Shown: positions 1 through 52,228 of the stretch, piece by piece | Position numbering within the stretch: the first letter of the stretch is position 1 | How the letters are laid out: each line of letters begins with the position of its first letter | IMG/VR virus record: IMGVR_UViG_3300036852_000313 | Location: 1-52,228 of that record | Direction: 5' to 3' (one strand) | DNA length: 52,228 bases | From: a virus | Lineage: Duplodnaviria; Caudoviricetes | The notes under the pieces: generated by a model | The model's database searches: none | Seen by the model: the letters and a program-made list of their open reading frames with translations, nothing else | What the model was told of the DNA's origin: nothing | Program-made: the position numbers and the translations under genes

Positions 1-475
1 GCGCGGGCGACGCAACGTTGAATACGAGCAATTCTGAGGCACCTGCGCCGCCGCACTTCAAGCACGGCATAAGCGCATAGTCGCTCGGTTCATCGTCGGG
101 ACCGTCGAGTGCAGCATCCAACGCTTCATACTCAGCGATTCGTGCAGCAAGTTGCTTCTTGCTTGGCTTCTCCGCGAAGCCCGCGCAACTCCAGCACGCC
201 GCGCGCTTCGCCTTACCGTTTCGGCAGCACGCACACACAACGCGCTTGCGAAACAGGTGCGCTTTGCCGCTCGCGTTTAAACGCTCGGCCTGCGCAACCA
301 ACACATGCTGCGTCACATAAGCACTCGCGGCGGCTTCGAGCGGCGCCCGCACAGCGCGCAGCTCCGCGAGCATCGCAAGCCTGCGCGCCTCGTCAATACG
401 AATGCCGCGCGTGGTCATCGCGATGCAGGGATCGAGCAGAGCTAGCTCAAAGTCGTGAATGGCGCGAAGGGTCAC
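1..475 (-). CDS. polA: Family A DNA polymerase, polymerase subunit, N-terminal part (continues across the contig junction into 52228..50894)
   Basis: GTG at 475 overlaps the upstream TGA; translates VTLRAIHDFELALLDPCIAMTTRGIRIDE (thumb-start motif E..L..M...GI.ID), then CACCRNG..CWSCAG; in frame with the 3' end of the window via the 77-nt overlap. Confidence 0.85.
   Translation of the reverse strand, partial: MTLRAIHDFELALLDPCIAMTTRGIRIDEARRLAMLAELRAVRAPLEAAASAYVTQHVLVAQAERLNASGKAHLFRKRVVCACCRNGKAKRAACWSCAGFAEKPSKKQLAARIAEYEALDAALDGPDDEPSDYALMPCLKCGGAGASELLVFNVASPA
153..229. repeat. 77-bp exact repeat of 52152..52228 (circular assembly overlap)
   Basis: tgcttcttgcttggc...cggcagca is identical at both places; 77 is a common assembler k-mer. 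Confidence 0.9.
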
Positions 476-915
476 GCCGGAAGCTCCGCCCCCGCCTTGA
501 CCTTCGTGACGAAGCGCCGAATGTGGCGCGCGACCTGCTTCGGCGTTGCGTCATCGGTAAGGCCGTTGTCCTTTTCGGCCCAAATTGACGAATTCGGAAA
601 GAACAGCCAGTATACCTGCTCATAGCTCAGCCCGAAAAACTCTCGGGCGACATCCGAGGTATTGTCGCTGCTATTCTTGCGCCACCGCACACCGAATGGC
701 TCTTTGGGATCATCCCACTTGAGGTACTTTGGAAACACCGCAGGCATCCAGCCCATCGCGCATGCGACGGTGCCACAGGGATGCTTACCTGCTTTCAGCG
801 CTTCGAGCATCGGCAGCCCTGATTGGTCAACTATGATACTGAAATCGAACTTCGCGCGCGGCAGCTTCTCAAGGAACGCCGCGAGTTTCAGCAGCCTACG
901 TGCTTGGATAGCCAT
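472..915 (-). CDS. Hypothetical phage protein between the two DNA polymerase halves
   Basis: 147 aa ORF with CGTVACAMGW motif; overlaps both neighbours. Confidence 0.75.
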   Translation of the reverse strand: MAIQARRLLKLAAFLEKLPRAKFDFSIIVDQSGLPMLEALKAGKHPCGTVACAMGWMPAVFPKYLKWDDPKEPFGVRWRKNSSDNTSDVAREFFGLSYEQVYWLFFPNSSIWAEKDNGLTDDATPKQVARHIRRFVTKVKAGAELPA

Positions 916-1999
916 GTGTCAGGTCCGGTTGATGTGGTATGTCGAATTGCGTGGTTTGCTTCTGTGCAATCTCCAGCGTATTACAGCAGTCCCTACCACA
1001 CAGCATATAGCGCTCCATCTCGTCGGCGAAGTCATACGATTTCCAATACGGCACGCGCAGATAGATCGACGCAAGGAATTTGAGTGACTTTGCTGTGCGC
1101 TTCCCGCCCGCCTTCTTGTGACTCACAGCGGTTTTCTTGCCTGCCAGCTCGGGATTGAGCGCGTGCCACGCGAGCTGTGTGTCGAACACTTGATTGCGTA
1201 GTGTGATACCAGCGAAGCGCTGCAAAAAGAAGCGGTCGTATTGGCCGTTCTGGAGCGCTTTCGGCGTCGCCGATTCGCACAACGTGCGTATCGCATCGAG
1301 CTGCCAGCCCTCGACCGCCGGTATCACCCACGCTTCGTCAATGCTAGGTGCGAAGCCGACGCAAGCAAGCACCAGCTCGTGCGTGTTTTCGATGTCTACG
1401 GCGAGCAGCTGTGCGTGCTTTGCTGCTTTCTGGAGCGCACCCAACTCCAGCGGATGCGTTACGATGCGCACCAAACGCTGCACAAGCGGCGGTGCGCCCA
1501 AGTCAACCTCGGCCTTGGCACGCCGCATGTCGAAGTCCAACAGCGCGCGCCACGGTGTCCACTCGCGCAAAACCGCCGCTGGATGCACGCTTGCGAGCAC
1601 GCGCCCGAACGGGCCGTCCCAGAAGTACCCACGCAGCTCTTGGATGCCATCGCTGGGCCACGCCTCTCCGACAAGGAAACTGCATACTTCGTTGCCGAAG
1701 CCCACGACGACGCGTGGGCGATGCTCGCGAAGCAACGCCGTCAGGCGTTCGCTTCCCCACAACACATCACTTGGTGTGTGTCTGGCGAAGTCGTTCCCTG
1801 GCGGCTGGACCGGCACCAAATTGTCGATACGCACGGCGGCACGATCTAGCCCAGCAGACTTGAGCGCCGCATTCAATACGTAACCAGCCTGTCCAACAAA
1901 CGGCTGGCGCGCCTTGTGTTCCTCGGCGCCATAGTCGCGTCCAATGAGCCACAGCGGTGCGTCGAGCGGACCTGCGCCCAACTCAGGGGCCATATACAA
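896..1999 (-). CDS. Uracil-DNA glycosylase (family 4-like) fused to 3'-5' exonuclease (N-terminal half of an SPO1-type PolA)
   Basis: G.GPLDAPLWLIGRDYGAEE...PFVGQAG..L, IDN, VHPAAVLR (UDG); LAVDIE, QNGQYD, FDTQLAWH, KSLKFLASIYL (exonuclease). Confidence 0.85.
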   Translation of the reverse strand: MYMAPELGAGPLDAPLWLIGRDYGAEEHKARQPFVGQAGYVLNAALKSAGLDRAAVRIDNLVPVQPPGNDFARHTPSDVLWGSERLTALLREHRPRVVVGFGNEVCSFLVGEAWPSDGIQELRGYFWDGPFGRVLASVHPAAVLREWTPWRALLDFDMRRAKAEVDLGAPPLVQRLVRIVTHPLELGALQKAAKHAQLLAVDIENTHELVLACVGFAPSIDEAWVIPAVEGWQLDAIRTLCESATPKALQNGQYDRFFLQRFAGITLRNQVFDTQLAWHALNPELAGKKTAVSHKKAGGKRTAKSLKFLASIYLRVPYWKSYDFADEMERYMLCGRDCCNTLEIAQKQTTQFDIPHQPDLTHGYPST

Positions 2000-2020
2000 G
2001 CGTCAACTCCTTGTAGAAAA

Positions 2021-2103
2021 TTGCAAGGTGAGGATTTGAACCTCACATCCTGTACGCTTGCGACGTAACAGTACCCCGTGTGGTGGCTTTCGCTACCCTT
2101 GCA
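2021..2103 (-). tRNA. tRNA-like element (non-canonical; possible GCA/Cys anticodon)
   Basis: Acceptor TGCAAGG/CCTTGCA+A; T-arm TGAGG-TTCAAAT-CCTCA; anticodon-like stem TACG-TCGCAAG-CGTA; D-arm poor, no encoded CCA. Confidence 0.55.
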
Positions 2104-2265
2104 TGCCAGAGCGTTTCTCAACTCCCGCTGATTGCGAACGCACAAGCTCACAGCTCGGAGACGCAGGGTTTCAACCGACTCAGCGCCATCGTCGAACAGA
2201 CTACTTATAGTTTTCGTGCCGGGTTCCTACGCCGTCTGTCAGGGCGGCACAGCAAATAGCGCGCG

Positions 2266-2784
2266 CTACTTGCCCTCGCCGAACGCCGCTACGCGACTCA
2301 CTTCGTTGTCTATCACCGGCCCCTGCCCATCGTCGCGCATCACCACGGCGCCGTCACGCTTCCGTTTCTTCGTCGTGATGTACACATCGCAAGGCGAGCC
2401 AGCGACGCTGTTCAACTGCTCGACGAGTTCTTCGGGCGAGCTTGCCGTCATGCGCTTCGCCGTCTTGCCCTCTGGCGTCGTCGTGTCCTCGGCCAGCCCA
2501 AACGCGACCGCGACCGCTGTCGCCTGCTGGCGTCCAATCTCGACGGACTTATCCGAGTTTGGATTCTCTACCGTGATCTGAAAGCGCCGATCGCGCTCAT
2601 ACGTCTTGCCGTCTTTCTTGCTCGTGAAGCCCGCGAACGGAATGCGGACGCCCTTCCAGCCAGAATCGTTCTGCGCGATCTCGGCGCCCGTTTGCAGCGT
2701 CGTGCCATACCAGCCCGCAGGCATCAAAAAAACCGGCTTGGCGTTGAGGTCGTCGGTCGGAATTGGGATGTTGAAGTCTGTCAT
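2266..2784 (-). CDS. Putative single-stranded DNA-binding protein (DUF669-like)
   Basis: MPAGWY..T motif, C-terminal DNEVSRV, directly downstream of the Sak4-like ATPase. Confidence 0.55.
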   Translation of the reverse strand: MTDFNIPIPTDDLNAKPVFLMPAGWYGTTLQTGAEIAQNDSGWKGVRIPFAGFTSKKDGKTYERDRRFQITVENPNSDKSVEIGRQQATAVAVAFGLAEDTTTPEGKTAKRMTASSPEELVEQLNSVAGSPCDVYITTKKRKRDGAVVMRDDGQGPVIDNEVSRVAAFGEGK

Positions 2785-3569
2785 TTCGGTGTCTCCGCCG
2801 CGCGTGGCGGCTCGTCGAGTGAGTTGAACAACGCTTGCATCGTGTTTTCGATCTGCGCAATATTCACGCCCGGTTTAAATGTCACGCTGTGCTTTGCTGG
2901 GCGCACGCTGTCAGCTTGCGCCGTGACATACCACTTGCGGGCAGGCCCGAACCCGAGCGGGCTTGTGTACAACCAAATGTCGAACGCTGAGTGAATGCGT
3001 TGCCGAATGGCGCTGCACATCACCGGCAGCATTTGATCGTCAAACTGCCACTCCTGCTTGTTTTTGTCGCCGAAGCTGGGACGGCGCGCGGCGGCACCTG
3101 CACCTTCCAGCTCGCGCATTTGCGCGTGAAACACGCACACAACAGTCTTGCCTTTGCTGGCGATGCGGCGCAGCTCCGTTACCAGCGCCTTGATTTGCTG
3201 GTCGTGGCCTGTGTACGCACGTCCGTGCCCCACGTCGCCAGGATCGTTCGTTGCGTGAACCTTGAGCACTTCGTGCATCGCGAGGTCGCTTGCTTCGCTC
3301 GCGGTATCAAGCACCACGAATTGCGAGTCGTCTTTGTAACGCGCGTCGAGCCACGCGAACAACCGCGTCAGTCCATCGGCGTTGAATTGGTTGATGTGTG
3401 GGCGCCAATCAAGATCGGCGAACAGCGTTACCCCATCGGTGCCGTAGAAGCTCGCTTCCTTTGGGTCTGTCAACGCGACAGCGGTTTTGCCGAGCGCGCG
3501 TGCGCTCCGCGCGAAGTGTGACTTGCCCGTGCCGGGAATCCCGGTAACGCCGATCAGATGTGCAGTCAT
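2781..3569 (-). CDS. AAA_24 / Sak4-like recombination ATPase
   Basis: Walker A GIPGTGKS, Walker B VVLDTAS, VVCVFH, AFDIWLY. Confidence 0.8.
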   Translation of the reverse strand: MTAHLIGVTGIPGTGKSHFARSARALGKTAVALTDPKEASFYGTDGVTLFADLDWRPHINQFNADGLTRLFAWLDARYKDDSQFVVLDTASEASDLAMHEVLKVHATNDPGDVGHGRAYTGHDQQIKALVTELRRIASKGKTVVCVFHAQMRELEGAGAAARRPSFGDKNKQEWQFDDQMLPVMCSAIRQRIHSAFDIWLYTSPLGFGPARKWYVTAQADSVRPAKHSVTFKPGVNIAQIENTMQALFNSLDEPPRAAETPK

Positions 3570-3763
3570 GCGGTTTGCCTTTGCCACAGGGCTTCTACGT
3601 AACTGTAGTTCCCATAAAAAAGGAGGCGCCGTGCTATGAAAACGGAATATAGCGCAGCGCGCGCAAGTTCTGCATCTTCAGTAACCAGTGCATCGGTTAC
3701 GTCGAAAGGCGCTTCGCTGCTTTCTTCCGTATCTCCATACTCCGGCGAGAAGATGCGACTCAT
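3566..3763 (-). CDS. Hypothetical protein
   Basis: 65 aa; ATGA overlaps at both ends. Confidence 0.5.
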   Translation of the reverse strand: MSRIFSPEYGDTEESSEAPFDVTDALVTEDAELARAALYSVFIARRLLFYGNYSYVEALWQRQTA

Positions 3764-3927
3764 TTGCCTTTGCCTGGTTGCGTGCTGGATACACGAATGA
3801 AGTGCTTGGTTGCCGACTGCCAGTCTCTGTCGTCTCGTGACGCAGGGCTTGTGCCAGCAGGACGACCAGCCTCGTAGCGAATCGTGATTTTGTTGCGCTT
3901 CCCGCGCAGGAGCTTGCGGCGGCTCAT
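3760..3927 (-). CDS. Small basic hypothetical protein (55 aa, not in ORF track)
   Basis: MSRRKLLRGKRNKITIRYEAG...; ATGA overlaps at both ends. Confidence 0.5.
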   Translation of the reverse strand: MSRRKLLRGKRNKITIRYEAGRPAGTSPASRDDRDWQSATKHFIRVSSTQPGKGK

Positions 3928-4157
3928 GGTGCCTCGTTCAGTGCAGCAATCAGCGCTTGCAATGCCAAGTCGCGCAACTCACGACGGTTTAGCTGTGGAA
4001 GCAATGACCACTCGCTGTATTTTTCGTGCTCTGCTTGATAATCAATTTCGCGCTGAACGTATTCCCGTATTGCAGCAGCAATGTGCTGTGTACGCTCAGT
4101 GCCTGACTTTTCATCCGTTAGAGCTTTCACACCACTTGCACAAAAAGCCGATGTCAT
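3924..4157 (-). CDS. Hypothetical protein
   Basis: 77 aa ORF in a tightly packed operon. Confidence 0.55.
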   Translation of the reverse strand: MTSAFCASGVKALTDEKSGTERTQHIAAAIREYVQREIDYQAEHEKYSEWSLLPQLNRRELRDLALQALIAALNEAP

Positions 4158-4160
4158 CGG

Positions 4161-4391
4161 TCACCGTTTTTCACGCCCAACGTCGCGGAATAGCTCGCGG
4201 TCCTCGGGCAGCAGCCCACCAGGTGCGCTGTAGCGCGCCTGCAGCTCGTTATACACTTCGGGCCACGCTTTTTTGAGCAGCTCCGTGTTGACTGAATCTG
4301 CCTTCCGCATTGCGGCCATAAGCAGTGCGTAGAATGGGTGGTCTTGCGCCGCGATTTGTCGAGACACCACGTAGTCATGGTAACGGCTCAT
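4161..4391 (-). CDS. Hypothetical phage protein
   Basis: PFYALLMAAMRKADSVN...WPEV..ELQARY.APGG; ATGA overlap. Confidence 0.7.
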   Translation of the reverse strand: MSRYHDYVVSRQIAAQDHPFYALLMAAMRKADSVNTELLKKAWPEVYNELQARYSAPGGLLPEDRELFRDVGREKR

Positions 4392-5278
4392 ATTGCGCGC
4401 TCCTCGGCGACTTGACGCGGGCTCCACTCACGGCGCTCGAATAGTTGCGTGGTTTGCGTGTGCAATTCCGCTGGTTCCGCATAAAAGTCTCTAAACTCAT
4501 CCACCTTGCCGTAGAGCCAATTCTGATACACCGGCCACGGCGTGTCAAGTCCTCGCGTGCGTTCCAGCTCCGCTATTTGTGCTAGTGTATAGCGCAAGTC
4601 CCACGCCCAGCGTTCGACGCGCCAGTCCCGAACGGGCACAGGGCCGAAACGCACAAAGTCTTTCTCAAGATCGACTTTCGGCGGCGCACCAGACTTCGAC
4701 ACATAATCGCTGATGTGAATCCCATCCGTGATATAGCCGTCGCAGCGCAGCCCGAGCGCACGACGCAGCGCCACATAGCCCGTCATTTGGTCAGACAAGC
4801 TCATTGCGGTTTCCCACTGGTCGCCGAGATACGCGCCGGTCGATTTCGTATCCACAACGTATTCGCTTGCATCGGGAAAGCGCACCGCAAAGTCCATGAT
4901 GCCACAATACATAAAGCCCGGCACGCAAGCGTCTGCATGAATCATTGCCTCAGCATACGTCTCATTCGCAATCAGTTCCCAAGGCTCGCTCGCGTAGCGC
5001 GCAGCATACGCGCGCACGATGCGCTCAACGTGCGCCGCGTCGCGCGGTCCCGCGCCTTCGCCGCGCAGCTTGCGCCCGTGCGCCACAGCTCCGTCAATGC
5101 TCACCCCTGAACGCAGCGCGTTTAGCGCACCATGAATCGCGCTTCCAGCACGCATCTTGTCGTCTGGCGTCGCGGGCTGTAGGTGCAGTCGATAGCGCAG
5201 TCTGAACGCTTCTGGATTTTCACGAAAGCGCGCAATGCTGGAATGGTCGGGAATCCATGTCACTTTGTCGCTGTACAT
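4388..5278 (-). CDS. PD-(D/E)XK exonuclease (RecB/Cas4-like)
   Basis: DHSSI..F..NP..FRLRY, GSAIHGAL, GIMDF, VVDTKST, QMTGY. Confidence 0.85.
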   Translation of the reverse strand: MYSDKVTWIPDHSSIARFRENPEAFRLRYRLHLQPATPDDKMRAGSAIHGALNALRSGVSIDGAVAHGRKLRGEGAGPRDAAHVERIVRAYAARYASEPWELIANETYAEAMIHADACVPGFMYCGIMDFAVRFPDASEYVVDTKSTGAYLGDQWETAMSLSDQMTGYVALRRALGLRCDGYITDGIHISDYVSKSGAPPKVDLEKDFVRFGPVPVRDWRVERWAWDLRYTLAQIAELERTRGLDTPWPVYQNWLYGKVDEFRDFYAEPAELHTQTTQLFERREWSPRQVAEERAI

Positions 5279-5559
5279 GGCGTTGGCTCCTGTTTGATTG
5301 AAAGGGTTCGGCAAGTTGTGGACCAGAGTCGTGCGCCTGCCACTTGATCGCAACACACATGCACACGTCCTTTAATGATGATTGTGGCCTTACGCGCACA
5401 TGGTTTCCAGCCATGCCACGGATTGCGGTCGCGCTTGTACATCCATGCGCGTAGCGCGCGCAACTCCTGGGCCAACGTGACCACGCGCGCCTGCGCGCGC
5501 GGCTTCTTCGGTATCCACACGTCGCCGCCGAACAGGGACGGATGGGCGGCGCACTTCAT
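5260..5559 (-). CDS. Hypothetical protein
   Basis: ATG overlapping upstream TGA. Confidence 0.4.
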   Translation of the reverse strand: MKCAAHPSLFGGDVWIPKKPRAQARVVTLAQELRALRAWMYKRDRNPWHGWKPCARKATIIIKGRVHVCCDQVAGARLWSTTCRTLSIKQEPTPCTATK

Positions 5560-5747
5560 GGCGTGGTCTCGCCATAGACGCGATTTAGCGCCACGCACAA
5601 TCGCGGTGCGCGTGAACGCGCCTTCGGGTCGCTTTCCTTGCTGGGCGTAGCCGCTACGCGCATTTCGCCGCACACCACAACGTACTGCGACAGATTGATG
5701 CTGTACACAACCCGCCAGGCGTCTGGCGTCGGTGCGAGTGTGATCAT
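5556..5747 (-). CDS. Hypothetical protein
   Basis: MITLAPTPDAWRVVYS... 63 aa; ATGA overlaps. Confidence 0.45.
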   Translation of the reverse strand: MITLAPTPDAWRVVYSINLSQYVVVCGEMRVAATPSKESDPKARSRAPRLCVALNRVYGETTP

Positions 5748-6634
5748 TGACGAACTTCTCCGGTTTCCAACAGGTGAATGAGGCGCGCTGTCAGGTTTTG
5801 ACGTGCGGCGTTCCATGCGGCGTCTGCTGCGGCGTTCGCTGCGGCGTTCGCTGCGGCGGCCCGTGTGGCGTCCCATGCGGCGTCTCCTGTGGCGTCCCAT
5901 GCGGCGGCCCGTGCGGCGTCTCCTGCGGCGGCCGCTGCGGCGGCGGCGGCCCTTGCGGCGCTCCATGCGGCGTCTGCTGCGGCGGCCCGTGCGGCGTCTC
6001 CTGCGGCGGCCGCTGCGGCGGCGGCGGCCCGTGTGGCGTCCCATGCGGCGTCCCCCCATGCGGCCCGTGCGGCGGCCCGTGCGGCGTCTCCTGCGGCGGC
6101 CGCTGCGGCGGCGGCGGCCCTTGCGGCGTCCCATGCGGCGTCCTCCCATGCGGCCCGTGTGGCGGCCGCTGCGGCGTCCCATGCGGCGTCTCCTGCGGCG
6201 TTAAGGAAGATGTGATTTACCTTGCCTTCCGCGAATGCTTCGATGGCTTCGATGCACTTCCGCATACGGTCGTCGTTCGGACGTTTGCGCTCAAAGAAAG
6301 GCAGCACGTCACGCGCGCAGGATGCGGCGAACAGGTGCACGGTGCGATCGTTCCAATGAGCGCAACGACGGAGCAGCCGAGCCGACGCGACGACAGTTTT
6401 ATTCTTGTCGCGGATGGACTCGCCACGCACTTCAACAATATAGATCGTCGGGCCGAGCCAGGTTATGAGATCGTGCGGTTCGCAAACGTGATAGCCACGC
6501 ACGCAAGGCTTGATGTTATCTAGCCTAGGCATCCACTTACCTGGCCTCTTGCCCGATGGCAGGCACCAGCGACCAGTTCCGCCGTGGTGCGCAGAACCAT
6601 CTTCACCGAGCACTTTGTAAAGTATGTCACTCAT
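5744..6634 (-). CDS. Phage protein with AAWDAARAAA low-complexity repeat
   Basis: Globular N-terminus (PCVRGYHVC..DLITW; LFAASCARDVLP), then Ala/Trp/Asp repeats. Confidence 0.8.
   Translation of the reverse strand: MSDILYKVLGEDGSAHHGGTGRWCLPSGKRPGKWMPRLDNIKPCVRGYHVCEPHDLITWLGPTIYIVEVRGESIRDKNKTVVASARLLRRCAHWNDRTVHLFAASCARDVLPFFERKRPNDDRMRKCIEAIEAFAEGKVNHIFLNAAGDAAWDAAAAATRAAWEDAAWDAARAAAAAAAAAGDAARAAARAAWGDAAWDATRAAAAAAAAAGDAARAAAADAAWSAARAAAAAAAAAGDAARAAAWDATGDAAWDATRAAAANAAANAAADAAWNAARQNLTARLIHLLETGEVRQ
5803..6200. repeat. Degenerate tandem coding repeat (gcggcgtcccat / gcggcggccc units)
   Basis: Directly visible; encodes AAWDA/AAGDA/AARAA. Confidence 0.9.
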
Positions 6635-7113
6635 AGCCACGCCTGCCGCAACGCATAGCCGCCGTCCTTGTGCCAGTGCGCCACATAGCCCACCTCATAT
6701 GGACGCTTGCCACCGTTTGTGTGCGGCGTGTAGTCGTAGTCGCCGTTGCTGTGGTCATTGCTTTGGCATCGTTCGCCAACGCACGGTACGCCGTCCGGCC
6801 AGAGCGCGCGTCCCAGCTCATACACGAGCGCGAATCCCATATCCATGCCGCACCCGCCAATCTTGACGCCACCTCGGTCGCGGTCGAAACGCCTGTCGAG
6901 TGCACGCGCGACTGCCCAGCCAATCGCATACGGCACTGTGCGCGTTTCGTCGTGCTCAATGCGCGGCGCACAAATCACTAGCTCAATCGTGCGCTGCATT
7001 CCGCTCCGGCTCACATGGCGCAAGGTCGTATGCACCGTGTCACCAGGCTTGAGCCATTCACGCAACTTCGCTTGCGCTTCCGCGCGCTCGGTCTTGCTCA
7101 CTCTGTCACTCAT
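6631..7113 (-). CDS. Hypothetical phage protein
   Basis: LRHVSRSGMQRTI...GGCGMDMGFALVYEL motifs; GGAGG RBS. Confidence 0.8.
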   Translation of the reverse strand: MSDRVSKTERAEAQAKLREWLKPGDTVHTTLRHVSRSGMQRTIELVICAPRIEHDETRTVPYAIGWAVARALDRRFDRDRGGVKIGGCGMDMGFALVYELGRALWPDGVPCVGERCQSNDHSNGDYDYTPHTNGGKRPYEVGYVAHWHKDGGYALRQAWL

Positions 7114-7314
7114 CTATATATCCTCCAAGCTACTCGTTAACTGGTGCATTCGCTCTTGTGCTTCGTTCACCGCATAGCGTGCATCAGATACGCTTGAATA
7201 GCTCGGTTTGCCAACAATGAAATTAGCGATACACGCCAATACTGTTTGCACATACTGCGCATTTCGGCGCATTGCTTCCATGTTAGGTGTTACATACTTG
7301 TCATCGTCACTCAT
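7114..7314 (-). CDS. Hypothetical protein
   Basis: 66 aa, preceded by hairpin copy 7. Confidence 0.7.
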   Translation of the reverse strand: MSDDDKYVTPNMEAMRRNAQYVQTVLACIANFIVGKPSYSSVSDARYAVNEAQERMHQLTSSLEDI

Positions 7315-7315
7315 T

Positions 7316-7349
7316 GCCGTCGCTCCAAAGGTTTGAGTTTGGGACTAGC
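7316..7349 (-). promoter_or_regulatory. SD-sequestering hairpin repeat, copy 7
   Basis: GCT-A-GTC-CCAAA-ctcaaacc-TTTGG-AGC-GAC-GGC-a-ATG. Confidence 0.75.
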
Positions 7350-7512
7350 CTTTTTGTGCAAACACTGCGGTTGGTACATTACCGTTGAGATACGCGCAGC
7401 GCCTTGCGGCACTTTCGCGGTCTGTGTGGTCTGAATCGCTGTGCCACGCACCGCGTGGATCATAAAAGCCTACTGTCCACAGCTCCGGCTCACTTCGCAC
7501 GTATACCCACAT
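7345..7512 (-). CDS. Small phage protein (55 aa, not in ORF track)
   Basis: MWVYVRSEPELWTVGFYDPRGAWHSDSDH...AARRCAYLNG; GGAGG RBS; its TAG stop lies inside hairpin copy 7. Confidence 0.75.
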   Translation of the reverse strand: MWVYVRSEPELWTVGFYDPRGAWHSDSDHTDRESAARRCAYLNGNVPTAVFAQKG

Positions 7513-7543
7513 CCTTTAATCCTCCAATTGAATGGGGACTAGC
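7513..7543 (-). promoter_or_regulatory. Hairpin repeat, copy 6 (degenerate)
   Basis: GCTAGTCCCCATTCAATTGGAGGATTAAAGG-ATG. Confidence 0.55.
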
Positions 7544-7553
7544 TTAACTGCGC

Positions 7554-7799
7554 TCACTCAATCTGCATCACTATCGTACATGCCGCAATATCGACTGGCC
7601 TGCCCGGCGTATCAAACTCCGCCGCAACTTGTGCGCCGTCCTGAATCACGACGTGACGCGCGCTTGCGTCATAGCGCACACGCGCACGGCACTCGTTTGC
7701 ATAAATCAATGTGCCTGTGCGCCGTCGCGTGCCGTCGTCGTCGAGCAGCGCGAATCGTGCACCGCTCGGTAGCGTCCACAGCTCGACAGTCGCGTTCAT
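7554..7799 (-). CDS. Hypothetical protein
   Basis: 81 aa; ATGA overlap. Confidence 0.65.
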   Translation of the reverse strand: MNATVELWTLPSGARFALLDDDGTRRRTGTLIYANECRARVRYDASARHVVIQDGAQVAAEFDTPGRPVDIAACTIVMQIE

Positions 7800-8380
7800 G
7801 TTTCCTTCATGTGCTGGTTATCCTGCGGGCAGATTGGCGCGCCCGGCCCGTCCAACCAGACGCGCGTCACGCGCGCCACGTAACCACAACTCCTACACGT
7901 CACCTTCACGAGTCGCGCGCCCTGTGCTTTCGGCAAACTGTGTGCGTCCAGTGCCGCATGCGGCCACGGCCCAAGCTCAGCGTTTAAACGTTCTAGCACC
8001 GCGCGCAGTTCTGAGCCTGCACACTGCGAGCGCGCTGGGCCAACGCTCAGGCCGATGCGCTCGCACGCGCGCACAAACGCTCGTTTGTGGCCCGTGCCTG
8101 GCGGCATGCACGCGTGCACCATCTCGTGACACAGTGTGTCTAGCGCCGCAATGGCGTCCTCGTGCAGCGGACTCACAAAGATGTGCGGCGCGCCGTCCAT
8201 CGAGTGCGCTCCGGCCCAGCACTGCCCCACCGTGGCGCCACGTTTGCCACGTAGCCCACCACGACTCGGGAACCCGACGCTTACGTGTATGTGCTCTGGC
8301 AGCGCGAGCGTTTCCGCCTCGAAACGTGCGCGCAGCGCCACAATGGCGCGCGTCAACCAGGCTTCGCGTGTGTCACTCAT
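7796..8380 (-). CDS. SprT-like HExxH metalloprotease with C-terminal Zn ribbon
   Basis: GQCW, TLCHEMVHA, GHKRAF, CRSCGY...PICP. Confidence 0.8.
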   Translation of the reverse strand: MSDTREAWLTRAIVALRARFEAETLALPEHIHVSVGFPSRGGLRGKRGATVGQCWAGAHSMDGAPHIFVSPLHEDAIAALDTLCHEMVHACMPPGTGHKRAFVRACERIGLSVGPARSQCAGSELRAVLERLNAELGPWPHAALDAHSLPKAQGARLVKVTCRSCGYVARVTRVWLDGPGAPICPQDNQHMKET

Positions 8381-8660
8381 AGACATTGCACGCACAACCA
8401 ATCTGCCCGCAATCGCGACAGTATGCACTCGGATTAAGCGGTATCACGTCGTCAGCATCTACGCTGTGCTTCCGGTCGTCTCCAATCATCACGCACACGA
8501 CACGGCCAGTGCGCACTTCGTAGCCAGACCATTCCGTGTCCTCGTCTGGCTCTGTCTCCCAGCCCAGCACATAGAACGCTACGCCGTCGTAGCCACGCAC
8601 GGCGTATGCGTCGTGCGGGAAAGCTTGCTCGTCGGGTTCGTAATGCGTGCGGTTATACAT
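8373..8660 (-). CDS. Acidic hypothetical protein
   Basis: MYNRTHYEPD...YCRDCGQIGC; follows hairpin copy 5. Confidence 0.75.
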   Translation of the reverse strand: MYNRTHYEPDEQAFPHDAYAVRGYDGVAFYVLGWETEPDEDTEWSGYEVRTGRVVCVMIGDDRKHSVDADDVIPLNPSAYCRDCGQIGCACNVYE

Positions 8661-8661
8661 C

Positions 8662-8693
8662 GCTGTCACTCCGGTTTGGGTGTCGGGACTAGC
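8662..8693 (-). promoter_or_regulatory. SD-sequestering hairpin repeat, copy 5
   Basis: GCT-A-GTC-CCG-acacccaaac-CGG-AGT-GAC-AGC-g-ATG. Confidence 0.8.
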
Positions 8694-8705
8694 GTATGGC
8701 TTGCT

Positions 8706-8765
8706 GACCTCATCAGTCGTGGCAGTCACCACGAGACGACGCGTGACTCGCGCGTCGTTTCGGTC
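8706..8765 (-). ncRNA. Type II hammerhead ribozyme HH1 (predicted cut between 8735 and 8734)
   Basis: GACC-GAAA-CGACGCG-cgagtca-CGCGTCG-TC^TCGTGG-tgactg-CCACGA-CTGATGA-GGTC: full CUGAUGA/GAAA/GUC core with three perfect stems. Confidence 0.92.
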
Positions 8766-8948
8766 TTAGACTATAGTTCCCCAATCCGGGTCCAGATCGT
8801 AAGCGCTTACCCAACGACAAGATGCGTCCTCATACTCGACATATGCGCGGTTATGCTCTTCGTCTATCTCCAGCACGACAACAAATGCCGTTACGTCTCC
8901 GTTGTCGTATTCAAGCTCCTGCCCGATGTACATGTCTGAGCATTTCAT
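8766..8948 (-). CDS. Small acidic hypothetical protein
   Basis: MKCSDMYIGQELEYDNGD...; follows hairpin copy 4; stop abuts HH1. Confidence 0.7.
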   Translation of the reverse strand: MKCSDMYIGQELEYDNGDVTAFVVVLEIDEEHNRAYVEYEDASCRWVSAYDLDPDWGTIV

Positions 8949-8951
8949 TTG

Positions 8952-8988
8952 GCCGTCGCTCCGCGCTAGGTTAGCTGTCGGGACTAGC
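8952..8988 (-). promoter_or_regulatory. SD-sequestering hairpin repeat, copy 4
   Basis: GCT-A-GTC-CCG-acagctaacctagcg-CGG-AGC-GAC-GGC-caa-ATG. Confidence 0.8.
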
Positions 8989-9232
8989 ATTCTGTGTTTG
9001 ACGCAATGCTGCTCGTTGCATCCATCGCGTAGGCGTTCGCCTCTGCAACCAAGTCCGTTAGTGTCTGTTGTGAGCTGGGATAGAACAGCTCTACGCCCTC
9101 CTCGACAATAACGATGCGTCCGTTCTTGCTCCATATGTCGAGTGTGTTCGGCGTGCCTTGCACTGGCGTGCTTGCCATGTGCCGCCAACCTGACTCTATG
9201 AGCAGGTTTGTGAGTTGCTGGCCTCTGTCCAT
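8984..9232 (-). CDS. Hypothetical protein
   Basis: 82 aa; its TAG stop is inside hairpin copy 4. Confidence 0.7.
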   Translation of the reverse strand: MDRGQQLTNLLIESGWRHMASTPVQGTPNTLDIWSKNGRIVIVEEGVELFYPSSQQTLTDLVAEANAYAMDATSSIASNTEC

Positions 9233-9234
9233 TT

Positions 9235-9273
9235 GCTGTCACTCCGAGCTAGGGTTAGCCAATCGGGACTAGC
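9235..9273 (-). promoter_or_regulatory. SD-sequestering hairpin repeat, copy 3
   Basis: GCT-A-GTC-CCG-attggctaaccctagct-CGG-AGT-GAC-AGC-aa-ATG. Confidence 0.8.
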
Positions 9274-9275
9274 GC

Positions 9276-9509
9276 TTACTCGTACTGCTCATCAATCATC
9301 TTCGCGAGTGCTTCGTCTTTCGTGGCGAATGGGCCGAAAGGTTCGCCGTCTGGCAGGCATCCAGGAAAGCAGGCCCACCAGTACCAGCCAGCTTCGCTGG
9401 GCTCACCATCGTTGTCCAGCTCCAACTCACCACGCCTAGCGTAGAATATCTCTACGTCTGGCAGCGTGTGTGGGTCATTCTCGCGGCTAGGATCGCTGTA
9501 CGCTTGCAT
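9276..9509 (-). CDS. Acidic hypothetical phage protein
   Basis: MQAYSDPSRE..LPDVEIFY...GWYWWACFPGCLPDGEPFGPF. Confidence 0.75.
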   Translation of the reverse strand: MQAYSDPSRENDPHTLPDVEIFYARRGELELDNDGEPSEAGWYWWACFPGCLPDGEPFGPFATKDEALAKMIDEQYE

Positions 9510-9540
9510 GCTGTCACTCCGAGTTAGTGTCGGGACTAGC
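9510..9540 (-). promoter_or_regulatory. SD-sequestering hairpin repeat, copy 2
   Basis: GCT-A-GTC-CCGA-cactaac-TCGG-AGT-GAC-AGC-ATG. Confidence 0.8.
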
Positions 9541-9552
9541 GTATAACTTGCT

Positions 9553-9613
9553 GGCCTCATCGGCCGCGGCAGTCACCGCGGGACGACGCGCTACGTCGCG
9601 CGCCGTTTCGGCC
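9553..9613 (-). ncRNA. Type II hammerhead ribozyme HH2, U4C core variant (predicted cut between 9582 and 9581)
   Basis: GGCC-GAAA-CGGCGCGC-gacgta-GCGCGTCG-TC^CCGCGG-tgactg-CCGCGG-CCGATGA-GGCC; stems covary with HH1. Confidence 0.85.
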
Positions 9614-9822
9614 TATGCGTATGCTGGATCAATGACGCGTTGGATATCCTTAGCACAAGCAAGCGCTGCGAATTGTAACGCGACGTATAGCGAGCGCTCT
9701 GGCGAGCGCGCTGGAAACGCTAGTGCCATACGCCAAAGGCGGTCTGATGTGTGACACAATGCGCGCATTCTCTGCGCCATGCGCCGTTCTTGCTCTATGG
9801 TGTGTTGTGCGTTCGTGTGCAT
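9613..9822 (-). CDS. Hypothetical protein
   Basis: MHTNAQHTIEQERR...; follows hairpin copy 1; TAG overlaps HH2. Confidence 0.65.
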   Translation of the reverse strand: MHTNAQHTIEQERRMAQRMRALCHTSDRLWRMALAFPARSPERSLYVALQFAALACAKDIQRVIDPAYA

Positions 9823-9825
9823 TTT

Positions 9826-9863
9826 GCTGTCGCTCCGTAGGGGGTTAGCCAATCGGGACTAGC
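9826..9863 (-). promoter_or_regulatory. SD-sequestering hairpin repeat, copy 1
   Basis: GCT-A-GTC-CCG-attggctaacccccta-CGG-AGC-GAC-AGC-aaa-ATG. Confidence 0.8.
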
Positions 9864-9953
9864 GTAAGCACACACCGCGCAGGTTAAACACTGTTGCCCA
9901 TAGATAGTATCGGGTCAGTCCTGCGCCAGTGTATGCCTTGCGCTGCAACACAT

Positions 9954-9970
9954 AGCATGATATGTGCCAA
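9954..9970 (-). promoter_or_regulatory. Possible sigma-54 (-24/-12) promoter for the early operon
   Basis: TTGGCACATATCATGCT: GG and GC at sigma-54 spacing, ATGC instead of TTGC. Confidence 0.3.
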
Positions 9971-10338
9971 GCGCACTAACCGCGCGTTTCGGCCACTTGC
10001 GGTCGCATCGTATCACATTGACACACCGCAACCTGCGACGAATCGTGCAAATTGCGAGAGTGTGCAACGTAGTAGCCAGCTAACGTGCGTTTAGCTGGTT
10101 ACTCGCGTCGTGCTAACCGGCTAGGCGCGTTTATGGTGGTTAGCGTGTCGAAGTGACACGTTTGGTGCTGACCAGCCTGTTGGCGCTGCCCGGCGCTGCC
10201 ACATTGGCGCGCGCGTGCGCCATATTGGCGCGACCCCCACCATGCCCCTTGGCGCTGCGGCGCGCAGAACTACGCGTTCGCGCTAATGCGCGGCATATTT
10301 TTTCTGAACGGTCTAGCTCGCTTCGCGCGATGCGGCGT

Positions 10339-10734
10339 TCATTTCGCATATCTCCACGGCAGCCCTGTCCAGCGCACAAGCAAGGTGCGCGCACCGAGTT
10401 CGCCGCCGTAGCGCAAACCGCGCTCCGCGCTCCAAAACAGCACCGAGTCCTCGACGAGCACGTAGATGCCGACGATGGAGTCGCGCTGCACGCCGCTATC
10501 TTGTGCTCTGGTCCACACAATCCAATCAGTAAACGTGCTGTCTGAACGCAACTCGATGGCGCCAGCAACAACCGCGCTTCCGTCAGCGCCGAATTTCCAC
10601 GGCAGCGTGTCGCCCGCGACGTTGCGCAGCGTCCATGTACCTAGCGCGCTAGCGTCTGGCGCCTGATTGTAGCACCCAGCGGCGCACGAGAGCATGAACG
10701 CAAGGCTCGTGGTGCAGCGAGCTGCGCCGATCAC
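10339..10734 (-). CDS. Lipoprotein with lipocalin-like beta domain
   Basis: Hydrophobic leader ending AAGC, then ALGTWTLRNVAGDTLP...AGAIELRSDSTFT. Confidence 0.65.
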   Translation of the reverse strand: MIGAARCTTSLAFMLSCAAGCYNQAPDASALGTWTLRNVAGDTLPWKFGADGSAVVAGAIELRSDSTFTDWIVWTRAQDSGVQRDSIVGIYVLVEDSVLFWSAERGLRYGGELGARTLLVRWTGLPWRYAK

Positions 10735-10883
10735 TTCGCCTTCTTGCGTTTGCGTGGTTTTCGTGCTTTGCCAGCGACATGCAACGCAATGGCGACAGAC
10801 TGTTTTTGCGCGTAACCGCTGCGTTGCAGCTCGGCGATGTTCTCGCCAATGGTTTTGCGGGACTTGCCGCGTTTCAGTGGCAC
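10731..10883 (-). CDS. Small basic phage protein (50 aa, not in ORF track)
   Basis: VPLKRGKSRKTIGENIAEL..SGYAQKQSVAIAL, a recurrent phage motif; GTGA overlap. Confidence 0.7.
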   Translation of the reverse strand: MPLKRGKSRKTIGENIAELQRSGYAQKQSVAIALHVAGKARKPRKRKKAK

Positions 10884-10885
10884 AG

Positions 10886-11110
10886 CTATGGCCTCGCGCG
10901 CGCGAGCTGCTCGCGGATGTCGAGTTCGCAGCGCCCGCTCGCTGGGCGATCAAGCTCAACATACACACGATCTCCGGCGCGCCCAGGCAGCACGTAATGT
11001 GTGATGCATGGCAGCAGCAACGGCTCCGGCGCGCGCTGGCGCGCAGACGCCGCTGCCGCAAGCGCGAGCAGCGCCACGACGACAAGCCGTACCACGCCGA
11101 TGTATGTCAT
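10886..11110 (-). CDS. Small secreted/membrane protein
   Basis: Signal-peptide-like VVRLVVVALLALAAAASA. Confidence 0.55.
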   Translation of the reverse strand: MTYIGVVRLVVVALLALAAAASARQRAPEPLLLPCITHYVLPGRAGDRVYVELDRPASGRCELDIREQLARARP

Positions 11111-11340
11111 TGCAGCGACGCCGCGCGAATGCGCGCAATCGCGCGCGCGGCCACCTGCGCATCGAGCGTCGAAAGCGGAAACGCGCATATCGTGGGCGCA
11201 GCGGGCGCGGTGCCAGGCGCTTTAAGCAGTTCAAGCACCGCGTCTCCAAGTTGCCGCAGAATCTCAGCGTCCGTCACGCTGACCGCGCTATCGTTCGCGA
11301 GTTCGCGCCGTACCGCCGCAACAAGATGACGCACGGTCAT
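11107..11340 (-). CDS. Hypothetical protein
   Basis: ATGA overlaps at both ends. Confidence 0.5.
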   Translation of the reverse strand: MTVRHLVAAVRRELANDSAVSVTDAEILRQLGDAVLELLKAPGTAPAAPTICAFPLSTLDAQVAARAIARIRAASLQ

Positions 11341-11531
11341 GGGCGCAGCGAGCGCAGCACAAGCGAATTCGCGTTGCGTGCCTTTCGGCGCGCACGCTTC
11401 GCGCCAGCCGCGTGCAGGCGCGCCACGCGTTGTGGGCTCGCTTCGAGCGCGGCCTGGCGTCGCGCCTCGGAGGCGCGCGTAGAGGCGTACACCCACTGGA
11501 CGCGCGCCAGCAATGCGTGTGTATCAGTCAT
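11337..11531 (-). CDS. Small basic hypothetical protein
   Basis: ATGA overlaps at both ends. Confidence 0.5.
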   Translation of the reverse strand: MTDTHALLARVQWVYASTRASEARRQAALEASPQRVARLHAAGAKRARRKARNANSLVLRSLRP

Positions 11532-11866
11532 GCGGTCGGGCGCTCTTTCTTGAGCGCGTGCAGGAACATGGCGACCAGCGCCGCCGTCACGCCACGCACT
11601 ATGGTCGAGCCGCTGAGCGCTGAAACGCACACTTGCGTCACATCTTGCGGTAGTGTGTCGCATTCGGGCGGGAGTGCGATACCAAGCGCGTTGAGCACCG
11701 CTACCACCAGCGTCCCGAGGAGCACGACCGCGAACCGCTTAAATATGGGCGGCAAGTCGTCAACCCAAGTTGTTACGTTCAGCAACTGTCTCGCCCACAA
11801 GTACACAATCGGCCCAAGCACAATCGGCAGCACCCAGCCCGCCACCGTAAACGCAATGTTTGTCAT
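11528..11866 (-). CDS. Holin-like membrane protein
   Basis: 112 aa, three hydrophobic segments, basic C-terminus HALKKERP. Confidence 0.6.
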   Translation of the reverse strand: MTNIAFTVAGWVLPIVLGPIVYLWARQLLNVTTWVDDLPPIFKRFAVVLLGTLVVAVLNALGIALPPECDTLPQDVTQVCVSALSGSTIVRGVTAALVAMFLHALKKERPTA

Positions 11867-12615
11867 GCAGATACTCCAGAAGTTGTGCGTGTTGGTTCGC
11901 GGGCTCCGCGTGCGAGCGGTGCGCCCTCTGCCTCAAGTTCAAGCTGTAGCAATGCGAGCGCTCGCCACGCGAGCTTCGCGCTGTGTCGTGTTCCGTCAGA
12001 ATCTAGCGTGCCGCGCTCCAGCAAGTGTCGCACAAGCGTATCGGCTTGATCTGTTGACTTGCCGCGCGACCAATGCAGCGGCTGGCCGGGGTTGTGCTGG
12101 TCGTTTCCGGCCTTTGATACGCGCGCAACTTCGACGAGCGCCGCAGGAAAGTAATCGAGCACGCCCGAGACGAGCGGGATAGCTTTGCGCTCGGCGGCGT
12201 CGCTCGGAAGCACGGTGCGCGCTGATGGCGTAGCGTCTTGTACACGCTCCATTGTTATTGCGTCAAATACAGCAAGCTGCAACATTCGCGCTACTAGCAG
12301 CTCTTTGTTGGCGCCGCGTGAATTCTGCCAACCAGGCAACAACGCAATGGCAGCACAAGTCGAAATTTCTGCGATGTCCATGCGCAGAAACTCGTTATAG
12401 ATGGCGCCACCAGCTTTAATACTTGGGTCGGGATTGTTGACATCAAACTCTTCGTGAAAGCGTTCACGCCAGTATTGGCGATCCATGTCAGCAGGACTAA
12501 CGACTTCCCAGCCTGCTGCGCTCCACGCATCACGCGCCGCATCAAACGCAGGGAAATTGAATTGTGGTATTCCAGTCATCGGTCCAGCGATATAGATGCG
12601 TGCCAAGTGTGCCAT
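11863..12615 (-). CDS. DUF4406 (deoxyribosyltransferase-like) fused to dATP/dGTP diphosphohydrolase domain (DUF5664-like)
   Basis: IYIAGPMTG..FNFPAF, LPGWQNSRGANKE; ERKAIPLVSGVLDYFPAAL..VSKAGNDQHNPG.PLHW...HSAKLAWRALA. Confidence 0.8.
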   Translation of the reverse strand: MAHLARIYIAGPMTGIPQFNFPAFDAARDAWSAAGWEVVSPADMDRQYWRERFHEEFDVNNPDPSIKAGGAIYNEFLRMDIAEISTCAAIALLPGWQNSRGANKELLVARMLQLAVFDAITMERVQDATPSARTVLPSDAAERKAIPLVSGVLDYFPAALVEVARVSKAGNDQHNPGQPLHWSRGKSTDQADTLVRHLLERGTLDSDGTRHSAKLAWRALALLQLELEAEGAPLARGAREPTRTTSGVSA

Positions 12616-12617
12616 AC

Positions 12618-12935
12618 TTAACCTCTGTCGTCGAGCATTTCGCGCACGCGCGCGGTCGCGAGCGCGTCGCACAATCGCTCCGCAAGTTCCTCAGACACGT
12701 CGATACTCGCATCCCAGAGCAAGATATGCGCCCACTCGTGCCAATACGTCTGCCACGCCGTGATTGACGACATGTTTACTTCGAGTCGCACGTCGCGCTG
12801 GGCGCTGCGCCAAATCCCGAAGCACGCCTCGTCGCGCAAATTTCGCAAGTCCACCACGCAAGTCACCGGCACGTCACCAAGAACGCTCGGTATGGTTGCG
12901 GGAATGGGAGGAAGTGCTTTTTTTGTGCGTGTCAC
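12618..12935 (-). CDS. Small HExxH metallopeptidase-like protein
   Basis: QTYWHEWAHILL...AERLCDALA. Confidence 0.7.
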   Translation of the reverse strand: MTRTKKALPPIPATIPSVLGDVPVTCVVDLRNLRDEACFGIWRSAQRDVRLEVNMSSITAWQTYWHEWAHILLWDASIDVSEELAERLCDALATARVREMLDDRG

Positions 12936-13453
12936 GCGGTGCACACCCCGGCCCACGACGGCCACCGTACCATTTGGCGCACAAGGCGCTCACTCTCTAT
13001 TGACGTCATGTCACGATCTGCCGTGGCCGCAAGCTGCACCAACTCACCCAGCGCAACGTGCATCGCTTCGTGTAGTGCAATCAAGCGCATATCTTCGTGG
13101 TCCCGCTGAATCGTGTACAAGTTGAAAATGCTTGTCGCTTCGAGCGCGCCAGCTCGCGTAAGTGTGCGTCCATACCACTCGAATGTCGGGTCACTAATGA
13201 CGCTGATATGCACGTCCCAGCGCGGTATCAAACCTAGCTTGCTCAAGAAACACCGTGCGTGCCACTGAATTGCAATGGCGGCCTCGTTGCTCTGTGGGGC
13301 GAGCGTGTATGTGGAGTCAACGTGCTGTCCCTGCGCGCACTGCACACATGTCAGCATCAGCGCGCTGCTTAAACCCAGCGCGCAGAGCGCAATGCGCAAA
13401 TACGAGAGCATCTTCGTGCGCTTCGTCATACACTTCAACATATTGTGGGTCAA
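12932..13453 (-). CDS. Putative exported HExxH metallopeptidase
   Basis: Signal-like N-terminus; ALHEAMHVAL, SERLV. Confidence 0.6.
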   Translation of the reverse strand: MTHNMLKCMTKRTKMLSYLRIALCALGLSSALMLTCVQCAQGQHVDSTYTLAPQSNEAAIAIQWHARCFLSKLGLIPRWDVHISVISDPTFEWYGRTLTRAGALEATSIFNLYTIQRDHEDMRLIALHEAMHVALGELVQLAATADRDMTSIESERLVRQMVRWPSWAGVCTA

Positions 13454-14499
13454 GCCAATCGCGCAAGTTCGCGCGCTAAATGTGTCGCAACGCGCTCCGC
13501 CGCCCGCCCGCCGCCAAAGATTTGCGTCGGTTTGCGTGGAATCAGTTGCGCCGCAAGTGTAGTCACTGCATCTTGCGCGCCAGCCGCTGTTGGAGCGAAC
13601 AGGCGCGCGATGCCTGCATGCTCAGCCTCTGGACGGTCGTTCGCGACGCGCAAAATCGCGGTCGGCACGCCGAGCGCCGCCGCTTCCTCGACCAGTCCGC
13701 CCGAGTCCGTCAGTACACCGCGCGCTTCCGCAAGCGTTTGCAACATCGTGGTGTGCGCCAACGGTGGGCACAGCACGAAATTCGTCGGTATACGCAGTGT
13801 GCTGAGCAGTGGGTGCATGCCAGGATGCACGGGCCAAAACGCGCGAATGGGCGCTGCGCCAATTGCGTCACACAAACCTTGTAGCATTGCTGGGGCATCG
13901 CTGCGGGTGCGCATTTCACGTCGATGCAGCGTCACCAGCAGTACGTCGTTCGCTTCCGCACACGGGTGCACGTCGGTATAGTGTAGCGCGTCGATTCCCG
14001 TGTTGCCGGTCACGATACTCTCTAAGCGTTCGCTTGCGAGATTGTGAAACGCGTGCTCGGTCGGCGCATATCGCCACGTCGCCATTCGGTCGATTGCAAC
14101 GCGAATGATTTCCTCCGGCCACGGATCGGACTCGCTGCCGCTCCGTACGCCCGCCTCAACATGCGCAACCGGAATTCCGGCCTCGCGCGCGCACAACGCA
14201 CCCACCATAGCGGACATGGTGTCACCCTGTACCAGCACACTGCGCGGGCGGTGTGCCGCGAGATACGCTGTGAGCGCGCGGTGGGCGCGCGCCATAAATC
14301 GCATGATGCTGCCGTCCGATGCTACGTCAAGCGTTACGAAGCGGCCAAGCCGCATCAGCAGCGCGTCATCGACCAGCGACTTGTGTTGGCCTGTGGCAAG
14401 CGCTACAGTTGCTACGCCCGCCGCACGCAACGCCTCGATCACCGGCACGGTCTTGATGGCGTCTGGCCGCGTTCCGAACACGCAAAGTACGTCTGTCAT
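13450..14499 (-). CDS. wecB: UDP-N-acetylglucosamine 2-epimerase
   Basis: FGTRPDAIK, TGQH, VQGDT, AHVEAGVRS, PWPEE, VTGNTGIDAL, TLHRRE, TDSGGLVEEA. Confidence 0.93.
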   Translation of the reverse strand: MTDVLCVFGTRPDAIKTVPVIEALRAAGVATVALATGQHKSLVDDALLMRLGRFVTLDVASDGSIMRFMARAHRALTAYLAAHRPRSVLVQGDTMSAMVGALCAREAGIPVAHVEAGVRSGSESDPWPEEIIRVAIDRMATWRYAPTEHAFHNLASERLESIVTGNTGIDALHYTDVHPCAEANDVLLVTLHRREMRTRSDAPAMLQGLCDAIGAAPIRAFWPVHPGMHPLLSTLRIPTNFVLCPPLAHTTMLQTLAEARGVLTDSGGLVEEAAALGVPTAILRVANDRPEAEHAGIARLFAPTAAGAQDAVTTLAAQLIPRKPTQIFGGGRAAERVATHLARELARLA

Positions 14500-14514
14500 G
14501 TGCACTACTCCAGC

Positions 14515-14673
14515 TAGTTTTTCTCAGCTTTCTCAGTGAGAACTGAGGTACATATTGAGATAATTACCTGAGAATCATGATAAAAATTTCTCGATGTCGT
14601 TATGCCGCAGCGACTTACGCAAAAATTTATCATGAGAATTTCATGCGAATTTCTCATCGGCCCCTTTTTCTCA
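14515..14673. other. Candidate replication origin (AT-rich, TGAGAA/TTCTCA iterons, inverted repeat)
   Basis: TTCTCA at 14521, 14530, 14651, 14668; TGAGAA at 14537, 14569, 14633; TCATGATAAA (14575) / TTTATCATGA (14626); next to the helicase gene. Confidence 0.5.
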
Positions 14674-15603
14674 CGGCTTCTCTTTGTCTCCCCGCACCAC
14701 GCGATCCCACGCGCGATACGCGGTGGCTTGCGCACACAACGGTTTGCCTTGTTCATCTGTTTGCGCCAGAAGCCACTTGATTGCATCTGGGCGTTTGGCG
14801 CGCGGATTGGCCGCAATCCATGAAAGCAGCAGTTTTTCAAGTGGAGTCTCTGTGACGGGTTCAAGCATAAGAGTTTCATTGAGGCGCAGCAGGATCGCGG
14901 CAGGTTCTTGGCAGCTTCGCGTTCGCACAAAATAGACCCGCGTCATCCAATCGGAATTGTTGGCGCGGCGAACACGACGCTGCATGATAACGGTGTCAGC
15001 GCTCGCAGCCCACGCGGTTGTGCCGCGAAATGCCTCGCGCACGCCGGTATCCGCAGTGACTTGCGCCGGGAGTTTGCGCGAGTGATGCAAAAAGACGAAT
15101 GCGGCGCCGGGAATCAGTGTGCGCCACGCGGCGTAAACTCGGTCTGCCGCCGTCGAGTCGTTTTCGTCGAAGTTGTGCGTTTTGCGAAGCGTGTCCACAA
15201 ACACCACATCGGGCGCGAAGGCGCGAATGGCGACAAACGCGGGTTCGCTCAACGCTATCTTGCAGACATCGAGCGGCATCGCGTCGGTGAGCAAGACCTT
15301 AATGTCGTCGGTGAGAAACGCAGCGCTAGAGCGCAACCGCTCCTGATACAGCAACGAATTCATATCGGCTTGCACAATCAGGACGCGGCAGCGTTGTACA
15401 GGAAACACGCCCCACAATGGTTCACCGCGCACGAGCGCACTCGCCATAGTCGCGGTCAGCATGGTTTTGCCAGCGCTCGGCGGGCCAAACAGCAGCGTTA
15501 CGCTGCCAGCCGCCAGAAACGGGTCGATCAGCAGCGGCGCGCGTGACGACAGCTCTAATGTCGTCAACGTTGCAGCGCCGTGTAACGCGACTCGAAGCGT
15601 CAC
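14671..15603 (-). CDS. AAA_25 / RepA-like replicative helicase
   Basis: GPPSAGKT, VFVDTLRK, DENDS, LHHSRK, FRGTTAWAASAD. Confidence 0.85.
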   Translation of the reverse strand: MTLRVALHGAATLTTLELSSRAPLLIDPFLAAGSVTLLFGPPSAGKTMLTATMASALVRGEPLWGVFPVQRCRVLIVQADMNSLLYQERLRSSAAFLTDDIKVLLTDAMPLDVCKIALSEPAFVAIRAFAPDVVFVDTLRKTHNFDENDSTAADRVYAAWRTLIPGAAFVFLHHSRKLPAQVTADTGVREAFRGTTAWAASADTVIMQRRVRRANNSDWMTRVYFVRTRSCQEPAAILLRLNETLMLEPVTETPLEKLLLSWIAANPRAKRPDAIKWLLAQTDEQGKPLCAQATAYRAWDRVVRGDKEKP

Positions 15604-15606
15604 ATG

Positions 15607-15822
15607 CTAGCGTTGCGTATCGTCGATACTGAGCTGAAGGCGAGGGCGCCGCGAACGCTGGCCGCGATCCCGTTCGCGCCGATAGAGAGGAAGGTTGAAT
15701 GGCGGGTCACAGTCCTCGTGCCACGCGCCGATGCCGTGCTCGTGATATGCACGTTCATCGTGCGCGATAGGTTCTTCGCACGTCAAACAGATAGTGTTGT
15801 AGCCGAGGCGACGGGGGTGCAT
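15607..15822 (-). CDS. Small Zn-finger-like protein
   Basis: CLTCEEPI...WHEDC. Confidence 0.55.
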   Translation of the reverse strand: MHPRRLGYNTICLTCEEPIAHDERAYHEHGIGAWHEDCDPPFNLPLYRRERDRGQRSRRPRLQLSIDDTQR

Positions 15823-15838
15823 TACTCAGGCTCCCAAT

Positions 15839-16246
15839 TTACGGCTCATCCAGCTCCACATGGCCCCAATCCAAAAACGTCTCATCGCGTGGATCGAGAT
15901 TCCGATTCCAGTCGAAACCGAAGCGCACGCGCACGCCTTGGCGCCTCGCGCACACCCAGATCACGCCGTGCATGAAGGCGAAGCGCGCGATGGCGGTTGT
16001 TTTGCTGGACCAGTCGAGCGGATATGGTGCACAGTCTGCTGCGCGGCTGGGCGTCGTATTGTGGTTTCCGTACGGCCAATGAACTTTCGAGGCACCAGTT
16101 CGATATGCGGCTTCTTGCGCTGCTTGGCCGCGATGCCCCTCCAGCACAGAAAAGTCGAAATACTGAATCGCTTCGCGCAGTACGCGCTGAAGTCGTGCAT
16201 CACATGTCGCAAGCTGTCGCTGGCTTTCTGTTCCGAATATTGGCAT
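15839..16246 (-). CDS. Endolysin, peptidase M15 family
   Basis: DFSVLEGHR...Q, HN..PSRAAD, RFGFDW, DWGHVEL. Confidence 0.88.
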   Translation of the reverse strand: MPIFGTESQRQLATCDARLQRVLREAIQYFDFSVLEGHRGQAAQEAAYRTGASKVHWPYGNHNTTPSRAADCAPYPLDWSSKTTAIARFAFMHGVIWVCARRQGVRVRFGFDWNRNLDPRDETFLDWGHVELDEP

Positions 16247-16295
16247 CGTGTGTCTCGTTGTGCAAATTTGGCGCCGTGTGGCGCGCTCCTACGCC

Positions 16296-16340
16296 AACCT
16301 ATTGTGCAAGTTGCGCGCGCGCAACTCTGAGCGTTATCTT
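16296..16340. promoter_or_regulatory. Divergent sigma70-like promoters sharing palindrome GTTGCGCGCGCGCAAC (16310..16325)
   Basis: Plus: TTGCGC-N18-TATCTT-N6-GTG(16347); minus: TTGCGC-N17-TAGGTT. Confidence 0.5.
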
Positions 16341-16346
16341 GCGCGT

Positions 16347-16925
16347 GTGACAGACATCGCTGCCGCCGCGCTTGGGCTCTTGCCCGAGGGCTCGCCGCCC
16401 AATGACCGCTCAGACCGCCAAGCACTCGCGAAAACCGGGCGCCAAATCCGCTACAGTGTCACTTTGATGCCGTGGATGCTTGCGTATGCGGAATGGCTGA
16501 TACTGGAGTGCATCGAGCCGCCGAAGGCATCACTTCGCTCTGCGCGGGCTCGCGCCCTTGCACGCGCTCCGGTCAGCTCGAATCAGATCAAGCTGCTAGA
16601 GGCGCGCGATGACTTCGTGGCGTATTGCGCTGAGCTGAGTCGCGGCCCGCTGGAACGTGCGCGCGCCAAGTTCCTTGCGGCATTCCCAGATTACGTGAGC
16701 GCGCATCGCGCGGCTCTCGATGATGCCGTGGCCGCAGGTGACTACAAAGCCGTCGCGGCGATCTCCGAGCCAGTGCTGGATCGCGTGATGCCAAAGAAAA
16801 CAGAAGCGGTTGCCGCGACGCAAATCAACATCACGCTATCGCCCGAGCAGATCGCGGGTGTGACTGCGTATGAAGCGCCTGTGCTTGTAATAAGCGAGCC
16901 GCCCCCCGCGCCTCCCGAGCCATGA
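16347..16925 (+). CDS. Putative terminase small subunit
   Basis: Directly upstream of and overlapping terL; helical; C-terminal QINITL. Confidence 0.55.
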   Translation: MTDIAAAALGLLPEGSPPNDRSDRQALAKTGRQIRYSVTLMPWMLAYAEWLILECIEPPKASLRSARARALARAPVSSNQIKLLEARDDFVAYCAELSRGPLERARAKFLAAFPDYVSAHRAALDDAVAAGDYKAVAAISEPVLDRVMPKKTEAVAATQINITLSPEQIAGVTAYEAPVLVISEPPPAPPEP

Positions 16926-18583
16926 CTGCCCCAGCGCAATCAGACACGCTCAGCTTCGTGGCGGGCGACGCTACATGGTATACATACCGCAAGCGCGCAC
17001 TGACCGATTTGTACTGGTTTGGTTCTGTGGTGCTTGGGCTCGGCTCACTCGTCCCGATGTACGAGCACACACATCGCGCGCTGTGCCGCATCGCTGAGGG
17101 CCGCACCGGCCACGCCGCGCTCGACGACGCGCATGTGCAGCGTTTGGAGCTTCCACGCGATTGGGGCAAAACGTCTACGATTACGCGCGCATTGGCTATC
17201 CAGCTCATTTGCGGGAATCCAGATATCAGCATTTTGCTCTGCAACGAGCGCGAGCAAAATGCGAAAGATTTTCTCAAGGCGATTCAATGGCACTTTGAGT
17301 CGAACGATTTCTTGCGCGCGCTGTTCCCTGAAATCATCCCCAAAGATTTCAATGCTACGACGTGGAGCGCGAGCCGCTTTATTGTGCCGCGCACCACGGG
17401 GCGCCAAGAGCCCACGATGTTCGTCGCGGGCGTCGGTGGCACCGTTACCGGCATGCACCCAGACGTTGTGATCGTGGACGACATGATCTCGCGCGAGGCG
17501 ATGGAGAACGCGCGTGCAGGCTCATGGCAAATTATGCACCAGACAAATCGTTGGATCAATCAGCTTCGTCCGCTGTTGTCGAAGCAATACGACCGCTGGC
17601 GCATCTATTTCATAGGCACGCGCTGGTGGCACGGAGACAGCTACGACCACATCGCGCTCGCGTACGGCTACGGTGAGGCCGAGACAACGTACACGCTACG
17701 CCTGCCGCTATCGAGCGGCGAAGTCCAAGTGCTGACCGCGACACGCGCGGGTGACCTCGTAACGTTTAAACGTTCTGCTATCGAGAACGGGCGGTCCAGC
17801 TTCCCCGAGAAGTGGTCGCTGGAAGATTTGGCGAAAATGCGTCTCGTGGACGAGGCGTTGTTCGCGTGCAACATGATGAACAATCCGAGCGACGAACGCA
17901 CCGCGACCTTCAAAGAAAGCTGGCTCAAATACTATGATTGGTTGAGCGAGCATCAACTTACGTTCACGGACGGCGCAGGCGCAAAGCGCATCCTTGCGCT
18001 GGCTGATCTCGACGTACTGATGTTCGTCGATCCAGGCGGCTTCGCGCTCCGTCAAGTCGAGGACCGCGCACGCCCAGCGGTTGCTGTCGTGGGCGACGAC
18101 CGCCGAGGCACGTATCTCGTGCTCGATATCTACAACGAAAAGGACACGTTCCTGGCCGCGATTCAGCAGATCGTGGCGTGGTGTACGCGATACAACCCGC
18201 GCAAAATCTATGTCGAGCGCGCAGGCCAGCAGGCGGCGTTCGCGGCGCTGCTTCGCGAGGAACTGCGCAAGGTGGGTTTGGCTGTCGTCGTGGACGATAC
18301 GACACTCAAGCCGGGCGTCACACAGAAGGAAGTGCGCATCCTTGCGCTGGAGCCGTACTTTCAGCGAGGTCAGATCGTTGTCGGCAAGGGCGCCGCGTTC
18401 CACACGTTCCGTGAGCAATACACGCAATTTCCTCGCACCGCCCGCTTCGACGTGCTGGATGTATTGGCGTACTTGCCGCGCGCCGTCAAGCCGCGCGCCG
18501 GTTCCGGCGCGCGCTCACAAAGTGACCGCCAAAACGAGGAATTGGCGGTGTATCGAGCGCGTCGGGGGCTGAGCGCCTCTTAG
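16922..18583 (+). CDS. terL: Terminase large subunit
   Basis: LPRDWGKTS, TGMHPDVVIVDD, IGTRW, MMNNP, FVDPG, FPRTARFDVLDVLAY. Confidence 0.93.
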   Translation: MTAPAQSDTLSFVAGDATWYTYRKRALTDLYWFGSVVLGLGSLVPMYEHTHRALCRIAEGRTGHAALDDAHVQRLELPRDWGKTSTITRALAIQLICGNPDISILLCNEREQNAKDFLKAIQWHFESNDFLRALFPEIIPKDFNATTWSASRFIVPRTTGRQEPTMFVAGVGGTVTGMHPDVVIVDDMISREAMENARAGSWQIMHQTNRWINQLRPLLSKQYDRWRIYFIGTRWWHGDSYDHIALAYGYGEAETTYTLRLPLSSGEVQVLTATRAGDLVTFKRSAIENGRSSFPEKWSLEDLAKMRLVDEALFACNMMNNPSDERTATFKESWLKYYDWLSEHQLTFTDGAGAKRILALADLDVLMFVDPGGFALRQVEDRARPAVAVVGDDRRGTYLVLDIYNEKDTFLAAIQQIVAWCTRYNPRKIYVERAGQQAAFAALLREELRKVGLAVVVDDTTLKPGVTQKEVRILALEPYFQRGQIVVGKGAAFHTFREQYTQFPRTARFDVLDVLAYLPRAVKPRAGSGARSQSDRQNEELAVYRARRGLSAS

Positions 18584-18600
18584 GCAGCATTTCCTGCCTA
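18580..18600 (+). terminator. Hairpin after terL (no U-tract)
   Basis: TAGGCAG-catttc-CTGCCTA. Confidence 0.35.
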
Positions 18601-18616
18601 GATGGCACACAGTATC

Positions 18617-18645
18617 TTGCGCTCAAACTGCGCTTTGGCTACGTT
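18617..18645 (+). promoter_or_regulatory. Sigma70-like promoter, probably leaderless
   Basis: TTGCGC-N17-TACGTT-N5-ATG(18651). Confidence 0.45.
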
Positions 18646-18650
18646 GTGTT

Positions 18651-19148
18651 ATGCCTGGCCCCAAGCCCAAACGCCGTGCGACGCGCGCCGACACAACGCG
18701 GCTTAAGGCCGAGGTTGTCGCAAACGACAGCGCGTATCGAAGCCTACGACGCGGCTCTGTGACAGCCAGCGGAAATGTTGCCGATGTGCTTGATCGTGCC
18801 GCGAAAAGCGCCTTTAACACAGCGACCGCCAAACAGGATACGCTAACCATGCTACGAAAAGCCGCGCCGCAAGGTACGCACAAAAGCTTCGCTAAAAATG
18901 TGGACGCCTTCGACGGCACCGCGACGACTAGCGAATCCGCGCCAAAACCTACGCATGTCAGCATTCCGCGCGGAAATCCGACGCCTGACACGTTGCCGCG
19001 TGCTGTTGGCTCGCCTGTGCGCGGCGCCACTGGCACCGACAACATTCGCGCGAACTACGCGACGTTTGAAGCAGGCAGCACACGCCCCGCCAGCTCGACA
19101 GGACGCGGCCCAGCCGCACCGCAGCACTTTGACGACGCGAGCGTATAG
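18651..19148 (+). CDS. Basic, disordered hypothetical protein
   Basis: 165 aa between terL and portal. Confidence 0.6.
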   Translation: MPGPKPKRRATRADTTRLKAEVVANDSAYRSLRRGSVTASGNVADVLDRAAKSAFNTATAKQDTLTMLRKAAPQGTHKSFAKNVDAFDGTATTSESAPKPTHVSIPRGNPTPDTLPRAVGSPVRGATGTDNIRANYATFEAGSTRPASSTGRGPAAPQHFDDASV

Positions 19149-19149
19149 T

Positions 19150-19335
19150 ATGCGCTCCAAAAAGCAACGTCGTAGCAGCGGCAAGCCTATCAGCGCTCAG
19201 ATTCTCAATACGCGCAACGCCACCAGCGGCTCTGGTCCAGATAAGCGCGATGGTCGCGCGCGCCCTGACACGCCTACGCGCAGTCCGGTCACGCCCGTTG
19301 ACGCGCAGGCTCGCGTAATCAAGACGCGCAGCTAG
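19150..19335 (+). CDS. Small basic protein
   Basis: MRSKKQRRSSGKP... 61 aa filling the gap before portal. Confidence 0.45.
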   Translation: MRSKKQRRSSGKPISAQILNTRNATSGSGPDKRDGRARPDTPTRSPVTPVDAQARVIKTRS

Positions 19336-19338
19336 GCT

Positions 19339-21366
19339 GTGCCCGAGAAAATTGTTTGGGGCGTTGGTCGAGAAGCTGCCTTTATTGCGCAGATCGACCA
19401 CGAGTTGCGCGAAGCTCAGGACGCGCGCGTTGGCCTCGATGCACAACACCGAGAATGGCTAGCGCAGTATCGCACAAGCGCGAAGCCCGCACTCAAAAAG
19501 TTTCCGTACGACGGCGCCGCGAACTACACGCTTCCGCTGACCGCCATCGACGTAGATGTGCTCTACGCGCGTTTCATGCAAACCATTCATGCGCCTGAAA
19601 ACATCTGGACGGTTTCTGCGCTCAACGAGCGTTGGGTTTCGACCGCGAAACCGTTGCAAGACTTTCTCGAAGTGCTCGACAAGCGCGTGCTTCGCATGTA
19701 CAACGTCAATAAGCGCGTGTTTCTGGAGACGGTCAAGCTTGGCACCGGCATCTACAAGACCGGCTGGAATTACGAGCGCCGCACTGTCTGGGGCTACGAC
19801 GACGCCGGGCGCCGCCAACAGCAAATGCGCACCACCAGCGCACCCTTTGTCGATCACGTTCGGCTTGCAGATTTCCTCTTTCCGGCGTACGCATACGCGA
19901 TTCAGCCCGATGAGCAAGGAGGGGCACCGTGGGTCGCGGAGCGTATTCGCGTTCCACTTGGACGGCTGTTTTCTCTCGCGGAAGCCAGCGAGCCGTTTTT
20001 GCCCAACATCGACAAAGCGACTGTCGAGTTCATCGCAAAGTTTGAGGAAGCCGAGAAGCCGCCTGCCGACATCGCGCGCCAAGAGCTTGATTACGACCAG
20101 CGTTCGCGCGGCGGTAGTGCAACCAAGCTTAGCGACGACAGCTTCGACCGCGACCGTGAATCCGGCACACCCGCTGGCGCATCGCGTATGCGCCCGCATG
20201 AAGTCGAGCTGTGGGAGCTTCACGCACGCTTCCCCACGAAATCTAGTGCCTCCGAGGATGATATCGTTGTTTGGTATCATCAGCCGACGCGCAAGATCGT
20301 GCGTGGGGTCTACGCATATTTGCACCACGGTCGCCGCCCCTACGACAAAATCGTCTACTTCCCTGGCGACGGTTTCTGGGGCATTGGCATCTGCGAGCAA
20401 AAGGAAATGTTTCAGGCGCTCGGCAGCGAGTTGATGAACTTCACGATTGACAACGTGTTGCTCGCGAATTCGCGCATGATCGTCGCGCAAGCGGGTGCGA
20501 ACATCGGTCCCAACGAGCCGATATACCCGTACAAAGTGTGGCTGACTGAAGGCGACGTGCGCCAGCAATTTGGCGTATTCCCGATGGCAGACATCTACCC
20601 CAGCCTGCCGATGGTTCAGCAAGGCATTGCCGCGCTTGGCGAAAAGCGCACGGGCATCGGTGACTTGCAGCTTGCGCAGCTCAACGAGCTGCCGGGACGC
20701 ACACCCGCCGCCACGATGCAGTCGTTGCTTGCCGAGGGCAGCCGTCGCCCAGACCTGACTATCCGCGATATGCGTAACGAAGGTCTGAGCATCGTTGGAT
20801 TGCGCGTGCTTCAGCTCTGCCAGCAGTTCATTTCGTCGCCGGTCGATCTAGAGGGCCGGACGTGGCTGCGCATGCTGACTGACGTGTTGGGCATGCCAGA
20901 GGGCGCCGAAGTCGGCAAGAAGCTCGCGATGCCGCTGGAGCCTGTCGAGTTTGGCGTAGGCGTCTCGCTGACTGCAACTTCTGGCTCTGCCAACAAGGAA
21001 GTCGAGCGTCAGGGCGCGCTGTCGCTGTTGCAACTCGCTGGGCAAATCGGCCCGCAGTTTATCCAGCTCATTCAGGTCGCGACGCAAGCGCAGGGCACGC
21101 CAGTTGGCGAAGTCGCGCTCAACGTCGCGCGTGGTATGCAGGAAATGTACAAACGCACACTGGAGCAATTCGATGTCAGGAACCTGGACGACGTTCTCCC
21201 GCTGGCTGACGCCGTGGCTCCACAAGGCGGCGCCAACGGCGCTCCCGCTGGGCCTAACGGAGCAGGAAATTTCGGCGCTCCGACAGCTCCGTTCGACCCC
21301 GCACTGGCGGCACTATTCGCTGGTTTTGTCTCGGGTGGCGGAGCAGCAGGCGGCGGAGTTGGTTAG
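19339..21366 (+). CDS. Portal protein
   Basis: 675 aa after terL; LGTGIYKTGW, FWGIGI, EKRTGIGD, RTPAAT patterns. Confidence 0.88.
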   Translation: MPEKIVWGVGREAAFIAQIDHELREAQDARVGLDAQHREWLAQYRTSAKPALKKFPYDGAANYTLPLTAIDVDVLYARFMQTIHAPENIWTVSALNERWVSTAKPLQDFLEVLDKRVLRMYNVNKRVFLETVKLGTGIYKTGWNYERRTVWGYDDAGRRQQQMRTTSAPFVDHVRLADFLFPAYAYAIQPDEQGGAPWVAERIRVPLGRLFSLAEASEPFLPNIDKATVEFIAKFEEAEKPPADIARQELDYDQRSRGGSATKLSDDSFDRDRESGTPAGASRMRPHEVELWELHARFPTKSSASEDDIVVWYHQPTRKIVRGVYAYLHHGRRPYDKIVYFPGDGFWGIGICEQKEMFQALGSELMNFTIDNVLLANSRMIVAQAGANIGPNEPIYPYKVWLTEGDVRQQFGVFPMADIYPSLPMVQQGIAALGEKRTGIGDLQLAQLNELPGRTPAATMQSLLAEGSRRPDLTIRDMRNEGLSIVGLRVLQLCQQFISSPVDLEGRTWLRMLTDVLGMPEGAEVGKKLAMPLEPVEFGVGVSLTATSGSANKEVERQGALSLLQLAGQIGPQFIQLIQVATQAQGTPVGEVALNVARGMQEMYKRTLEQFDVRNLDDVLPLADAVAPQGGANGAPAGPNGAGNFGAPTAPFDPALAALFAGFVSGGGAAGGGVG

Positions 21367-21592
21367 CGGACTTTCGCATGACCGTTATTTATTCGCGTGC
21401 GGCGCGCTAACCGCGCTTCGCCGTGTTTACACACTGGTGGACGACTTGATCGCCACCGCAACCAAACTTGAGGAGATTACCAATGCCCGCACTTCCGACA
21501 GCGCCAGTAGGGCCCAGCGAGCCGCAAGCACCTTCGTCAATACCCCCTGGTACGACGGATGGCGCGCCGAAACCTTGGCGCGCGGGCGCTGA
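21173..21592 (+). CDS. Portal-adjacent small helical protein, overlapping portal and scaffold genes
   Basis: GGAG 7 nt before ATG 21173; LRQLRSTPHWRHY...YLFACGALTALRRV. Confidence 0.6.
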   Translation: MSGTWTTFSRWLTPWLHKAAPTALPLGLTEQEISALRQLRSTPHWRHYSLVLSRVAEQQAAELVSGLSHDRYLFACGALTALRRVYTLVDDLIATATKLEEITNARTSDSASRAQRAASTFVNTPWYDGWRAETLARGR

Positions 21593-22256
21593 CGCTTCCG
21601 CGTGGGCACGAGGCAAAACGGCAGAAGAAATTCTCGGCATCGCAAACACGCTGGTGGATATGTACAAGAATGTCGGAGCGCCAACGGCGCCAGCCACCAC
21701 GCCTGTTACTCCTACGGAGTCCGAAATCGCCGACGATGAATACGTCAGCGGTGCGCAGCTTAAGCGAATGCTGGCTGCGCGACCGCAGGACACTTCGGGA
21801 ATCGAGCTTGCCGCATCCACAAATCTCAGCATCGTGCAGAACCAGCACGCATCCGATTTCGCCAAGTACGGCGCCGAGATCAACGCGCTGATCGCGCGTG
21901 TGCCAGCCAACCTGCGCACGCTTGACAATCTGAAGCAATGTGTTAAAATGGTACGTAGCGACCACGTAGACGAGATTGTGAGCGAGCGTGCTCAGCAACT
22001 CGCATCTACCATGGAGCCGACGCTGCGCTCAAACGGAGCCGCAGCCCCGCCTACCCCGGTCACGCGCGAGTATTCGCTGGAGTCCGAGAAGATTCCCGCT
22101 GAGTGGAGAAAACGCGCGCAAGCAGCCGGAGTGACAGAGCGCGTGGTGGACGAATTCTGCCGCGCCAATGACATGACTCCAGAGGCGTTCTACAAGCAAT
22201 TCGACACGCCGCTGAATCGCATTGTCGAAGATGTTCCAACGCGCCGTGAGGCGTAG
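21483..22256 (+). CDS. Putative scaffolding protein
   Basis: GAGGAG RBS; Pro-rich N-terminus, helical, before the capsid genes. Confidence 0.65.
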   Translation: MPALPTAPVGPSEPQAPSSIPPGTTDGAPKPWRAGADASAWARGKTAEEILGIANTLVDMYKNVGAPTAPATTPVTPTESEIADDEYVSGAQLKRMLAARPQDTSGIELAASTNLSIVQNQHASDFAKYGAEINALIARVPANLRTLDNLKQCVKMVRSDHVDEIVSERAQQLASTMEPTLRSNGAAAPPTPVTREYSLESEKIPAEWRKRAQAAGVTERVVDEFCRANDMTPEAFYKQFDTPLNRIVEDVPTRREA

Positions 22257-22267
22257 GCAGGCAAAGC

Positions 22268-22819
22268 ATGGCAAAGCGTCCGCTGGTTGCAGCGACAATT
22301 CGCACCGAATTCGGCGATGTGCTCGATGAGCCCGCGTTTCACGACATCGCGGGCTCGGCCAACGATCTGACCTACGTGCCGGGCTTCAGCGACATGCGGC
22401 GCGCCCGCGACCTGGAGCTTGCAGCAGTCGCAAGCGGTCAGAAGCCAAAACACGAAGCCAAACTGACGCCACTGCCCGTCAACGTGCGGTGGACGCGCTC
22501 TACCACGCCGAAAGGCGCACCGGATGGGCGCAAGCAAATTTCAACGGCGAACCTCGGTTATCGCACAGCCAACAAAGACCAGATCGGAAAAACTGACTGG
22601 CTGACTGCGCTGCCGCCAGGCGCCACCATCGAAGCCGATGGCTCGATCCGCAAGGGCGACACGATTTTGATGGTCACTGACGGTAAGACCGCTGCGCGTA
22701 ACGCCGCTCGCAAGGCTGTGCTAACGCAAAGAATGTCCGAAGATGTCGGCGCCGCCGCAGGCGGGCTGCTCACGCTCAACAAGCCCGGCACGGACGCCTA
22801 CGTGCGCAAGGAGGCATAA
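22268..22819 (+). CDS. Hypothetical head-module protein
   Basis: 183 aa; VRW...GY...IRKGDTILM. Confidence 0.7.
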   Translation: MAKRPLVAATIRTEFGDVLDEPAFHDIAGSANDLTYVPGFSDMRRARDLELAAVASGQKPKHEAKLTPLPVNVRWTRSTTPKGAPDGRKQISTANLGYRTANKDQIGKTDWLTALPPGATIEADGSIRKGDTILMVTDGKTAARNAARKAVLTQRMSEDVGAAAGGLLTLNKPGTDAYVRKEA

Positions 22820-23299
22820 ATGGCATACGGACTTATTCCCGCGCGCGGCAATTGGGAAAGCCGCTGGTTTGAGACAGCGAGTGCTGCAACGTATCCGAAA
22901 GGCTCTGCCGTCAACTTCGATGACGCCTATCGGCTCAAGGAATATGCCTCGACCGATTCACAGGTCGTTGGCATTGCTGCCTCATACAGCACACAGTCCA
23001 CGTCGATTCGTGGCCTGAACATGGTGCAGGTCTATGTGCCCGCGCCCGGTTGCACTGCGTACAGCGACGTGACGACCGGCGTTACACAGTCGGCGCTCAG
23101 CATCGGCAAGAAAATTTGCCTGTACAAACAGGGCGATTATGCCTCGTATGCTTCATCGCTCATCGGGCATTCATCGCGCTTCAGCGGCGTTGCTCAAGTC
23201 GTCGGCCCCATCGACGCTACGAGATCGCGCGTCGAGATTGCATTTAACACCGAAGGCGTCGCGTTCTACAGCACGTCGTCTGTCACCTTCGCCAGCTAA
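22820..23299 (+). CDS. Putative capsid decoration/cement protein
   Basis: MAYGLIP..., KGSAVNF, VVGIAAS; directly before the capsid gene. Confidence 0.6.
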   Translation: MAYGLIPARGNWESRWFETASAATYPKGSAVNFDDAYRLKEYASTDSQVVGIAASYSTQSTSIRGLNMVQVYVPAPGCTAYSDVTTGVTQSALSIGKKICLYKQGDYASYASSLIGHSSRFSGVAQVVGPIDATRSRVEIAFNTEGVAFYSTSSVTFAS

Positions 23300-23311
23300 G
23301 GAGGCGTCCAA

Positions 23312-24226
23312 ATGATTACTCGCTCACAGGCGCTTTCGTTGCTGGAGCCCAAGCTCAGCAACATCTGGAACGAAGCTTATCCGCAGCGCCCCGTCGAGTA
23401 CACGAGCTTCGTGAACATTCGCGAAGCCAAAAAGCGCACCGTCACCGACTTCAAGCTGTCGGACTTCGGCCCGCTGCGTCTCAAGGGCGAAGGCGAAGCC
23501 ATCGTCTACGATGATGCGCTGTTCGGCCCCGAGAAGTCGTACACCCCTGTGCGTTTCGCCGAGGGCTACAAAGTCACGCAGGAAATGATCGACCACGAGC
23601 TGTACGGGCAGGTCGAGAAATTCGAGCGCGCCCTTATCAAGTCGGCGATTGATTTGCAGGAAGTCACGGCGGCGCTGATCCTGAACAGCGGATTCGGCAC
23701 GACGAATTCCGATGGCTTCAGCTCGACTGGCTTCGACAGCCTTCAGCTTTTCTCGACGGCGCACACGCGCCTCGACGGCGGCGCAGTGTTGCGCAACCGT
23801 CCAAGCACCGATGTGGACCTCGGCGTCACCGGGCTCCAAAACGCCCTGATCGACTGGCACACGCAAAACCTCGATGAGCGCGGTCGCCCGCAGCTCATTC
23901 GCCCGAAGCTCCTGATTATCAGCCCGAGCGACCTGTTTACGGCGCGCGAACTGCTTCAGTCAGAATTCAAGCCCGGTACCGCGAACAACGAGATCAACGC
24001 ACTCCGCGAGGAGGGCTTGAGCTTCATGGTGTCGCACTACACGACCGACACCGACGCTTGGTATCTCATTGGCGATCAACACGACCTGAACTTCCTTTGG
24101 GACGTGCGCCCGCGTGGTGGCATGGAGGAGGACTTCGACACCGAAGTCATCAAGCGCAAGGTGGTTGAAGGGTTCATGGCCGGTCACGGCGAGTGGCGTG
24201 GGGCGTGGGGCACGAGCGGAGGCTAA
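23312..24226 (+). CDS. Major capsid protein (Mu gpT-like, HK97 fold)
   Basis: LKGEGEAIVYD, VTQEMI, DSLQLFSTAH, PKLLIISP, NNEINAL, TDTDAWYL, WRGAWGTSG. Confidence 0.9.
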   Translation: MITRSQALSLLEPKLSNIWNEAYPQRPVEYTSFVNIREAKKRTVTDFKLSDFGPLRLKGEGEAIVYDDALFGPEKSYTPVRFAEGYKVTQEMIDHELYGQVEKFERALIKSAIDLQEVTAALILNSGFGTTNSDGFSSTGFDSLQLFSTAHTRLDGGAVLRNRPSTDVDLGVTGLQNALIDWHTQNLDERGRPQLIRPKLLIISPSDLFTARELLQSEFKPGTANNEINALREEGLSFMVSHYTTDTDAWYLIGDQHDLNFLWDVRPRGGMEEDFDTEVIKRKVVEGFMAGHGEWRGAWGTSGG

Positions 24227-24229
24227 GCC

Positions 24230-24625
24230 ATGGCTGGAAACATTTCCGACCAAACCACGGTACTCAGCAACGTTTCGCTGACGGGGAATCTCGCGTTTGA
24301 CTCGACACTCAACGTGTCGGGCACGTCTAGCTCGCGCGTCACTGCCGCGACGGTATGGGCGACTTCACAGGTCACGACACCGAACGTTAGCGCCATTTCG
24401 TTGCAGGTCGTGGGCGGTGTGCAGGCGTCGGGCGTCACGTTCGACATGCGCACCAACGAGGTCATTCCGTCCTCGGTCACGTATGCGGGCGGCGCCTCAA
24501 TCTCCGGCTTGACCATCGGCCAGTGGGGCTTCGTGTTCAATGCATCTGGCTTCAGCATCGCGTTCTCCAGCGGCAAGTCGGCGTACTTTTTCGGCGGCAG
24601 CACACTCAGCGCAGCGATCACGTAG
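24230..24625 (+). CDS. Ser/Thr-rich virion protein
   Basis: Beta-rich, follows the capsid gene. Confidence 0.65.
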   Translation: MAGNISDQTTVLSNVSLTGNLAFDSTLNVSGTSSSRVTAATVWATSQVTTPNVSAISLQVVGGVQASGVTFDMRTNEVIPSSVTYAGGASISGLTIGQWGFVFNASGFSIAFSSGKSAYFFGGSTLSAAIT

Positions 24626-24636
24626 GCGAGACGCAT

Positions 24637-24969
24637 ATGGCGCTTCCGCTGGCGTTTCGGCACACTGCGCTCGGCGTTGATACGTCGAACCTGACTGGCG
24701 CCCCGCTGTTGGTTGCGGACTGGCGCCAGATCACGCTGAGCATCGTCACGCAAACCACGACCGCGAGCCAGTTCACTGTCATCGGCACCAATGAGGACGG
24801 ACTTCAGGCTGCGCTCTCGACGCCATCCCAGACCGTCAACGGTGCGTGGAGCATCTTGACGACACTCACCGGGCAAGGCATATACGAGTTATCCCCCGGC
24901 TTCCGCTGGCTGAACGTGTTTCGGCCCAGCGCCTCCAGCGCAACGGTGGTGTTCGCAGGGCGGACCTAA
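24637..24969 (+). CDS. Small beta-sandwich virion protein
   Basis: MALPLAFRH...FTVIGTNED...PGFRWLNV. Confidence 0.65.
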   Translation: MALPLAFRHTALGVDTSNLTGAPLLVADWRQITLSIVTQTTTASQFTVIGTNEDGLQAALSTPSQTVNGAWSILTTLTGQGIYELSPGFRWLNVFRPSASSATVVFAGRT

Positions 24970-24970
24970 C

Positions 24971-25423
24971 ATGTGCGCGATGGTCGCGCAGTTTATGGTG
25001 CGGTCGGTAGACTCGATTGGTGGCGCAGGCAGCACAAGCACAGTTACAGCCGACACCACAGGAGAACTGCTGTTTGGTGGCATCACTACCGTTGCCACGA
25101 GCAGTTTCGGTGCGCTTAACACAAGCTCGTTGCATGCCACCGAAGTGAATCGTGTCTCGCCTATACCAAGCGCAATCACTATACTAGGACTACTTGCTCA
25201 CATAGATAACTCTGGTGGAGCATCGCGGCAAAGTGTTACGGTGCGCAAAAACTATGCAGCCTCGGCGCTGTCAGTCAGCGTTGCTGCCGGAGCCGCTATG
25301 CAAATTGCAGAAAACTATGCTTCGGCGCTCACATTCGCGCTGGGGGATACCTTCGATCTTCTTTTTCAGTCTGGTGGTAGTCCATCCTTTTGTTCGGGTG
25401 TGGGCATTGTTATTCAAGCCTAA
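24971..25423 (+). CDS. Beta-sandwich protein, paralog 1 of 3
   Basis: TVRKNYAASALSVSVAAG...LTFALGDTFDL. Confidence 0.65.
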   Translation: MCAMVAQFMVRSVDSIGGAGSTSTVTADTTGELLFGGITTVATSSFGALNTSSLHATEVNRVSPIPSAITILGLLAHIDNSGGASRQSVTVRKNYAASALSVSVAAGAAMQIAENYASALTFALGDTFDLLFQSGGSPSFCSGVGIVIQA

Positions 25424-25432
25424 CGAGGCGCT

Positions 25433-25888
25433 ATGCCTTTCTTAGATTCGCAGCGCATTCAGCAAGCTCCAGTGGCGTCTGTTGCCACCGTATCCTCGGG
25501 GGTGACAGCGCCGCATTTTGTCTTGGGGCCTATAGCACTCGTTCCTGCCATATCTGCGTCTACCACACAATTTGTGCGACTCAGCAACACCGCTCCCAAT
25601 GCTCAGGAAAACAACGCAATTGTACCGTCGCTCAGTACACTAACCATTACGCAACTTGTTATAAGCACATCGGCAGCACAAAGCGGGACAGGCACACTCA
25701 CGCTTCAAGTACGCAAAGCGCAAGCCAACAGTGCATTGTCCGTTGTAGTACCTGCAGGAGGCGCAGCGGGTTTGTACAGCACCGCTAGCACAGTGACCTT
25801 CGCACCAAAGGATTTGTTTAGTATTTCCGCCGTTAACGCTGCAACTGCCGCGTCCACGGCCTTCTCTTTCACGCTTATCGGCACATGA
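25433..25888 (+). CDS. Beta-sandwich protein, paralog 2 of 3
   Basis: QVRKAQANSALSVVVPAG...VTFAPKDLFSI. Confidence 0.65.
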   Translation: MPFLDSQRIQQAPVASVATVSSGVTAPHFVLGPIALVPAISASTTQFVRLSNTAPNAQENNAIVPSLSTLTITQLVISTSAAQSGTGTLTLQVRKAQANSALSVVVPAGGAAGLYSTASTVTFAPKDLFSISAVNAATAASTAFSFTLIGT

Positions 25889-26253
25889 TTTGGATGTGGA
25901 CAGCGGGCAAACCCGCACTTACGTCTAACGTGACGTGGTTTACGGCGCCGGGTGATGCTATACCGGGTACTACCGAGGAGCCGGTTGTACTCAACTCTAA
26001 CATTACCGTCAGTGATTTCTGCGTCTATGTGGGCGGTGCGCAGCCGAGCAGTGGTTCGCTACTCGCGACTGTGCGTAAAAACGCTGTGGATAGCGCCCTT
26101 TCTTTGACGATTCCGCTAAGCAGCACTACAAGCGTATACGCCGCCGCAAGCAACGTCACATTTGCGAGCGGTGACCTATTCAGCATTTCGCTCAACAATC
26201 TTGCGTCCGCGAGCGCGATCAGCTTACTCGGCTTTGGGGTGACATACCAATGA
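25885..26253 (+). CDS. Beta-sandwich protein, paralog 3 of 3
   Basis: TVRKNAVDSALSLTIP...VTFASGDLFSI. Confidence 0.65.
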   Translation: MIWMWTAGKPALTSNVTWFTAPGDAIPGTTEEPVVLNSNITVSDFCVYVGGAQPSSGSLLATVRKNAVDSALSLTIPLSSTTSVYAAASNVTFASGDLFSISLNNLASASAISLLGFGVTYQ

Positions 26254-26271
26254 TTCAGACGAGATAGTATA

Positions 26272-26685
26272 ATGACTCCCAAAAACGGCTGGACTTTCGA
26301 GACGCTGTTGCGCTACGTCATAGCGCGCATTGACGGCGACGCACGCACTACCGAACAGCGCTTTTTGGATCATCAGGTCGCTGTAGATGCTGCGCTAAAT
26401 GCCACAAAAGAAGCAGTCCTTAAGGCGGAAATCGCGTCCGAAAAGCGCTTCGAGAGCGTAAACGAGTTTCATTCGGCGCTGTCAGATCAGCAGCGCACAT
26501 TGCTACCGCGCGTAGAAGCAGAACAGCGCTTGGCGCAGCTTGCTGACCGAATTGACAAATTAGAGCGAGCTGCCGTCGCGCAAACAGGCCAACGGGCAGG
26601 GCTTAGAGAAAGCTGGGGCTGGATTGTTGGTTTAGTCGCCTTTGTGGTACTGCTGTTGTCGCTTGCGCGGGAGTTTTTGAAGTGA
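26272..26685 (+). CDS. Coiled-coil protein with C-terminal TM helix
   Basis: KAEIASEKRFESVNEF..ALSDQ; WGWIVGLVAFVVLLL. Confidence 0.7.
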   Translation: MTPKNGWTFETLLRYVIARIDGDARTTEQRFLDHQVAVDAALNATKEAVLKAEIASEKRFESVNEFHSALSDQQRTLLPRVEAEQRLAQLADRIDKLERAAVAQTGQRAGLRESWGWIVGLVAFVVLLLSLAREFLK

Positions 26686-26739
26686 GCCGCTACGCATCGC
26701 GCCTTTTAGAAGCATCGCTCAGCCACTAGATTACACACT

Positions 26740-27429
26740 ATGCCCGTTCTTACTCTTGCCCAAATCATTTCACGCGCAACCGAGCTTGCGGGTGGACGCC
26801 TCGATTGGAACGCCTCAGACGCGAGTTTCTACGTCAACCAGGCCGCAGGGTACGTGGGACGCTCGGTTGGCATCGAGCACCGCTCGCTTGAATCGAGCTA
26901 TGCTACCACGGTTACGTCAGGCGTTTCGCGCATGGTGCTGCCGAGCGACTACAACTACGCTATTGTGCTGAGCATCGGTTCTTCTGTGCCATCTGGCTCG
27001 ACTCGTTGGCGCATACTTGGGAAGCGTGACATCGGATGGGCCGACACGTTTGCGGGGCGCCTCGACTCCACAACCGGCCAGCCCGAAGCTTACGTCGAGT
27101 ACGGCACAAACTTCGAGGTCGTGCCAAGCCCAAACAGCTCGTACAGTCTCGTGTTGCGTTATCGGCGACAAACTGAGGAGCTGACCTCCAGCGGCTCCAC
27201 GTATGGCTTCGATCAGCAATGGCATTGGTCTGTTGTGCTCAAAGCCGCAGAATTGCTCGCGATGTCGCGCGGTGACACCGAGACCGAGCAGCTGTCGCGA
27301 AATCGCTACATCGACTATATGAACGCGGTGTTGCCGGATCAGGCGAAGAAAGTCATGGATCAGCGCGGTTCGCTTCAGCCCTTTCCGCGCAACCCGGCGC
27401 CGGGCGGCAACGGCTCGGCGGCGCTCTAG
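26740..27429 (+). CDS. Head-to-tail adaptor, paralog A
   Basis: TLAQII.RA, YVNQA, LPSDY, GQPEAY, PSPNSSYSLVLRY, QWHWSVVLKA. Confidence 0.7.
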   Translation: MPVLTLAQIISRATELAGGRLDWNASDASFYVNQAAGYVGRSVGIEHRSLESSYATTVTSGVSRMVLPSDYNYAIVLSIGSSVPSGSTRWRILGKRDIGWADTFAGRLDSTTGQPEAYVEYGTNFEVVPSPNSSYSLVLRYRRQTEELTSSGSTYGFDQQWHWSVVLKAAELLAMSRGDTETEQLSRNRYIDYMNAVLPDQAKKVMDQRGSLQPFPRNPAPGGNGSAAL

Positions 27430-27431
27430 CC

Positions 27432-27803
27432 ATGCCACCGCGCCAGCCGCGCTTCGGCTCACAGATTCTCGAAAATGTGCTGCGCGACATCGCGGCGCAA
27501 CGCGACGCAACGCGCGTGCACGCTGCTCAGCGTCCGGCGCACGTTGCCAACGCGAGTATGCTAGAGCAGCTATTTCCACACGCGAGCGTTATGCCCGCCG
27601 AAGCGCTCGCAATGTGGGCGGAGCGCGCGCTGTATGACGCATATCGACGCGCGATGAGCACAGGCGACGAGTTTCACAAGGGACCGTACCCAACCGACCT
27701 GCCCGCGCCCGCCGACACGCGCTGGCTCGACGCGACCGATCCAGCATGGGTCGGCCCGCGTGAGTGGGCGCAACCGCGCGCGAAAAAGCGCGACTCTCGA
27801 TAG
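27432..27803 (+). CDS. Hypothetical protein
   Basis: 123 aa between the adaptor paralogs. Confidence 0.5.
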   Translation: MPPRQPRFGSQILENVLRDIAAQRDATRVHAAQRPAHVANASMLEQLFPHASVMPAEALAMWAERALYDAYRRAMSTGDEFHKGPYPTDLPAPADTRWLDATDPAWVGPREWAQPRAKKRDSR

Positions 27804-27809
27804 CGCGTC

Positions 27810-28493
27810 GTGCCCACGCTCACACTTGCACAGCTTGCGTCGCATGCGACGCGCCTCGCGGGCGCGCCAGCAACACCGCTGTCGCTCGCCTCGGAGTACG
27901 TAAATCTCGCATATGCGATGGTCGCACAAAGCTCTGGCGTGCAGCATGCCGCGCGAGAAACCGTGGCGCATGCCTCAACCTCGACCAGCACAACCACAGC
28001 AGAAAATCGACTCGCGCTCCCCAGCGATTTCGATTACGCAATCGGCGTTAGGCTTGGCGTGCCGAATTCATGGAGCACCGCGACTTCACGCACTACAACG
28101 TGGAAGCCGTTGCCGAAGCAGCCCGCGTCATGGTTTGAAACATGCGTGCATAACTCTGACCTGTCTGCCGAGCCTGAAGTCTACGGCGAATTCGCGACAT
28201 GGCTAGAGCTGTCGCCATCGCCGAACAGTGCCTACTCGGTCGAAATGCGCTACGCACGCAAGATCACGGAAATGACCGCCAGCACCGCGACGCCAATTCT
28301 CGACGAGCAGTGGCATTGGGCGATAGCGCTCAAGGCGAGCGAATTGCTAGCAAGTACTTCCGCCGAAAGTCAGCTTGAACTGCGCAATGCGCGGCGCTAC
28401 ATGCTGTATGTACAAGGCTTGCGCGTGGATCAGACGAGACGCCGTATGGATGAGCGAGGCATGCGCGTCGCGTACGTGCGCACACAGCACTAG
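27810..28493 (+). CDS. Head-to-tail adaptor, paralog B
   Basis: TLAQLA.HA, YVNLA, LPSDF, AEPEVY, PSPNSAYSVEMRY, QWHWAIALKA. Confidence 0.7.
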   Translation: MPTLTLAQLASHATRLAGAPATPLSLASEYVNLAYAMVAQSSGVQHAARETVAHASTSTSTTTAENRLALPSDFDYAIGVRLGVPNSWSTATSRTTTWKPLPKQPASWFETCVHNSDLSAEPEVYGEFATWLELSPSPNSAYSVEMRYARKITEMTASTATPILDEQWHWAIALKASELLASTSAESQLELRNARRYMLYVQGLRVDQTRRRMDERGMRVAYVRTQH

Positions 28494-28496
28494 AGC

Positions 28497-29825
28497 ATGC
28501 CAACGACACAATGGACGACGTGCACACCGGGCGCAGCAGGCTGGACGGCGTGTACACCAAGCGGAGCAACGTGGGGTGCGTGCACGCCGGGCGCGCTCGC
28601 GTGGGAAAACTGCGATGGCGTCGCCCCCACGATACTTGCGCTCAACCCAGCGAGCATACGCCAAGGCCAAGCTGCCACGGTCGTGCTCACAGGCACCGAC
28701 TTCGTTGCTGGAGCAAGCGTTGCTGTCTCTGGTACAGGTGTTACCATCAGTAACGTTGTCGTCGTCAACGCACAAACTATCACAGCGACATTTACAGTCG
28801 CGGCGAGCGCCGCAGCGACTACGCACACCATCGCCGTCACCACGCTATACGGCACGAGCAACGCGGCGACGTTCACGGTACAGCGCGTGCTTGACTGGAC
28901 GCTGCGCACGAGCGTTGACAACAGTTGGTGGGACGTGGTGTGGTCGCCGACAGTGGGTACGCTAGTCACAGTTGGGTACACAGGCGTCGGCACATCGGGG
29001 CGCGCCATGTCCTCCACGGACGGCATTACCTGGAGTGCGCAAAGCGTTTTCACAACTAAAAACTGGTTCGCTGGGGTGTGGGCGCCTTCGCTTAGTCTCT
29101 ATGTTGTAGTCGCGGATTTCGGCGTCACGCAACGCGTGATGACATCGCCGGACAGCGTTACATGGACACTTCGTACCACGCCTGCCGACAATGACTGGAA
29201 AGCGCTTTGTTGGTCGCCAGAGCTAAGCCTGTTCGTCGCGGTTTCAGATACAGGGTCAGGGAATCGTGTGATGACATCGCCCGATGGCATTACGTGGACT
29301 GCGCGCGTCTCTGCTGCCAACAATAGCTGGCGCGGCGTGTGCTGGTCGCCCACGTTGAGTTTATTCGTCGCGGTAGCTTACTCCGGCTCGGGAAATCGTG
29401 TGATGACCTCACCAAACGGCGTTACGTGGACGTTGCGCACGTCCGCTGCCGACAACGAGTGGTTCTCGGTGACGTGGGCGGCGGCGCTAAGCTTGTTCGT
29501 CGCGGTAGCGCGCACAGGCACGGGTGACGGTGTGATGACTTCGCCAGATGGCATCACATGGACAACGCGTACACCCGCTGCTGATATCGGGTGGCGACGT
29601 GTGTGTTGGGCGGCGGAGTTAGGTCTGCTCGTGGCCGTTGCGTCAGACAGCGGCGTCGGCAATCGTGTGATGACCTCGTGGGATGGTATCAATTGGACGA
29701 TTGGTGTGAGCGCTGCCGATAACAACTGGCGCTCTGTTGTGTGGGCGCCTGAGCTGTCGCGCTTCGTGGCGGTCGCAAACAACGGGTCTGGGCAAAATGT
29801 GATGACGGGCGAGCTGGCGGCGTGA
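28497..29825 (+). CDS. Tail fibre/receptor-binding protein: IPT/TIG domain + BNR-like beta-propeller
   Basis: PTILALNP...LTGTDFVAGASV...SNAATFTV; repeated VMTSPDGITWT / W..V.WSP.L.LFVAV. Confidence 0.8.
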   Translation: MPTTQWTTCTPGAAGWTACTPSGATWGACTPGALAWENCDGVAPTILALNPASIRQGQAATVVLTGTDFVAGASVAVSGTGVTISNVVVVNAQTITATFTVAASAAATTHTIAVTTLYGTSNAATFTVQRVLDWTLRTSVDNSWWDVVWSPTVGTLVTVGYTGVGTSGRAMSSTDGITWSAQSVFTTKNWFAGVWAPSLSLYVVVADFGVTQRVMTSPDSVTWTLRTTPADNDWKALCWSPELSLFVAVSDTGSGNRVMTSPDGITWTARVSAANNSWRGVCWSPTLSLFVAVAYSGSGNRVMTSPNGVTWTLRTSAADNEWFSVTWAAALSLFVAVARTGTGDGVMTSPDGITWTTRTPAADIGWRRVCWAAELGLLVAVASDSGVGNRVMTSWDGINWTIGVSAADNNWRSVVWAPELSRFVAVANNGSGQNVMTGELAA

Positions 29826-30502
29826 CCCAACTTATCACAGCCATGTTAGCGCGGAATGAAGCCGCACCAGATCGCTACCTTGCGCGCGTGCTCGCGCGGT
29901 GCGCCGAGTTTAGCGACGCCATTTTGCTGCTCGATGATGGCTCGACCGACGATACCGCACAAGTTGCACGCGCCGCTGGTTGCGTGGTGCACACGCGTGA
30001 CGGCGCAGGCTTCTGGGGCGTCACTGAGGCGCCTGCCCGCCGCGAGCTATGGGAACGCGCCGCAGAGCTTATAGGCGACGGTTGGGTGCTTATTTGCGAC
30101 GCCGATATGCTGCTTGAGGGTGACCCGCGCCCGTTGTGCGCAAGCTGGGAGGCTGCAACATGGGCGTGGCCGCTCGCCGATCTGTGGGATAGCGAAAGCA
30201 CCTTTCGTGTCGATGGCCCGTGGGGCTTTGGCCCAACTGTGCCGCGCCCGTGGCTGTTTCGCCCGAGTGCCGCACCGCAAGACTTCGTGCCGCGCTGGCC
30301 CGAGAAGTGCGTCCATACTGGACACTGCCCAATGAATTTCGGTGAAGTGGGGCCAACCTTTGTTGCGCCACCCGACGTGTACTGGAAGCACCTTAGCTAT
30401 TTGCGCCGCGAGGACCGCTTGCGTAAGCACGCACAGTATGCTAGCGTGACGCATCAGCTCAGTGATTTTGAGCGAGCGCACGCTGCAACCATACTCGATT
30501 GA
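29822..30502 (+). CDS. Glycosyltransferase family 2
   Basis: ARNEA, LLDDGSTDDT, ICDAD, KHLSY. Confidence 0.85.
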   Translation: MTQLITAMLARNEAAPDRYLARVLARCAEFSDAILLLDDGSTDDTAQVARAAGCVVHTRDGAGFWGVTEAPARRELWERAAELIGDGWVLICDADMLLEGDPRPLCASWEAATWAWPLADLWDSESTFRVDGPWGFGPTVPRPWLFRPSAAPQDFVPRWPEKCVHTGHCPMNFGEVGPTFVAPPDVYWKHLSYLRREDRLRKHAQYASVTHQLSDFERAHAATILD

Positions 30503-31758
30503 TGCCACAACTTGCCCTGCTGGCCGATAAGCGCCCGATTGTCGTCGTCGTCGGCACCTCTGTGCGCAAGCCCGCCGCTGTACTGCGTCACTATCTCGCG
30601 AGTCTCGCGTGGCAAGAGTTACCACCAAACGTCGTGCTTGTGCCTGTGTTTGTCGCAGATAATGCAGACCCAGAAGCGGATGCGCTGCTCCGCGAGTGGA
30701 CCACAGCGCGTGATGGCAAAGTGCTTCGGGGCGTTCCCGCGCCAGTCGCAGATTTCAGCGATGAGCACCCCGAAACGCATCAATGGAGCGCAACCGCGAT
30801 GGAGCGCGTTGGAGTCAACAAGGATCGCATTATAGCGCGCGCCCGCGAGCTGCGTGCTGACTACGTCTGGTTCTGCGACGCAGACCTGATTTGTGATACG
30901 ACAACGCTGGCGTCGATGCTTGCGGTTGGGGCGCCGATTGTCACGGCAGTCTACTGGACGTATTGGAGCGCGCAAGGCACTGAGACGCGCAAGGTCCACG
31001 CCGCACCGCAAGTCTGGCTGCGTCATCCGTATGAGCTGTCTGGGTTCGGCTGGACCGAGCACGATTTTCGTGCGCGCTTAGCGCAACGTCAACTAACGCA
31101 AGTGCCTGGTTACGGCGCGTGCACGCTTCTGTCACAGCGCGCGCTCGACGCGGGCGTCGCGTTTGCACGCGTGCCAAACGTGCCGGTGACCGGGCTCATG
31201 GCGGGCGAGGATCGACACTTCTGCTTGCGCGCTCAAGCACTACATCTTGACGCATGGGCTGATCCGTGGCCGGACATTTATCACATCTATCACCTGCCCA
31301 CCGATTTGCGCCACGCGCCAGCGTACGTCGCGCGCTTGTCGGCTACACATCCCGAGCGCGCATCACTCGGTGATTTGGTAAGCGCAACCATTCAACCTAT
31401 TGAACCTGTCCCGTGGGCGAATGGGGGCTGGACCGCTGTGCCACCACAACGCGTGCGTGGACGCCTCGGCCAGCTCGCGCTTGTGCCCGAGCTGGAGGAA
31501 GCTTTTTATGGGCTGAAGCGTGGCGCGACCGTAACGGTGCCTGTGCACTTTCCCGCGCACTATGCTGTGCCATACTATCAAGGCAAGCGACGCCTGCTGC
31601 GCATTACGCTGCACGATGCGAAGCCGAACGGCTGGGCGCCTGTGCTCGAAAACGAAATGCTCGTCGGCGCGCGGAGCGGCAATGCGCTGCGCACGACAGA
31701 CTACAACGCGCGCCAACTCGACGGAATGCGCGAGATCACGGAGGCTACAAATGCGTAG
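30502..31758 (+). CDS. GT-A glycosyltransferase fused to trigger-factor-like FKBP domain
   Basis: YVWFCDADL, GACTLL, GEDRHFCLRA; C-terminal LGQLALVPELEEAFYGLKRG..VTVPVHFPAHY...QGK. Confidence 0.75.
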   Translation: MPQLALLADKRPIVVVVGTSVRKPAAVLRHYLASLAWQELPPNVVLVPVFVADNADPEADALLREWTTARDGKVLRGVPAPVADFSDEHPETHQWSATAMERVGVNKDRIIARARELRADYVWFCDADLICDTTTLASMLAVGAPIVTAVYWTYWSAQGTETRKVHAAPQVWLRHPYELSGFGWTEHDFRARLAQRQLTQVPGYGACTLLSQRALDAGVAFARVPNVPVTGLMAGEDRHFCLRAQALHLDAWADPWPDIYHIYHLPTDLRHAPAYVARLSATHPERASLGDLVSATIQPIEPVPWANGGWTAVPPQRVRGRLGQLALVPELEEAFYGLKRGATVTVPVHFPAHYAVPYYQGKRRLLRITLHDAKPNGWAPVLENEMLVGARSGNALRTTDYNARQLDGMREITEATNA

Positions 31759-31957
31759 CACACAAAAGCAATGGTTTGAACTGCATGCACCAGGCTTGCG
31801 CAAAGCAAGCATTGGGTGGCAATACGACTATGACACAGGAGTGTATCACTTCTATCGCGTAGTAAAAGTACCGCAGACAGCGCTAGAAACAGGTGGTACA
31901 GAGCTTGCTGCCGCCATTGTGAGAAAATTAACCGGGAAGACAGAAGCGAATGGCTAA
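31751..31957 (+). CDS. Hypothetical protein
   Basis: GGAGG RBS; 68 aa. Confidence 0.55.
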   Translation: MRSTQKQWFELHAPGLRKASIGWQYDYDTGVYHFYRVVKVPQTALETGGTELAAAIVRKLTGKTEANG

Positions 31958-32186
31958 AGGAACTTGGCACGCGCGCGGGCTCGCACGCATGCACTATGTA
32001 GACAATAGCGGCAAAGTGCTAGGCACGGTCGCTTTTGTTTATGGTGACGGCTTGTATAGCGCTAACACCAATAGTACACGTCTTGGTAACTACATAAACG
32101 AGTCAGACGCGCAACGCGCGGTCGAAATCGCGTGCGACGCGCCGCCACCTGCGCCCAGCACCATTCTTGGAAGCCAGAATGCCTGA
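31950..32186 (+). CDS. Hypothetical protein
   Basis: 78 aa, overlaps neighbours. Confidence 0.55.
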   Translation: MAKGTWHARGLARMHYVDNSGKVLGTVAFVYGDGLYSANTNSTRLGNYINESDAQRAVEIACDAPPPAPSTILGSQNA

Positions 32187-33018
32187 TCTCCAGCGTATCG
32201 AAGTTCCCCCCGGTGTTGTCTGCGTCACGACCTACGGTGTCATTACGCAGCAAACTGCGCAATGCCTCATGGAAGCGCGCAGTCTCACAGAGCGCAACGG
32301 TGCGGACAACATTAGCTGGGTGCTGGAGCCCGCCGCGCTTGTGGAGCGCGCGCGTAACGCCGCCGTGCGGAGCATGCGCGCCGCAAACGCGAGTTGGCTG
32401 TGTTTCATTGACGGCGATGCGACGTTTCCGCCCGACGCAATTCTGCGCATGCTCCAGACCGCGTATCTTGACATGCCGCACGCAGATTGCGTGGGCGCCT
32501 ATATGCCCCTGCGCGGCGAGCTTGCGCTGCCCACTATCGACACCGGCACAGGAACATGGGAAAGCTGGTTTCCAGGCAGCGGCACCATTGAGGTTATTCG
32601 CACGGGCGCCGCGTTTCTGTTTATCAAGCGTCACGTTATTGAGGCGTTGACCGACCCGTGGTTTCGTGTGCGTGTGCCTGCGCGCCCGCTCGACTTCATG
32701 CTCGAAGTTGACAATTGGGCACGCATCAAGTTCGACGGACGCAACCCATTCCGCGAGCTGCCCGGCGAGCCGTGGGAAAAGCTGGAGCGCTGCGCCAAGG
32801 ACGATCCCAGCGTTGCACCAGAGCAATTTACGCCTCTCGAAGTTGGCGAGGACTCCGGCTTTTGCGACCGCGTGCGCGCCGCAGGCTTTCACATCTTCGT
32901 CAACACAGACATTTCGTGTGGGCATGTCGATCAGCTCATACGGACTGGCGCAGACCATCGGCGCGCCATCGACGAGCGCGACCGCTCTCAGCGTTTACTT
33001 GCGGGAATACTTCAATGA
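32179..33018 (+). CDS. Glycosyltransferase (GT-A fold)
   Basis: VERARN, FIDGD, GAAFLFIKRHV, GEDSGFCDR, CGHV. Confidence 0.85.
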   Translation: MPDLQRIEVPPGVVCVTTYGVITQQTAQCLMEARSLTERNGADNISWVLEPAALVERARNAAVRSMRAANASWLCFIDGDATFPPDAILRMLQTAYLDMPHADCVGAYMPLRGELALPTIDTGTGTWESWFPGSGTIEVIRTGAAFLFIKRHVIEALTDPWFRVRVPARPLDFMLEVDNWARIKFDGRNPFRELPGEPWEKLERCAKDDPSVAPEQFTPLEVGEDSGFCDRVRAAGFHIFVNTDISCGHVDQLIRTGADHRRAIDERDRSQRLLAGILQ

Positions 33019-33296
33019 CGCCAAACGACACAGAAACCCGAACTGTAACCCTTTCTGGGCGCGATGTGCAATGGCTCACAGCACTAGTCGCATTGAGCAC
33101 CACAGTGCTAAATCCAAACGCGACCCGTGCTGCTCTTGAAAACAATGTGGACACGCTGTGTGAGCTGTTTGACAGCCACCACTACTCGGGTGCGGAAATC
33201 AACGCGCTATACGATATGCTATACAACGCGCTGCCTATCACGTCGCCTATCGGTGACTTTCGTCTAAGAGCATTTAGCACATCGCTCGTTTCATGA
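33015..33296 (+). CDS. Hypothetical protein
   Basis: ATGA overlaps. Confidence 0.5.
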   Translation: MTPNDTETRTVTLSGRDVQWLTALVALSTTVLNPNATRAALENNVDTLCELFDSHHYSGAEINALYDMLYNALPITSPIGDFRLRAFSTSLVS

Positions 33297-33365
33297 CCAG
33301 CATGCTGTCGTGCGCCTTTCGCCACGACTTTCCCTGGCCGTACTCTCAACTCTCGTGGAGCCCCA

Positions 33366-34619
33366 ATGGAAACATCTACTGCCCTGATTGCGGAATCGAC
33401 CTTCAGCGAGCGTGGGGTGTCGCATCAAATTACACAGGCAAAACCGCGTTTAAACGCGCGCAATGCCTGTCGCGTTTGTGGTAGTCCTCGCCTGACGCCG
33501 TACCTGAATCTCGGCAAGCAGGCACTTGCGAACGATGTACGCAGCGCTGACGCGCCGCTCGGCGCGCGCTTTCCTTTGGTTGTGCAAGCATGCGCACATT
33601 GCAGGCTATCGCAGCTCACGTATGTTGCGCCAAAGGAAGCGCTATACACAACGTATGCATATAGCTCTGGTGTCAGTGCAGGCTGGCGGCAGCATTGCGC
33701 TGAGCTAGCCGCCGAGTTTGCGCGCCCAGACTCTCACGTCATTGACGTGGCGTCAAACGACGGCACACTGATACAAGCGTTCGCTGAGCGTGGTTGCTGG
33801 ACGCTTGGCATCGAGCCAAGCATCAGCTTCGCCGACGCCGATTACGCAAAGCGCACTGCATACTGGACAAGCGATCTTGCACGCGATCCAGAGATTTACG
33901 GGCACGCCGATGTGTTAATCGCGCAAAACGTTCTTGGGCACGTCGATGACGTGCACGACTTCATGGCTGGTGTAGCGCTTGCGCTTACACCGAACGGTAC
34001 CGCGATTGTCGAAGTGCCGTACCTTGGCTCGCTGTTCGACACACTGGCGTTCGACACAGTTTACCACGAGCATTTGAGCTATTGGAGCATAACTGCGCTT
34101 CAGCGACTCTGCCACGAGCACGGGCTTGTGCTGACGGATGTGCGTTGGCTCGCGGTGCACGGCGGCTCGGCTCGTGCACTGATCCGCAAAACTGGCACCG
34201 CGTCGCAGGCCGTCATGAGCGCCATTGTCAACGAAATGCACGACCTGCGCCGTTCTACTTACGAGCAGTTTTCGGCGCGCGTCACAAGGCGCATCGCAGA
34301 GATTAACGCGGAGCTGCTACAGCACACTCCGTATGTCGGCTTCGGCGCCGCCGCCAAAACGGCTGTGATGCTTGGCTGCCTCGACGTGCGTGCGTATCCG
34401 TACGTTGTCTACGATGACGCCGCAGCAAAGCAAGGCAAAGCGATTCCTGGCACGCGCGTGCCCATCGAAGCGGCACCAACGAATTGGCGCACCGCGCCGG
34501 GGCCGATGTGTTTGTTCGCGTGGAATTGGGCGAGCACGATTATTCCGCGCCTACGTCGTGCAGGCTACACAGGCGCCATCTACACGCCGTTGCCGCATCC
34601 GCGCTGGGACATCGCATGA
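33366..34619 (+). CDS. NDP-hexose C-methyltransferase-like SAM methyltransferase (start uncertain)
   Basis: CRVCGS..YLNLG.QALAND, CAHCRLSQL, DVASNDG, FDTVYHEHLSY, VHGGS, GFGAAAK, KQGK.IPG. Confidence 0.9.
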   Translation: METSTALIAESTFSERGVSHQITQAKPRLNARNACRVCGSPRLTPYLNLGKQALANDVRSADAPLGARFPLVVQACAHCRLSQLTYVAPKEALYTTYAYSSGVSAGWRQHCAELAAEFARPDSHVIDVASNDGTLIQAFAERGCWTLGIEPSISFADADYAKRTAYWTSDLARDPEIYGHADVLIAQNVLGHVDDVHDFMAGVALALTPNGTAIVEVPYLGSLFDTLAFDTVYHEHLSYWSITALQRLCHEHGLVLTDVRWLAVHGGSARALIRKTGTASQAVMSAIVNEMHDLRRSTYEQFSARVTRRIAEINAELLQHTPYVGFGAAAKTAVMLGCLDVRAYPYVVYDDAAAKQGKAIPGTRVPIEAAPTNWRTAPGPMCLFAWNWASTIIPRLRRAGYTGAIYTPLPHPRWDIA

Positions 34620-35557
34620 GCCGCTATGTCTGCGTAACCGGCGCCGCTGGCTTCATTGGGCAACACCTTGTCCGCGCGTTAGCCGCGCGCGGCGATCATG
34701 TTTATGCAGTAGACGCGCTAACATATGCGGCAGACCCAGCTCGTTTTGCAGAGCTGTGCGCCACATATCCTGCGCACATCGTATCGCGCTTCGTGGACGC
34801 AAACACGCTTGCGCGCCTGCCTGATGTAGATGCTATCGTACATCTTGCAGCATCGACTCACGTAGACAACTCGCTCAATGAGGCAGAGGAATTTGTTGCG
34901 AACAACGTCGGCACCACTGCGCACCTGCTAGAGCTGGCGCGCGCCAAAGCACAACATGGCATGCCACACTTTGTGCTTATCTCGACTGACGAGGTATACG
35001 GAGCGATTGTGCGCGGTGGCGCAGCGTCTGAATCTTCGCCCTTTCGCCCAACCTCTCCTTACGCCGCGTCGAAGGCCGCAGCCGATCTGCTTGTGCGTGC
35101 GTGGGGCGCAACCTATGGTGTCCCGTACGCAATCCTGCGCCCAACGAATTGCTATGGCGTCGGTCAGCACCCAGAAAAGCTGATCCCAAAGACATTGCGC
35201 TGTCTCCAAAGCGACCAGCCAATTCCGATACATGGCACTGGTGAGCAAACACGTAGCTGGCTCGCGGTTGAGGACGCAGTAAGCGCAATCCTGCTTACGC
35301 TCGACCGGCCTGTGTACGGCGTCTACAACATTGGCGGGAACACTGAAGCCAGCGTGCGCGACGTGGTGCGTGCGATCCGTGAGGCATACGGCGCAGGTGC
35401 AGCGCTGGCTACTCGCGAGGCTGGGCGCCCAGCCTGTGACATGCGCTATGCTGTAGACGACGCTGCGCTTCGCGCGCTTGGCTGGGCTCCGCAAGGCTCA
35501 TTATGGCGCGATCTGCCGCTGCTCGTGCAGGCTGCGCGCTCTCAGTGGCGCTGGTAG
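34616..35557 (+). CDS. rmlB: dTDP-glucose 4,6-dehydratase-like SDR
   Basis: TGAAGFIG, DALTYA, HLAASTHVD, STDEVYG, SPYAASK, PEKLIP. Confidence 0.9.
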   Translation: MSRYVCVTGAAGFIGQHLVRALAARGDHVYAVDALTYAADPARFAELCATYPAHIVSRFVDANTLARLPDVDAIVHLAASTHVDNSLNEAEEFVANNVGTTAHLLELARAKAQHGMPHFVLISTDEVYGAIVRGGAASESSPFRPTSPYAASKAAADLLVRAWGATYGVPYAILRPTNCYGVGQHPEKLIPKTLRCLQSDQPIPIHGTGEQTRSWLAVEDAVSAILLTLDRPVYGVYNIGGNTEASVRDVVRAIREAYGAGAALATREAGRPACDMRYAVDDAALRALGWAPQGSLWRDLPLLVQAARSQWRW

Positions 35558-35617
35558 ACATAGGGCGTTAACTTGCGCAAGCGGCCCGCGCGCCGCGCAA
35601 ACCCTACGAGGTAATTT

Positions 35618-36262
35618 ATGGCGCTTGGCGGCTCGACAGTCAGTTGGCAAGAAACATTCCCAGCGGGCGCGGAAAGCATCGGGCTCGGCGATAACCGAAT
35701 TCGCTCACTCAAGACGGATATTCGTACCGGACTCGATAGTGAGCACAACTGGCCGTCATCGGGTGCCACAAACACAGGCTATCATCGCTACGGCTCCGCG
35801 CGCCCGTTCTTCGGTGCGCAATCACTCGCCAGTTCGACGGATACCGACGGCCGCATGCTGATCGCGAGCGACACAAGTCGCCTGTTTGGTGTGGGCTCGG
35901 CAGGCACCGTGCTCCTCGGCCCCGGCCCTTTGGGTCTCAGTATCGACTCCTCGGCGTACATCACGTTCCCGCAGCGCGCGCGCTGGGCGATGGAAGTAGG
36001 CTTCGCGGTCAACGCCTCAGATGAATACTACCTCGTCACGTTTCCCAACAGCGGTTTCAGCACCGTGCCATTCCTGTCGGTAATTCCGTTGCGCAGCAAC
36101 TCGGCTGCATCGACAAACGGTTCGCACGTTGCGTTCAATCTCACGTCCCTGACTGCGAGCGGCTTTAGCGGCATTATGGTGCTTGATTCCAACGGTGGTG
36201 GCGTCGCGGCGACTAGCCCGTCCTCGCTGTATTGGGCCGCCATCGGCCATCGCGCCCTCTAG
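35618..36262 (+). CDS. Virion tail protein
   Basis: GDNRIRSLKTDIR N-terminal motif; C-terminal VTFP..FSTVP...YWAAIG. Confidence 0.65.
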   Translation: MALGGSTVSWQETFPAGAESIGLGDNRIRSLKTDIRTGLDSEHNWPSSGATNTGYHRYGSARPFFGAQSLASSTDTDGRMLIASDTSRLFGVGSAGTVLLGPGPLGLSIDSSAYITFPQRARWAMEVGFAVNASDEYYLVTFPNSGFSTVPFLSVIPLRSNSAASTNGSHVAFNLTSLTASGFSGIMVLDSNGGGVAATSPSSLYWAAIGHRAL

Positions 36263-36271
36263 CATCGTAGC

Positions 36272-37906
36272 GTGACCACGCCCTTCGGCGCTCCCTTCGA
36301 GCTACGGTCGCAATCGCTCGTCAGTACACTGATCGTCGAGCCGACGCTGGGGCTCGACACATCGAAGTCACCGCCCAATTTGGCGCCCGGCTTCACGCCC
36401 AATTCCGACAACTTCATTATGCGCGACGGCGCGCTAGAACCGCGCTCTATGTTGTCACTTGTGAACAACACACCGCAGCCTATGGCGGCGCGTGTGCTCG
36501 GTGGCATAGACATAGTGAGTGTTGCCGGAGCGCATTATCCACTAGTGAGCGGCACGACGCAAATCGCATGGTATAACAACCCTGCGTGGAGCGTCGCAAG
36601 CTACGTCAGCGCAGCGGGGTTCAGTGATCCACCCGCAGGTTCAGACACCAACTATTGGGACTGGACGCAAATCTACGACGCTGACATCGACGAAAACATT
36701 GCGGTAGGCGCGCTGGGCAGCCGTCAATCGTTGTATTGCTGGGCGGCAGCAACAGGTGTGTTCAGCACGTTGACCGGCGCGCCTGGTGCAACAAGTGTTG
36801 CCGCCTTCGACAACTATTTGCTCGCGGCCAACGTCACCGACGCAGATGGCACCGAAGTGCAGCGCGTGCGCTGGAGTGATCGAGGTAACCCTTCCAACTG
36901 GACAACCGGGCTCTCTGGCTTTGAGGATTTGCTTGCAGCCAAAGGCGCGATCACGCGCATGCTGCCGCTGGAGAACCGCGTCGCGGTGTTTTTTGACGAC
37001 GAAATTTGGTACGGTGTTCCTGTACAGTTTCCCGGCATATGGCAGTTCACACCGCTCGACACAACAGTCGGCTGTCCGTATCCCTGGACCGCGACGGTCA
37101 CGTCGCAGGGCGTGTTGTTTGTCGCGCGCGGCTTTCAAGTATACTTGCTGCCGAAAGAGGGCGGTGCCGCGCAACCAGTTGGACAACGCCTTCATCGCAC
37201 ACTACGTGACACCATCGTGCAGCCGACGCGCGCCTTCGGTGTACACGATCCCATAAACACACAATATCAGCTCTACTATCCAATTGCGAATGACGAGAGT
37301 CTGCCAACGCGCGCAGCATTTCTGCACCTTGATAGTGGTGCGTGGGCGCCGCAGAGCTTTTCACGCACCACAGACTACCTTGCGCTAACGCGCGGATTCA
37401 GCACACAGTTCGGTTACTCGCGCGCATCAGTTTGGGATGATTATAGCGAAAGCACCGGCAGTACGTGGAACCAGCTCGCGGGCATGTCATGGAACGATAT
37501 TACTGGAACAGGTGACGCGCGCGCCTCGGTGTTTCTGGGATCGAGCGCGGGCACAATCTATTCGCTGAGTAGTGCTGCGACCTCCGACAACGGGAATCCC
37601 GTACAGAGCTTTTGGGAGTCCGCACCGCTTGAAGGCGGCGCACCAGGCGTCCAGAAATCCATCAGTGAAATCCGCCTTGACTACACCGCGCCCAGCCCAA
37701 GCACGCTCACCGTGCGCACGTCGCCCTCGCAGGGCGCCGCGTTCGACGCTGGTACGCTCGTCTCGTTTGCTTCGATCAGCAACGTGTCGCAGGCAGTTGC
37801 ATACACACGGCAAGCCTCACGCTATCCAGTTGTTCGCGTCGAGAGTGAAGGCCAACAATATCGCCTGCATCGACTGCACATCGCAATGCGCTTTGGTGGG
37901 CGCTGA
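36272..37906 (+). CDS. Tail nozzle / DNA stabilisation protein (P22 gp10-like)
   Basis: 544 aa beta-rich; RVRWSDRGNP.NW, VGCPYP. Confidence 0.7.
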   Translation: MTTPFGAPFELRSQSLVSTLIVEPTLGLDTSKSPPNLAPGFTPNSDNFIMRDGALEPRSMLSLVNNTPQPMAARVLGGIDIVSVAGAHYPLVSGTTQIAWYNNPAWSVASYVSAAGFSDPPAGSDTNYWDWTQIYDADIDENIAVGALGSRQSLYCWAAATGVFSTLTGAPGATSVAAFDNYLLAANVTDADGTEVQRVRWSDRGNPSNWTTGLSGFEDLLAAKGAITRMLPLENRVAVFFDDEIWYGVPVQFPGIWQFTPLDTTVGCPYPWTATVTSQGVLFVARGFQVYLLPKEGGAAQPVGQRLHRTLRDTIVQPTRAFGVHDPINTQYQLYYPIANDESLPTRAAFLHLDSGAWAPQSFSRTTDYLALTRGFSTQFGYSRASVWDDYSESTGSTWNQLAGMSWNDITGTGDARASVFLGSSAGTIYSLSSAATSDNGNPVQSFWESAPLEGGAPGVQKSISEIRLDYTAPSPSTLTVRTSPSQGAAFDAGTLVSFASISNVSQAVAYTRQASRYPVVRVESEGQQYRLHRLHIAMRFGGR

Positions 37907-37909
37907 GAC

Positions 37910-38188
37910 ATGCCGCAAAAACTGCAAGCACCGCCGTCCAGTGTAACAGGGCCACTCGGCGCGTGGCTTAGCGTGCTATGGCAATACATCGAGAAGCAGC
38001 CCAGCATCAGCCTCGCGAGTTTCGCACCGACCGCAACGCCTAACTCGTCCGTGACAGGGCAAAGCGGCGACCTGTGCGTTAATCTCGGCAGCGGCTCTAC
38101 GACATCGCGTCTTTGGGTGCTCGGTGGCAACGTGCGCTCTACAATCACAGATCAAGGCTGGGCGTTGGTGCGAGTGCTACAGCTATGA
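37910..38188 (+). CDS. Small tail-associated protein
   Basis: [17 protein letters not shown]...LWV...GW. Confidence 0.6.
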
Positions 38189-39039
38189 GCGCGAGCTTCA
38201 CGACGGTGGGCGTGGCTGTGCGCGTCTCAGGCGGATTTGCTCAAGATTATATTGTGCTCGATGAGCTGGCTGTGGCGTCTAACACAACGTGCCTGCGATT
38301 GGTGTCGCTCGGTGGCAGCGGCACGACAGGACTAACTGGTCCAGCCGGGCCGAGCGGCGCTACTGGTCCGCAAGGTATTCAAGGCGTGCAGGGCATTCAA
38401 GGCGTGCAGGGTGTACAGGGCGAATCTGGCGTTACAGGTCCGCAGGGTGTCACTGGCGCTCCTGGGACGAGTGGAGCGACCGGCCCACCTGGTGCCAGCG
38501 GCGCAACCGGCTCCACAGGCAGCGCGGGAGTTAGCGGCGCTACAGGACCGCAAGGCTCTCAGGGTTCACAAGGAATTCAGGGCATTCAAGGACCAAGCGG
38601 AGATACAGGCCCCAGCGGAGCAACTGGCCCAACCGGAGGCGGTGGTGCGTATCGACTAATTCCGCTGCTCCCGCCCACGGGCGTCAATGTTGCATTCACG
38701 AACATGCCGAGCGCGGCAAGCGAGCCATTTGGCGCGCGCGCCCGCTTACGTACGGACCTGAGCGCGGTTACAGAATGTCGTATGGTTGTGCAGTGCTTGG
38801 TCGTCGGCGCATCGACTTCAAAGCTTTCTGCGCAATGGTCAACAAACTTGTCTGCGTGGACATTTCTATCAGCAGCGAGCGGTCCAGGCGTCCCGCTCAA
38901 TGTGCTTGGATTTGCTGTGTCTGCGTGGACGAGCCTACTGGCGTCAGCTCGCACAGATATATACATTCGTCTGCAAGGGCAAGGTGGCGACGGTGTGCTT
39001 GATCCGGCATTTGCATCAATTTTTCTGGAGGCGCGCTAA
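38185..39039 (+). CDS. Collagen-like tail fibre protein
   Basis: Long G-X-Y run at ~38320..38640. Confidence 0.85.
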
Positions 39040-39096
39040 TGCGCGTTGGCGCAAATACTGCACAACATCGTCTCCTACCATACAACCCGTGACTAT

Positions 39097-39336
39097 ATGC
39101 CAAAGCTAGTTGACAGAGTCGCCGCTCGTTCGCTTGAGCAATTCGCGCGCGATAAACGCCGCGCCAACTGCCCTGTGTGCAAACTCGATCTTAGCATCCG
39201 CAAGCAAATTGTCGCTGCGCGCGAGCGCAAAGTCCCACGCGCGGTTATCTTCTCGTGGTTGACCGAGGAGCATCACGCAAGAATCACCGACAGAGACCTG
39301 ACGCTGCACGCCGCTGGACGGCACGACACGCCGTGA
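39097..39336 (+). CDS. Small CxxC...H protein preceding phosphoesterase
   Basis: CPVCKL...WL...LHAAGRH. Confidence 0.6.
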   Translation: MPKLVDRVAARSLEQFARDKRRANCPVCKLDLSIRKQIVAARERKVPRAVIFSWLTEEHHARITDRDLTLHAAGRHDTP

Positions 39337-40406
39337 CGCGCACTCTCGAAGCGTATGCAGATGATCGAGCACACGCACGCTTTGTCGAGAATCAAGAGAT
39401 TGCGCGCCAAAACCGCACACTCCGCGCAGAAGTGCGTGAGCAGGCCGCAGCGCTCGCGGAAGCCCGTAAGCTGCTTGGCGTATACGAAGTCGTAAACAAG
39501 GCGCGACTCGCTCCGCCAAAATGGGCGGCGCCCAAGCAGTCCGACGCTAAACATCGCGGCGTGTTATGCTTCGCGCTCAGCGATATTCATTGGGGCGCCG
39601 TGGTGCGCGCTGAGGAAATCAACGGCATCAACGCATATGATCTCGCGATAGCCGAACGCCGCCTGCGTTACACCTTCGAGTCCGTCATCAAGATTGCGCG
39701 CAGCTATTTCGCGGGCGTCGAGTACGACGGGCTCCAACTCTTTTTGCCGGGCGACATGCACTCCGGCGAAATTCACGCCGAGTTGCGCGAAACCAACGCG
39801 GTCGGCATCGCCGACAGCATTACAAGTCTGCTTGAACCAATGGAGGCGGGCATCAACATGCTCGCGCAGGAATTCGGCAAGGTCAACATTGCTTGTGTCG
39901 TCGGGAACCACACGCGTCGCACGCGGAAGCCACTGTCGAAACGTCGCGTCATAGACAACTACGATTACTTAACATACCGACTACTGGCGCGCGAATACAA
40001 CAAGCACGCGCGTGTTGCGGTCACAGTGTCGCCGTCTGCCGATGAGCGTGTTCAAGTATACGACACACGCTATGTCCTCACGCACGGTGACCAGTTTCGC
40101 GGCGGCGGTGGTATCAGCGCCGAAATGGCACCGTTGCTGCTCGGCGTTCACCGCAAGATGCGCCGCGATGCTGTCACAGGACACCCATTTGACATCATGG
40201 TCATGGGGCACTTTCATCGCACGCTGTTCCTGCCGACGAACGGCTTGATTGTGTGCGGCTCTGTCATGGGCTACGACGAATTCGCGTTCCTGTCGAACTT
40301 CCGCCCTGAGCGCCCACAGAGTATGCTGTGGATCACCACGCCAGAAAACGGAGTTACGCTATCATCGCCGGTCTACGCTGCGCGGCGCGGCGAGGAAGCG
40401 AAATGA
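39333..40406 (+). CDS. Calcineurin-like metallophosphoesterase
   Basis: SDIHWG, GDMHSG, GNH, HGD, GHFH. Confidence 0.88.
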   Translation: MTRTLEAYADDRAHARFVENQEIARQNRTLRAEVREQAAALAEARKLLGVYEVVNKARLAPPKWAAPKQSDAKHRGVLCFALSDIHWGAVVRAEEINGINAYDLAIAERRLRYTFESVIKIARSYFAGVEYDGLQLFLPGDMHSGEIHAELRETNAVGIADSITSLLEPMEAGINMLAQEFGKVNIACVVGNHTRRTRKPLSKRRVIDNYDYLTYRLLAREYNKHARVAVTVSPSADERVQVYDTRYVLTHGDQFRGGGGISAEMAPLLLGVHRKMRRDAVTGHPFDIMVMGHFHRTLFLPTNGLIVCGSVMGYDEFAFLSNFRPERPQSMLWITTPENGVTLSSPVYAARRGEEAK

Positions 40407-41053
40407 ACCGCGAAGTCGCGTGCATCGTCATCGCGAGTGAGCGCCGCAAGGCGCAGGTGCGCGCACGCGTGCTGCCAAGCGTTCTCGCGCAGGACTTTAA
40501 CGAAGTCGTACTCGTGGGCGATTGGGTTGAGTCAGAGCCGATAGAAGGTCGCCTGCGTTACCTCCATGTCGTACCAATGCTCGGCACCACAATCGACGCC
40601 CTCGTGAAGCGTGATGTGGGTACGCTTGCGACACACGCAGATACGCTCGTATATCTCTGTGACGATCATATACTCGCGCCGCACTTCTTGACGGAGCTGC
40701 GCGAAGTGCTCAACGAGCGTTGGGATGTACTGGTGCCGAACCGTAAAACAGTGCGTTCGCTGCCGTGTAAGTGCGGTGCAAAAGCTTCAGGACACTCTTG
40801 TGCTGCGTGTCTTGTAGGCGTTCAGCATATTTCGCTCAACAACGGCGAAGCTGATGGCTACTGTGGCGGACACGGCGGCGTGTTCCGGCGCCATGTCATC
40901 GCTGAGCGCCCGTGGAGCGCAGGCCCGCACGACCTCTGCTGGGACGCGCACATGAGCTTTAATATGCGTTTGCGCGGCGCAGAATTTGTGTGGAAGCCGC
41001 GCGCAGAAATCAGCATCATTGACATAGAGCCAGAAGCAGAGCCGTGGCGATAA
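40403..41053 (+). CDS. Glycosyltransferase-like protein (GT-A)
   Basis: SVLAQDF.EVVLVGD, KRDVG, YLCDDH. Confidence 0.65.
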   Translation: MNREVACIVIASERRKAQVRARVLPSVLAQDFNEVVLVGDWVESEPIEGRLRYLHVVPMLGTTIDALVKRDVGTLATHADTLVYLCDDHILAPHFLTELREVLNERWDVLVPNRKTVRSLPCKCGAKASGHSCAACLVGVQHISLNNGEADGYCGGHGGVFRRHVIAERPWSAGPHDLCWDAHMSFNMRLRGAEFVWKPRAEISIIDIEPEAEPWR

Positions 41054-41643
41054 CTGCACTAGATGCTGCCGTCTCCGTGCGTGAATTGCTCAGCATCTTT
41101 CGCGCGACCGATTGGCGTGCGGGCAGCGCCGAGCCGTGGGTCGCGGACGTGCTGCGCTCGCTGGTACTCGCAAACGACACGCACGTCGCCATCGAGATAG
41201 GCGGCTTTCAGGGCTTCACGAGTAAGCGTCTTGCGCGCGCGCTTGCATGGCTTCCACACGCAACCTCGTTGACTGTCTGCGAAATTGACGCGGAGCGCGC
41301 GCAGCTCACCGATGACGCGGTTTGCGCCGCGCTTCGAGAGATCGCAGCAACGCGCGTCGCATTTCGTGTCGTGCTCGATGACTCGCTTCATTGGATTCCT
41401 ACGCTACAAAACGAAAGCGTAGACTTTGCGTGGCTCGACGGAAACCACGAGCAAGAGCACGTCGCACGCGAAATCGAGTTGTTGGTGCCGAAGCTCGCGC
41501 CTGGCGGGCTGCTTTGTGGGCACGACGTATTTGGCGTGTGTCGGCTCAACGAGGTGTTTGCACGCTGGAGCAATTCGTTTTCGCTCGACCTGCCGCGTCT
41601 GGGCCCGGCTGGTGGTATTGGTATCATCCAGGCGCCTCGTTAG
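41044..41643 (+). CDS. Class I SAM methyltransferase (Methyltransf_24-like)
   Basis: IEIGGFQGFTS, DFAWLDGNH, LAPGGLLCGHD. Confidence 0.85.
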   Translation: MAITALDAAVSVRELLSIFRATDWRAGSAEPWVADVLRSLVLANDTHVAIEIGGFQGFTSKRLARALAWLPHATSLTVCEIDAERAQLTDDAVCAALREIAATRVAFRVVLDDSLHWIPTLQNESVDFAWLDGNHEQEHVAREIELLVPKLAPGGLLCGHDVFGVCRLNEVFARWSNSFSLDLPRLGPAGGIGIIQAPR

Positions 41644-41647
41644 ATAA

Positions 41648-41857
41648 ATGAATCTTAAACATTTTGGGTCACAGAACTCTCGTGACACATGCGCTGCATG
41701 CTTATTTGACGCAAACGTGTCGTTTCAGGCACCAGGTACACGCGTAGACGCGCGCTGGCCCAGACCCAGCGACGCTACACTTCCTCCGCCTTGCCAAGAT
41801 TGCTATATGGCGCACGACAGCACACTGCGTTGTAGTGGCTGCTGGACGTTTCGATGA
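41648..41857 (+). CDS. Small Cys-rich hypothetical protein
   Basis: 69 aa filling the gap. Confidence 0.35.
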   Translation: MNLKHFGSQNSRDTCAACLFDANVSFQAPGTRVDARWPRPSDATLPPPCQDCYMAHDSTLRCSGCWTFR

Positions 41858-42384
41858 TCTTTAGCGTCGCACCATACCTCGTCGTTCCCTACCGTCCCTT
41901 CGTCGGCGCCACGCACAAGAACGACACGATTCTAGCGCGTTGCGCCACCAACCCTGAGCGCTTCCTGCTTTCTGCTTGCTCCGGCGACCCACAAACGCTG
42001 ATCGCGCGCACCCTGACCGACCCTGCCAATGCGGCATGGGAAGTCTGGCAAAATGACGCCTTCATAGGTATCTTGATGCTGGACCATATTGTGCCGTTTG
42101 TAGACGCGCGTTGGCAGTTCGTGTTTTTCGACGATGAGCTTGCTAGCAAAACGCTGTTGCTGCGCGAGTTTGCACGACGTTGCTTCGTTGAGCTGGGCCT
42201 ACAACGTTTAACATTCGAGGCGCCCGAACACATGGCTGTACTGACAGGGTTTGTGCGGCGAAAACTAGGCTTCGCGTACGAAGGCGGCGACCGACATGGG
42301 AGTCGTCGCGAACGCGCTTATTGTGACGCCGAAGGACGTTGGCATGACGTGACGACGCTACGCCTACTGGCGGATCGCATCTAA
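41854..42384 (+). CDS. GNAT-fold protein (podoviral virion assembly)
   Basis: RKLGFAYEG motif; located before ejection proteins. Confidence 0.7.
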   Translation: MIFSVAPYLVVPYRPFVGATHKNDTILARCATNPERFLLSACSGDPQTLIARTLTDPANAAWEVWQNDAFIGILMLDHIVPFVDARWQFVFFDDELASKTLLLREFARRCFVELGLQRLTFEAPEHMAVLTGFVRRKLGFAYEGGDRHGSRRERAYCDAEGRWHDVTTLRLLADRI

Positions 42385-43028
42385 TGGCTCGTCGCGAAAA
42401 CACCAGCGGTTTTGGCGGAATCTCGAATCGCGTTTATAACTGGTTGTTCGGTGGAGGCGACCACGCCATTGTACCACCCGACATAGCCGGGTTGCGCGGC
42501 CAGAACATCAACCTATTGATGCAGCTTCTGTCGCCCGGCGCATTCGATCAGGGTGGCGCGGGCGCAAACTTTTTCTACGGCGGTGGGCCGAATCGCGTAA
42601 ACGATTTCCTCGACAAGCCCTCGCCGGAAATGAGCACATTCGATTTCGCGCGCCCCATTCTCGAAGGTATGCTGACGGGCACGGGGCCGCAGTTTGAGCG
42701 CGATGTGTCGATGGCGAATCAGCAGGGTGGACGCTTTGGCTCAGGGAACGCGATCCTACGCGGCGAAGCTCTACGCAACCTGTTCAATATGCGTACACAG
42801 ACCGCAGGGGTGCTTGGCGGACTCGCAGGCCAGGCTGGATCAAGCCAATGGGAGCGCATCTTCGGCGCACAAAATCAGCGCGCGCAGCTCATGGCGGGAC
42901 TGCTCGGCATGAGTGGGCAGGCGACACTCGGGCTCCCGGTGCAGCAAGACAAGGGCACATTCGGCGATATCATGCAACTTGTCATGGCATTGTTTGCCAG
43001 CGGAGGCGGCGGAGGCGCACCTACGTGA
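42384..43028 (+). CDS. Putative DNA ejection protein 1
   Basis: Gly/Gln-rich, GGRFGSG. Confidence 0.6.
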   Translation: MARRENTSGFGGISNRVYNWLFGGGDHAIVPPDIAGLRGQNINLLMQLLSPGAFDQGGAGANFFYGGGPNRVNDFLDKPSPEMSTFDFARPILEGMLTGTGPQFERDVSMANQQGGRFGSGNAILRGEALRNLFNMRTQTAGVLGGLAGQAGSSQWERIFGAQNQRAQLMAGLLGMSGQATLGLPVQQDKGTFGDIMQLVMALFASGGGGGAPT

Positions 43029-44341
43029 CCTCGCCAATCCAGTTTCCGTCAATCAGTCCGCCACAGCTCGCACCACAGAAAGAAAGCAGCTTACACGGCC
43101 TCGCGGAGCTAACACTCGCGATTGTGCATGGACGCCAGCAGCTTGCAATACGCAGACAGCAGCTTGAACAGGAAAAGCTTCGCACCGCCGCTCAGCTCGC
43201 GACAGACACGCAGGAACGCGCGGGCGCCGCTGCCGATCTGCGCAAGAAGCTCAAAGACATCGAGCTTCAGCAGCAGCGCGTGGACGCAGGCGAAATTGCG
43301 TCGCGCCATGTGCAGGCGATACTCGGTGCGCCGGGCGGCATCACGCCGAGTGTCTACGCTGAAACGCGTCAGCGCGCGATGAGCGAAAATAATAAGCTCG
43401 CACCCTACATTGCCGAAGCGTTCGATGCACAACTTGGCAACGCACAGCAGGCGCTCGCAACCAGCGCACAACGACGCGCCGAGGAAGTGCGCGCACGCGT
43501 CGGCGAACACACCGAGGCGGCACAAACTGCGACCGCACTCGCGCAGCCCACGCTTGTTCGATTGCAAATCAAAAACGAACAGCTTATGGCGCGCTTGCGC
43601 CAAGACGAACTAGAACTCGATCCAGCGCGGCGTGCACAGTTTACCGCGATTTTGCAAGGTGGCGGCACCGCAGGCGACGCTTATCGAATCATTGGACGCA
43701 CGCGCCCAGCAGACGTGCCAGAAAACTATCGACTGCCCGGCGCCAGACAAGCTGCCGGTGGAGGCGCCGCCGCACAGCAAACACAGAGCATCAGCGATCA
43801 AATGGCGCTCGGTAACTCGCTGATTGACGCAGCGAACGAAGGCGGTCGTGTGCCGATCACGATAAGAGGCACGCTTGTACGTTCCGGCAACCCGTTCGCG
43901 GTAATGGCACTTAACCCACACTTAGCGCCGCGAGAGCGCCAAATCATTCAAGGCTATCAATTGCTCGCACAGGCGTACGCACTCCACGTCACCGGCACCA
44001 CGGCGTCAAACACGCAGATGCAACTGTTCCAAAACACTGTGGTCGATCAGCGCGGCGATGACGAAGCAACATACAAACAGAAACGTGCGGTGCGTCACGC
44101 ACTTGTGTTACTTGTACAGAGTGGCGCGAAGCCTACCGAGGTCACCGCTGGGCTGCTTGATGCAGCAACACGAGCTGGAATGCCAACGAACGTGCTTAGT
44201 ATCATTCGTGCGCAAGCAGCACTTGCTAAAAAGTATGAAGCATCGCCACAGTACCGTCAACAGCAGGGCCTTTCATTGACGCCTGGTGATGCCACAAATC
44301 TTGACCCGGCGCTTGCGTCGCGCCTTAGCGGGCGTCCATGA
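43025..44341 (+). CDS. Putative DNA ejection protein 2
   Basis: Ala/Gln-rich helical protein; GTGA overlap. Confidence 0.6.
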   Translation: MTSPIQFPSISPPQLAPQKESSLHGLAELTLAIVHGRQQLAIRRQQLEQEKLRTAAQLATDTQERAGAAADLRKKLKDIELQQQRVDAGEIASRHVQAILGAPGGITPSVYAETRQRAMSENNKLAPYIAEAFDAQLGNAQQALATSAQRRAEEVRARVGEHTEAAQTATALAQPTLVRLQIKNEQLMARLRQDELELDPARRAQFTAILQGGGTAGDAYRIIGRTRPADVPENYRLPGARQAAGGGAAAQQTQSISDQMALGNSLIDAANEGGRVPITIRGTLVRSGNPFAVMALNPHLAPRERQIIQGYQLLAQAYALHVTGTTASNTQMQLFQNTVVDQRGDDEATYKQKRAVRHALVLLVQSGAKPTEVTAGLLDAATRAGMPTNVLSIIRAQAALAKKYEASPQYRQQQGLSLTPGDATNLDPALASRLSGRP

Positions 44342-46590
44342 GCAATCCAATTCCGACCGATTCGACAGGGCTTGGACTGGTACCTGCAGCACCGTTGCCC
44401 AACGCCGTGCGGCCCCCGGCGCGCCCGCGCTTCGCGGGCCGTGCCGCCTCGCCGTTTTATCTGCGCTATCTTGACACGCAAGTCAAAAGCATTCGGCTGC
44501 ACGGCGGTGATGACGCCGCCGTGAACCAGTTCCTCGACATGGAGGAACGAAAGCCGCTTACGGCGCTGCCGCCGGTCAACGTCAACGCGACGCCCGACGA
44601 GGTTGCACGCGCCACGCTCTTGCCCAGCCATTTGCAGGGCGTCAGCATGGCGCTGCTTCAAGGCGCAACATTTGGCTGGGGCGACGAGACCATCATTCCG
44701 CTACTACACGCGCTCAGTGGGCAAGGTGCGCGCGAAAGCACAGAAGAGTTTCGTAAGGAGTATGCGGCGTGGGCATCGCTCCACGGCAAGGAGAACTTTG
44801 TGGCGCAACTCGCCGGAGGCGCGCTGACCGCAGGCATAGGCGCGGGTGCTGCTGCAGGTGGAGGCATTCTGCGTGGCGCCGCAACCGCTGCAAGCTTTGG
44901 TGCGGTCGCTGGCGCAGGAAGCACAGACGGCGAACTTGGTGATCGTGCGTGGGGTGCGCTTACAGGCGCTGGGCTCGGCGCGGCAGGTGGTTTGGTGCTT
45001 GGTGGCGCGGGACGCTTCGTCGCGGCACCCGTTGCGCGCGCATTAGCGCGCACGACGCTCGGTGGCGCCACTATCAGTGCGGTCGAGCGCACAACGCGCT
45101 TCGTTACGCGCCGTGAGCTTGTCAGTGTCACACCGCAAGCGCGCGCCCGCGAGGAGCTTGTACAGCGCCTAATTGCAGACGGCATCACGACGCCTGAGCA
45201 ACTTGCGGCGCGCGTCGCTACGCTTCAGGCGCAAGGCATTTTGCCGACTGTGCTTACCGTAGGCGGCGATGCCACAGCCGATCTTGCTGGAGCCGCATAC
45301 AAAATGCGCTCTCCCAAGACAACCGCATCGCTCGAAAAGCTCAAGCAGCTTCGTGGGCAGCAGCCTGATCGCATTATTGCTGCATTCTTGCAGCACGCTG
45401 TGCAGCCACAGCGCCTTGGGCTCGCGAATATATACGATGTCGAAGATATGCTACACAAAACCGCGATCAGCGCAGCGCAGCCACACTACGACGAAGCATT
45501 TGAGAAAGTCGTGCAGCTTACTCCACGTCTGTCACGCCTCTTGCGCCACCCCGCGCTGCGTGCGGCGTATCAACGCGGTGCGCGGGATGTGCGCGACGAG
45601 GCACTAGCCGGTACAGGGCATGGCCTGCCTGTGCCTGGGCTCGCGCGCGGCAAAGCTTTTCAGCAGGCGCGCGCAATGGGTATGTCGCCAGAGCGCGCGC
45701 GTGAGTTTGCACGGCTTGCGGGCGAGGCGCCGCCACCCACTGAGCTGCCTGTACGTGGCATCGACGGCATGAAGCGCGAACTCGACGCGATCATCGAAGA
45801 AAAGCTACTCGCTAAGAACCCGAATTTGTCGCCTAGCGCGCTCCAGCGCCTCAAAGCCAAAAAAGGTCGCACGCTGTTCGCCATGCGCGACGAAATTATC
45901 GCGGAGGCGCGCACGCAGGTTCCTGCATATGACCGCGCCCTGACCACATACGAAGGCCCTGAGTCAGCGCGCGAATCCGTGCAGCTTGGCGCAAAGATGT
46001 GGCGTATGACGCCGCAAGCTATTACACGACACATGACGGAATTGAGTCTAGCAAACCGCGATTTCGCGCGCATTGGCTACGCGCGCGAAGCGTATACGCG
46101 CATGATTAGCGCGAAGCCAGCAAGTGCAGCGCGGCGCATGGGCGGTCGCCTATTCGGTGAGCCGTCCGCGCGTGATGCACAGGTGCGCGCGATGTTCTAT
46201 GGCGCCGTTGGACCTGCCGAGCGCTTTTCGCGCTTGGTCGCTGGCCAAGCACTCGTCAGTGATCGCACCGGGCAAGTCGTCCGGCTCGCACGGAATATCA
46301 CTACTCAGCCGTTCAAAGAGCTGAGCGAAGGGAGCCTGCCCAGCGTGCGCGGTACTCCGGCAGTTGCCGCCGCAAGCGCTTTGCGCACGACTGCACAAAG
46401 CGCGCTGCGCATGTCGCAACAAGAAGCTGATGAGCTGACTCACCTGTTCATGAAGGGTGCGACCGACCCCGCTGATTTGACGGTGTTGATGCACGATCTG
46501 TTCTACACGTATCGGGGTGTGGCAGCGCGCCCGCTAATCAAGCGTGTTAGTGCGCGCTTGCTTGGTCAGCAAGTCGGTCTGGCGCAGTAG
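44338..46590 (+). CDS. Putative DNA ejection protein 3 (large internal virion protein)
   Basis: QGATFGWGDE motif, Gly/Ala hydrophobic stretch, 750 aa. Confidence 0.7.
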   Translation: MSNPIPTDSTGLGLVPAAPLPNAVRPPARPRFAGRAASPFYLRYLDTQVKSIRLHGGDDAAVNQFLDMEERKPLTALPPVNVNATPDEVARATLLPSHLQGVSMALLQGATFGWGDETIIPLLHALSGQGARESTEEFRKEYAAWASLHGKENFVAQLAGGALTAGIGAGAAAGGGILRGAATAASFGAVAGAGSTDGELGDRAWGALTGAGLGAAGGLVLGGAGRFVAAPVARALARTTLGGATISAVERTTRFVTRRELVSVTPQARAREELVQRLIADGITTPEQLAARVATLQAQGILPTVLTVGGDATADLAGAAYKMRSPKTTASLEKLKQLRGQQPDRIIAAFLQHAVQPQRLGLANIYDVEDMLHKTAISAAQPHYDEAFEKVVQLTPRLSRLLRHPALRAAYQRGARDVRDEALAGTGHGLPVPGLARGKAFQQARAMGMSPERAREFARLAGEAPPPTELPVRGIDGMKRELDAIIEEKLLAKNPNLSPSALQRLKAKKGRTLFAMRDEIIAEARTQVPAYDRALTTYEGPESARESVQLGAKMWRMTPQAITRHMTELSLANRDFARIGYAREAYTRMISAKPASAARRMGGRLFGEPSARDAQVRAMFYGAVGPAERFSRLVAGQALVSDRTGQVVRLARNITTQPFKELSEGSLPSVRGTPAVAAASALRTTAQSALRMSQQEADELTHLFMKGATDPADLTVLMHDLFYTYRGVAARPLIKRVSARLLGQQVGLAQ

Positions 46591-46786
46591 CACGCGCAAA
46601 GTGCCAGCCGAGACAAAATGGGCACGGATAGCTCCGTAAGCTACCTGGCTCACCGTAACGCGCCTCTATGTCGTGACGTGCTTTCTCTGCACGGTCACTG
46701 TTGCTGAAGCGCACCTTGCCGTCGCACGCGCGTTCTCGCGTTAGCGTGCCCGCTGCAATGGCGGCGCGTATTCCTTCGGCGCTCAT
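46547..46786 (-). CDS. Small phage protein with YPCPFC.GWH motif
   Basis: CDGKVRF...YPCPFCLGWHF. Confidence 0.65.
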   Translation of the reverse strand: MSAEGIRAAIAAGTLTRERACDGKVRFSNSDRAEKARHDIEARYGEPGSLRSYPCPFCLGWHFARATAPDRLADQASAH

Positions 46787-46968
46787 CTTGCTGTCGTGCG
46801 AGACACCGCGCGTAAAATCACAAAGCGCAGTTCGCCACAGCGACGGCAGGCTCGCGTACCAACGCCAGAATCGGTTGTGCGCTTCGCGCGCTTCCACTGA
46901 TGCCCACCAAGCGCACAGCGTAAACGCCCAAGTACAACCGCCACAACTCGCGCAATTTGCTGCGTCAT
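46783..46968 (-). CDS. Small Cys/His protein
   Basis: LRCALGGHQW...CRRCG. Confidence 0.55.
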   Translation of the reverse strand: MTQQIARVVAVVLGRLRCALGGHQWKRAKRTTDSGVGTRACRRCGELRFVILRAVSRTTAR

Positions 46969-47363
46969 GCGTTCTCCTCTGAAAGAATTGCCAGCACTGC
47001 GTCCTGATGCACGTACCATTCCAAGCGCTCTGGCTCTGGGCCAGCGACAAAGCTGCGTGGCGTCACAAGCAGCCAGTCACCGACGTGCACCTTGCAGGGA
47101 TGCACACGCGTATGCGCATCTTCCCACTCGTGGGCGCGCATACAATCTTCGTTGTCTGCATCGCGCTCATCGCACAGCGGGCGATTTCCGACCGCGAGCA
47201 CTTCGCATTGATTTGCGGTCATGCGCTCGCGCGCGTCGTGCGTTAGCAGAATGCGCCCGCCAGGTAGCGTTTCATCAGTTTCGACAGGGCGCACAAGTAG
47301 TAAGCCGCGCGCTGGTCGCGTCGCCGCCGATCCAGCGCACGCTGAATAGGCTCCGTCAACCAT
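46965..47363 (-). CDS. groES: GroES-like co-chaperonin 1 (in frame with an upstream extension to 47651)
   Basis: RPARGLLLVRPVETDETLPGGRILL...EVLAVG...VHVGDWLL...VHQDAVLAIL; GGAG before ATG 47363. Confidence 0.75.
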   Translation of the reverse strand: MVDGAYSACAGSAATRPARGLLLVRPVETDETLPGGRILLTHDARERMTANQCEVLAVGNRPLCDERDADNEDCMRAHEWEDAHTRVHPCKVHVGDWLLVTPRSFVAGPEPERLEWYVHQDAVLAILSEENA

Positions 47364-47651
47364 TCTTTTCTCCATTTGTGGCTTCACGTCGTCTACCCAA
47401 AGCTCGACGCTCACCCGTCTCAGATGCTCAGGCAGTTCCGAGTAGAAAGCATACTGCCCCGGCTCGTGATGGCAGTCGTGCGTCGTCACCTTCGAGAAGC
47501 AGTCTACGGAGTCCGGTTGCACCCACGTACCAATGCGCCAACGCTCCACGATCTGCGCTTTCTCGAACGACCAGCACCGCTTCACGCCAAGCGGGTTCTT
47601 GTCGTTATAGAAATCGTCGCGGCACCCGAGACAGTGCTTGAGGTCAGGCAT
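47364..47651 (-). CDS. Cys/His-rich domain read in frame into GroES 1
   Basis: MPDLKHCLGCRDDFYN...KRCWSF...HDCHH; no stop before GroES. Confidence 0.55.
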
Positions 47652-48072
47652 CGGAAGGCCCCTGTCCTGTTGGTGAGGGGCAATCGTGACGAGTCGCGAC
47701 AAAGGACAGTTCGCCGTGCTCGCGTTCTTCGATCTGGAGGGTGATGGGCCGCGACGACTCCGCCCGTAATTGCTCGACCATCTCGGCCGCAATGCGGACG
47801 AATCGCACATGCTCGGGCGGCTCCGGCGTCGAGCGGGAGGCGGCGCGACGGAGCTTCGAGACAGCGTTGCCGAAATCGACGCTATTGAAGCTGGGCGGAT
47901 TGGAGAAAAAGAAGCCTTCACGAGTCAGCCCCATGCGAAGCAGAGCGGTCGCTTCGCGTCGCGTCAGAACGCATGTCACTCTCGGCTCGTCCCCAGCTTC
48001 GGCTGCTTTGATTTGGTCGCGCGACGGGTTGAAGCGCCCGCCATGCGCATTGTCGCGCTCGAAGTTGCTCAC
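47644..48072 (-). CDS. Hypothetical protein
   Basis: GTG start overlapping upstream TGA. Confidence 0.55.
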   Translation of the reverse strand: MSNFERDNAHGGRFNPSRDQIKAAEAGDEPRVTCVLTRREATALLRMGLTREGFFFSNPPSFNSVDFGNAVSKLRRAASRSTPEPPEHVRFVRIAAEMVEQLRAESSRPITLQIEEREHGELSFVATRHDCPSPTGQGPSDA

Positions 48073-48236
48073 GTTAGGAACCTCACTTCGGCGCGGCCAC
48101 AGCGACCGCAGATGGGGATGGATTGAATGCTGGCAGCGCGATACCAGTGCTTGCCGCGAACGAGGCAGAGCCACGGCCAAGGCCGCGTCAACACGAAGTG
48201 GTGCCACCACTGGCGACACCACTGGCGCCACGTCAT
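48069..48236 (-). CDS. Small Trp/Cys-rich protein
   Basis: LCLVRGKHW...CGRCG. Confidence 0.5.
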   Translation of the reverse strand: MTWRQWCRQWWHHFVLTRPWPWLCLVRGKHWYRAASIQSIPICGRCGRAEVRFLT

Positions 48237-48598
48237 GCTCTGCCTCCAGTCGGTGACCGACGACGCCGTATCTGCGTCCTTCCTCCGACCGGAATGACGG
48301 TGATCGCGTCCACTTCCCAGCCGCACGCCCAGAGAAGCGCGCCGAACGATTTGACTGTCATGTTGCGCGACCCGTTGAGTAGCTGGCTCACGTTCCCCTT
48401 CGTTGTGCCGAGCAGCTCAGCGACTTCTTTTCGCGTCATACCACACGCGTCGATTGCCGCAGCGGCGAAGGACACCAGGTGCGAGATGGCCCCTTCTTCC
48501 GCGTAGCTGCGAAGTGACGTGCCGGGCAGCAGTTGTCGGGCAATCCAGTGCCGACGGGGGAGGTCGTCGCTGAACCGAACGAGCTTGCGCGCCTTCAT
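48233..48598 (-). CDS. XRE-family HTH regulator
   Basis: GMTRKEVAELLGTTKGNVSQLLNGSRNMTVKS. Confidence 0.85.
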   Translation of the reverse strand: MKARKLVRFSDDLPRRHWIARQLLPGTSLRSYAEEGAISHLVSFAAAAIDACGMTRKEVAELLGTTKGNVSQLLNGSRNMTVKSFGALLWACGWEVDAITVIPVGGRTQIRRRRSPTGGRA

Positions 48599-48795
48599 GT
48601 GGCACCCTTCTTGGCGCACTTTGTGTTGTCGATGCCCGAGATAAAAACTTCCGCGCCGCAGCCCATACACGGCCAGCGCCATTCGGTGATCTGTGAGCCG
48701 CCTTCCGTTTCTTCGCGGTAGACGCGGTACGCTGCTGGCGATGCCAGGCAACGGGGGCAGAACGGAACGCGAGCGGTTTCGCTTGAGGCGCTCAT
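48595..48795 (-). CDS. Zn-ribbon protein
   Basis: FCPRC...CMGCG. Confidence 0.55.
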   Translation of the reverse strand: MSASSETARVPFCPRCLASPAAYRVYREETEGGSQITEWRWPCMGCGAEVFISGIDNTKCAKKGAT

Positions 48796-49139
48796 TTCGC
48801 ATCCTCCGAGGAAGGGCCACGTCCCGCTGATTGCGAAACAGGTCTGGCGAGAAGCCTGCCTGTGCCGTTGCACAGAGTGCATGTCACTCGGTGGCTGGGG
48901 GCAAGCGCGTGGTCGTGATACCAACCATCGCCGCCGCAAAGCGAGCACTCGACCTCTTTGAATGCCTGCGCTTCCGCGTCGAGGGACTCGGCGGCGCGTT
49001 CGAGCTGCTCGGGATCGTCGCCGATGTCGTTGGCGTGCAGCGTTTCGCCGTGGCGCATTGCGCTGCGGTAACCGCGATATAGCTCCGCGATACGGCGGAT
49101 CGTCTTGATGGCGTCGGATGGGTTCATGCTGTCAGTCAT
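48792..49139 (-). CDS. Protein with DnaJ-type CxxCxGxG Zn finger
   Basis: CSLCGGDG...CTLCNGTG. Confidence 0.65.
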   Translation of the reverse strand: MTDSMNPSDAIKTIRRIAELYRGYRSAMRHGETLHANDIGDDPEQLERAAESLDAEAQAFKEVECSLCGGDGWYHDHALAPSHRVTCTLCNGTGRLLARPVSQSAGRGPSSEDAK

Positions 49140-50137
49140 TTCGCGTCCTCACGCCCTGTTGGTGTGGGAACGAAGCGCTGCGAATCCCGCCACGGATCGT
49201 TGTCGCGGTGGGCATTCACAAAGGCGCGGATTCTCGCGGCCAGCCCTAGGTCGCCTGCAGCGTAGTAGGCCATCGCCTCCGCTTCCATCAGCAAAGACTC
49301 GACATCATCGGGCAAGGCGGTCGGCTCCGGCGTCGAGCGGGAGGCGAGCCATCTGTCACAGAGTTCCGCGAGCATTTCGCCATTATCTCCGTCGCCACCA
49401 AACTTCCAATCGAAAGCATCCTCGGTGTCGAGTGCCGCCAACTCCTTCGCCATCTTATGACCATCGAGTGGGGCCGAGCGGTCGGCGGCGGCGATAGCAT
49501 CCCAAACACGTTCTGCCATGTCGGAGTTACGTAGTTGCGCGTCCCCGACTTCCGGCGCGCGGAGGGCGGCGAGACGAGCATCGCAGATCCATTCGCGCAC
49601 GGCTGCTGGATCGCGGGTGCCCAACTCGCTGTAGACCACATCGCCCAACCGTTGAAGCATCGTGTCGCTACTGAAGCGCCGCGCGTCCGTGACTTCGGGA
49701 CGGTGTAGGGTAGTCTGCGGGTCTCTTTTTGCAGCGAGAGCGCGATTCAGATCATCGGCGGTAATCGTGATCGTCGCGTTTTCTATTCCATCCCCGAAGG
49801 TCCCCGACTCGGAATAAAGCTTTTCCGCCATGTCCGGAACCCACTGACGGCGGTGCTCGTATTTGTCGAGCCGTTCCACCACGAACTGCTTTTGCGCGAT
49901 GAGTTCGCGGATTCCCGCTCGCGCGTTGTCTCGTTCTTCTAGCGCCGTCATAGCTGTGACGAGCAGGCGAGCAATGGCACACGGCCACTGTACGAGGTAG
50001 CAACCCTCGCCGCAGATGTGGTCCTTATCCGGCATATTCCGAAGGCGCTGCATCTCGGCCAGCCGATCCATCTCGTCCCTCGTCATCGGCGCTTTGGGCG
50101 CCCGCGTTACAGGCTCCGGCCCTTTGTGGTCGGTCAT
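49136..50137 (-). CDS. Mosaic hypothetical protein
   Basis: 333 aa; WPCAIARL and WKFGGDGDNGEML modules. Confidence 0.65.
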   Translation of the reverse strand: MTDHKGPEPVTRAPKAPMTRDEMDRLAEMQRLRNMPDKDHICGEGCYLVQWPCAIARLLVTAMTALEERDNARAGIRELIAQKQFVVERLDKYEHRRQWVPDMAEKLYSESGTFGDGIENATITITADDLNRALAAKRDPQTTLHRPEVTDARRFSSDTMLQRLGDVVYSELGTRDPAAVREWICDARLAALRAPEVGDAQLRNSDMAERVWDAIAAADRSAPLDGHKMAKELAALDTEDAFDWKFGGDGDNGEMLAELCDRWLASRSTPEPTALPDDVESLLMEAEAMAYYAAGDLGLAARIRAFVNAHRDNDPWRDSQRFVPTPTGREDAK

Positions 50138-50391
50138 GCGTCCTCCAAGTATGCCAGCACCGCGCTTTCCTGAAGCATCACTTGCCCAGCAATTTCGATA
50201 CCCTGCAGCCGACTGACTACAACGTGCGCGCCGACGCGCGTCTCGCGCACATCCGGCCCAATCGCGAGCACAACGGCGTGACAACTTGGCTCACGCTCCA
50301 AGCGCGCCACGACGATGCCGCTCGCGCGTGCTGGCTCTGGCGCATCCTCCAGCTTGACAAGGATCATGTTGCGCAAAGGAGCGATGTTCAT
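50134..50391 (-). CDS. groES: GroES-like co-chaperonin 2
   Basis: MNIAPLRNMILVK...SGIVV...AVVLAIGPDV...VGAHV...MLQESAVLAYL. Confidence 0.8.
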   Translation of the reverse strand: MNIAPLRNMILVKLEDAPEPARASGIVVARLEREPSCHAVVLAIGPDVRETRVGAHVVVSRLQGIEIAGQVMLQESAVLAYLEDA

Positions 50392-50395
50392 AAAT

Positions 50396-50635
50396 CTAGA
50401 ATCTCGTGAGATGAGCCTGAGCGCGCAATTCGTCTGACGCTTTGTCAAACGCAGCCCTTGGCGAAAGTCCTGCACGGATATAAGGCGCCGCCAAACGCTG
50501 TATGCGGCGCTTATCTGCGCGTGCTTGCCGTGCTTCCCATGTCCACATCCTCCATATCCTCTCAGCGCCCAATATAGCACTGATAGCTATACCAAACGCC
50601 ATTCCTACAACAAAAAAGCTGCCGTTAGCACACAT
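50396..50635 (-). CDS. Small membrane protein
   Basis: N-terminal TM helix. Confidence 0.5.
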   Translation of the reverse strand: MCANGSFFVVGMAFGIAISAILGAERIWRMWTWEARQARADKRRIQRLAAPYIRAGLSPRAAFDKASDELRAQAHLTRF

Positions 50636-50900
50636 TGGTCTGCTTCTCGGCGTGGCGCGCATCCCATACAGCAGTTGCACGCCGCCACGCTTCTTCTGGC
50701 GTATCGCCTGTTTCATCACCTACCGACCAATGCCCACCACGGTAATACAGACTCCACCTACGCACAAGCAGTGTCGCAAAAATGTCGACATCCGGATCAA
50801 CAGCGCGACTAAGCTTGTCGAAGTCGTCTAGCGTTTGATGCATAACGCCTACAGCGATAAGCGCCACAAGCACTGCAAAAATAGTTATTATCACTAACAT
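50625..50900 (-). CDS. Small membrane-anchored protein
   Basis: N-terminal TM; GDTPEEA motif. Confidence 0.55.
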   Translation of the reverse strand: MLVIITIFAVLVALIAVGVMHQTLDDFDKLSRAVDPDVDIFATLLVRRWSLYYRGGHWSVGDETGDTPEEAWRRATAVWDARHAEKQTNVC

Positions 50901-52228
50901 GTTTGCGCCTCCGCGCGTACCGCCCAGCTCTCCAACACCTTCACATCCACCGGCACCGTCAAGCGTATCCCGTGCACTTCGATTTCCTCCGTGAGGCACC
51001 GCCGTACAAGCGTAGCGCAGAGTTGCGCCTGCTCGCGTCGCGCCTGGATTAGCAAGCTATCGTAGACTTGTGCAAGCAGCAGGCCAACATGCCCGTCATG
51101 CTGCCGCCACCAGCGCAGCAAGCCGCGATTCAGCAAGTCCGCAATCGTGCTTTGCGGCTCATGCGCAATCGCTTCGCGATGCGTCTCGCCCAGCCGCACG
51201 CCCCGATTCCGTCCGTAGAACGTACGACGTCTGCTAAAGCATGTTGTCAATGTACCAGTGCGCACAAGCTCGCCGAGCAACGCGTCCCACCAACGCGGCA
51301 GAGACGGATGTACGCGATTGACGTATCTTGTGCAAAGCAGCTTCGCCTCACGCGCGGTAATCGCTACGCCCGTGCGATCCGCCACCGCATTCACGTTTTC
51401 CATGAAAGTTTTCCACTGCATACCATAGTTAAGCGCAAATCCAGCGGTTTTCGCTTTCATGTATTCCTGCTCGGTGACCTCTGCTTCGGCCAGCCCAAAC
51501 AGTTGCATCGCGTGCCAGCGATGGATTTTGGGCACCGTGCGCAGCATGTGCAGCCATTCCTCATCCTGCGCACATGCAGCAGCAATCCACATTTCCGCGC
51601 CGCTGTAGTCGGCCTCGACAAACACGCACCCAGGGTCCGGTATAAAGCATCGCCTCACATCGAACATCGGCTCCGTGGCCTCGCGCTTCGGCATGTTACT
51701 GAGATTCGTTGAGCGCACCAAAAAGGTTTCAGAGCTGGCGAAGCGTCCTGTTTCTGTGCCTGCCGGGTTATACACTGTGCGAATGCGTCCGTCGTCGCCC
51801 GGCGCGATGCGCTCCAAGATGCTTGCGATGGTGTCGAGTTTGCCGAGGCGCAACAGGCTTTGGATCAGCTCACGCGCTTCGGGCTTACCGCCGCATTCCG
51901 CAAGCAATGACTTGAGCGCACGCTCGTCGGTTGTCAGCTTGCCATCTTTCGTACGCGCGGGCAGACGAAGTAGCTCGTAGAGCACGACGCTGAGCTGCGC
52001 AGGTGACGCTACATTAAACACGAGGGATTCTGAGGCACCTACGCCGCCACATTTCGTGCATGACGTAAGCTGTGGCGATTCTAGTGGTTCGCTGCCCACC
52101 AGCGTACATGAAGTATGTCGTGACACTACGCTGTCTTGCCAATCTTTAAACTGCTTCTTGCTTGGCTTCTCCGCGAAGCCCGCGCAACTCCAGCACGCCG
52201 CGCGCTTCGCCTTACCGTTTCGGCAGCA
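50894..52228 (-). CDS. polA: Family A DNA polymerase, polymerase subunit (continuation of 475..230; ~526 aa total)
   Basis: FNVASPAQL, TETGRFASS, ADYSGAE (motif A), KTAGFALNYG (motif B), QVYDSL (motif C). Confidence 0.92.
   Translation of the reverse strand, partial: CCRNGKAKRAACWSCAGFAEKPSKKQFKDWQDSVVSRHTSCTLVGSEPLESPQLTSCTKCGGVGASESLVFNVASPAQLSVVLYELLRLPARTKDGKLTTDERALKSLLAECGGKPEARELIQSLLRLGKLDTIASILERIAPGDDGRIRTVYNPAGTETGRFASSETFLVRSTNLSNMPKREATEPMFDVRRCFIPDPGCVFVEADYSGAEMWIAAACAQDEEWLHMLRTVPKIHRWHAMQLFGLAEAEVTEQEYMKAKTAGFALNYGMQWKTFMENVNAVADRTGVAITAREAKLLCTRYVNRVHPSLPRWWDALLGELVRTGTLTTCFSRRRTFYGRNRGVRLGETHREAIAHEPQSTIADLLNRGLLRWWRQHDGHVGLLLAQVYDSLLIQARREQAQLCATLVRRCLTEEIEVHGIRLTVPVDVKVLESWAVRAEAQTC

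What the first reader, a model, noticed from the sequence alone, without database searches (positions are those of the whole stretch)
7316..9863. Seven-copy structured RNA motif that hides the Shine-Dalgarno of small early genes
Seen: the consensus GCT-A-GTC-CC(G)-variable loop-(C)GG-AGY-GAC-RGC-N0-3-ATG occurs at 9863, 9540, 9273, 8988, 8693, 7543 (degenerate) and 7349. The arms pair (GCT/AGC or GGC wobble, GTC/GAC, CCG/CGG) with a bulged A and a 3-nt AGY bulge overlapping GGAG. Copy 7 covaries (CCAAA/TTTGG). Loops vary in sequence and length. Inference: a translational operator or protein-binding RNA motif that coordinately gates early genes. I do not recognise it as a named family.
Basis: partly seen in the sequence, partly recalled or inferred. 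Interest (0 to 1): 0.8.

Follow-up and report, generated by a model that had tools for sequence, protein, structure and literature searches.

The report
Repeated ribosome-site hairpin, phage early genes
A soil phage puts the same small RNA hairpin, which folds its ribosome-binding site into the stem, in front of six or seven of its first small genes; the same hairpin, with matching paired changes, occurs in an unrelated phage, so it is a real but still untested control element.

Summary
GCTAGTCCC occurs exactly 7 times, all on the minus strand between 7341 and 9863. Each copy lies 31-41 nt before the ATG of a small minus-strand gene. Six copies are full hairpins; the one at 7543 keeps only the 5' half.

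Relatives were found in one metagenome contig (L091, 4 copies), one IMG/VR record (G001, 3 copies) and L060 (1 copy). Across the 14 full copies, 113 of 113 pair cells form standard pairs. All 3 outer-helix pairs and one inner pair show changes on both sides. GUC/GAC, CC/GG, the bulged A and GGAGY never vary, though the search patterns required most of that core. Only 8 of 151 chance pattern hits (5%) pair in the outer helix.

GGAG lies 7-11 nt before the start codon in 14 of 14 copies, so it is the Shine-Dalgarno. No Rfam family matches the hairpin. G001 shares no detectable protein with the window.

Best reading, not tested: an RNA translational operator or gate. Two type II hammerhead-like elements directly precede two copies.

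The scan has noted analogous repeated hairpins at ribosome sites in other phages, but my word search turned up none described with this motif.

The parts
9826..9863 (-). Hairpin copy 1, before g1 (ATG 9822-9820, 69 aa). This is the first gene of the leftward operon.
   Evidence: R1 scores it 37.3 bits. MFE fold -9.0 kcal/mol.
9510..9540 (-). Hairpin copy 2, before g2 (ATG 9509-9507, 77 aa). It starts 4 nt after hammerhead-like element HH2.
   Evidence: R1 42.3 bits. Folds.
9235..9273 (-). Hairpin copy 3, before g3 (ATG 9232-9230, 82 aa). The g2 stop TAA (9278-9276) lies 2 nt upstream.
   Evidence: R1 40.6 bits.
8952..8988 (-). Hairpin copy 4, before g4 (ATG 8948-8946, 60 aa). The g3 stop TAG (8986-8984) is inside the 5' arm.
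   Evidence: R1 37.9 bits.
8662..8693 (-). Hairpin copy 5, before g5 (ATG 8660-8658, 95 aa). It starts 4 nt after hammerhead-like element HH1.
   Evidence: R1 40.0 bits. Folds.
7521..7543 (-). Degenerate copy before g8 (ATG 7512-7510, 55 aa). The 5' arm and GGAGG are kept; the 3' YGACRGC is lost; a second AAAGGA sits next to the ATG.
   Evidence: Not found by R1 at E<=10. It folds differently.
7316..7349 (-). Hairpin copy 7, before g9 (ATG 7314-7312, 66 aa). The inner helix is CCAAA/UUUGG. The g8 stop TAG (7347-7345) is inside the 5' arm.
   Evidence: R1 33.9 bits.
8698..8765 (-). HH1, a type II hammerhead-like element filling the g4-g5 gap. It has the canonical CUGAUGA (8716-8710), GAAA and GUC; the predicted cut follows C at 8735.
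   Evidence: Rfam RF02276: 26.1 bits, E 0.033, below the gathering score of 37. Coordinates. The three-way junction appears in the MFE fold.
9545..9613 (-). HH2, a second type II hammerhead-like element filling the g1-g2 gap. Its core reads CCGAUGA (9563-9557), i.e. C where U4 is expected. Its stems differ from HH1 by paired changes.
   Evidence: Rfam RF02276: 21.8 bits, E 0.45..

Best explanation
It is a family of 26-39 nt RNA hairpins in the mRNA of the phage's first small genes.

Anatomy, 5' to 3':
- a 3-bp outer helix of free, covarying sequence
- a bulged A
- an invariant GUC/GAC helix
- a 3-nt AGY bulge on the 3' strand
- CC/GG plus 0-3 further covarying pairs
- a loop of any sequence

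The 3' arm is the ribosome-binding region itself. The two Gs of the Shine-Dalgarno GGAG are paired and its AG is in the bulge. The spacer down to the AUG (YGACNNN) is paired with the 5' arm. When folded, the element therefore blocks 30S binding, and translation of these genes depends on opening it.

The bulges and GUC/GAC stay fixed in two phage lineages without detectable shared proteins, while the neighbouring pairs covary. I therefore think the element is also a specific recognition site, an operator, for one trans-acting factor, phage or host, that switches this gene set together.

Shown: the repeat, the structure, the covariation, and the position relative to Shine-Dalgarno and start codon. 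Inferred: the effect on translation and the existence of a factor. I put the factor at about 0.35 on its own.
For: - Seven exact 9-mers on one strand, far above chance.
- 113 of 113 pair cells are standard pairs in 14 copies. All 3 outer pairs plus one inner pair change on both sides. The covariation score is 0.288 against 0.143 for shuffles (0 of 500 reach it). Slid controls pair only 25-56%.
- Copies not constrained by my search patterns (L091b, c, d and G001b) pair as GGU/ACC, GGU/GCC, AGU/ACU and GGC/GCC.
- Negative control: 8 of 151 chance pattern hits pair fully in the outer helix.
- GGAG lies 7-11 nt before ATG or GTG in 14 of 14 copies. Other genes of the window that show a purine-rich site carry GGAG or AAGGAGG about 5-8 nt before ATG.
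- G001 has no tblastx hit to the window at E<1e-5 over 47.8 kb, yet it carries the same core.
- Whole-record model searches find copies only in short clusters: 6 in the window, 3 in G001.
- Precedents for phage factors that act at ribosome-binding regions of early or counter-defence mRNAs: the repressors Aca2 (PMC13551039) and RegA, and the nuclease RegB (PMC3014915).
Against: - There are no expression, probing or binding data, and no RNA run was listed.
- The invariance of AGUCC...GGAGYGAC is partly circular, because every search pattern and regex I used required it.
- There are only about 3-4 independent compensatory events. L091 and G001 are syntenic relatives, and the window copies are paralogues.
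- Single hairpins do not fold better than shuffles (z -0.24 to -2.57).
- No candidate factor was found. g1-g9 have no significant Pfam match (nothing better than E 0.038, all below the cut-offs) and, apart from g6, no PHROG match. There is no RegA or RegB homologue. No protein is shared with G001 or L091.
- A default-off ribosome site is odd for genes that should be expressed first.
Confidence: 0.45

Rival explanations
1. A purely cis-acting gate with no dedicated factor. The hairpin throttles initiation and/or couples each gene to translation of the gene before it: a ribosome that terminates in or next to the 5' arm melts the stem and frees the Shine-Dalgarno. It could also act as a temperature-sensitive stem.
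For: - In the window the upstream stop codon lies inside the 5' arm (copies 8988 and 7349), 2 nt before it (9273) or 10 nt before it (7543). That is 4 of 7 copies.
- G001c also uses the hairpin's UAG as the upstream stop.
- Predicted stabilities of -5.4 to -12.8 kcal/mol are in a range that, from recalled work on MS2 coat-gene hairpins, lowers initiation.
Against: - Copy 9863 has no upstream gene. Copies 9540 and 8693 are separated from the upstream stop by a 68-69 nt hammerhead element.
- In the relatives the upstream stop is 16-55 nt away in L091a-d, L060 and G001a, going by my ORF lists. Only 1 of 8 relative copies, G001c, has a stop in or within 10 nt of the arm; for G001b the upstream gene was unclear.
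- Stability alone does not explain an invariant bulged A and GUC/GAC next to freely covarying pairs.
Confidence: 0.25
2. An mRNA processing or stability element. The hairpin is a nuclease recognition site or a protective stem that defines the 5' region of each cistron, working together with the hammerheads that cut the polycistronic RNA.
For: - Two copies start 4 nt after type II hammerhead-like elements that fill the whole intergenic gap.
- Hammerheads that flank single genes in prophages were proposed to cut long phage transcripts into gene-length mRNAs (PMC3088659, passages).
- T4 RegB cuts GG/AG in early Shine-Dalgarno sites (PMC3014915). Here the GG|AG junction sits exactly at the helix-bulge boundary.
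Against:
- There is no regB homologue, and the 3' context GGAGYGAC differs from the RegB consensus GGAGRAYARAA.
- According to that review, secondary structure protects against RegB.
- No hammerhead accompanies the copies in L091, G001 or L060.
Confidence: 0.12
3. Mainly a gene-cassette junction. A shared sequence at gene boundaries lets unrelated phages swap small early genes by recombination. On this reading the RNA fold is secondary.
For: - The same core occurs in phages without detectable shared proteins.
- L060 carries the hairpin in front of a homologue of window g10 (62% over 24 aa), and g10 has no hairpin in the window. Upstream, L060 has an ORF related to G001 (57% over 49 aa).
- PeSL cassettes of T4-type phages do this (PMC2839356, abstract).
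Against: - A recombination site needs sequence identity, not base pairing. The compensatory changes and G-U alternation argue for selection on the RNA fold.
- The identical stretches (7-9 nt) are very short for homologous recombination.
Confidence: 0.08
4. A DNA-level site, such as a promoter or an operator for a DNA-binding protein.
For: It is a repeated interrupted inverted repeat upstream of genes. The ESAS repeats of Cluster K phages were judged more likely to be DNA sites (PMC3203893).
Against: - The arms are asymmetric: a 1-nt bulge against a 3-nt bulge.
- U-A and U-G alternate (7 against 6 copies), which only pairs on one RNA strand.
- Loops vary from 4 to 17 nt.
- All copies have one orientation, at a fixed distance from start codons.
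- There is no sigma-70-like match at any copy.
- No ORF in the window is long enough for a single-subunit RNA polymerase; the longest are 750 and 675 aa.
Confidence: 0.03

Closest known systems
Start-associated sequences (SAS/ESAS) of Cluster K mycobacteriophages (PMC3203893; passages read)
   Same: - A short asymmetric repeat that contains the Shine-Dalgarno core GGAG.
- One orientation, a few nt before ATG starts of non-structural genes.
- The upstream stop codon sometimes lies inside the repeat.
- Shared by different gene families, rare elsewhere, function unknown.
   Different: - SAS is a fixed 13-mer (GGGATAGGAGCCC) with no demonstrated pairing. The window has 0 matches at up to 2 mismatches.
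- The ESAS inverted repeats do not covary and were read as DNA sites.
- Here the element is a covarying hairpin with the Shine-Dalgarno in its 3' arm.
Aca2/Aca1 RNA motifs of anti-CRISPR operons (PMC13551039; abstract and passages)
   Same: Conserved hairpins in 5' UTRs and between adjacent small phage genes. For Aca2, binding of a phage regulator blocks the ribosome-binding site.
   Different: - No Aca-like HTH gene was found among g1-g9 (no significant Pfam match; nothing better than E 0.038).
- The motif sequence and architecture are unrelated as far as I can tell from the text; I did not have those models.
- There are up to 7 copies in one operon here.
T4 RegA operators and RegB GGAG targets (PMC3014915; passages)
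   Same: One phage factor acts on the translation-initiation regions of many early mRNAs. RegB cuts inside GGAG Shine-Dalgarno sites.
   Different: - RegA sites are A+U-rich and unstructured.
- The RegB consensus is GG*AGRAYARAA, and structure protects against it.
- The window has no regA or regB homologue.
PeSL cassettes of T4-type phages (PMC2839356; abstract only)
   Same: Small repeated regulatory cassettes between small non-essential early genes, and a possible role in gene shuffling.
   Different: PeSLs are a sigma-70 promoter plus a terminator stem-loop. Here there is no promoter-like match at the copies and no U-tract, and the stem holds the Shine-Dalgarno.
Coat-protein operator hairpins of RNA phages (MS2, Qbeta) and RNA thermometers (ROSE, fourU); recalled, no call
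   Same: A small hairpin with a bulged A, or with bulges, that contains the ribosome-binding region of the controlled gene.
   Different: In those cases recognition or melting depends on the loop or on specific mismatches at a single gene. Here the loop is free in sequence and length, and the element is repeated before many genes.
Type II hammerheads flanking genes in prophages (PMC3088659; passages)
   Same: HH1 and HH2 have stems I and III closed and stem II open, sit between single phage genes, and have a loop I/3'-tail arrangement like the described pseudoknot class.
   Different: Both score below Rfam's gathering threshold, and HH2 has C at core position 4. In my paper searches I found no description of a hammerhead directly followed by a conserved Shine-Dalgarno hairpin.

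Membership tests
Any Rfam 15 family | Match at the family's gathering score | tested here: not met
   0 matches in the whole window at gathering scores. In E-value mode on 6500-10800 nothing overlaps a hairpin; there are only two sub-threshold hammerhead hits and 3 spurious ones.
SAS (Cluster K mycobacteriophages) | 13-nt consensus GGGATAGGAGCCC with up to 2 deviations | tested here: not met
   0 matches in the window at up to 2 mismatches.
SAS (Cluster K mycobacteriophages) | One orientation, a few nt upstream of start codons of non-structural genes, contains GGAG | tested here: met
   All 7 copies are on the minus strand. GGAG lies 7-11 nt before the start in 14 of 14 full copies. This shows it works like SAS; it does not show membership.
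PeSL | Strong sigma-70-like promoter plus terminator stem-loop | tested here: not met
   The promoter scan of 6500-10700 found 1 site (7615-7587), not at a copy. No terminator-like site coincides with a copy.
Aca2-type RNA operator | Co-encoded HTH (Aca) regulator in the same operon | tested here: inconclusive
No HTH family matched g1-g5 or g7-g9 in Pfam; the only matches were insignificant, E 0.038-0.29 and below the cut-offs. g6 had no Pfam match at E<=0.01. Small divergent HTH proteins can be missed.
T4 RegA regulon operator | Unstructured A+U-rich site and a regA gene | tested here: not met
   The site is G+C-rich and structured. PF01818 has no match in the window at E<=1.
T4 RegB target | GGAG in an early Shine-Dalgarno with an A-rich 3' context (GGAGRAYARAA) and a regB gene | tested here: not met
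   GGAG is present, but the context is GGAGYGAC. PF10715 has no match.
Hammerhead type II (the two neighbouring elements) | Core CUGAUGA, GAAA and a UH cleavage site; stems I and III closed, stem II open; Rfam gathering score | tested here: inconclusive
   HH1 has every core letter and all stems but scores 26.1 bits against a gathering score of 37. HH2 has CCGAUGA and scores 21.8 bits. Self-cleavage cannot be tested here.
K-turn | A 3-nt bulge followed by tandem sheared G-A pairs | tested here: not met
   After the AGY bulge the strands read GAC/GUC, which are Watson-Crick pairs and invariant in 14 of 14 copies. The K-turn definition is recalled.
CsrA/RsmA site | GGA presented in a hairpin loop | tested here: not met
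   GGA lies in the stem and bulge, not in the loop, and loops have no common sequence. The definition comes from the abstract of PMC13443453 (listing) and from recall.

The most novel reading that the evidence does not exclude
The hairpin is a portable translational operator. It is a self-contained ribosome-site cassette that moves between unrelated soil phages and is read by one sequence-specific factor, probably a host protein, since the phages share no detectable protein. In this phage it is combined with hammerhead ribozymes into 'cut-and-gate' junctions, so that each small early gene becomes its own mRNA with a standard, switchable leader. This would give a concrete job to phage hammerheads, whose function has stayed open.
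Probability: 0.2. Interest if true: 0.8.

Novelty: new variant of a known kind. Interest (0 to 1): 0.55.

Why it matters
Phage early genes (host take-over, counter-defence) are small, fast-evolving and hard to study, and how their dosage and timing are set after transcription is known for only a few model phages. A covarying hairpin that carries the ribosome-binding site, repeated before most of the first genes and shared by unrelated phages, is a compact and testable handle on that control. It marks the gene set it governs, it can be used as bait for its reader, and it could serve as a standard regulated ribosome-site part. Its direct junction with type II hammerheads offers a system for testing what phage hammerheads are for.

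Tried and rejected
Relatives by DNA similarity
- The region and 20 kb of the window gave no match in the GenBank phage collection.

Relatives by pattern
- GCTAGTCCC..GGAGYGAC in viral contigs gave 38 stretches. All were single copies, judged chance or unrelated.
- The stricter pattern in metagenome contigs gave 47 stretches, and only L091 and L060 were kept.
- L066 scored 38.3 bits with R1, but it lies inside a 546-aa ORF whose sequence looks by eye like a membrane phosphatase gene (no domain search was run), so I dropped it as a chance hit. It was among the 15 sequences used to build R1 and in the counts. The count was repeated without it.
- L061, L068 and L085 (25.9-27.7 bits) were left out: each is a single copy without supporting homology.
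- The GTAGTCCC pattern gave 30 stretches, of which 2 are G001.
No new member was found; these hits served as the negative control.

Relatives by protein
- g6 alone found none. Alignment A1 was too diverse for the tool.
- Alignment A2 found only relatives at 32-37% identity (L046-L048), which carry a different repeat.
- The G001 protein found only itself.
- Terminase relatives are short contigs without the early region.

Model and pattern searches in other genomes
- R1 found nothing in Arthrobacter phage Maureen, Microbacterium phage Shocker or G002, nor in 3 bacterial genomes (only 150 of several hundred to 2,600 candidates were scored per genome).
- A pattern scan of 151 genomes of one actinobacterial family gave 6 matches against 9 for the reversed control. 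The double hit in G070 does not pair.

Expression
- No RNA holder was listed.
- Contigs of two soil DNA runs cover the stretch, with no difference in any hairpin.

Candidate factor
- Pfam and PHROGs gave nothing significant for g1-g5 and g7-g9.
- An Atlas look-up of g1 gave only unnamed helical look-alikes below 0.8.
- There is no regA or regB homologue.
- GGAGYGAC occurs only twice on the + strand (22128 and 38473), far from the operon, so no nearby antisense copy stands out.

Ideas dropped
- K-turn, CsrA site and phage-RNA-polymerase promoter: see the membership table.
- A resemblance of GUAGUCC to a conserved 16S rRNA stretch (recalled) was dropped, because the covariation fixes a register that does not match that helix.
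- Supplementary files of the papers were not seen; the SAS/ESAS alignments in supplements could bear on the comparison.

Full report
SETTING

The window is a 52,228-base IMG/VR virus record, about 98% complete, with 58-63% G+C. It has no near relative in the GenBank phage collection.

Its right part encodes terminase, an SU10-type portal and a capsid protein on the + strand. The left ~10 kb is read on the minus strand. It begins with small ORFs and continues into a SprT-like protease (g6, 8380..7796; best cultured relatives are Arthrobacter and Microbacterium phages at about 45%). After that come a PD-(D/E)XK nuclease and a UDG/exonuclease. 'Early' is therefore an inference from layout. No RNA data exist, and the DNA is seen in two soil metagenome runs.

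THE OBSERVATION

GCTAGTCCC occurs exactly 7 times, always on the minus strand, at 9863, 9540, 9273, 8988, 8693, 7543 and 7349. None of 100 shuffles reach the observed count.

Read on the minus strand, six copies are GCU-A-GUC-CC(N)-loop-(N)GG-AGY-GAC-RGC, followed after 0-3 nt by the ATG of g1, g2, g3, g4, g5 and g9. The copy at 7543 (g8) keeps only the 5' arm and GGAGG, and has a second purine-rich site next to its ATG. The covariance model does not find it. g6 and g7 have no copy.

The intergenic space is completely used. It consists either of the hairpin alone, or of a 68-69 nt hammerhead-like element, 4 nt, and then the hairpin.

RELATIVES

Pattern scans mostly returned single chance hits. 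They also returned three true carriers:
- L091, a 3.8-kb metagenome contig with 4 copies.
- G001, a 47.8-kb IMG/VR record with 3 copies at 2169-3230.
- L060, a 1-kb contig with 1 copy.

L091 and G001 are syntenic relatives with roughly 55-97% identity over their longer tblastx matches, so three of their copies are orthologous pairs.

G001 has no tblastx hit to the window at E<1e-5. Looser hits are short noise.

L060 bridges the two groups. Its copy precedes a homologue of window g10, and its upstream ORF resembles a G001 ORF.

L066 first looked like a member, but it lies inside a long bacterial ORF and was dropped.

STRUCTURE

On the 14 full copies every one of 113 pair cells is a standard pair. 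The pairs behave as follows:
- Outer pair 1-39: G-C in 11 copies, A-U in 3.
- Outer pair 2-38: C-G in 8, G-C in 6.
- Outer pair 3-37: U-A in 7, U-G in 6, C-G in 1.
- Third inner pair, in the alignment: G-C in 6 copies and A-U in 1, with 7 copies gapped. Read by eye, four of the gapped copies (L091b, c, d and G001c) add U-A here, and three (G001a, G001b, L060) have only the two CC/GG pairs.
- GUC/GAC and CC/GG never vary.

Sliding the partner strand by 1-3 columns drops pairing to 25-56%. No shuffle reaches the covariation score.

The copies that my patterns did not constrain in the outer helix (L091b, c, d and G001b) are all paired. Among 151 chance pattern matches only 8 (5%) pair fully there.

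The alternation of U-A with U-G, the unequal bulges (A against AGY) and the single orientation place the structure on the sense RNA, not on duplex DNA.

Minimum-energy folds reproduce the helices, also in the context of the hammerheads.

Caveats:
- There are perhaps 3-4 independent compensatory events.
- The invariance of the core is partly imposed by how I searched. However, the model found no diverged copies in the window, L091 or G001.

RELATION TO TRANSLATION

GGAG is 7-11 nt before the start codon in 14 of 14 copies. Other genes of the window that show a purine-rich site carry GGAG or AAGGAGG about 5-8 nt before ATG. GGAG is therefore the Shine-Dalgarno.

Its GG is paired with CC, and its AG plus a pyrimidine form the 3-nt bulge. 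The spacer to the AUG is the 3' strand of the GUC/GAC and outer helices. Folded, the site is closed to the 30S subunit.

In 4 of 7 window copies the upstream stop codon lies in the 5' arm or within 10 nt of it, which would let a terminating ribosome open the stem. This does not hold for the first copy or for the two hammerhead junctions. It also fails for 7 of the 8 copies in relatives: the stop is 16-55 nt away in six, and the upstream gene of G001b was unclear.

MECHANISM

I commit to an RNA-level gate on translation initiation that is also a specific operator. The reason is the contrast between freely covarying pairs and the fixed bulged A, GUC/GAC and AGY in lineages that share no detectable protein.

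The factor is unknown. I found no RegA, RegB or HTH candidate. The lack of shared proteins points to a host factor rather than a phage one, but this is inference.

The rivals are a factor-free coupling or throttling stem, a processing or stability element tied to the hammerheads, a recombination junction, and a DNA site. They are weighed in their own sections.

COMPARISON WITH WHAT IS KNOWN

No Rfam family matches.

In kind the element is closest to the start-associated sequences of Cluster K mycobacteriophages. Both have GGAG inside a repeat just before the starts of non-structural genes, and the function is unknown. It fails their consensus, and unlike ESAS it covaries as RNA.

It works like the Aca2 RNA motifs and the RegA regulon in concept, and resembles PeSLs in distribution, without meeting their defining features.

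The scan's earlier notes list several analogous repeated hairpins next to ribosome sites in other phages. The class is therefore recurrent. My word search turned up none described with this sequence and architecture, that is, a Shine-Dalgarno inside a doubly bulged stem directly behind hammerheads.

VERDICT

This is a real, structured, previously undescribed RNA motif of a known general kind, with untested function. Interest is moderate to high. The motif is rare (4 contigs), but it is clean and experimentally approachable.

Noticed in passing
window 8698-8765 (-) and 9545-9613 (-): Two type II hammerhead-like elements fill the g4-g5 and g1-g2 gaps. HH1 has a full canonical core. HH2 has C at core position 4. 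Their stems I, II and III differ by paired changes, while loop I (UGACUG) and the 3' tail (CAGCAAG) are identical. Both score below Rfam's gathering score.
   Followed up: partly
L047 5949-5976, 6641-6668, 7591-7618 (same in L046 and L048): Distant relatives of g6 (37% identity) carry a different repeated start-site module, GATCTTGAAAGGATCACAC(A/C)ATG, three times, once directly before the g6 homologue. It is a 4-bp GATC/GATC stem with the purine-rich site in the loop and 3' arm. This is an analogous solution with an unrelated sequence.
   Followed up: no
window 9955-9969 (-): TGGCAC-N5-ATGC, spaced like a sigma-54 -24/-12 element (consensus recalled), lies about 90 nt upstream of the first hairpin. 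A loose version of the pattern occurs 8 times in the window, so this is weak.
   Followed up: partly
window 10278-10303 (+): A terminator-like hairpin with a T-run on the + strand lies inside the roughly 480-nt region upstream of the first hairpin. A 10061-10116 hairpin also gave a spurious miRNA hit. A small + strand transcript may end here.
   Followed up: no
window 5556-6182 (-): This ORF translates to a highly repetitive Arg/Gly-rich N-terminal half (RRRRSGRRRRRRTGRR-like units). It overlaps the ORF 5744..6640 on the same strand and several + strand ORFs. It may be a wrong-frame reading of a DNA repeat.
   Followed up: no
window 7114-7140 (-), just before g10 ATG 7113: The last codons of g9 read AGUAGCUUGGAGGAUAUAUAG before the g10 ATG. 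This shares UUGGAGGAU with the degenerate 7543 copy and looks like a further decayed hairpin. In L060 the g10 homologue has a full hairpin.
   Followed up: no
L066 1542-1576 (-): A perfect-looking hairpin match (38.3 bits) lies inside a 546-aa ORF that by eye resembles a membrane phosphatase gene. It shows that single high-scoring hits of this short model can be chance.
   Followed up: yes

What the first reader, a model, noticed from the sequence alone, without database searches (positions are those of the whole stretch)
8706..9613. Two covarying type II hammerhead ribozymes punctuating the early polycistronic mRNA
Seen: on the coding (minus) strand, 8706..8765 and 9553..9613 both fold as hammerheads. 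Stem I changes TCGTGG/CCACGA to CCGCGG/CCGCGG and stem II changes GACC/GGTC to GGCC/GGCC, which are compensatory changes. Loop I (TGACTG) and the 3' tail AGCAAG..ATAC are conserved. Each starts at the stop codon of the upstream gene and ends ~12 nt before an SD hairpin. Established: CUGANGA/GAAA/NUH is the hammerhead core, and cleavage gives 2',3'-cyclic phosphate and 5'-OH ends. HH2 has CCGAUGA (U4C), off consensus. Inference: protein-free processing of early mRNA, with the two sites possibly tuned to different rates.
Basis: partly seen in the sequence, partly recalled or inferred. Interest (0 to 1): 0.88.

Follow-up and report, generated by a model that had tools for sequence, protein, structure and literature searches.

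The report
Two hammerhead ribozymes between phage genes
Two small self-cutting RNA motifs (type II hammerhead ribozymes) really do sit between small genes of an uncultured soil phage, but this layout has been known in phages since 2011, so it is a well-formed, ordinary example.

Summary
On the minus strand, 8765-8706 (HH1) and 9613-9553 (HH2) each have the full type II hammerhead layout: open 4-bp stem II, GAAA, capped stem III, GUC cleavage triplet, capped 6-bp stem I and CUGAUGA (CCGAUGA in HH2). Predicted cuts are at 8735|8734 and 9582|9581.

Rfam's Hammerhead_II model finds both sites, but below its cut-off (26.1 and 21.8 bits against 37). A model built only from hammerheads of other phage contigs scores them 64.9 and 64.0 bits, with the next hit at 12.4. 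Between the two copies, 3 pairs changed on both sides, 1 changed to G-U, and none broke.

The kind is known. Perreault et al. 2011 described hammerheads flanking genes or short gene blocks in prophages. My sample of viral contigs held at least 149 such ribozymes in 91 loci, with up to 11 per locus. This scan has already noted 98 hammerhead findings in at least 88 other genomes.

The C at core position 4 of HH2 is a recurrent natural variant (9 of 149) and probably slows cutting. No syntenic relative was available, so conservation at these junctions could not be tested. Cleavage itself is untested. Verdict: real, a new member of a known kind, low to moderate interest.

The parts
8706..8765 (-). 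HH1, a type II hammerhead with the consensus core CUGAUGA; predicted cut between 8735 and 8734
   Evidence: Sequence; fold; RF02276 26.1 bits; R2 64.9 bits, E 2.1e-15
9553..9613 (-). HH2, a type II hammerhead with the core CCGAUGA (C at position 4); predicted cut between 9582 and 9581
   Evidence: Sequence; fold; RF02276 21.8 bits; R2 64.0 bits, E 3.8e-15
9613..9822 (-). First small gene of the leftward operon (69 aa); its stop TAG overlaps the first base of HH2
   Evidence: ORF and translation; no Pfam or PHROG match
8766..9509 (-). Block of three small genes between the two ribozymes: 9276-9509 (77 aa), 8984-9232 (82 aa) and 8766-8948 (60 aa). Cutting at both sites would release an 847-nt RNA, 9581-8735.
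   Evidence: ORFs; sequence; no family match; the 77-aa gene has tblastn relatives in 2 of 72 loci
8373..8660 (-). Gene after HH1 (95 aa, Cys-rich C-terminus), member of a large family of small phage proteins with no name
   Evidence: Translation; 371 homologues at E<=0.001; 72 viral loci
7796..8380 (-). SprT-like protease gene; its ATG overlaps the stop of the 95-aa gene
   Evidence: phrog_6361; annotated as SprT-like protease in actinophage records at 39-46% identity; sequence
8661..8693 (-). Hairpin hiding the Shine-Dalgarno sequence, 12 nt after HH1; one of seven copies of the motif
   Evidence: Motif search; alignment and consensus fold
9510..9540 (-). Hairpin hiding the Shine-Dalgarno sequence, 12 nt after HH2

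Best explanation
Both elements are genuine cis-acting type II hammerhead ribozymes, transcribed as part of the leftward (minus-strand) operon of small early and replication-side genes. Each folds once its 3' stem II strand has been made, and each cuts itself after C17 (8735|8734 and 9582|9581). The operon RNA is thereby divided into three pieces: gene 9822; the three-gene block 9509-8766; and gene 8660 onwards. Each upstream piece keeps its stop codon and ends in the GC-rich stem III hairpin with a 2',3'-cyclic phosphate. Each downstream piece starts with a 5'-OH and the stem I hairpin, followed by about 35 nt and the Shine-Dalgarno hairpin of the next gene. The likely effect is that the pieces decay and are translated independently of one another. 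HH2, with C at core position 4, probably cuts more slowly than HH1. Shown here: sequence, fold, family fit and position. Inferred: cleavage in vivo, the end chemistry (from the ribozyme class) and the effect on expression.
For: All core residues and the three helices are in type II order, and the minimum-free-energy fold is the three-way junction. R2 scores are 64.9 and 64.0 bits against 12.4 for the next hit. There are 3 double compensatory changes and 1 wobble change between the copies, with 0 broken pairs. The family used for R2 covaries strongly: 97.2% of cells are paired against 25.5-40.8% when partners are slid, and 16 of 18 pairs show changes on both sides. The position is typical of the family. 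In 97 other well-formed phage type II hammerheads, the upstream stop codon ends within -2 to +3 nt of stem II in 65 and within 30 nt in 90; a Shine-Dalgarno sequence plus start codon lies within 60 nt downstream in 84. The window values are 0 and -1 nt, and 45 and 43 nt. Published precedent: hammerheads flank genes or short gene blocks in prophages, and three tandem sets cleaved in vitro as roughly 2-kb polycistronic transcripts (PMC3088659). Three type II hammerheads near phage-like genes cleave in vivo in Desulfovibrio vulgaris (PMC8782182). Position 4 is U in 140 and C in 9 of 149 phage hammerheads, never A or G. At the other junctions of this operon the upstream stop codon lies inside, or at most 10 nt before, the Shine-Dalgarno hairpin; at the two hammerhead junctions it lies 72 nt before it. 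The ribozymes therefore sit where translational coupling is interrupted.
Against: No cleavage data exist for this phage: no RNA run was listed. Both sites fall below Rfam's curated cut-off, and HH2 is not listed at E<=1 in the whole-window Rfam search. Neither copy has the loop I/3'-tail pseudoknot of 4 or more pairs that most type II hammerheads use as a tertiary contact (best 2 and 3 pairs, no better than shuffled tails), so fast cutting at cellular Mg2+ is not assured. U4C lowers activity in vitro. No hammerhead was found in 72 of 72 loci carrying the downstream gene's homologue, nor in 5 of 5 whole records of partial relatives, so the elements are not a conserved feature of this gene neighbourhood. 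R2 is not fully independent: its member loci were found with a pattern taken from the window copies and aligned with R1, which included them.
Confidence: 0.75

Rival explanations
1. Only HH1 is an active ribozyme. HH2 is a duplicated copy whose U4C change has crippled it, and it now serves at most as a structured spacer.
For: The core departs from consensus at position 4. U4C 'considerably decreases activity in vitro' (PMC3088659). No pseudoknot is available to compensate.
Against: All 18 pairs of HH2 are kept, through 3 double changes relative to HH1, which argues for continued selection on the fold. C4 recurs in 9 of 149 phage hammerheads while A and G never occur, including 2 of 11 in the L047 array. 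The U4C viroid variant remains infectious.
Confidence: 0.2
2. The ribozymes are active but are neutral or selfish junction modules that arrived with horizontally acquired small genes. Cleavage has no regulatory value for the phage.
For: They are absent from 72 of 72 loci with the downstream gene's homologue. In L172 the 77-aa and 95-aa gene homologues are adjacent, with no ribozyme and no intervening genes. One such locus (L171) has twister-P5 ribozymes at neighbouring junctions instead. The two copies are close paralogues sharing loop I, most of stem III and the 12-nt tail.
Against: The placement is precise, from stop codon to stem II, and it is shared by most of the family. The sites coincide with breaks in translational coupling. 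Compensatory evolution has maintained the fold.
Confidence: 0.2
3. These are not ribozymes at all, but GC-rich intergenic hairpins (RNA stabilisers or protein-binding sites) that resemble a hammerhead by chance.
For: They fall below Rfam's gathering score. Fold energies are only about 2 sd better than shuffles. The genome is GC-rich at about 0.60.
Against: The pattern is expected 0.03 times and occurs twice. Every invariant core base is in place in HH1. R2 scores exceed the background by about 50 bits. In 12 loci Rfam's cut-off passed only 20 matches where R1 found 53 well-formed hammerheads, so failing it carries little weight.
Confidence: 0.03
4. The two cuts release the 847-nt three-gene RNA, which is then ligated into a circle by a chimeric hammerhead made of the HH2 3' half and the HH1 5' half.
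For: After excision both halves would lie on one molecule, with the right end chemistry for hammerhead ligation. Perreault et al. raised this possibility.
Against: The chimeric stem II (GACC with GGCC) would contain an A-C mismatch, leaving 3 of 4 pairs. Perreault et al. looked for circular or spliced products and found none.
Confidence: 0.03

Closest known systems
Clustered hammerhead ribozymes flanking genes or short gene blocks in prophages (Perreault et al. 2011, PMC3088659)
   Same: Several hammerheads lie on the coding strand in intergenic gaps and bracket a short block of small genes of unknown function in a phage genome. The proposed role is cutting long phage transcripts into gene- or operon-length mRNAs.
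   Different: Here there are only two copies. Both lack the loop I/tail pseudoknot. Each is followed after 12 nt by a repeated hairpin that hides the Shine-Dalgarno sequence. One copy carries U4C.
Rfam RF02276 Hammerhead_II
   Same: The circular permutation is the same (stem II open, stems I and III capped), as are the core and the AGC start of the 3' tail.
   Different: Scores of 26.1 and 21.8 bits are below the gathering score of 37. Loop I is short (6 nt) and there is no pseudoknot.
Large hammerhead arrays in uncultured phages
   Same: Each ribozyme starts at or next to the upstream stop codon and precedes the next ribosome-binding site. L047 shares stem II GGCC and a GGCGCGC-type stem III, and it also has U4C copies (2 of 11).
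   Different: L047 has a ribozyme at nearly every junction (10 by pattern, 11 by model), with the Shine-Dalgarno sequence directly after stem II. The window has ribozymes at 2 of about 8 junctions and uses a hairpin motif at the others.
Synthetic ribozyme insulators such as RiboJ (recalled, not looked up here)
   Same: A self-cleaving ribozyme placed before a ribosome-binding site removes the upstream RNA context.
   Different: Those are engineered parts. An insulating effect is only an inference here.

Membership tests
Type II hammerhead ribozyme | Core strand C3 U4 G5 A6 N7 G8 A9 between stems I and II | tested here: met
   HH1 has CUGAUGA at 8716-8710
Type II hammerhead ribozyme | The same core strand in HH2 | tested here: not met
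   HH2 has CCGAUGA at 9563-9557, that is C at position 4. The same variant occurs in 9 of 149 phage hammerheads and in an infectious viroid variant.
Type II hammerhead ribozyme | G12 A13 A14, an A15.1-U16.1 pair, and H17 at the cleavage site | tested here: met
   Both copies have GAAA followed, after stem III, by U and C (GUC triplet): 8761-8758 with 8736 and 8735; 9609-9606 with 9583 and 9582
Type II hammerhead ribozyme | Three helices around the core, stems I and III capped by loops and stem II open, with a G10.1-C11.1 pair | tested here: met
   The minimum-free-energy folds give exactly this. Stem II has 4 bp, stem I 6 bp, and stem III 7 bp plus the 15.1-16.1 pair.
Type II hammerhead ribozyme | Helices supported by covariation | tested here: met
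   3 double and 1 single compensatory change between the two copies. Family alignment: 97.2% of cells paired, 16 of 18 pairs with changes on both sides.
Type II hammerhead ribozyme | Pseudoknot of 4 or more pairs between loop I and the nucleotides just after stem II (typical of most members, not obligatory) | tested here: not met
   Best Watson-Crick runs are 2 (HH1) and 3 (HH2), no better than shuffled tails. 36 of 99 sampled hammerheads (97 from other contigs plus the 2 window copies) have 4 or more. A 4-5 pair match of loop I GACU(G) to (U)AGUC 14 nt downstream exists but is identical in both copies and so untestable.
Rfam RF02276 | Score at or above the curated gathering score (37 bits) | tested here: not met
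   26.1 and 21.8 bits. For scale, in 12 loci with 53 hammerheads found by R1, only 20 matches passed.
Type II hammerhead ribozyme | Site-specific self-cleavage giving 2',3'-cyclic phosphate and 5'-OH ends | not testable with these tools
   No RNA run was listed
Clustered phage/prophage hammerheads (Perreault 2011) | Two or more hammerheads on the gene strand in intergenic gaps of a phage genome, flanking a gene or short gene block | tested here: met
   The window is a virus record, 98% complete. Both copies lie between minus-strand genes and flank a three-gene block.

The most novel reading that the evidence does not exclude
The operon is built from translationally coupled blocks, and the hammerheads are the block separators. 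Inside a block, the upstream stop codon lies in or next to the 5' arm of the hairpin that hides the next Shine-Dalgarno sequence, so a terminating ribosome opens it. At the two block borders a hammerhead replaces this relay. Its cut discards the upstream RNA and leaves a 5'-OH leader made of the stem I hairpin plus about 23 nt of freed single strand that contains GAGG. This leader could serve as a ribosome standby platform for the otherwise closed hairpin. Cleavage rate (fast at HH1, slow at the U4C copy HH2) would then set when each block begins to be translated on its own.
Probability: 0.15. Interest if true: 0.5.

Novelty: new member of a known kind. Interest (0 to 1): 0.3.

Why it matters
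The biological role of hammerheads between phage genes is still unproven 15 years after they were described. This phage offers a compact test case. It has only two ribozymes, one with the consensus core and one with a natural U4C core. Both sit in the same operon next to junctions that use a different device, a hairpin hiding the Shine-Dalgarno sequence. Swapping or inactivating the cores in a reporter would show whether cutting changes the stability or translation of neighbouring genes. By itself, though, the finding adds one more example to a large known class.

Tried and rejected
Searches for close relatives found nothing usable:
- megablast of 7000-12000 against phage records gave no match. 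blastn of the HH1 region gave only 22-29-nt chance matches.
- A scan of viral contigs for loop I plus core plus tail found nothing outside the window.
- The search for related loci with the SprT-like protein found nothing.
- The terminase has 3 relatives (55-73% identity), all short fragments without the early region. The best isolate match is 30% identical.

Checks in partial or distant relatives were negative or uninformative:
- Three phage records with a SprT-like protease (Arthrobacter phage Maureen, Microbacterium phage Zeta1847, Bacteriophage 4A) have no hammerhead within 6 kb.
- 72 viral loci with a homologue of the 95-aa gene have 0 hammerheads at E<=0.01. Only 2 of them share the 77-aa gene and 1 shares gene 6631-7113. 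This is therefore not a test of orthologous conservation.
- Whole records behind 5 loci gave 0 matches; the tool notes that an empty answer shows nothing.
- Rfam at gathering level on 20 of those 72 loci found no hammerhead, but did find 2 twister-P5 and 1 tRNA.

Sequencing runs:
- No RNA holder was listed.
- Two DNA runs of soil metagenomes hold the stretch, and one may be the source. The contigs of the other are identical over 8694-11000, so there are no natural variants to test.

Tests of secondary ideas:
- Pseudoknot between loop I and the tail: not found.
- Ribozyme/Shine-Dalgarno-hairpin switch: in folds of the precursor and of the 3' product, both elements fold independently and no alternative pairing is predicted.
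- A promoter replacing the ribozyme in relatives: only 1 of 3 loci examined has a sigma-70-like site before the homologue. This was dropped as evidence.
- Promoter- and terminator-like sites in 1-17000 are no more frequent than in shuffles.
- A GGCCGAAAC stretch near 9993 is not a hammerhead by R2 (not among the 24 hits at E<=10).

Limits on the literature: supplements of PMC3088659 (Dataset S1, Figures S5-S8) could not be seen. They may list type II hammerheads without a pseudoknot, or C4 cores. Searches for later work on the function of phage hammerheads returned nothing specific.

Full report
**What is there.** The window is a whole IMG/VR virus record of 52,228 bases, estimated 98% complete. 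Its GC content is about 0.60, and its sequence is held by soil metagenome runs. Read on the minus strand, 8765-8706 and 9613-9553 each show the same order of elements:
- a 4-nt strand (GACC in HH1, GGCC in HH2);
- GAAA;
- a GC-rich hairpin of 7 pairs plus the A15.1-U16.1 pair;
- the cleavage nucleotide C17, which with the preceding G and U forms the triplet GUC;
- a 6-pair hairpin capped by UGACUG;
- CUGAUGA (CCGAUGA in HH2);
- the strand complementary to the first (GGUC, GGCC).

This is the hammerhead core in the type II permutation, with stem II open and stems I and III capped. HH1 begins directly after the stop TAA of the upstream gene. HH2 shares its first G with the stop TAG. Each ends 12 nt before a repeated hairpin that holds the Shine-Dalgarno sequence of the next gene.

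**Is it more than chance?** Four lines of evidence bear on this.
- Both minimum-free-energy folds are the expected three-way junction. The energies are only about 2 sd better than shuffles, and 5 of 200 shuffles fold as well.
- A loose core pattern matches twice, against 0.03 expected; 0 of 100 shuffles had two matches.
- Rfam finds nothing at gathering level. In a local search its Hammerhead_II model (RF02276) picks out exactly these two sites end to end, at 26.1 and 21.8 bits against a cut-off of 37. Over the whole window HH1 has E 0.4 and HH2 is not listed at E<=1.
- I built model R1 from the two copies plus four metagenomic hammerheads with the same loop I. With it I collected 149 hammerheads from 100 viral loci and built R2 from those alone. 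With filters off, R2 scores the two window sites at 64.9 and 64.0 bits (E about 1e-15), with the next hit at 12.4 bits.

The genome therefore holds exactly two copies. R2 contains no window sequence, but it is not fully independent: its member loci were found with a pattern taken from the window copies and aligned with R1.

The low Rfam score carries little weight. In 12 loci where R1 found 53 hammerheads, only 20 matches passed Rfam's cut-off. L003, which R2 scores at 60 bits, was not reported by Rfam at E<=1.

**Covariation.** Between HH1 and HH2, two stem I pairs change from U-A to C-G. One stem II pair changes from A-U to G-C. One stem III pair changes from A-U to G-U. None of the 18 pairs is lost. 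In the 149-member alignment, 97.2% of cells are standard pairs, against 25.5-40.8% when partners are slid by 1-3 columns, and 16 of 18 pairs show changes on both sides. That alignment was fitted to the model, so it leans towards the structure.

**How it compares with the family.** Of 133 distinct pattern matches, 99 were well-formed hammerheads, and 97 of those lie outside the window. Among those 97:
- the upstream ORF's stop codon ends within -2 to +3 nt of stem II in 65, and within 30 nt in 90;
- a start codon with a Shine-Dalgarno sequence lies within 60 nt downstream in 84.

The window copies (0 and -1 nt; 45 and 43 nt) fit this pattern. Of the 100 loci searched, 91 had a hit and 25 had two or more; L047 had 11 and L056 had 9. 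In L047 each copy follows a stop codon and is followed directly by a Shine-Dalgarno sequence and ATG.

Core position 4 is U in 140 and C in 9 of the 149, and never A or G. The HH2 core is therefore a recurrent natural variant. Neither window copy has the loop I/3'-tail pseudoknot: the best runs are 2 and 3 pairs, no better than shuffled tails. Of the 99 sampled hammerheads (which include the two window copies), 36 have 4 or more pairs, mostly starting within 2 nt of stem II.

**What is known.** I read passages of Perreault et al. 2011 (PMC3088659). They report that:
- type II hammerheads are common in bacteria;
- most have a loop I/tail pseudoknot;
- three tandem sets cleaved in vitro;
- the U4C variant 'considerably decreases activity in vitro' yet permits viroid infectivity.

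Olzog et al. 2021 (PMC8782182; abstract and passages) detected in vivo cleavage of three type II hammerheads near phage-like genes in Desulfovibrio vulgaris. This scan has itself noted 98 hammerhead findings in at least 88 other genomes. The kind is therefore known.

**Surroundings.** The minus strand carries an operon of small genes:
- 9822-9613, then HH2;
- 9509-9276, 9232-8984 and 8948-8766, then HH1;
- 8660-8373, then a SprT-like protease gene (8380-7796) and further genes.

None of the nine small-gene products scanned (eight of them small operon genes, 50-95 aa) matches Pfam or PHROGs. A roughly 480-nt stretch that looks non-coding lies upstream. Seven genes are preceded by the motif GCUAGUCCCGA..GGAGYGACRGC. 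Its consensus fold pairs the Shine-Dalgarno region with the 5' arm.

At the junctions without a ribozyme, the upstream stop codon lies in the motif (8986-8984, 7347-7345) or 2-10 nt before it (9278-9276, 7556-7554). At the two ribozyme junctions it lies 72 nt before it. The hammerheads thus sit exactly where a terminating ribosome could not reach the next hairpin.

**Relatives.** No close relative with this region could be obtained. The 95-aa gene after HH1 belongs to a large family (371 proteins). In 72 viral loci that carry it, R2 finds no hammerhead, but only 2 share the 77-aa gene and 1 shares another neighbour, so these are not syntenic relatives. In L172 the homologues of the 77-aa and 95-aa genes are adjacent, with an ordinary Shine-Dalgarno sequence and no ribozyme. 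L171 has two twister-P5 ribozymes above Rfam's cut-off at junctions next to the homologue.

**Mechanism and verdict.** The two elements are most likely active, or in the case of HH2 weakly active, cis-cleaving hammerheads. They would cut the operon RNA into three units. Each upstream unit keeps its stop codon and a 3' hairpin. Each downstream unit starts with a 5'-OH and a hairpin. Independent decay and translation of the units is the most plausible effect. Cleavage, rates and effect are all untested. This is a new member of a known kind.

Noticed in passing
window 7339-9863, minus strand: Seven copies of the motif GCUAGUCCCGA..GGAGYGACRGC lie directly before start codons. The consensus fold pairs the Shine-Dalgarno region with the 5' arm. 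At four junctions the upstream stop codon lies inside the motif or 2-10 nt before it.
   Followed up: partly
L047 (67.6-kb viral contig), minus strand of the 8.5-kb locus: An array of 10-11 type II hammerheads over about 4.6 kb. Each follows a stop codon and is followed directly by a Shine-Dalgarno sequence and ATG. Two carry the same U4C core. Stems II and III resemble the window's copies.
   Followed up: partly
L171 2547-2603 and 3662-3719, plus strand: Two twister-P5 ribozymes above Rfam's cut-off (43.1 and 42.4 bits). The first lies 41 nt after the homologue of the window's 95-aa gene. A different ribozyme class thus occupies the same kind of junction.
   Followed up: no
window 8373-8660, minus strand: A 95-aa protein with an invariant GWET..D and a CxxCGQ.GC C-terminus has 371 homologues in metagenomes and 72 viral loci, but no Pfam or PHROG family. 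Its neighbours differ from locus to locus.
   Followed up: partly
window 11863-12672, minus strand: A fusion of a DUF4406 domain (nucleoside 2-deoxyribosyltransferase-like) with the N-terminal domain of dATP/dGTP diphosphohydrolase (PF18909). This may hint at nucleotide-pool editing or DNA base modification.
   Followed up: no
window 13450-14505 and 5744-6640, minus strand: A UDP-N-acetylglucosamine 2-epimerase gene and a protein with an Imm5-like immunity domain lie among the replication-side genes.
   Followed up: no
window 153-229 and 52152-52228: The last 77 bases of the record are identical to 153-229, while the 152 bases before each copy differ. The record's ends therefore overlap, which could reflect a circular or terminally redundant genome with a variable stretch, although it is classed as linear.
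   Followed up: partly
window 9863-10340, minus strand: A stretch of about 480 nt that looks non-coding lies upstream of the first small gene and is the likely promoter region of the operon. It contains a GGCCGAAAC stretch near 9993 that is not a hammerhead by the model.
   Followed up: partly

What the first reader, a model, noticed from the sequence alone, without database searches (positions are those of the whole stretch)
8735..9581. Ribozyme-flanked 847-nt three-gene RNA that could circularise
Seen: cutting at both ribozymes releases 9581->8735 (847 nt), carrying three complete ORFs (9509..9276, 9232..8984, 8948..8766), each behind its own SD hairpin. Established: a 5'-OH plus 2',3'-cyclic phosphate pair is the substrate of RtcB ligases, and this is how tandem-ribozyme transcripts such as retrozymes circularise. 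Seen: the ligated junction would form a chimeric hammerhead with stem II GACC/GGCC (A-C mismatch) and the U4C core, so it is predicted to re-cleave poorly. Inference: a DNA phage may make a stable circular multi-gene mRNA. I cannot show that ligation occurs.
Basis: inference. Interest (0 to 1): 0.85.

Follow-up and report, generated by a model that had tools for sequence, protein, structure and literature searches.

The report
Two hammerhead ribozymes bracket three phage genes
Two self-cutting hammerhead RNA motifs in a soil phage should cut a three-gene piece out of a long early message, a layout known in phages since 2011, and nothing I could test shows that the piece becomes a circle.

Summary
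Two type II hammerheads lie on the minus strand at 9613-9553 (HH1, core variant U4C) and 8765-8706 (HH2, canonical core). The cut sites give a fragment 9581->8735 of 847 nt that carries three small ORFs.

Evidence that the motifs are real:
- Both score below Rfam's cut-off (26.1 and 21.8 against 37 bits).
- A full descriptor finds 2 in the window against a mean of 0.01 in 100 shuffles.
- The copies differ by three compensated pairs and no broken pair.
- Each folds as a hammerhead at minimum free energy.

Circularisation has no support:
- The fragment's ends are not paired to each other.
- The junction hammerhead does not assemble in the model, so self-ligation is disfavoured too.
- The phage matches none of four RNA-ligase families.
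- No junction-spanning ORF appears.

Among 160 loci from phages that share the downstream gene, none shows the pair. Perreault et al. 2011 described ribozyme-flanked gene blocks in prophages, raised circular products and detected none.

The most likely function is to cut a polycistronic early mRNA into hairpin-capped linear pieces. This scan has reported the same layout on other DNA several times.

The parts
9553..9613 (-). HH1, a type II hammerhead with core CCGAUGA (U4C) that cuts after C9582. Its first base is the last base of gene A's stop codon.
   Evidence: Reading. RF02276 gives 21.8 bits, E 0.21. The minimum-energy fold is the hammerhead fold, with stem II pair probabilities of at least 0.93. 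Pairs are compensated against HH2.
8706..8765 (-). HH2, a type II hammerhead with the canonical core CUGAUGA that cuts after C8735. It starts directly after gene D's stop codon.
   Evidence: Reading. RF02276 gives 26.1 bits, E 0.015. The minimum-energy fold is the hammerhead fold.
8735..9581 (-). Predicted excised RNA of 847 nt. It starts with the stem I hairpin of HH1 (5'-OH) and ends with the stem III hairpin of HH2 (2',3'-cyclic phosphate).
   Evidence: Cut sites read. Fold z-score is -1.36 and the ends are not paired to each other. No junction-spanning ORF exceeds 39 aa.
9276..9509 (-). Gene B, 77 aa, unknown function.
   Evidence: Translation. No Pfam or PHROG hit. tblastn relatives in 6 of 160 loci, directly upstream of the E homologue in L012 and L143.
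8984..9232 (-). Gene C, 82 aa, unknown function.
   Evidence: Translation. Three homologues at 52-59% identity besides itself.
8766..8948 (-). Gene D, 60 aa, an orphan.
   Evidence: Translation. Only entries 100% identical to it were found. Codon-position GC fits coding sequence.
9510..9540 (-). Structured leader with Shine-Dalgarno in front of B. It forms a module of about 104 nt with HH1.
   Evidence: Motif hits. Alignment of the two modules.
9233..9273 (-). Leader motif in front of C.
   Evidence: and reading.
8949..8988 (-). Leader motif in front of D.
   Evidence: and reading.
8661..8693 (-). Leader motif in front of E. It forms the second module with HH2.
9613..9822 (-). Gene A, 69 aa, the cistron upstream of HH1.
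   Evidence: No family hit.
8373..8660 (-). Gene E, 95 aa, a conserved Cys-rich small protein and the first cistron downstream of HH2.
   Evidence: 371 homologues.

Best explanation
The two hammerheads are RNA-processing sites in a polycistronic early transcript of a double-stranded DNA phage. As each 61/60-nt motif leaves the polymerase it folds and cuts itself after GUC. The message then falls into three linear pieces: A, then B-C-D, then E and the genes after it.

Each downstream piece begins with a 5'-OH and the stable stem I hairpin, followed 15 nt later by a structured leader with the Shine-Dalgarno. Each upstream piece ends with the stem III hairpin and a 2',3'-cyclic phosphate. Such ends should resist the usual end-dependent RNases. 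They should also free each leader from upstream sequence, so the pieces can differ in lifetime and translation.

HH1 carries U4C and is expected to cut more slowly than HH2, so the cut before E should be the more complete one.

Shown here: the motifs, their covariation, their predicted folds and their positions. Inferred: cleavage in vivo, the chemistry of the ends, the effect on stability, and that one transcript spans the region.
For: Both motifs have all defining parts.
- They occur 2 times against a mean of 0.01 in 100 shuffles.
- They differ by 3 doubly compensated pairs, 1 G-U to A-U change and 0 broken pairs out of 19.
- Each adopts the hammerhead fold as its minimum-energy structure, with stem II pair probabilities of at least 0.93.

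Position fits processing. Both lie on the coding strand exactly between cistrons: stop codon, then ribozyme, then leader, then start. No terminator-like site lies on the minus strand between 9822 and 8660.

The ribozyme-plus-leader module of about 104 nt is duplicated, with most positions identical.

The record is a near-complete phage. CheckV gives 98% completeness and the large terminase has phage relatives.

Literature, passages read:
- Perreault 2011 reports multiple hammerheads flanking genes or short gene blocks in prophages and reads them as processing of long transcripts. It also notes that U4C lowers activity in vitro yet works in vivo.
- Olzog 2021 shows that three type II hammerheads near phage-like genes of Desulfovibrio vulgaris cleave in vivo, two of them about 250 nt apart.
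- Weinberg 2019 names processing of polycistronic transcripts as the proposed role.

Related phages carry single type II hammerheads beside the E homologue. L108 scores 49.1 bits, above the cut-off. L094 is found by my descriptor only.
Against: No RNA data exist for this phage, so cleavage is not shown.
- Both motifs score below Rfam's gathering threshold.
- HH1 has a core change that lowers activity in vitro.
- The pseudoknot of four or more pairs that most type II hammerheads use for fast cleavage is not evident. Only 3 pairs (CAG/CUG) can form right after stem II (reading).
- The pair is not conserved. A relaxed descriptor over 155 loci with an E homologue found no pair, only the 2 single hammerheads.
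- The promoter scan found no convincing promoter upstream of gene A, so the single-transcript assumption is inferred from gene packing.
Confidence: 0.7

Rival explanations
1. Circular mRNA. After both cuts, a host RtcB-type ligase joins the 5'-OH at 9581 to the cyclic phosphate at 8735. The 847-nt circle is translated from its three internal Shine-Dalgarno sites and persists because the junction hammerhead misfolds.
For: The end chemistry is what RtcB uses (established knowledge). Twin-ribozyme constructs give circular mRNAs in E. coli through the native RtcB (PMC12628768, passages read). The junction chimera is predicted not to form the hammerhead: stem II pair probabilities are at most 0.009 and the hammerhead fold is 4.4 kcal/mol above the minimum. 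All three cistrons have their own ribosome-binding leaders.
Against: Nothing holds the ends together. The 847-nt fold has z = -1.36 with the termini in separate local hairpins, whereas engineered systems rely on a designed terminal stem.
- The junction misfold equally disfavours ribozyme self-ligation.
- The phage has no match to RtcB, Rnl2-type, T4 Rnl1-type or 2'-5' ligase families, and the host is unknown.
- A circle creates no new or endless ORF. The longest junction-spanning frame is 39 aa.
- The one stem II difference is an ordinary compensated transition, which necessarily gives one mismatched and one wobble chimera, so the mismatch is not evidence of design.
- Perreault 2011 looked for circular or spliced products from clustered prophage hammerheads and detected none (data not shown in the paper).
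Confidence: 0.06
2. Only HH2 works. HH1 is a decaying copy disabled by U4C, so the transcript is cut once, before E, and no 847-nt species forms in quantity.
For: U4C 'considerably decreases activity in vitro' (Perreault 2011). HH1 has the lower Rfam score (21.8 bits) and is absent from the whole-window list at E<=1.
Against: All 7 stem differences between the copies keep pairing, and HH1 has the more stable fold (-34.8 against -25.2 kcal/mol). That argues for continued selection on HH1's structure. The same paper states that U4C retains enough activity in vivo for viroid infectivity.
Confidence: 0.15
3. The repeated ribozyme-plus-leader modules matter mainly at the DNA level. As direct repeats of about 104 bp they would mediate gain, loss or exchange of small gene cassettes, and RNA cleavage would be incidental.
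For: In 2 relatives (L012, L143) a B homologue lies directly upstream of the E homologue, with no C, D or ribozyme between them. The region is highly mosaic: A, C, D and F-I have no tblastn match in any of 160 loci.
Against: Compensated stem changes show selection on RNA structure, not just on DNA identity. No deletion or joined form appeared in the contigs of two soil DNA runs (contigs only).
Confidence: 0.05

Closest known systems
Clustered hammerhead ribozymes flanking genes or short gene blocks in prophages (Perreault et al. 2011, PMC3088659; passages read, supplements closed)
   Same: Type II hammerheads on the coding strand between small phage genes, several per operon, bracketing a short block of genes whose identity is not conserved. 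The reading is processing of a long transcript. Circular or spliced products were already considered there.
   Different: This is an uncultured soil phage genome and not a prophage. The upstream copy carries U4C. The usual loop I/3'-tail pseudoknot is not evident. Each ribozyme is fused to a repeated Shine-Dalgarno leader, forming a duplicated module of about 104 nt.
Type II hammerheads loc 2 and loc 3 of Desulfovibrio vulgaris (Olzog et al. 2021, PMC8782182; passages read)
   Same: Two co-oriented type II hammerheads a few hundred nt apart near phage-like genes. Cleavage was shown in vivo by capture of the 5'-OH and 2',3'-cP ends.
   Different: Spacing there is about 250 nt against 848 nt here with three cistrons. 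Activity here is untested.
Retrozymes and metazoan hammerhead circRNAs (PMC4918200 and PMC7229834, search listing and abstracts only; PMC7761336, passages read)
   Same: Two hammerhead cuts release a 600-1000-nt RNA with ends that a tRNA ligase or RtcB can join.
   Different: As I recall, in those elements the junction rebuilds the same ribozyme. The abstracts call their circular RNAs non-coding, and they belong to eukaryotic retroelements. Here the RNA codes for three proteins, is not strongly structured (z = -1.36), and the two ribozymes differ so that the junction chimera misfolds.
Engineered twin-ribozyme (Tornado-type) circular mRNAs in E. coli (PMC12628768; passages read)
   Same: A coding RNA with its own ribosome-binding site between a 5' and a 3' self-cleaving ribozyme. 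The native RtcB can close it.
   Different: As I recall the design, those constructs place complementary ends to present the termini to the ligase. No such terminal pairing exists here.
RiboJ-type ribozyme insulators of synthetic biology (recalled, from no call)
   Same: A hammerhead followed by a hairpin and the Shine-Dalgarno. Cleavage removes upstream context so that the leader folds the same way whatever lies upstream.
   Different: This is a natural element, with a type II topology, used inside an operon and not behind a promoter.

Membership tests
Hammerhead ribozyme, type II (Rfam RF02276) | Conserved core C3-U4-G5-A6-N7-G8-A9 and G12-A13-A14 | tested here: met
   HH2 has CUGAUGA and GAAA. 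HH1 has CCGAUGA (U4C, a natural variant named in Perreault 2011) and GAAA.
Hammerhead ribozyme, type II (Rfam RF02276) | Cleavage triplet NUH with an A15.1-U16.1 pair | tested here: met
   GUC in both copies. The A-U pair closes stem III.
Hammerhead ribozyme, type II (Rfam RF02276) | Stems I and III closed by loops and stem II open, supported by covariation | tested here: met
   19 pairs, 3 doubly compensated, 0 broken. The minimum-energy fold equals this structure.
Hammerhead ribozyme, type II (Rfam RF02276) | Score at or above the curated gathering threshold (37 bits) | tested here: not met
   26.1 and 21.8 bits. The model also missed the descriptor-positive L094 at E<=0.1, while L108, which my reading suggests can form the pseudoknot, scored 49.1 bits.
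Hammerhead ribozyme, type II (Rfam RF02276) | Pseudoknot of 4 or more pairs between loop I and the tail right after stem II (true of most, not all, members) | tested here: inconclusive
   Only CAG/CUG (3 pairs) can form directly after stem II. A 5-pair match to the leader's 5' arm lies 14 nt further on. The two copies are identical there, so covariation cannot be tested.
Hammerhead ribozyme, type II (Rfam RF02276) | Self-cleavage | not testable with these tools
   Needs a transcription or cleavage assay.
Clustered prophage or phage hammerheads (Perreault 2011) | Two or more co-oriented hammerheads flanking a gene or short gene block in phage DNA | tested here: met
   Two copies 848 nt apart around B-C-D on the coding strand of a phage record.
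Ribozyme-derived circular RNA (retrozyme or Tornado type) | Termini brought together by RNA structure, or a junction that rebuilds a functional ribozyme | tested here: not met
   The ends lie in separate hairpins. The junction chimera has stem II pair probabilities of at most 0.009.
Ribozyme-derived circular RNA (retrozyme or Tornado type) | A ligase for 5'-OH and 2',3'-cP ends is available | tested here: inconclusive
   The phage matches none of PF01139, PF09414, PF09511 or PF13563. The host is unknown.
Ribozyme-derived circular RNA (retrozyme or Tornado type) | Back-joined reads or an exonuclease-resistant species | not testable with these tools
   No RNA run was available to lay on the stretch (see Tried and rejected).

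The most novel reading that the evidence does not exclude
The 847-nt B-C-D RNA is closed by a host RtcB-type ligase into a translatable circular mRNA. The circle escapes re-cleavage because the two ribozymes have drifted apart by one compensated stem II pair, so the junction chimera misfolds. That would be the first natural protein-coding circular RNA made by twin ribozymes in a DNA phage.
Probability: 0.05. Interest if true: 0.85.

Novelty: new member of a known kind. Interest (0 to 1): 0.25.

Why it matters
[quoted passage not shown] This locus is a clean, compact example. It has two paralogous type II hammerheads, each fused to a ribosome-binding leader and set flush against the upstream stop codon.

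One copy carries the natural U4C core change. That makes a convenient test bed for three questions:
- Do such ribozymes set different lifetimes for segments of one operon?
- How much does U4C cost in a natural context?
- Do bacterial ligases ever close such pieces?

As it stands it adds an example and some quantitative folding arguments. It is not a new kind of system.

Tried and rejected
RNA evidence. The look-up of sequencing runs listed 2 holders, both soil metagenome DNA runs kept as contigs, and no RNA holder. Junction reads could therefore not be sought. Laying X1 and X2 showed:
- X1 is identical and may be the source of this DNA.
- The X2 pieces covering 8694-8920 and 8928-10500 have 0 differences.
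- There are no joints.
- Four X2 differences lie in gene F, outside the finding.
These are contigs only, so they say nothing about RNA.

Relatives.
- Nothing was found in 'phages' by DNA.
- Nothing was found in viral contigs with protein F alone or with a long HH pattern.
- Gene E opened the way. It has 371 homologues, giving 75 viral loci, the best 80 of 396 metagenome loci, and 5 genome loci.
- The strict descriptor over 75 loci plus the window found only the window's two hammerheads.
- The relaxed descriptor over 155 loci plus the window (994,472 bases) gave 111 raw hits. Nearly all have 3-pair stems or A/T-rich pseudo-cores. I kept only those with long stems in all three helices: HH1, HH2, L094 and L108.
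- RF02276 was run on 50 of the 75 viral records. 5 of 50 had hits of about 16 bits and 0 of 50 passed the cut-off. The sequences I printed (L156, L157, L159, L160; not L158) lack GAAA or a stem III.
- Two looser patterns in viral contigs (leader motif, HH 3' half) gave 27 and 25 single hits. I estimate that is about chance level. The relaxed type II descriptor found no credible hammerhead in these loci. The L198/L211 match lies in what reads as coding sequence.
- L213, the closest fetched genome-collection relative (74% identity in E), has no ribozyme, no leader motif and no other shared gene within 5 kb.

Other checks.
- The 'GGCCGAAAC' at 9994-9986 upstream of gene A does not align as a third hammerhead.
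- The whole-window Rfam E-value search found no other ribozyme class.
- Pfam and PHROGs gave nothing for A-E. F matches phrog_6361 and is called a SprT-like protease in actinophage records. J matches phrog_12365.

Literature. Searches found no report of a natural ribozyme-made circular mRNA in a DNA phage. The supplements of Perreault 2011 (alignments, Figures S2-S3) are closed and may hold relevant negative data.

Full report
WHAT THE WINDOW IS. The window is a whole IMG/VR virus record of 52,228 bp with 59.8% G+C. CheckV puts its completeness at 98%. Its large terminase is at most about 30% identical to any deposited phage, so it is a novel tailed phage. The same DNA occurs in contigs of two soil metagenome runs.

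The finding lies in a run of tightly packed small genes on the minus strand. I call them A to J, from 9822 down to 6631. They follow a non-coding stretch of about 450 nt. Only two of them match known families. F is a SprT-like protease by the naming of actinophage records (phrog_6361), and J matches phrog_12365.

Read 5'->3' on the minus strand:
- HH1 (9613-9553) has stem II GGCC/GGCC, GAAA, a 9-pair stem III, GUC with the cut after 9582, a 7-pair stem I with loop UGAC, and the core CCGAUGA.
- HH2 (8765-8706) has the same layout, with stem II GACC/GGUC, the cut after 8735, and the canonical core CUGAUGA.
- The released piece is 9581..8735, 847 nt.
- It holds B (9509-9276), C (9232-8984) and D (8948-8766), each behind a copy of a leader motif. 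That motif has 5 exact and 2 one-mismatch copies on the minus strand between 7339 and 9863.
- The ribozymes are packed flush. The G of A's stop codon is the first base of HH1, and HH2 starts right after D's stop.

ARE THE RIBOZYMES MORE THAN CHANCE? Rfam alone is weak:
- 26.1 and 21.8 bits against a cut-off of 37.
- Nothing at gathering in the whole window.
- Only HH2 at E 0.4 in the whole-window E-value search.

Other tests are strong:
- A core pattern hits twice against 0.03 expected.
- A full descriptor (core, NUH, three stems) hits twice against a mean of 0.01 in 100 dinucleotide shuffles. No shuffle reaches 2.
- The two copies differ at 11 alignment columns. Seven lie in stems and all keep pairing: 3 doubly compensated pairs, 1 G-U to A-U change, and 0 of 19 pairs broken. 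Three lie in loop III and one is U4C.
- Each copy's minimum-energy structure is exactly the hammerhead fold, with stem II pair probabilities of at least 0.93.

The low Rfam score probably reflects the missing loop I/tail pseudoknot. The same model missed the descriptor-positive L094 hammerhead at E<=0.1. It gave 49.1 bits to L108, whose loop I and tail can form that pseudoknot by my reading.

THE CIRCLE HYPOTHESIS. I joined the halves by coordinates in a script and folded the two possible chimeras.
- The circle junction (5' half of HH2 plus 3' half of HH1) does not form a hammerhead. The hammerhead fold lies 4.4 kcal/mol above the minimum and stem II pair probabilities are at most 0.009. A competing GGCC/GGCC hairpin takes two pairs from stem I.
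It also means the ribozyme cannot be expected to catalyse the ligation, so a protein ligase would be needed.
- The other chimera, with the flanks joined and B-D removed, folds as a good hammerhead with a canonical core (stem II probabilities 0.79-0.90).
- This asymmetry is not evidence of design. One compensated transition pair (C-G against U-A) always yields one C-A and one G-U chimera.
- The U4C argument is circular. The junction uses HH1's own core strand, so U4C cannot both allow the first cut and protect the junction.

Further points against the circle:
- The 847-nt RNA is not unusually structured (z = -1.36; 2 of 20 shuffles fold as well), and its termini sit in separate local hairpins.
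- The phage has no match to RtcB, Rnl2-type, T4 Rnl1-type or 2'-5' ligase families. The controls for those searches matched in 10, 10, 2 and 11 of 14 reference genomes.
- A circle would create no junction-spanning ORF longer than 39 aa and no endless frame.

COMPARATIVE EVIDENCE. Gene E, just downstream of HH2, is widespread, with 371 homologues. I fetched 160 loci that carry it: 75 viral, 80 metagenomic and 5 genomic.
- A relaxed descriptor over the 155 viral and metagenome loci found no ribozyme pair. L213, the closest of the 5 genomic loci, was checked separately.
- Two loci have a single type II hammerhead downstream of the E homologue. L108 has one about 30 nt after it, and L094 has one about 375 nt after it.
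- By tblastn against 160 loci (L001-L160), B occurs in 6, and it lies directly upstream of E in L012 and L143. A, C, D and F-I occur in none.
- D has no homologue at all in the word-indexed search of 5.8 billion proteins. C has three.

So the region is a mosaic of small genes. The ribozyme-plus-leader module of about 104 nt looks like a recent duplication within this lineage, and the pair is not a conserved unit.

WHAT IS KNOWN. Perreault et al. 2011 (passages read) report the following:
- They read this as processing of long transcripts.
- U4C lowers activity in vitro yet suffices in vivo.

Other papers, passages read:
- Olzog et al. 2021 showed in vivo cleavage of three type II hammerheads near phage-like genes.
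- The 2019 review by Weinberg et al. calls bacterial ribozyme biology largely elusive and names polycistronic processing as the suggestion.
- Engineered twin-ribozyme circular mRNAs do form in E. coli through RtcB, so the chemistry is feasible.

My four literature searches found no natural phage case. This scan has already reported the same layout, with the same verdict, on at least eight other stretches of DNA.

VERDICT. The stretch holds two genuine-looking type II hammerheads that most likely cut an early polycistronic mRNA into hairpin-capped linear segments (confidence 0.7).
- A circular product is possible but has no specific support (about 0.05-0.06).
- HH1 may be slow or dead (0.15).
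- A mainly DNA-level role for the repeated modules is a minor rival (0.05).
- It is a new member of a known kind, of modest interest.

Noticed in passing
window 7339-9863, minus strand: A leader motif (GCTAGTCCC..GGAGYGACRGC, a bulged hairpin that covers part of the Shine-Dalgarno) precedes genes A, B, C, D, E, H and I. The 11-mer search found five exact and two one-mismatch copies. Another first-stage note covers it.
   Followed up: partly
window 9574-9567 and 8727-8720 against the leader arms at 9538-9534 and 8691-8687: Loop I plus its closing bases (GUGACUGC) is identical in both hammerheads and differs at one of 8 positions from the leader's 3' arm (GUGACAGC). It can form 5 pairs with the leader's 5' arm (UAGUC), 14 nt after stem II. 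This could be a displaced pseudoknot, or a way for the retained ribozyme fragment to open the Shine-Dalgarno. The two copies are identical there, so covariation cannot test it.
   Followed up: no
window 9560-9558, minus strand: The AUG inside the HH1 core (CCGAUGA) is in frame with gene B and open through to it. The ORF listing gives a 94-aa ORF at 9276..9560. It has no Shine-Dalgarno of its own.
   Followed up: no
window 9994-9986, minus strand: GGCCGAAAC, the same start as HH1, followed by two hairpins but no CUGAUGA core, lies in the non-coding stretch upstream of gene A. It does not align as a hammerhead.
   Followed up: partly
L108 1734-1800 and L094 4887-4942: Related phages carry a single type II hammerhead downstream of the gene E homologue instead of upstream of it. 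L108 scores 49.1 bits, above Rfam's cut-off. L094 is found by my descriptor only.
   Followed up: partly
L012 4715-4945 and L143 4737-4943: A homologue of gene B lies directly upstream of the gene E homologue, with no C, D or ribozyme between. This suggests that C-D-HH2 is an insertion in the window's lineage, or a loss in theirs.
   Followed up: partly
window 8373-8660, minus strand (gene E): A small Cys-rich protein with invariant C81, C84 and C89 and a GWE..T.W.G..T motif. It has 371 homologues in metagenomes and no family name.
   Followed up: partly
window 7894-8009: The second soil run (X2) differs from the window at four positions, all inside the SprT-like gene F, on one low-depth contig.
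   Followed up: no
window 10278-10293, plus strand: A terminator-like hairpin followed by a T-run lies on the strand opposite to the early genes, in the non-coding stretch upstream of gene A.
   Followed up: no
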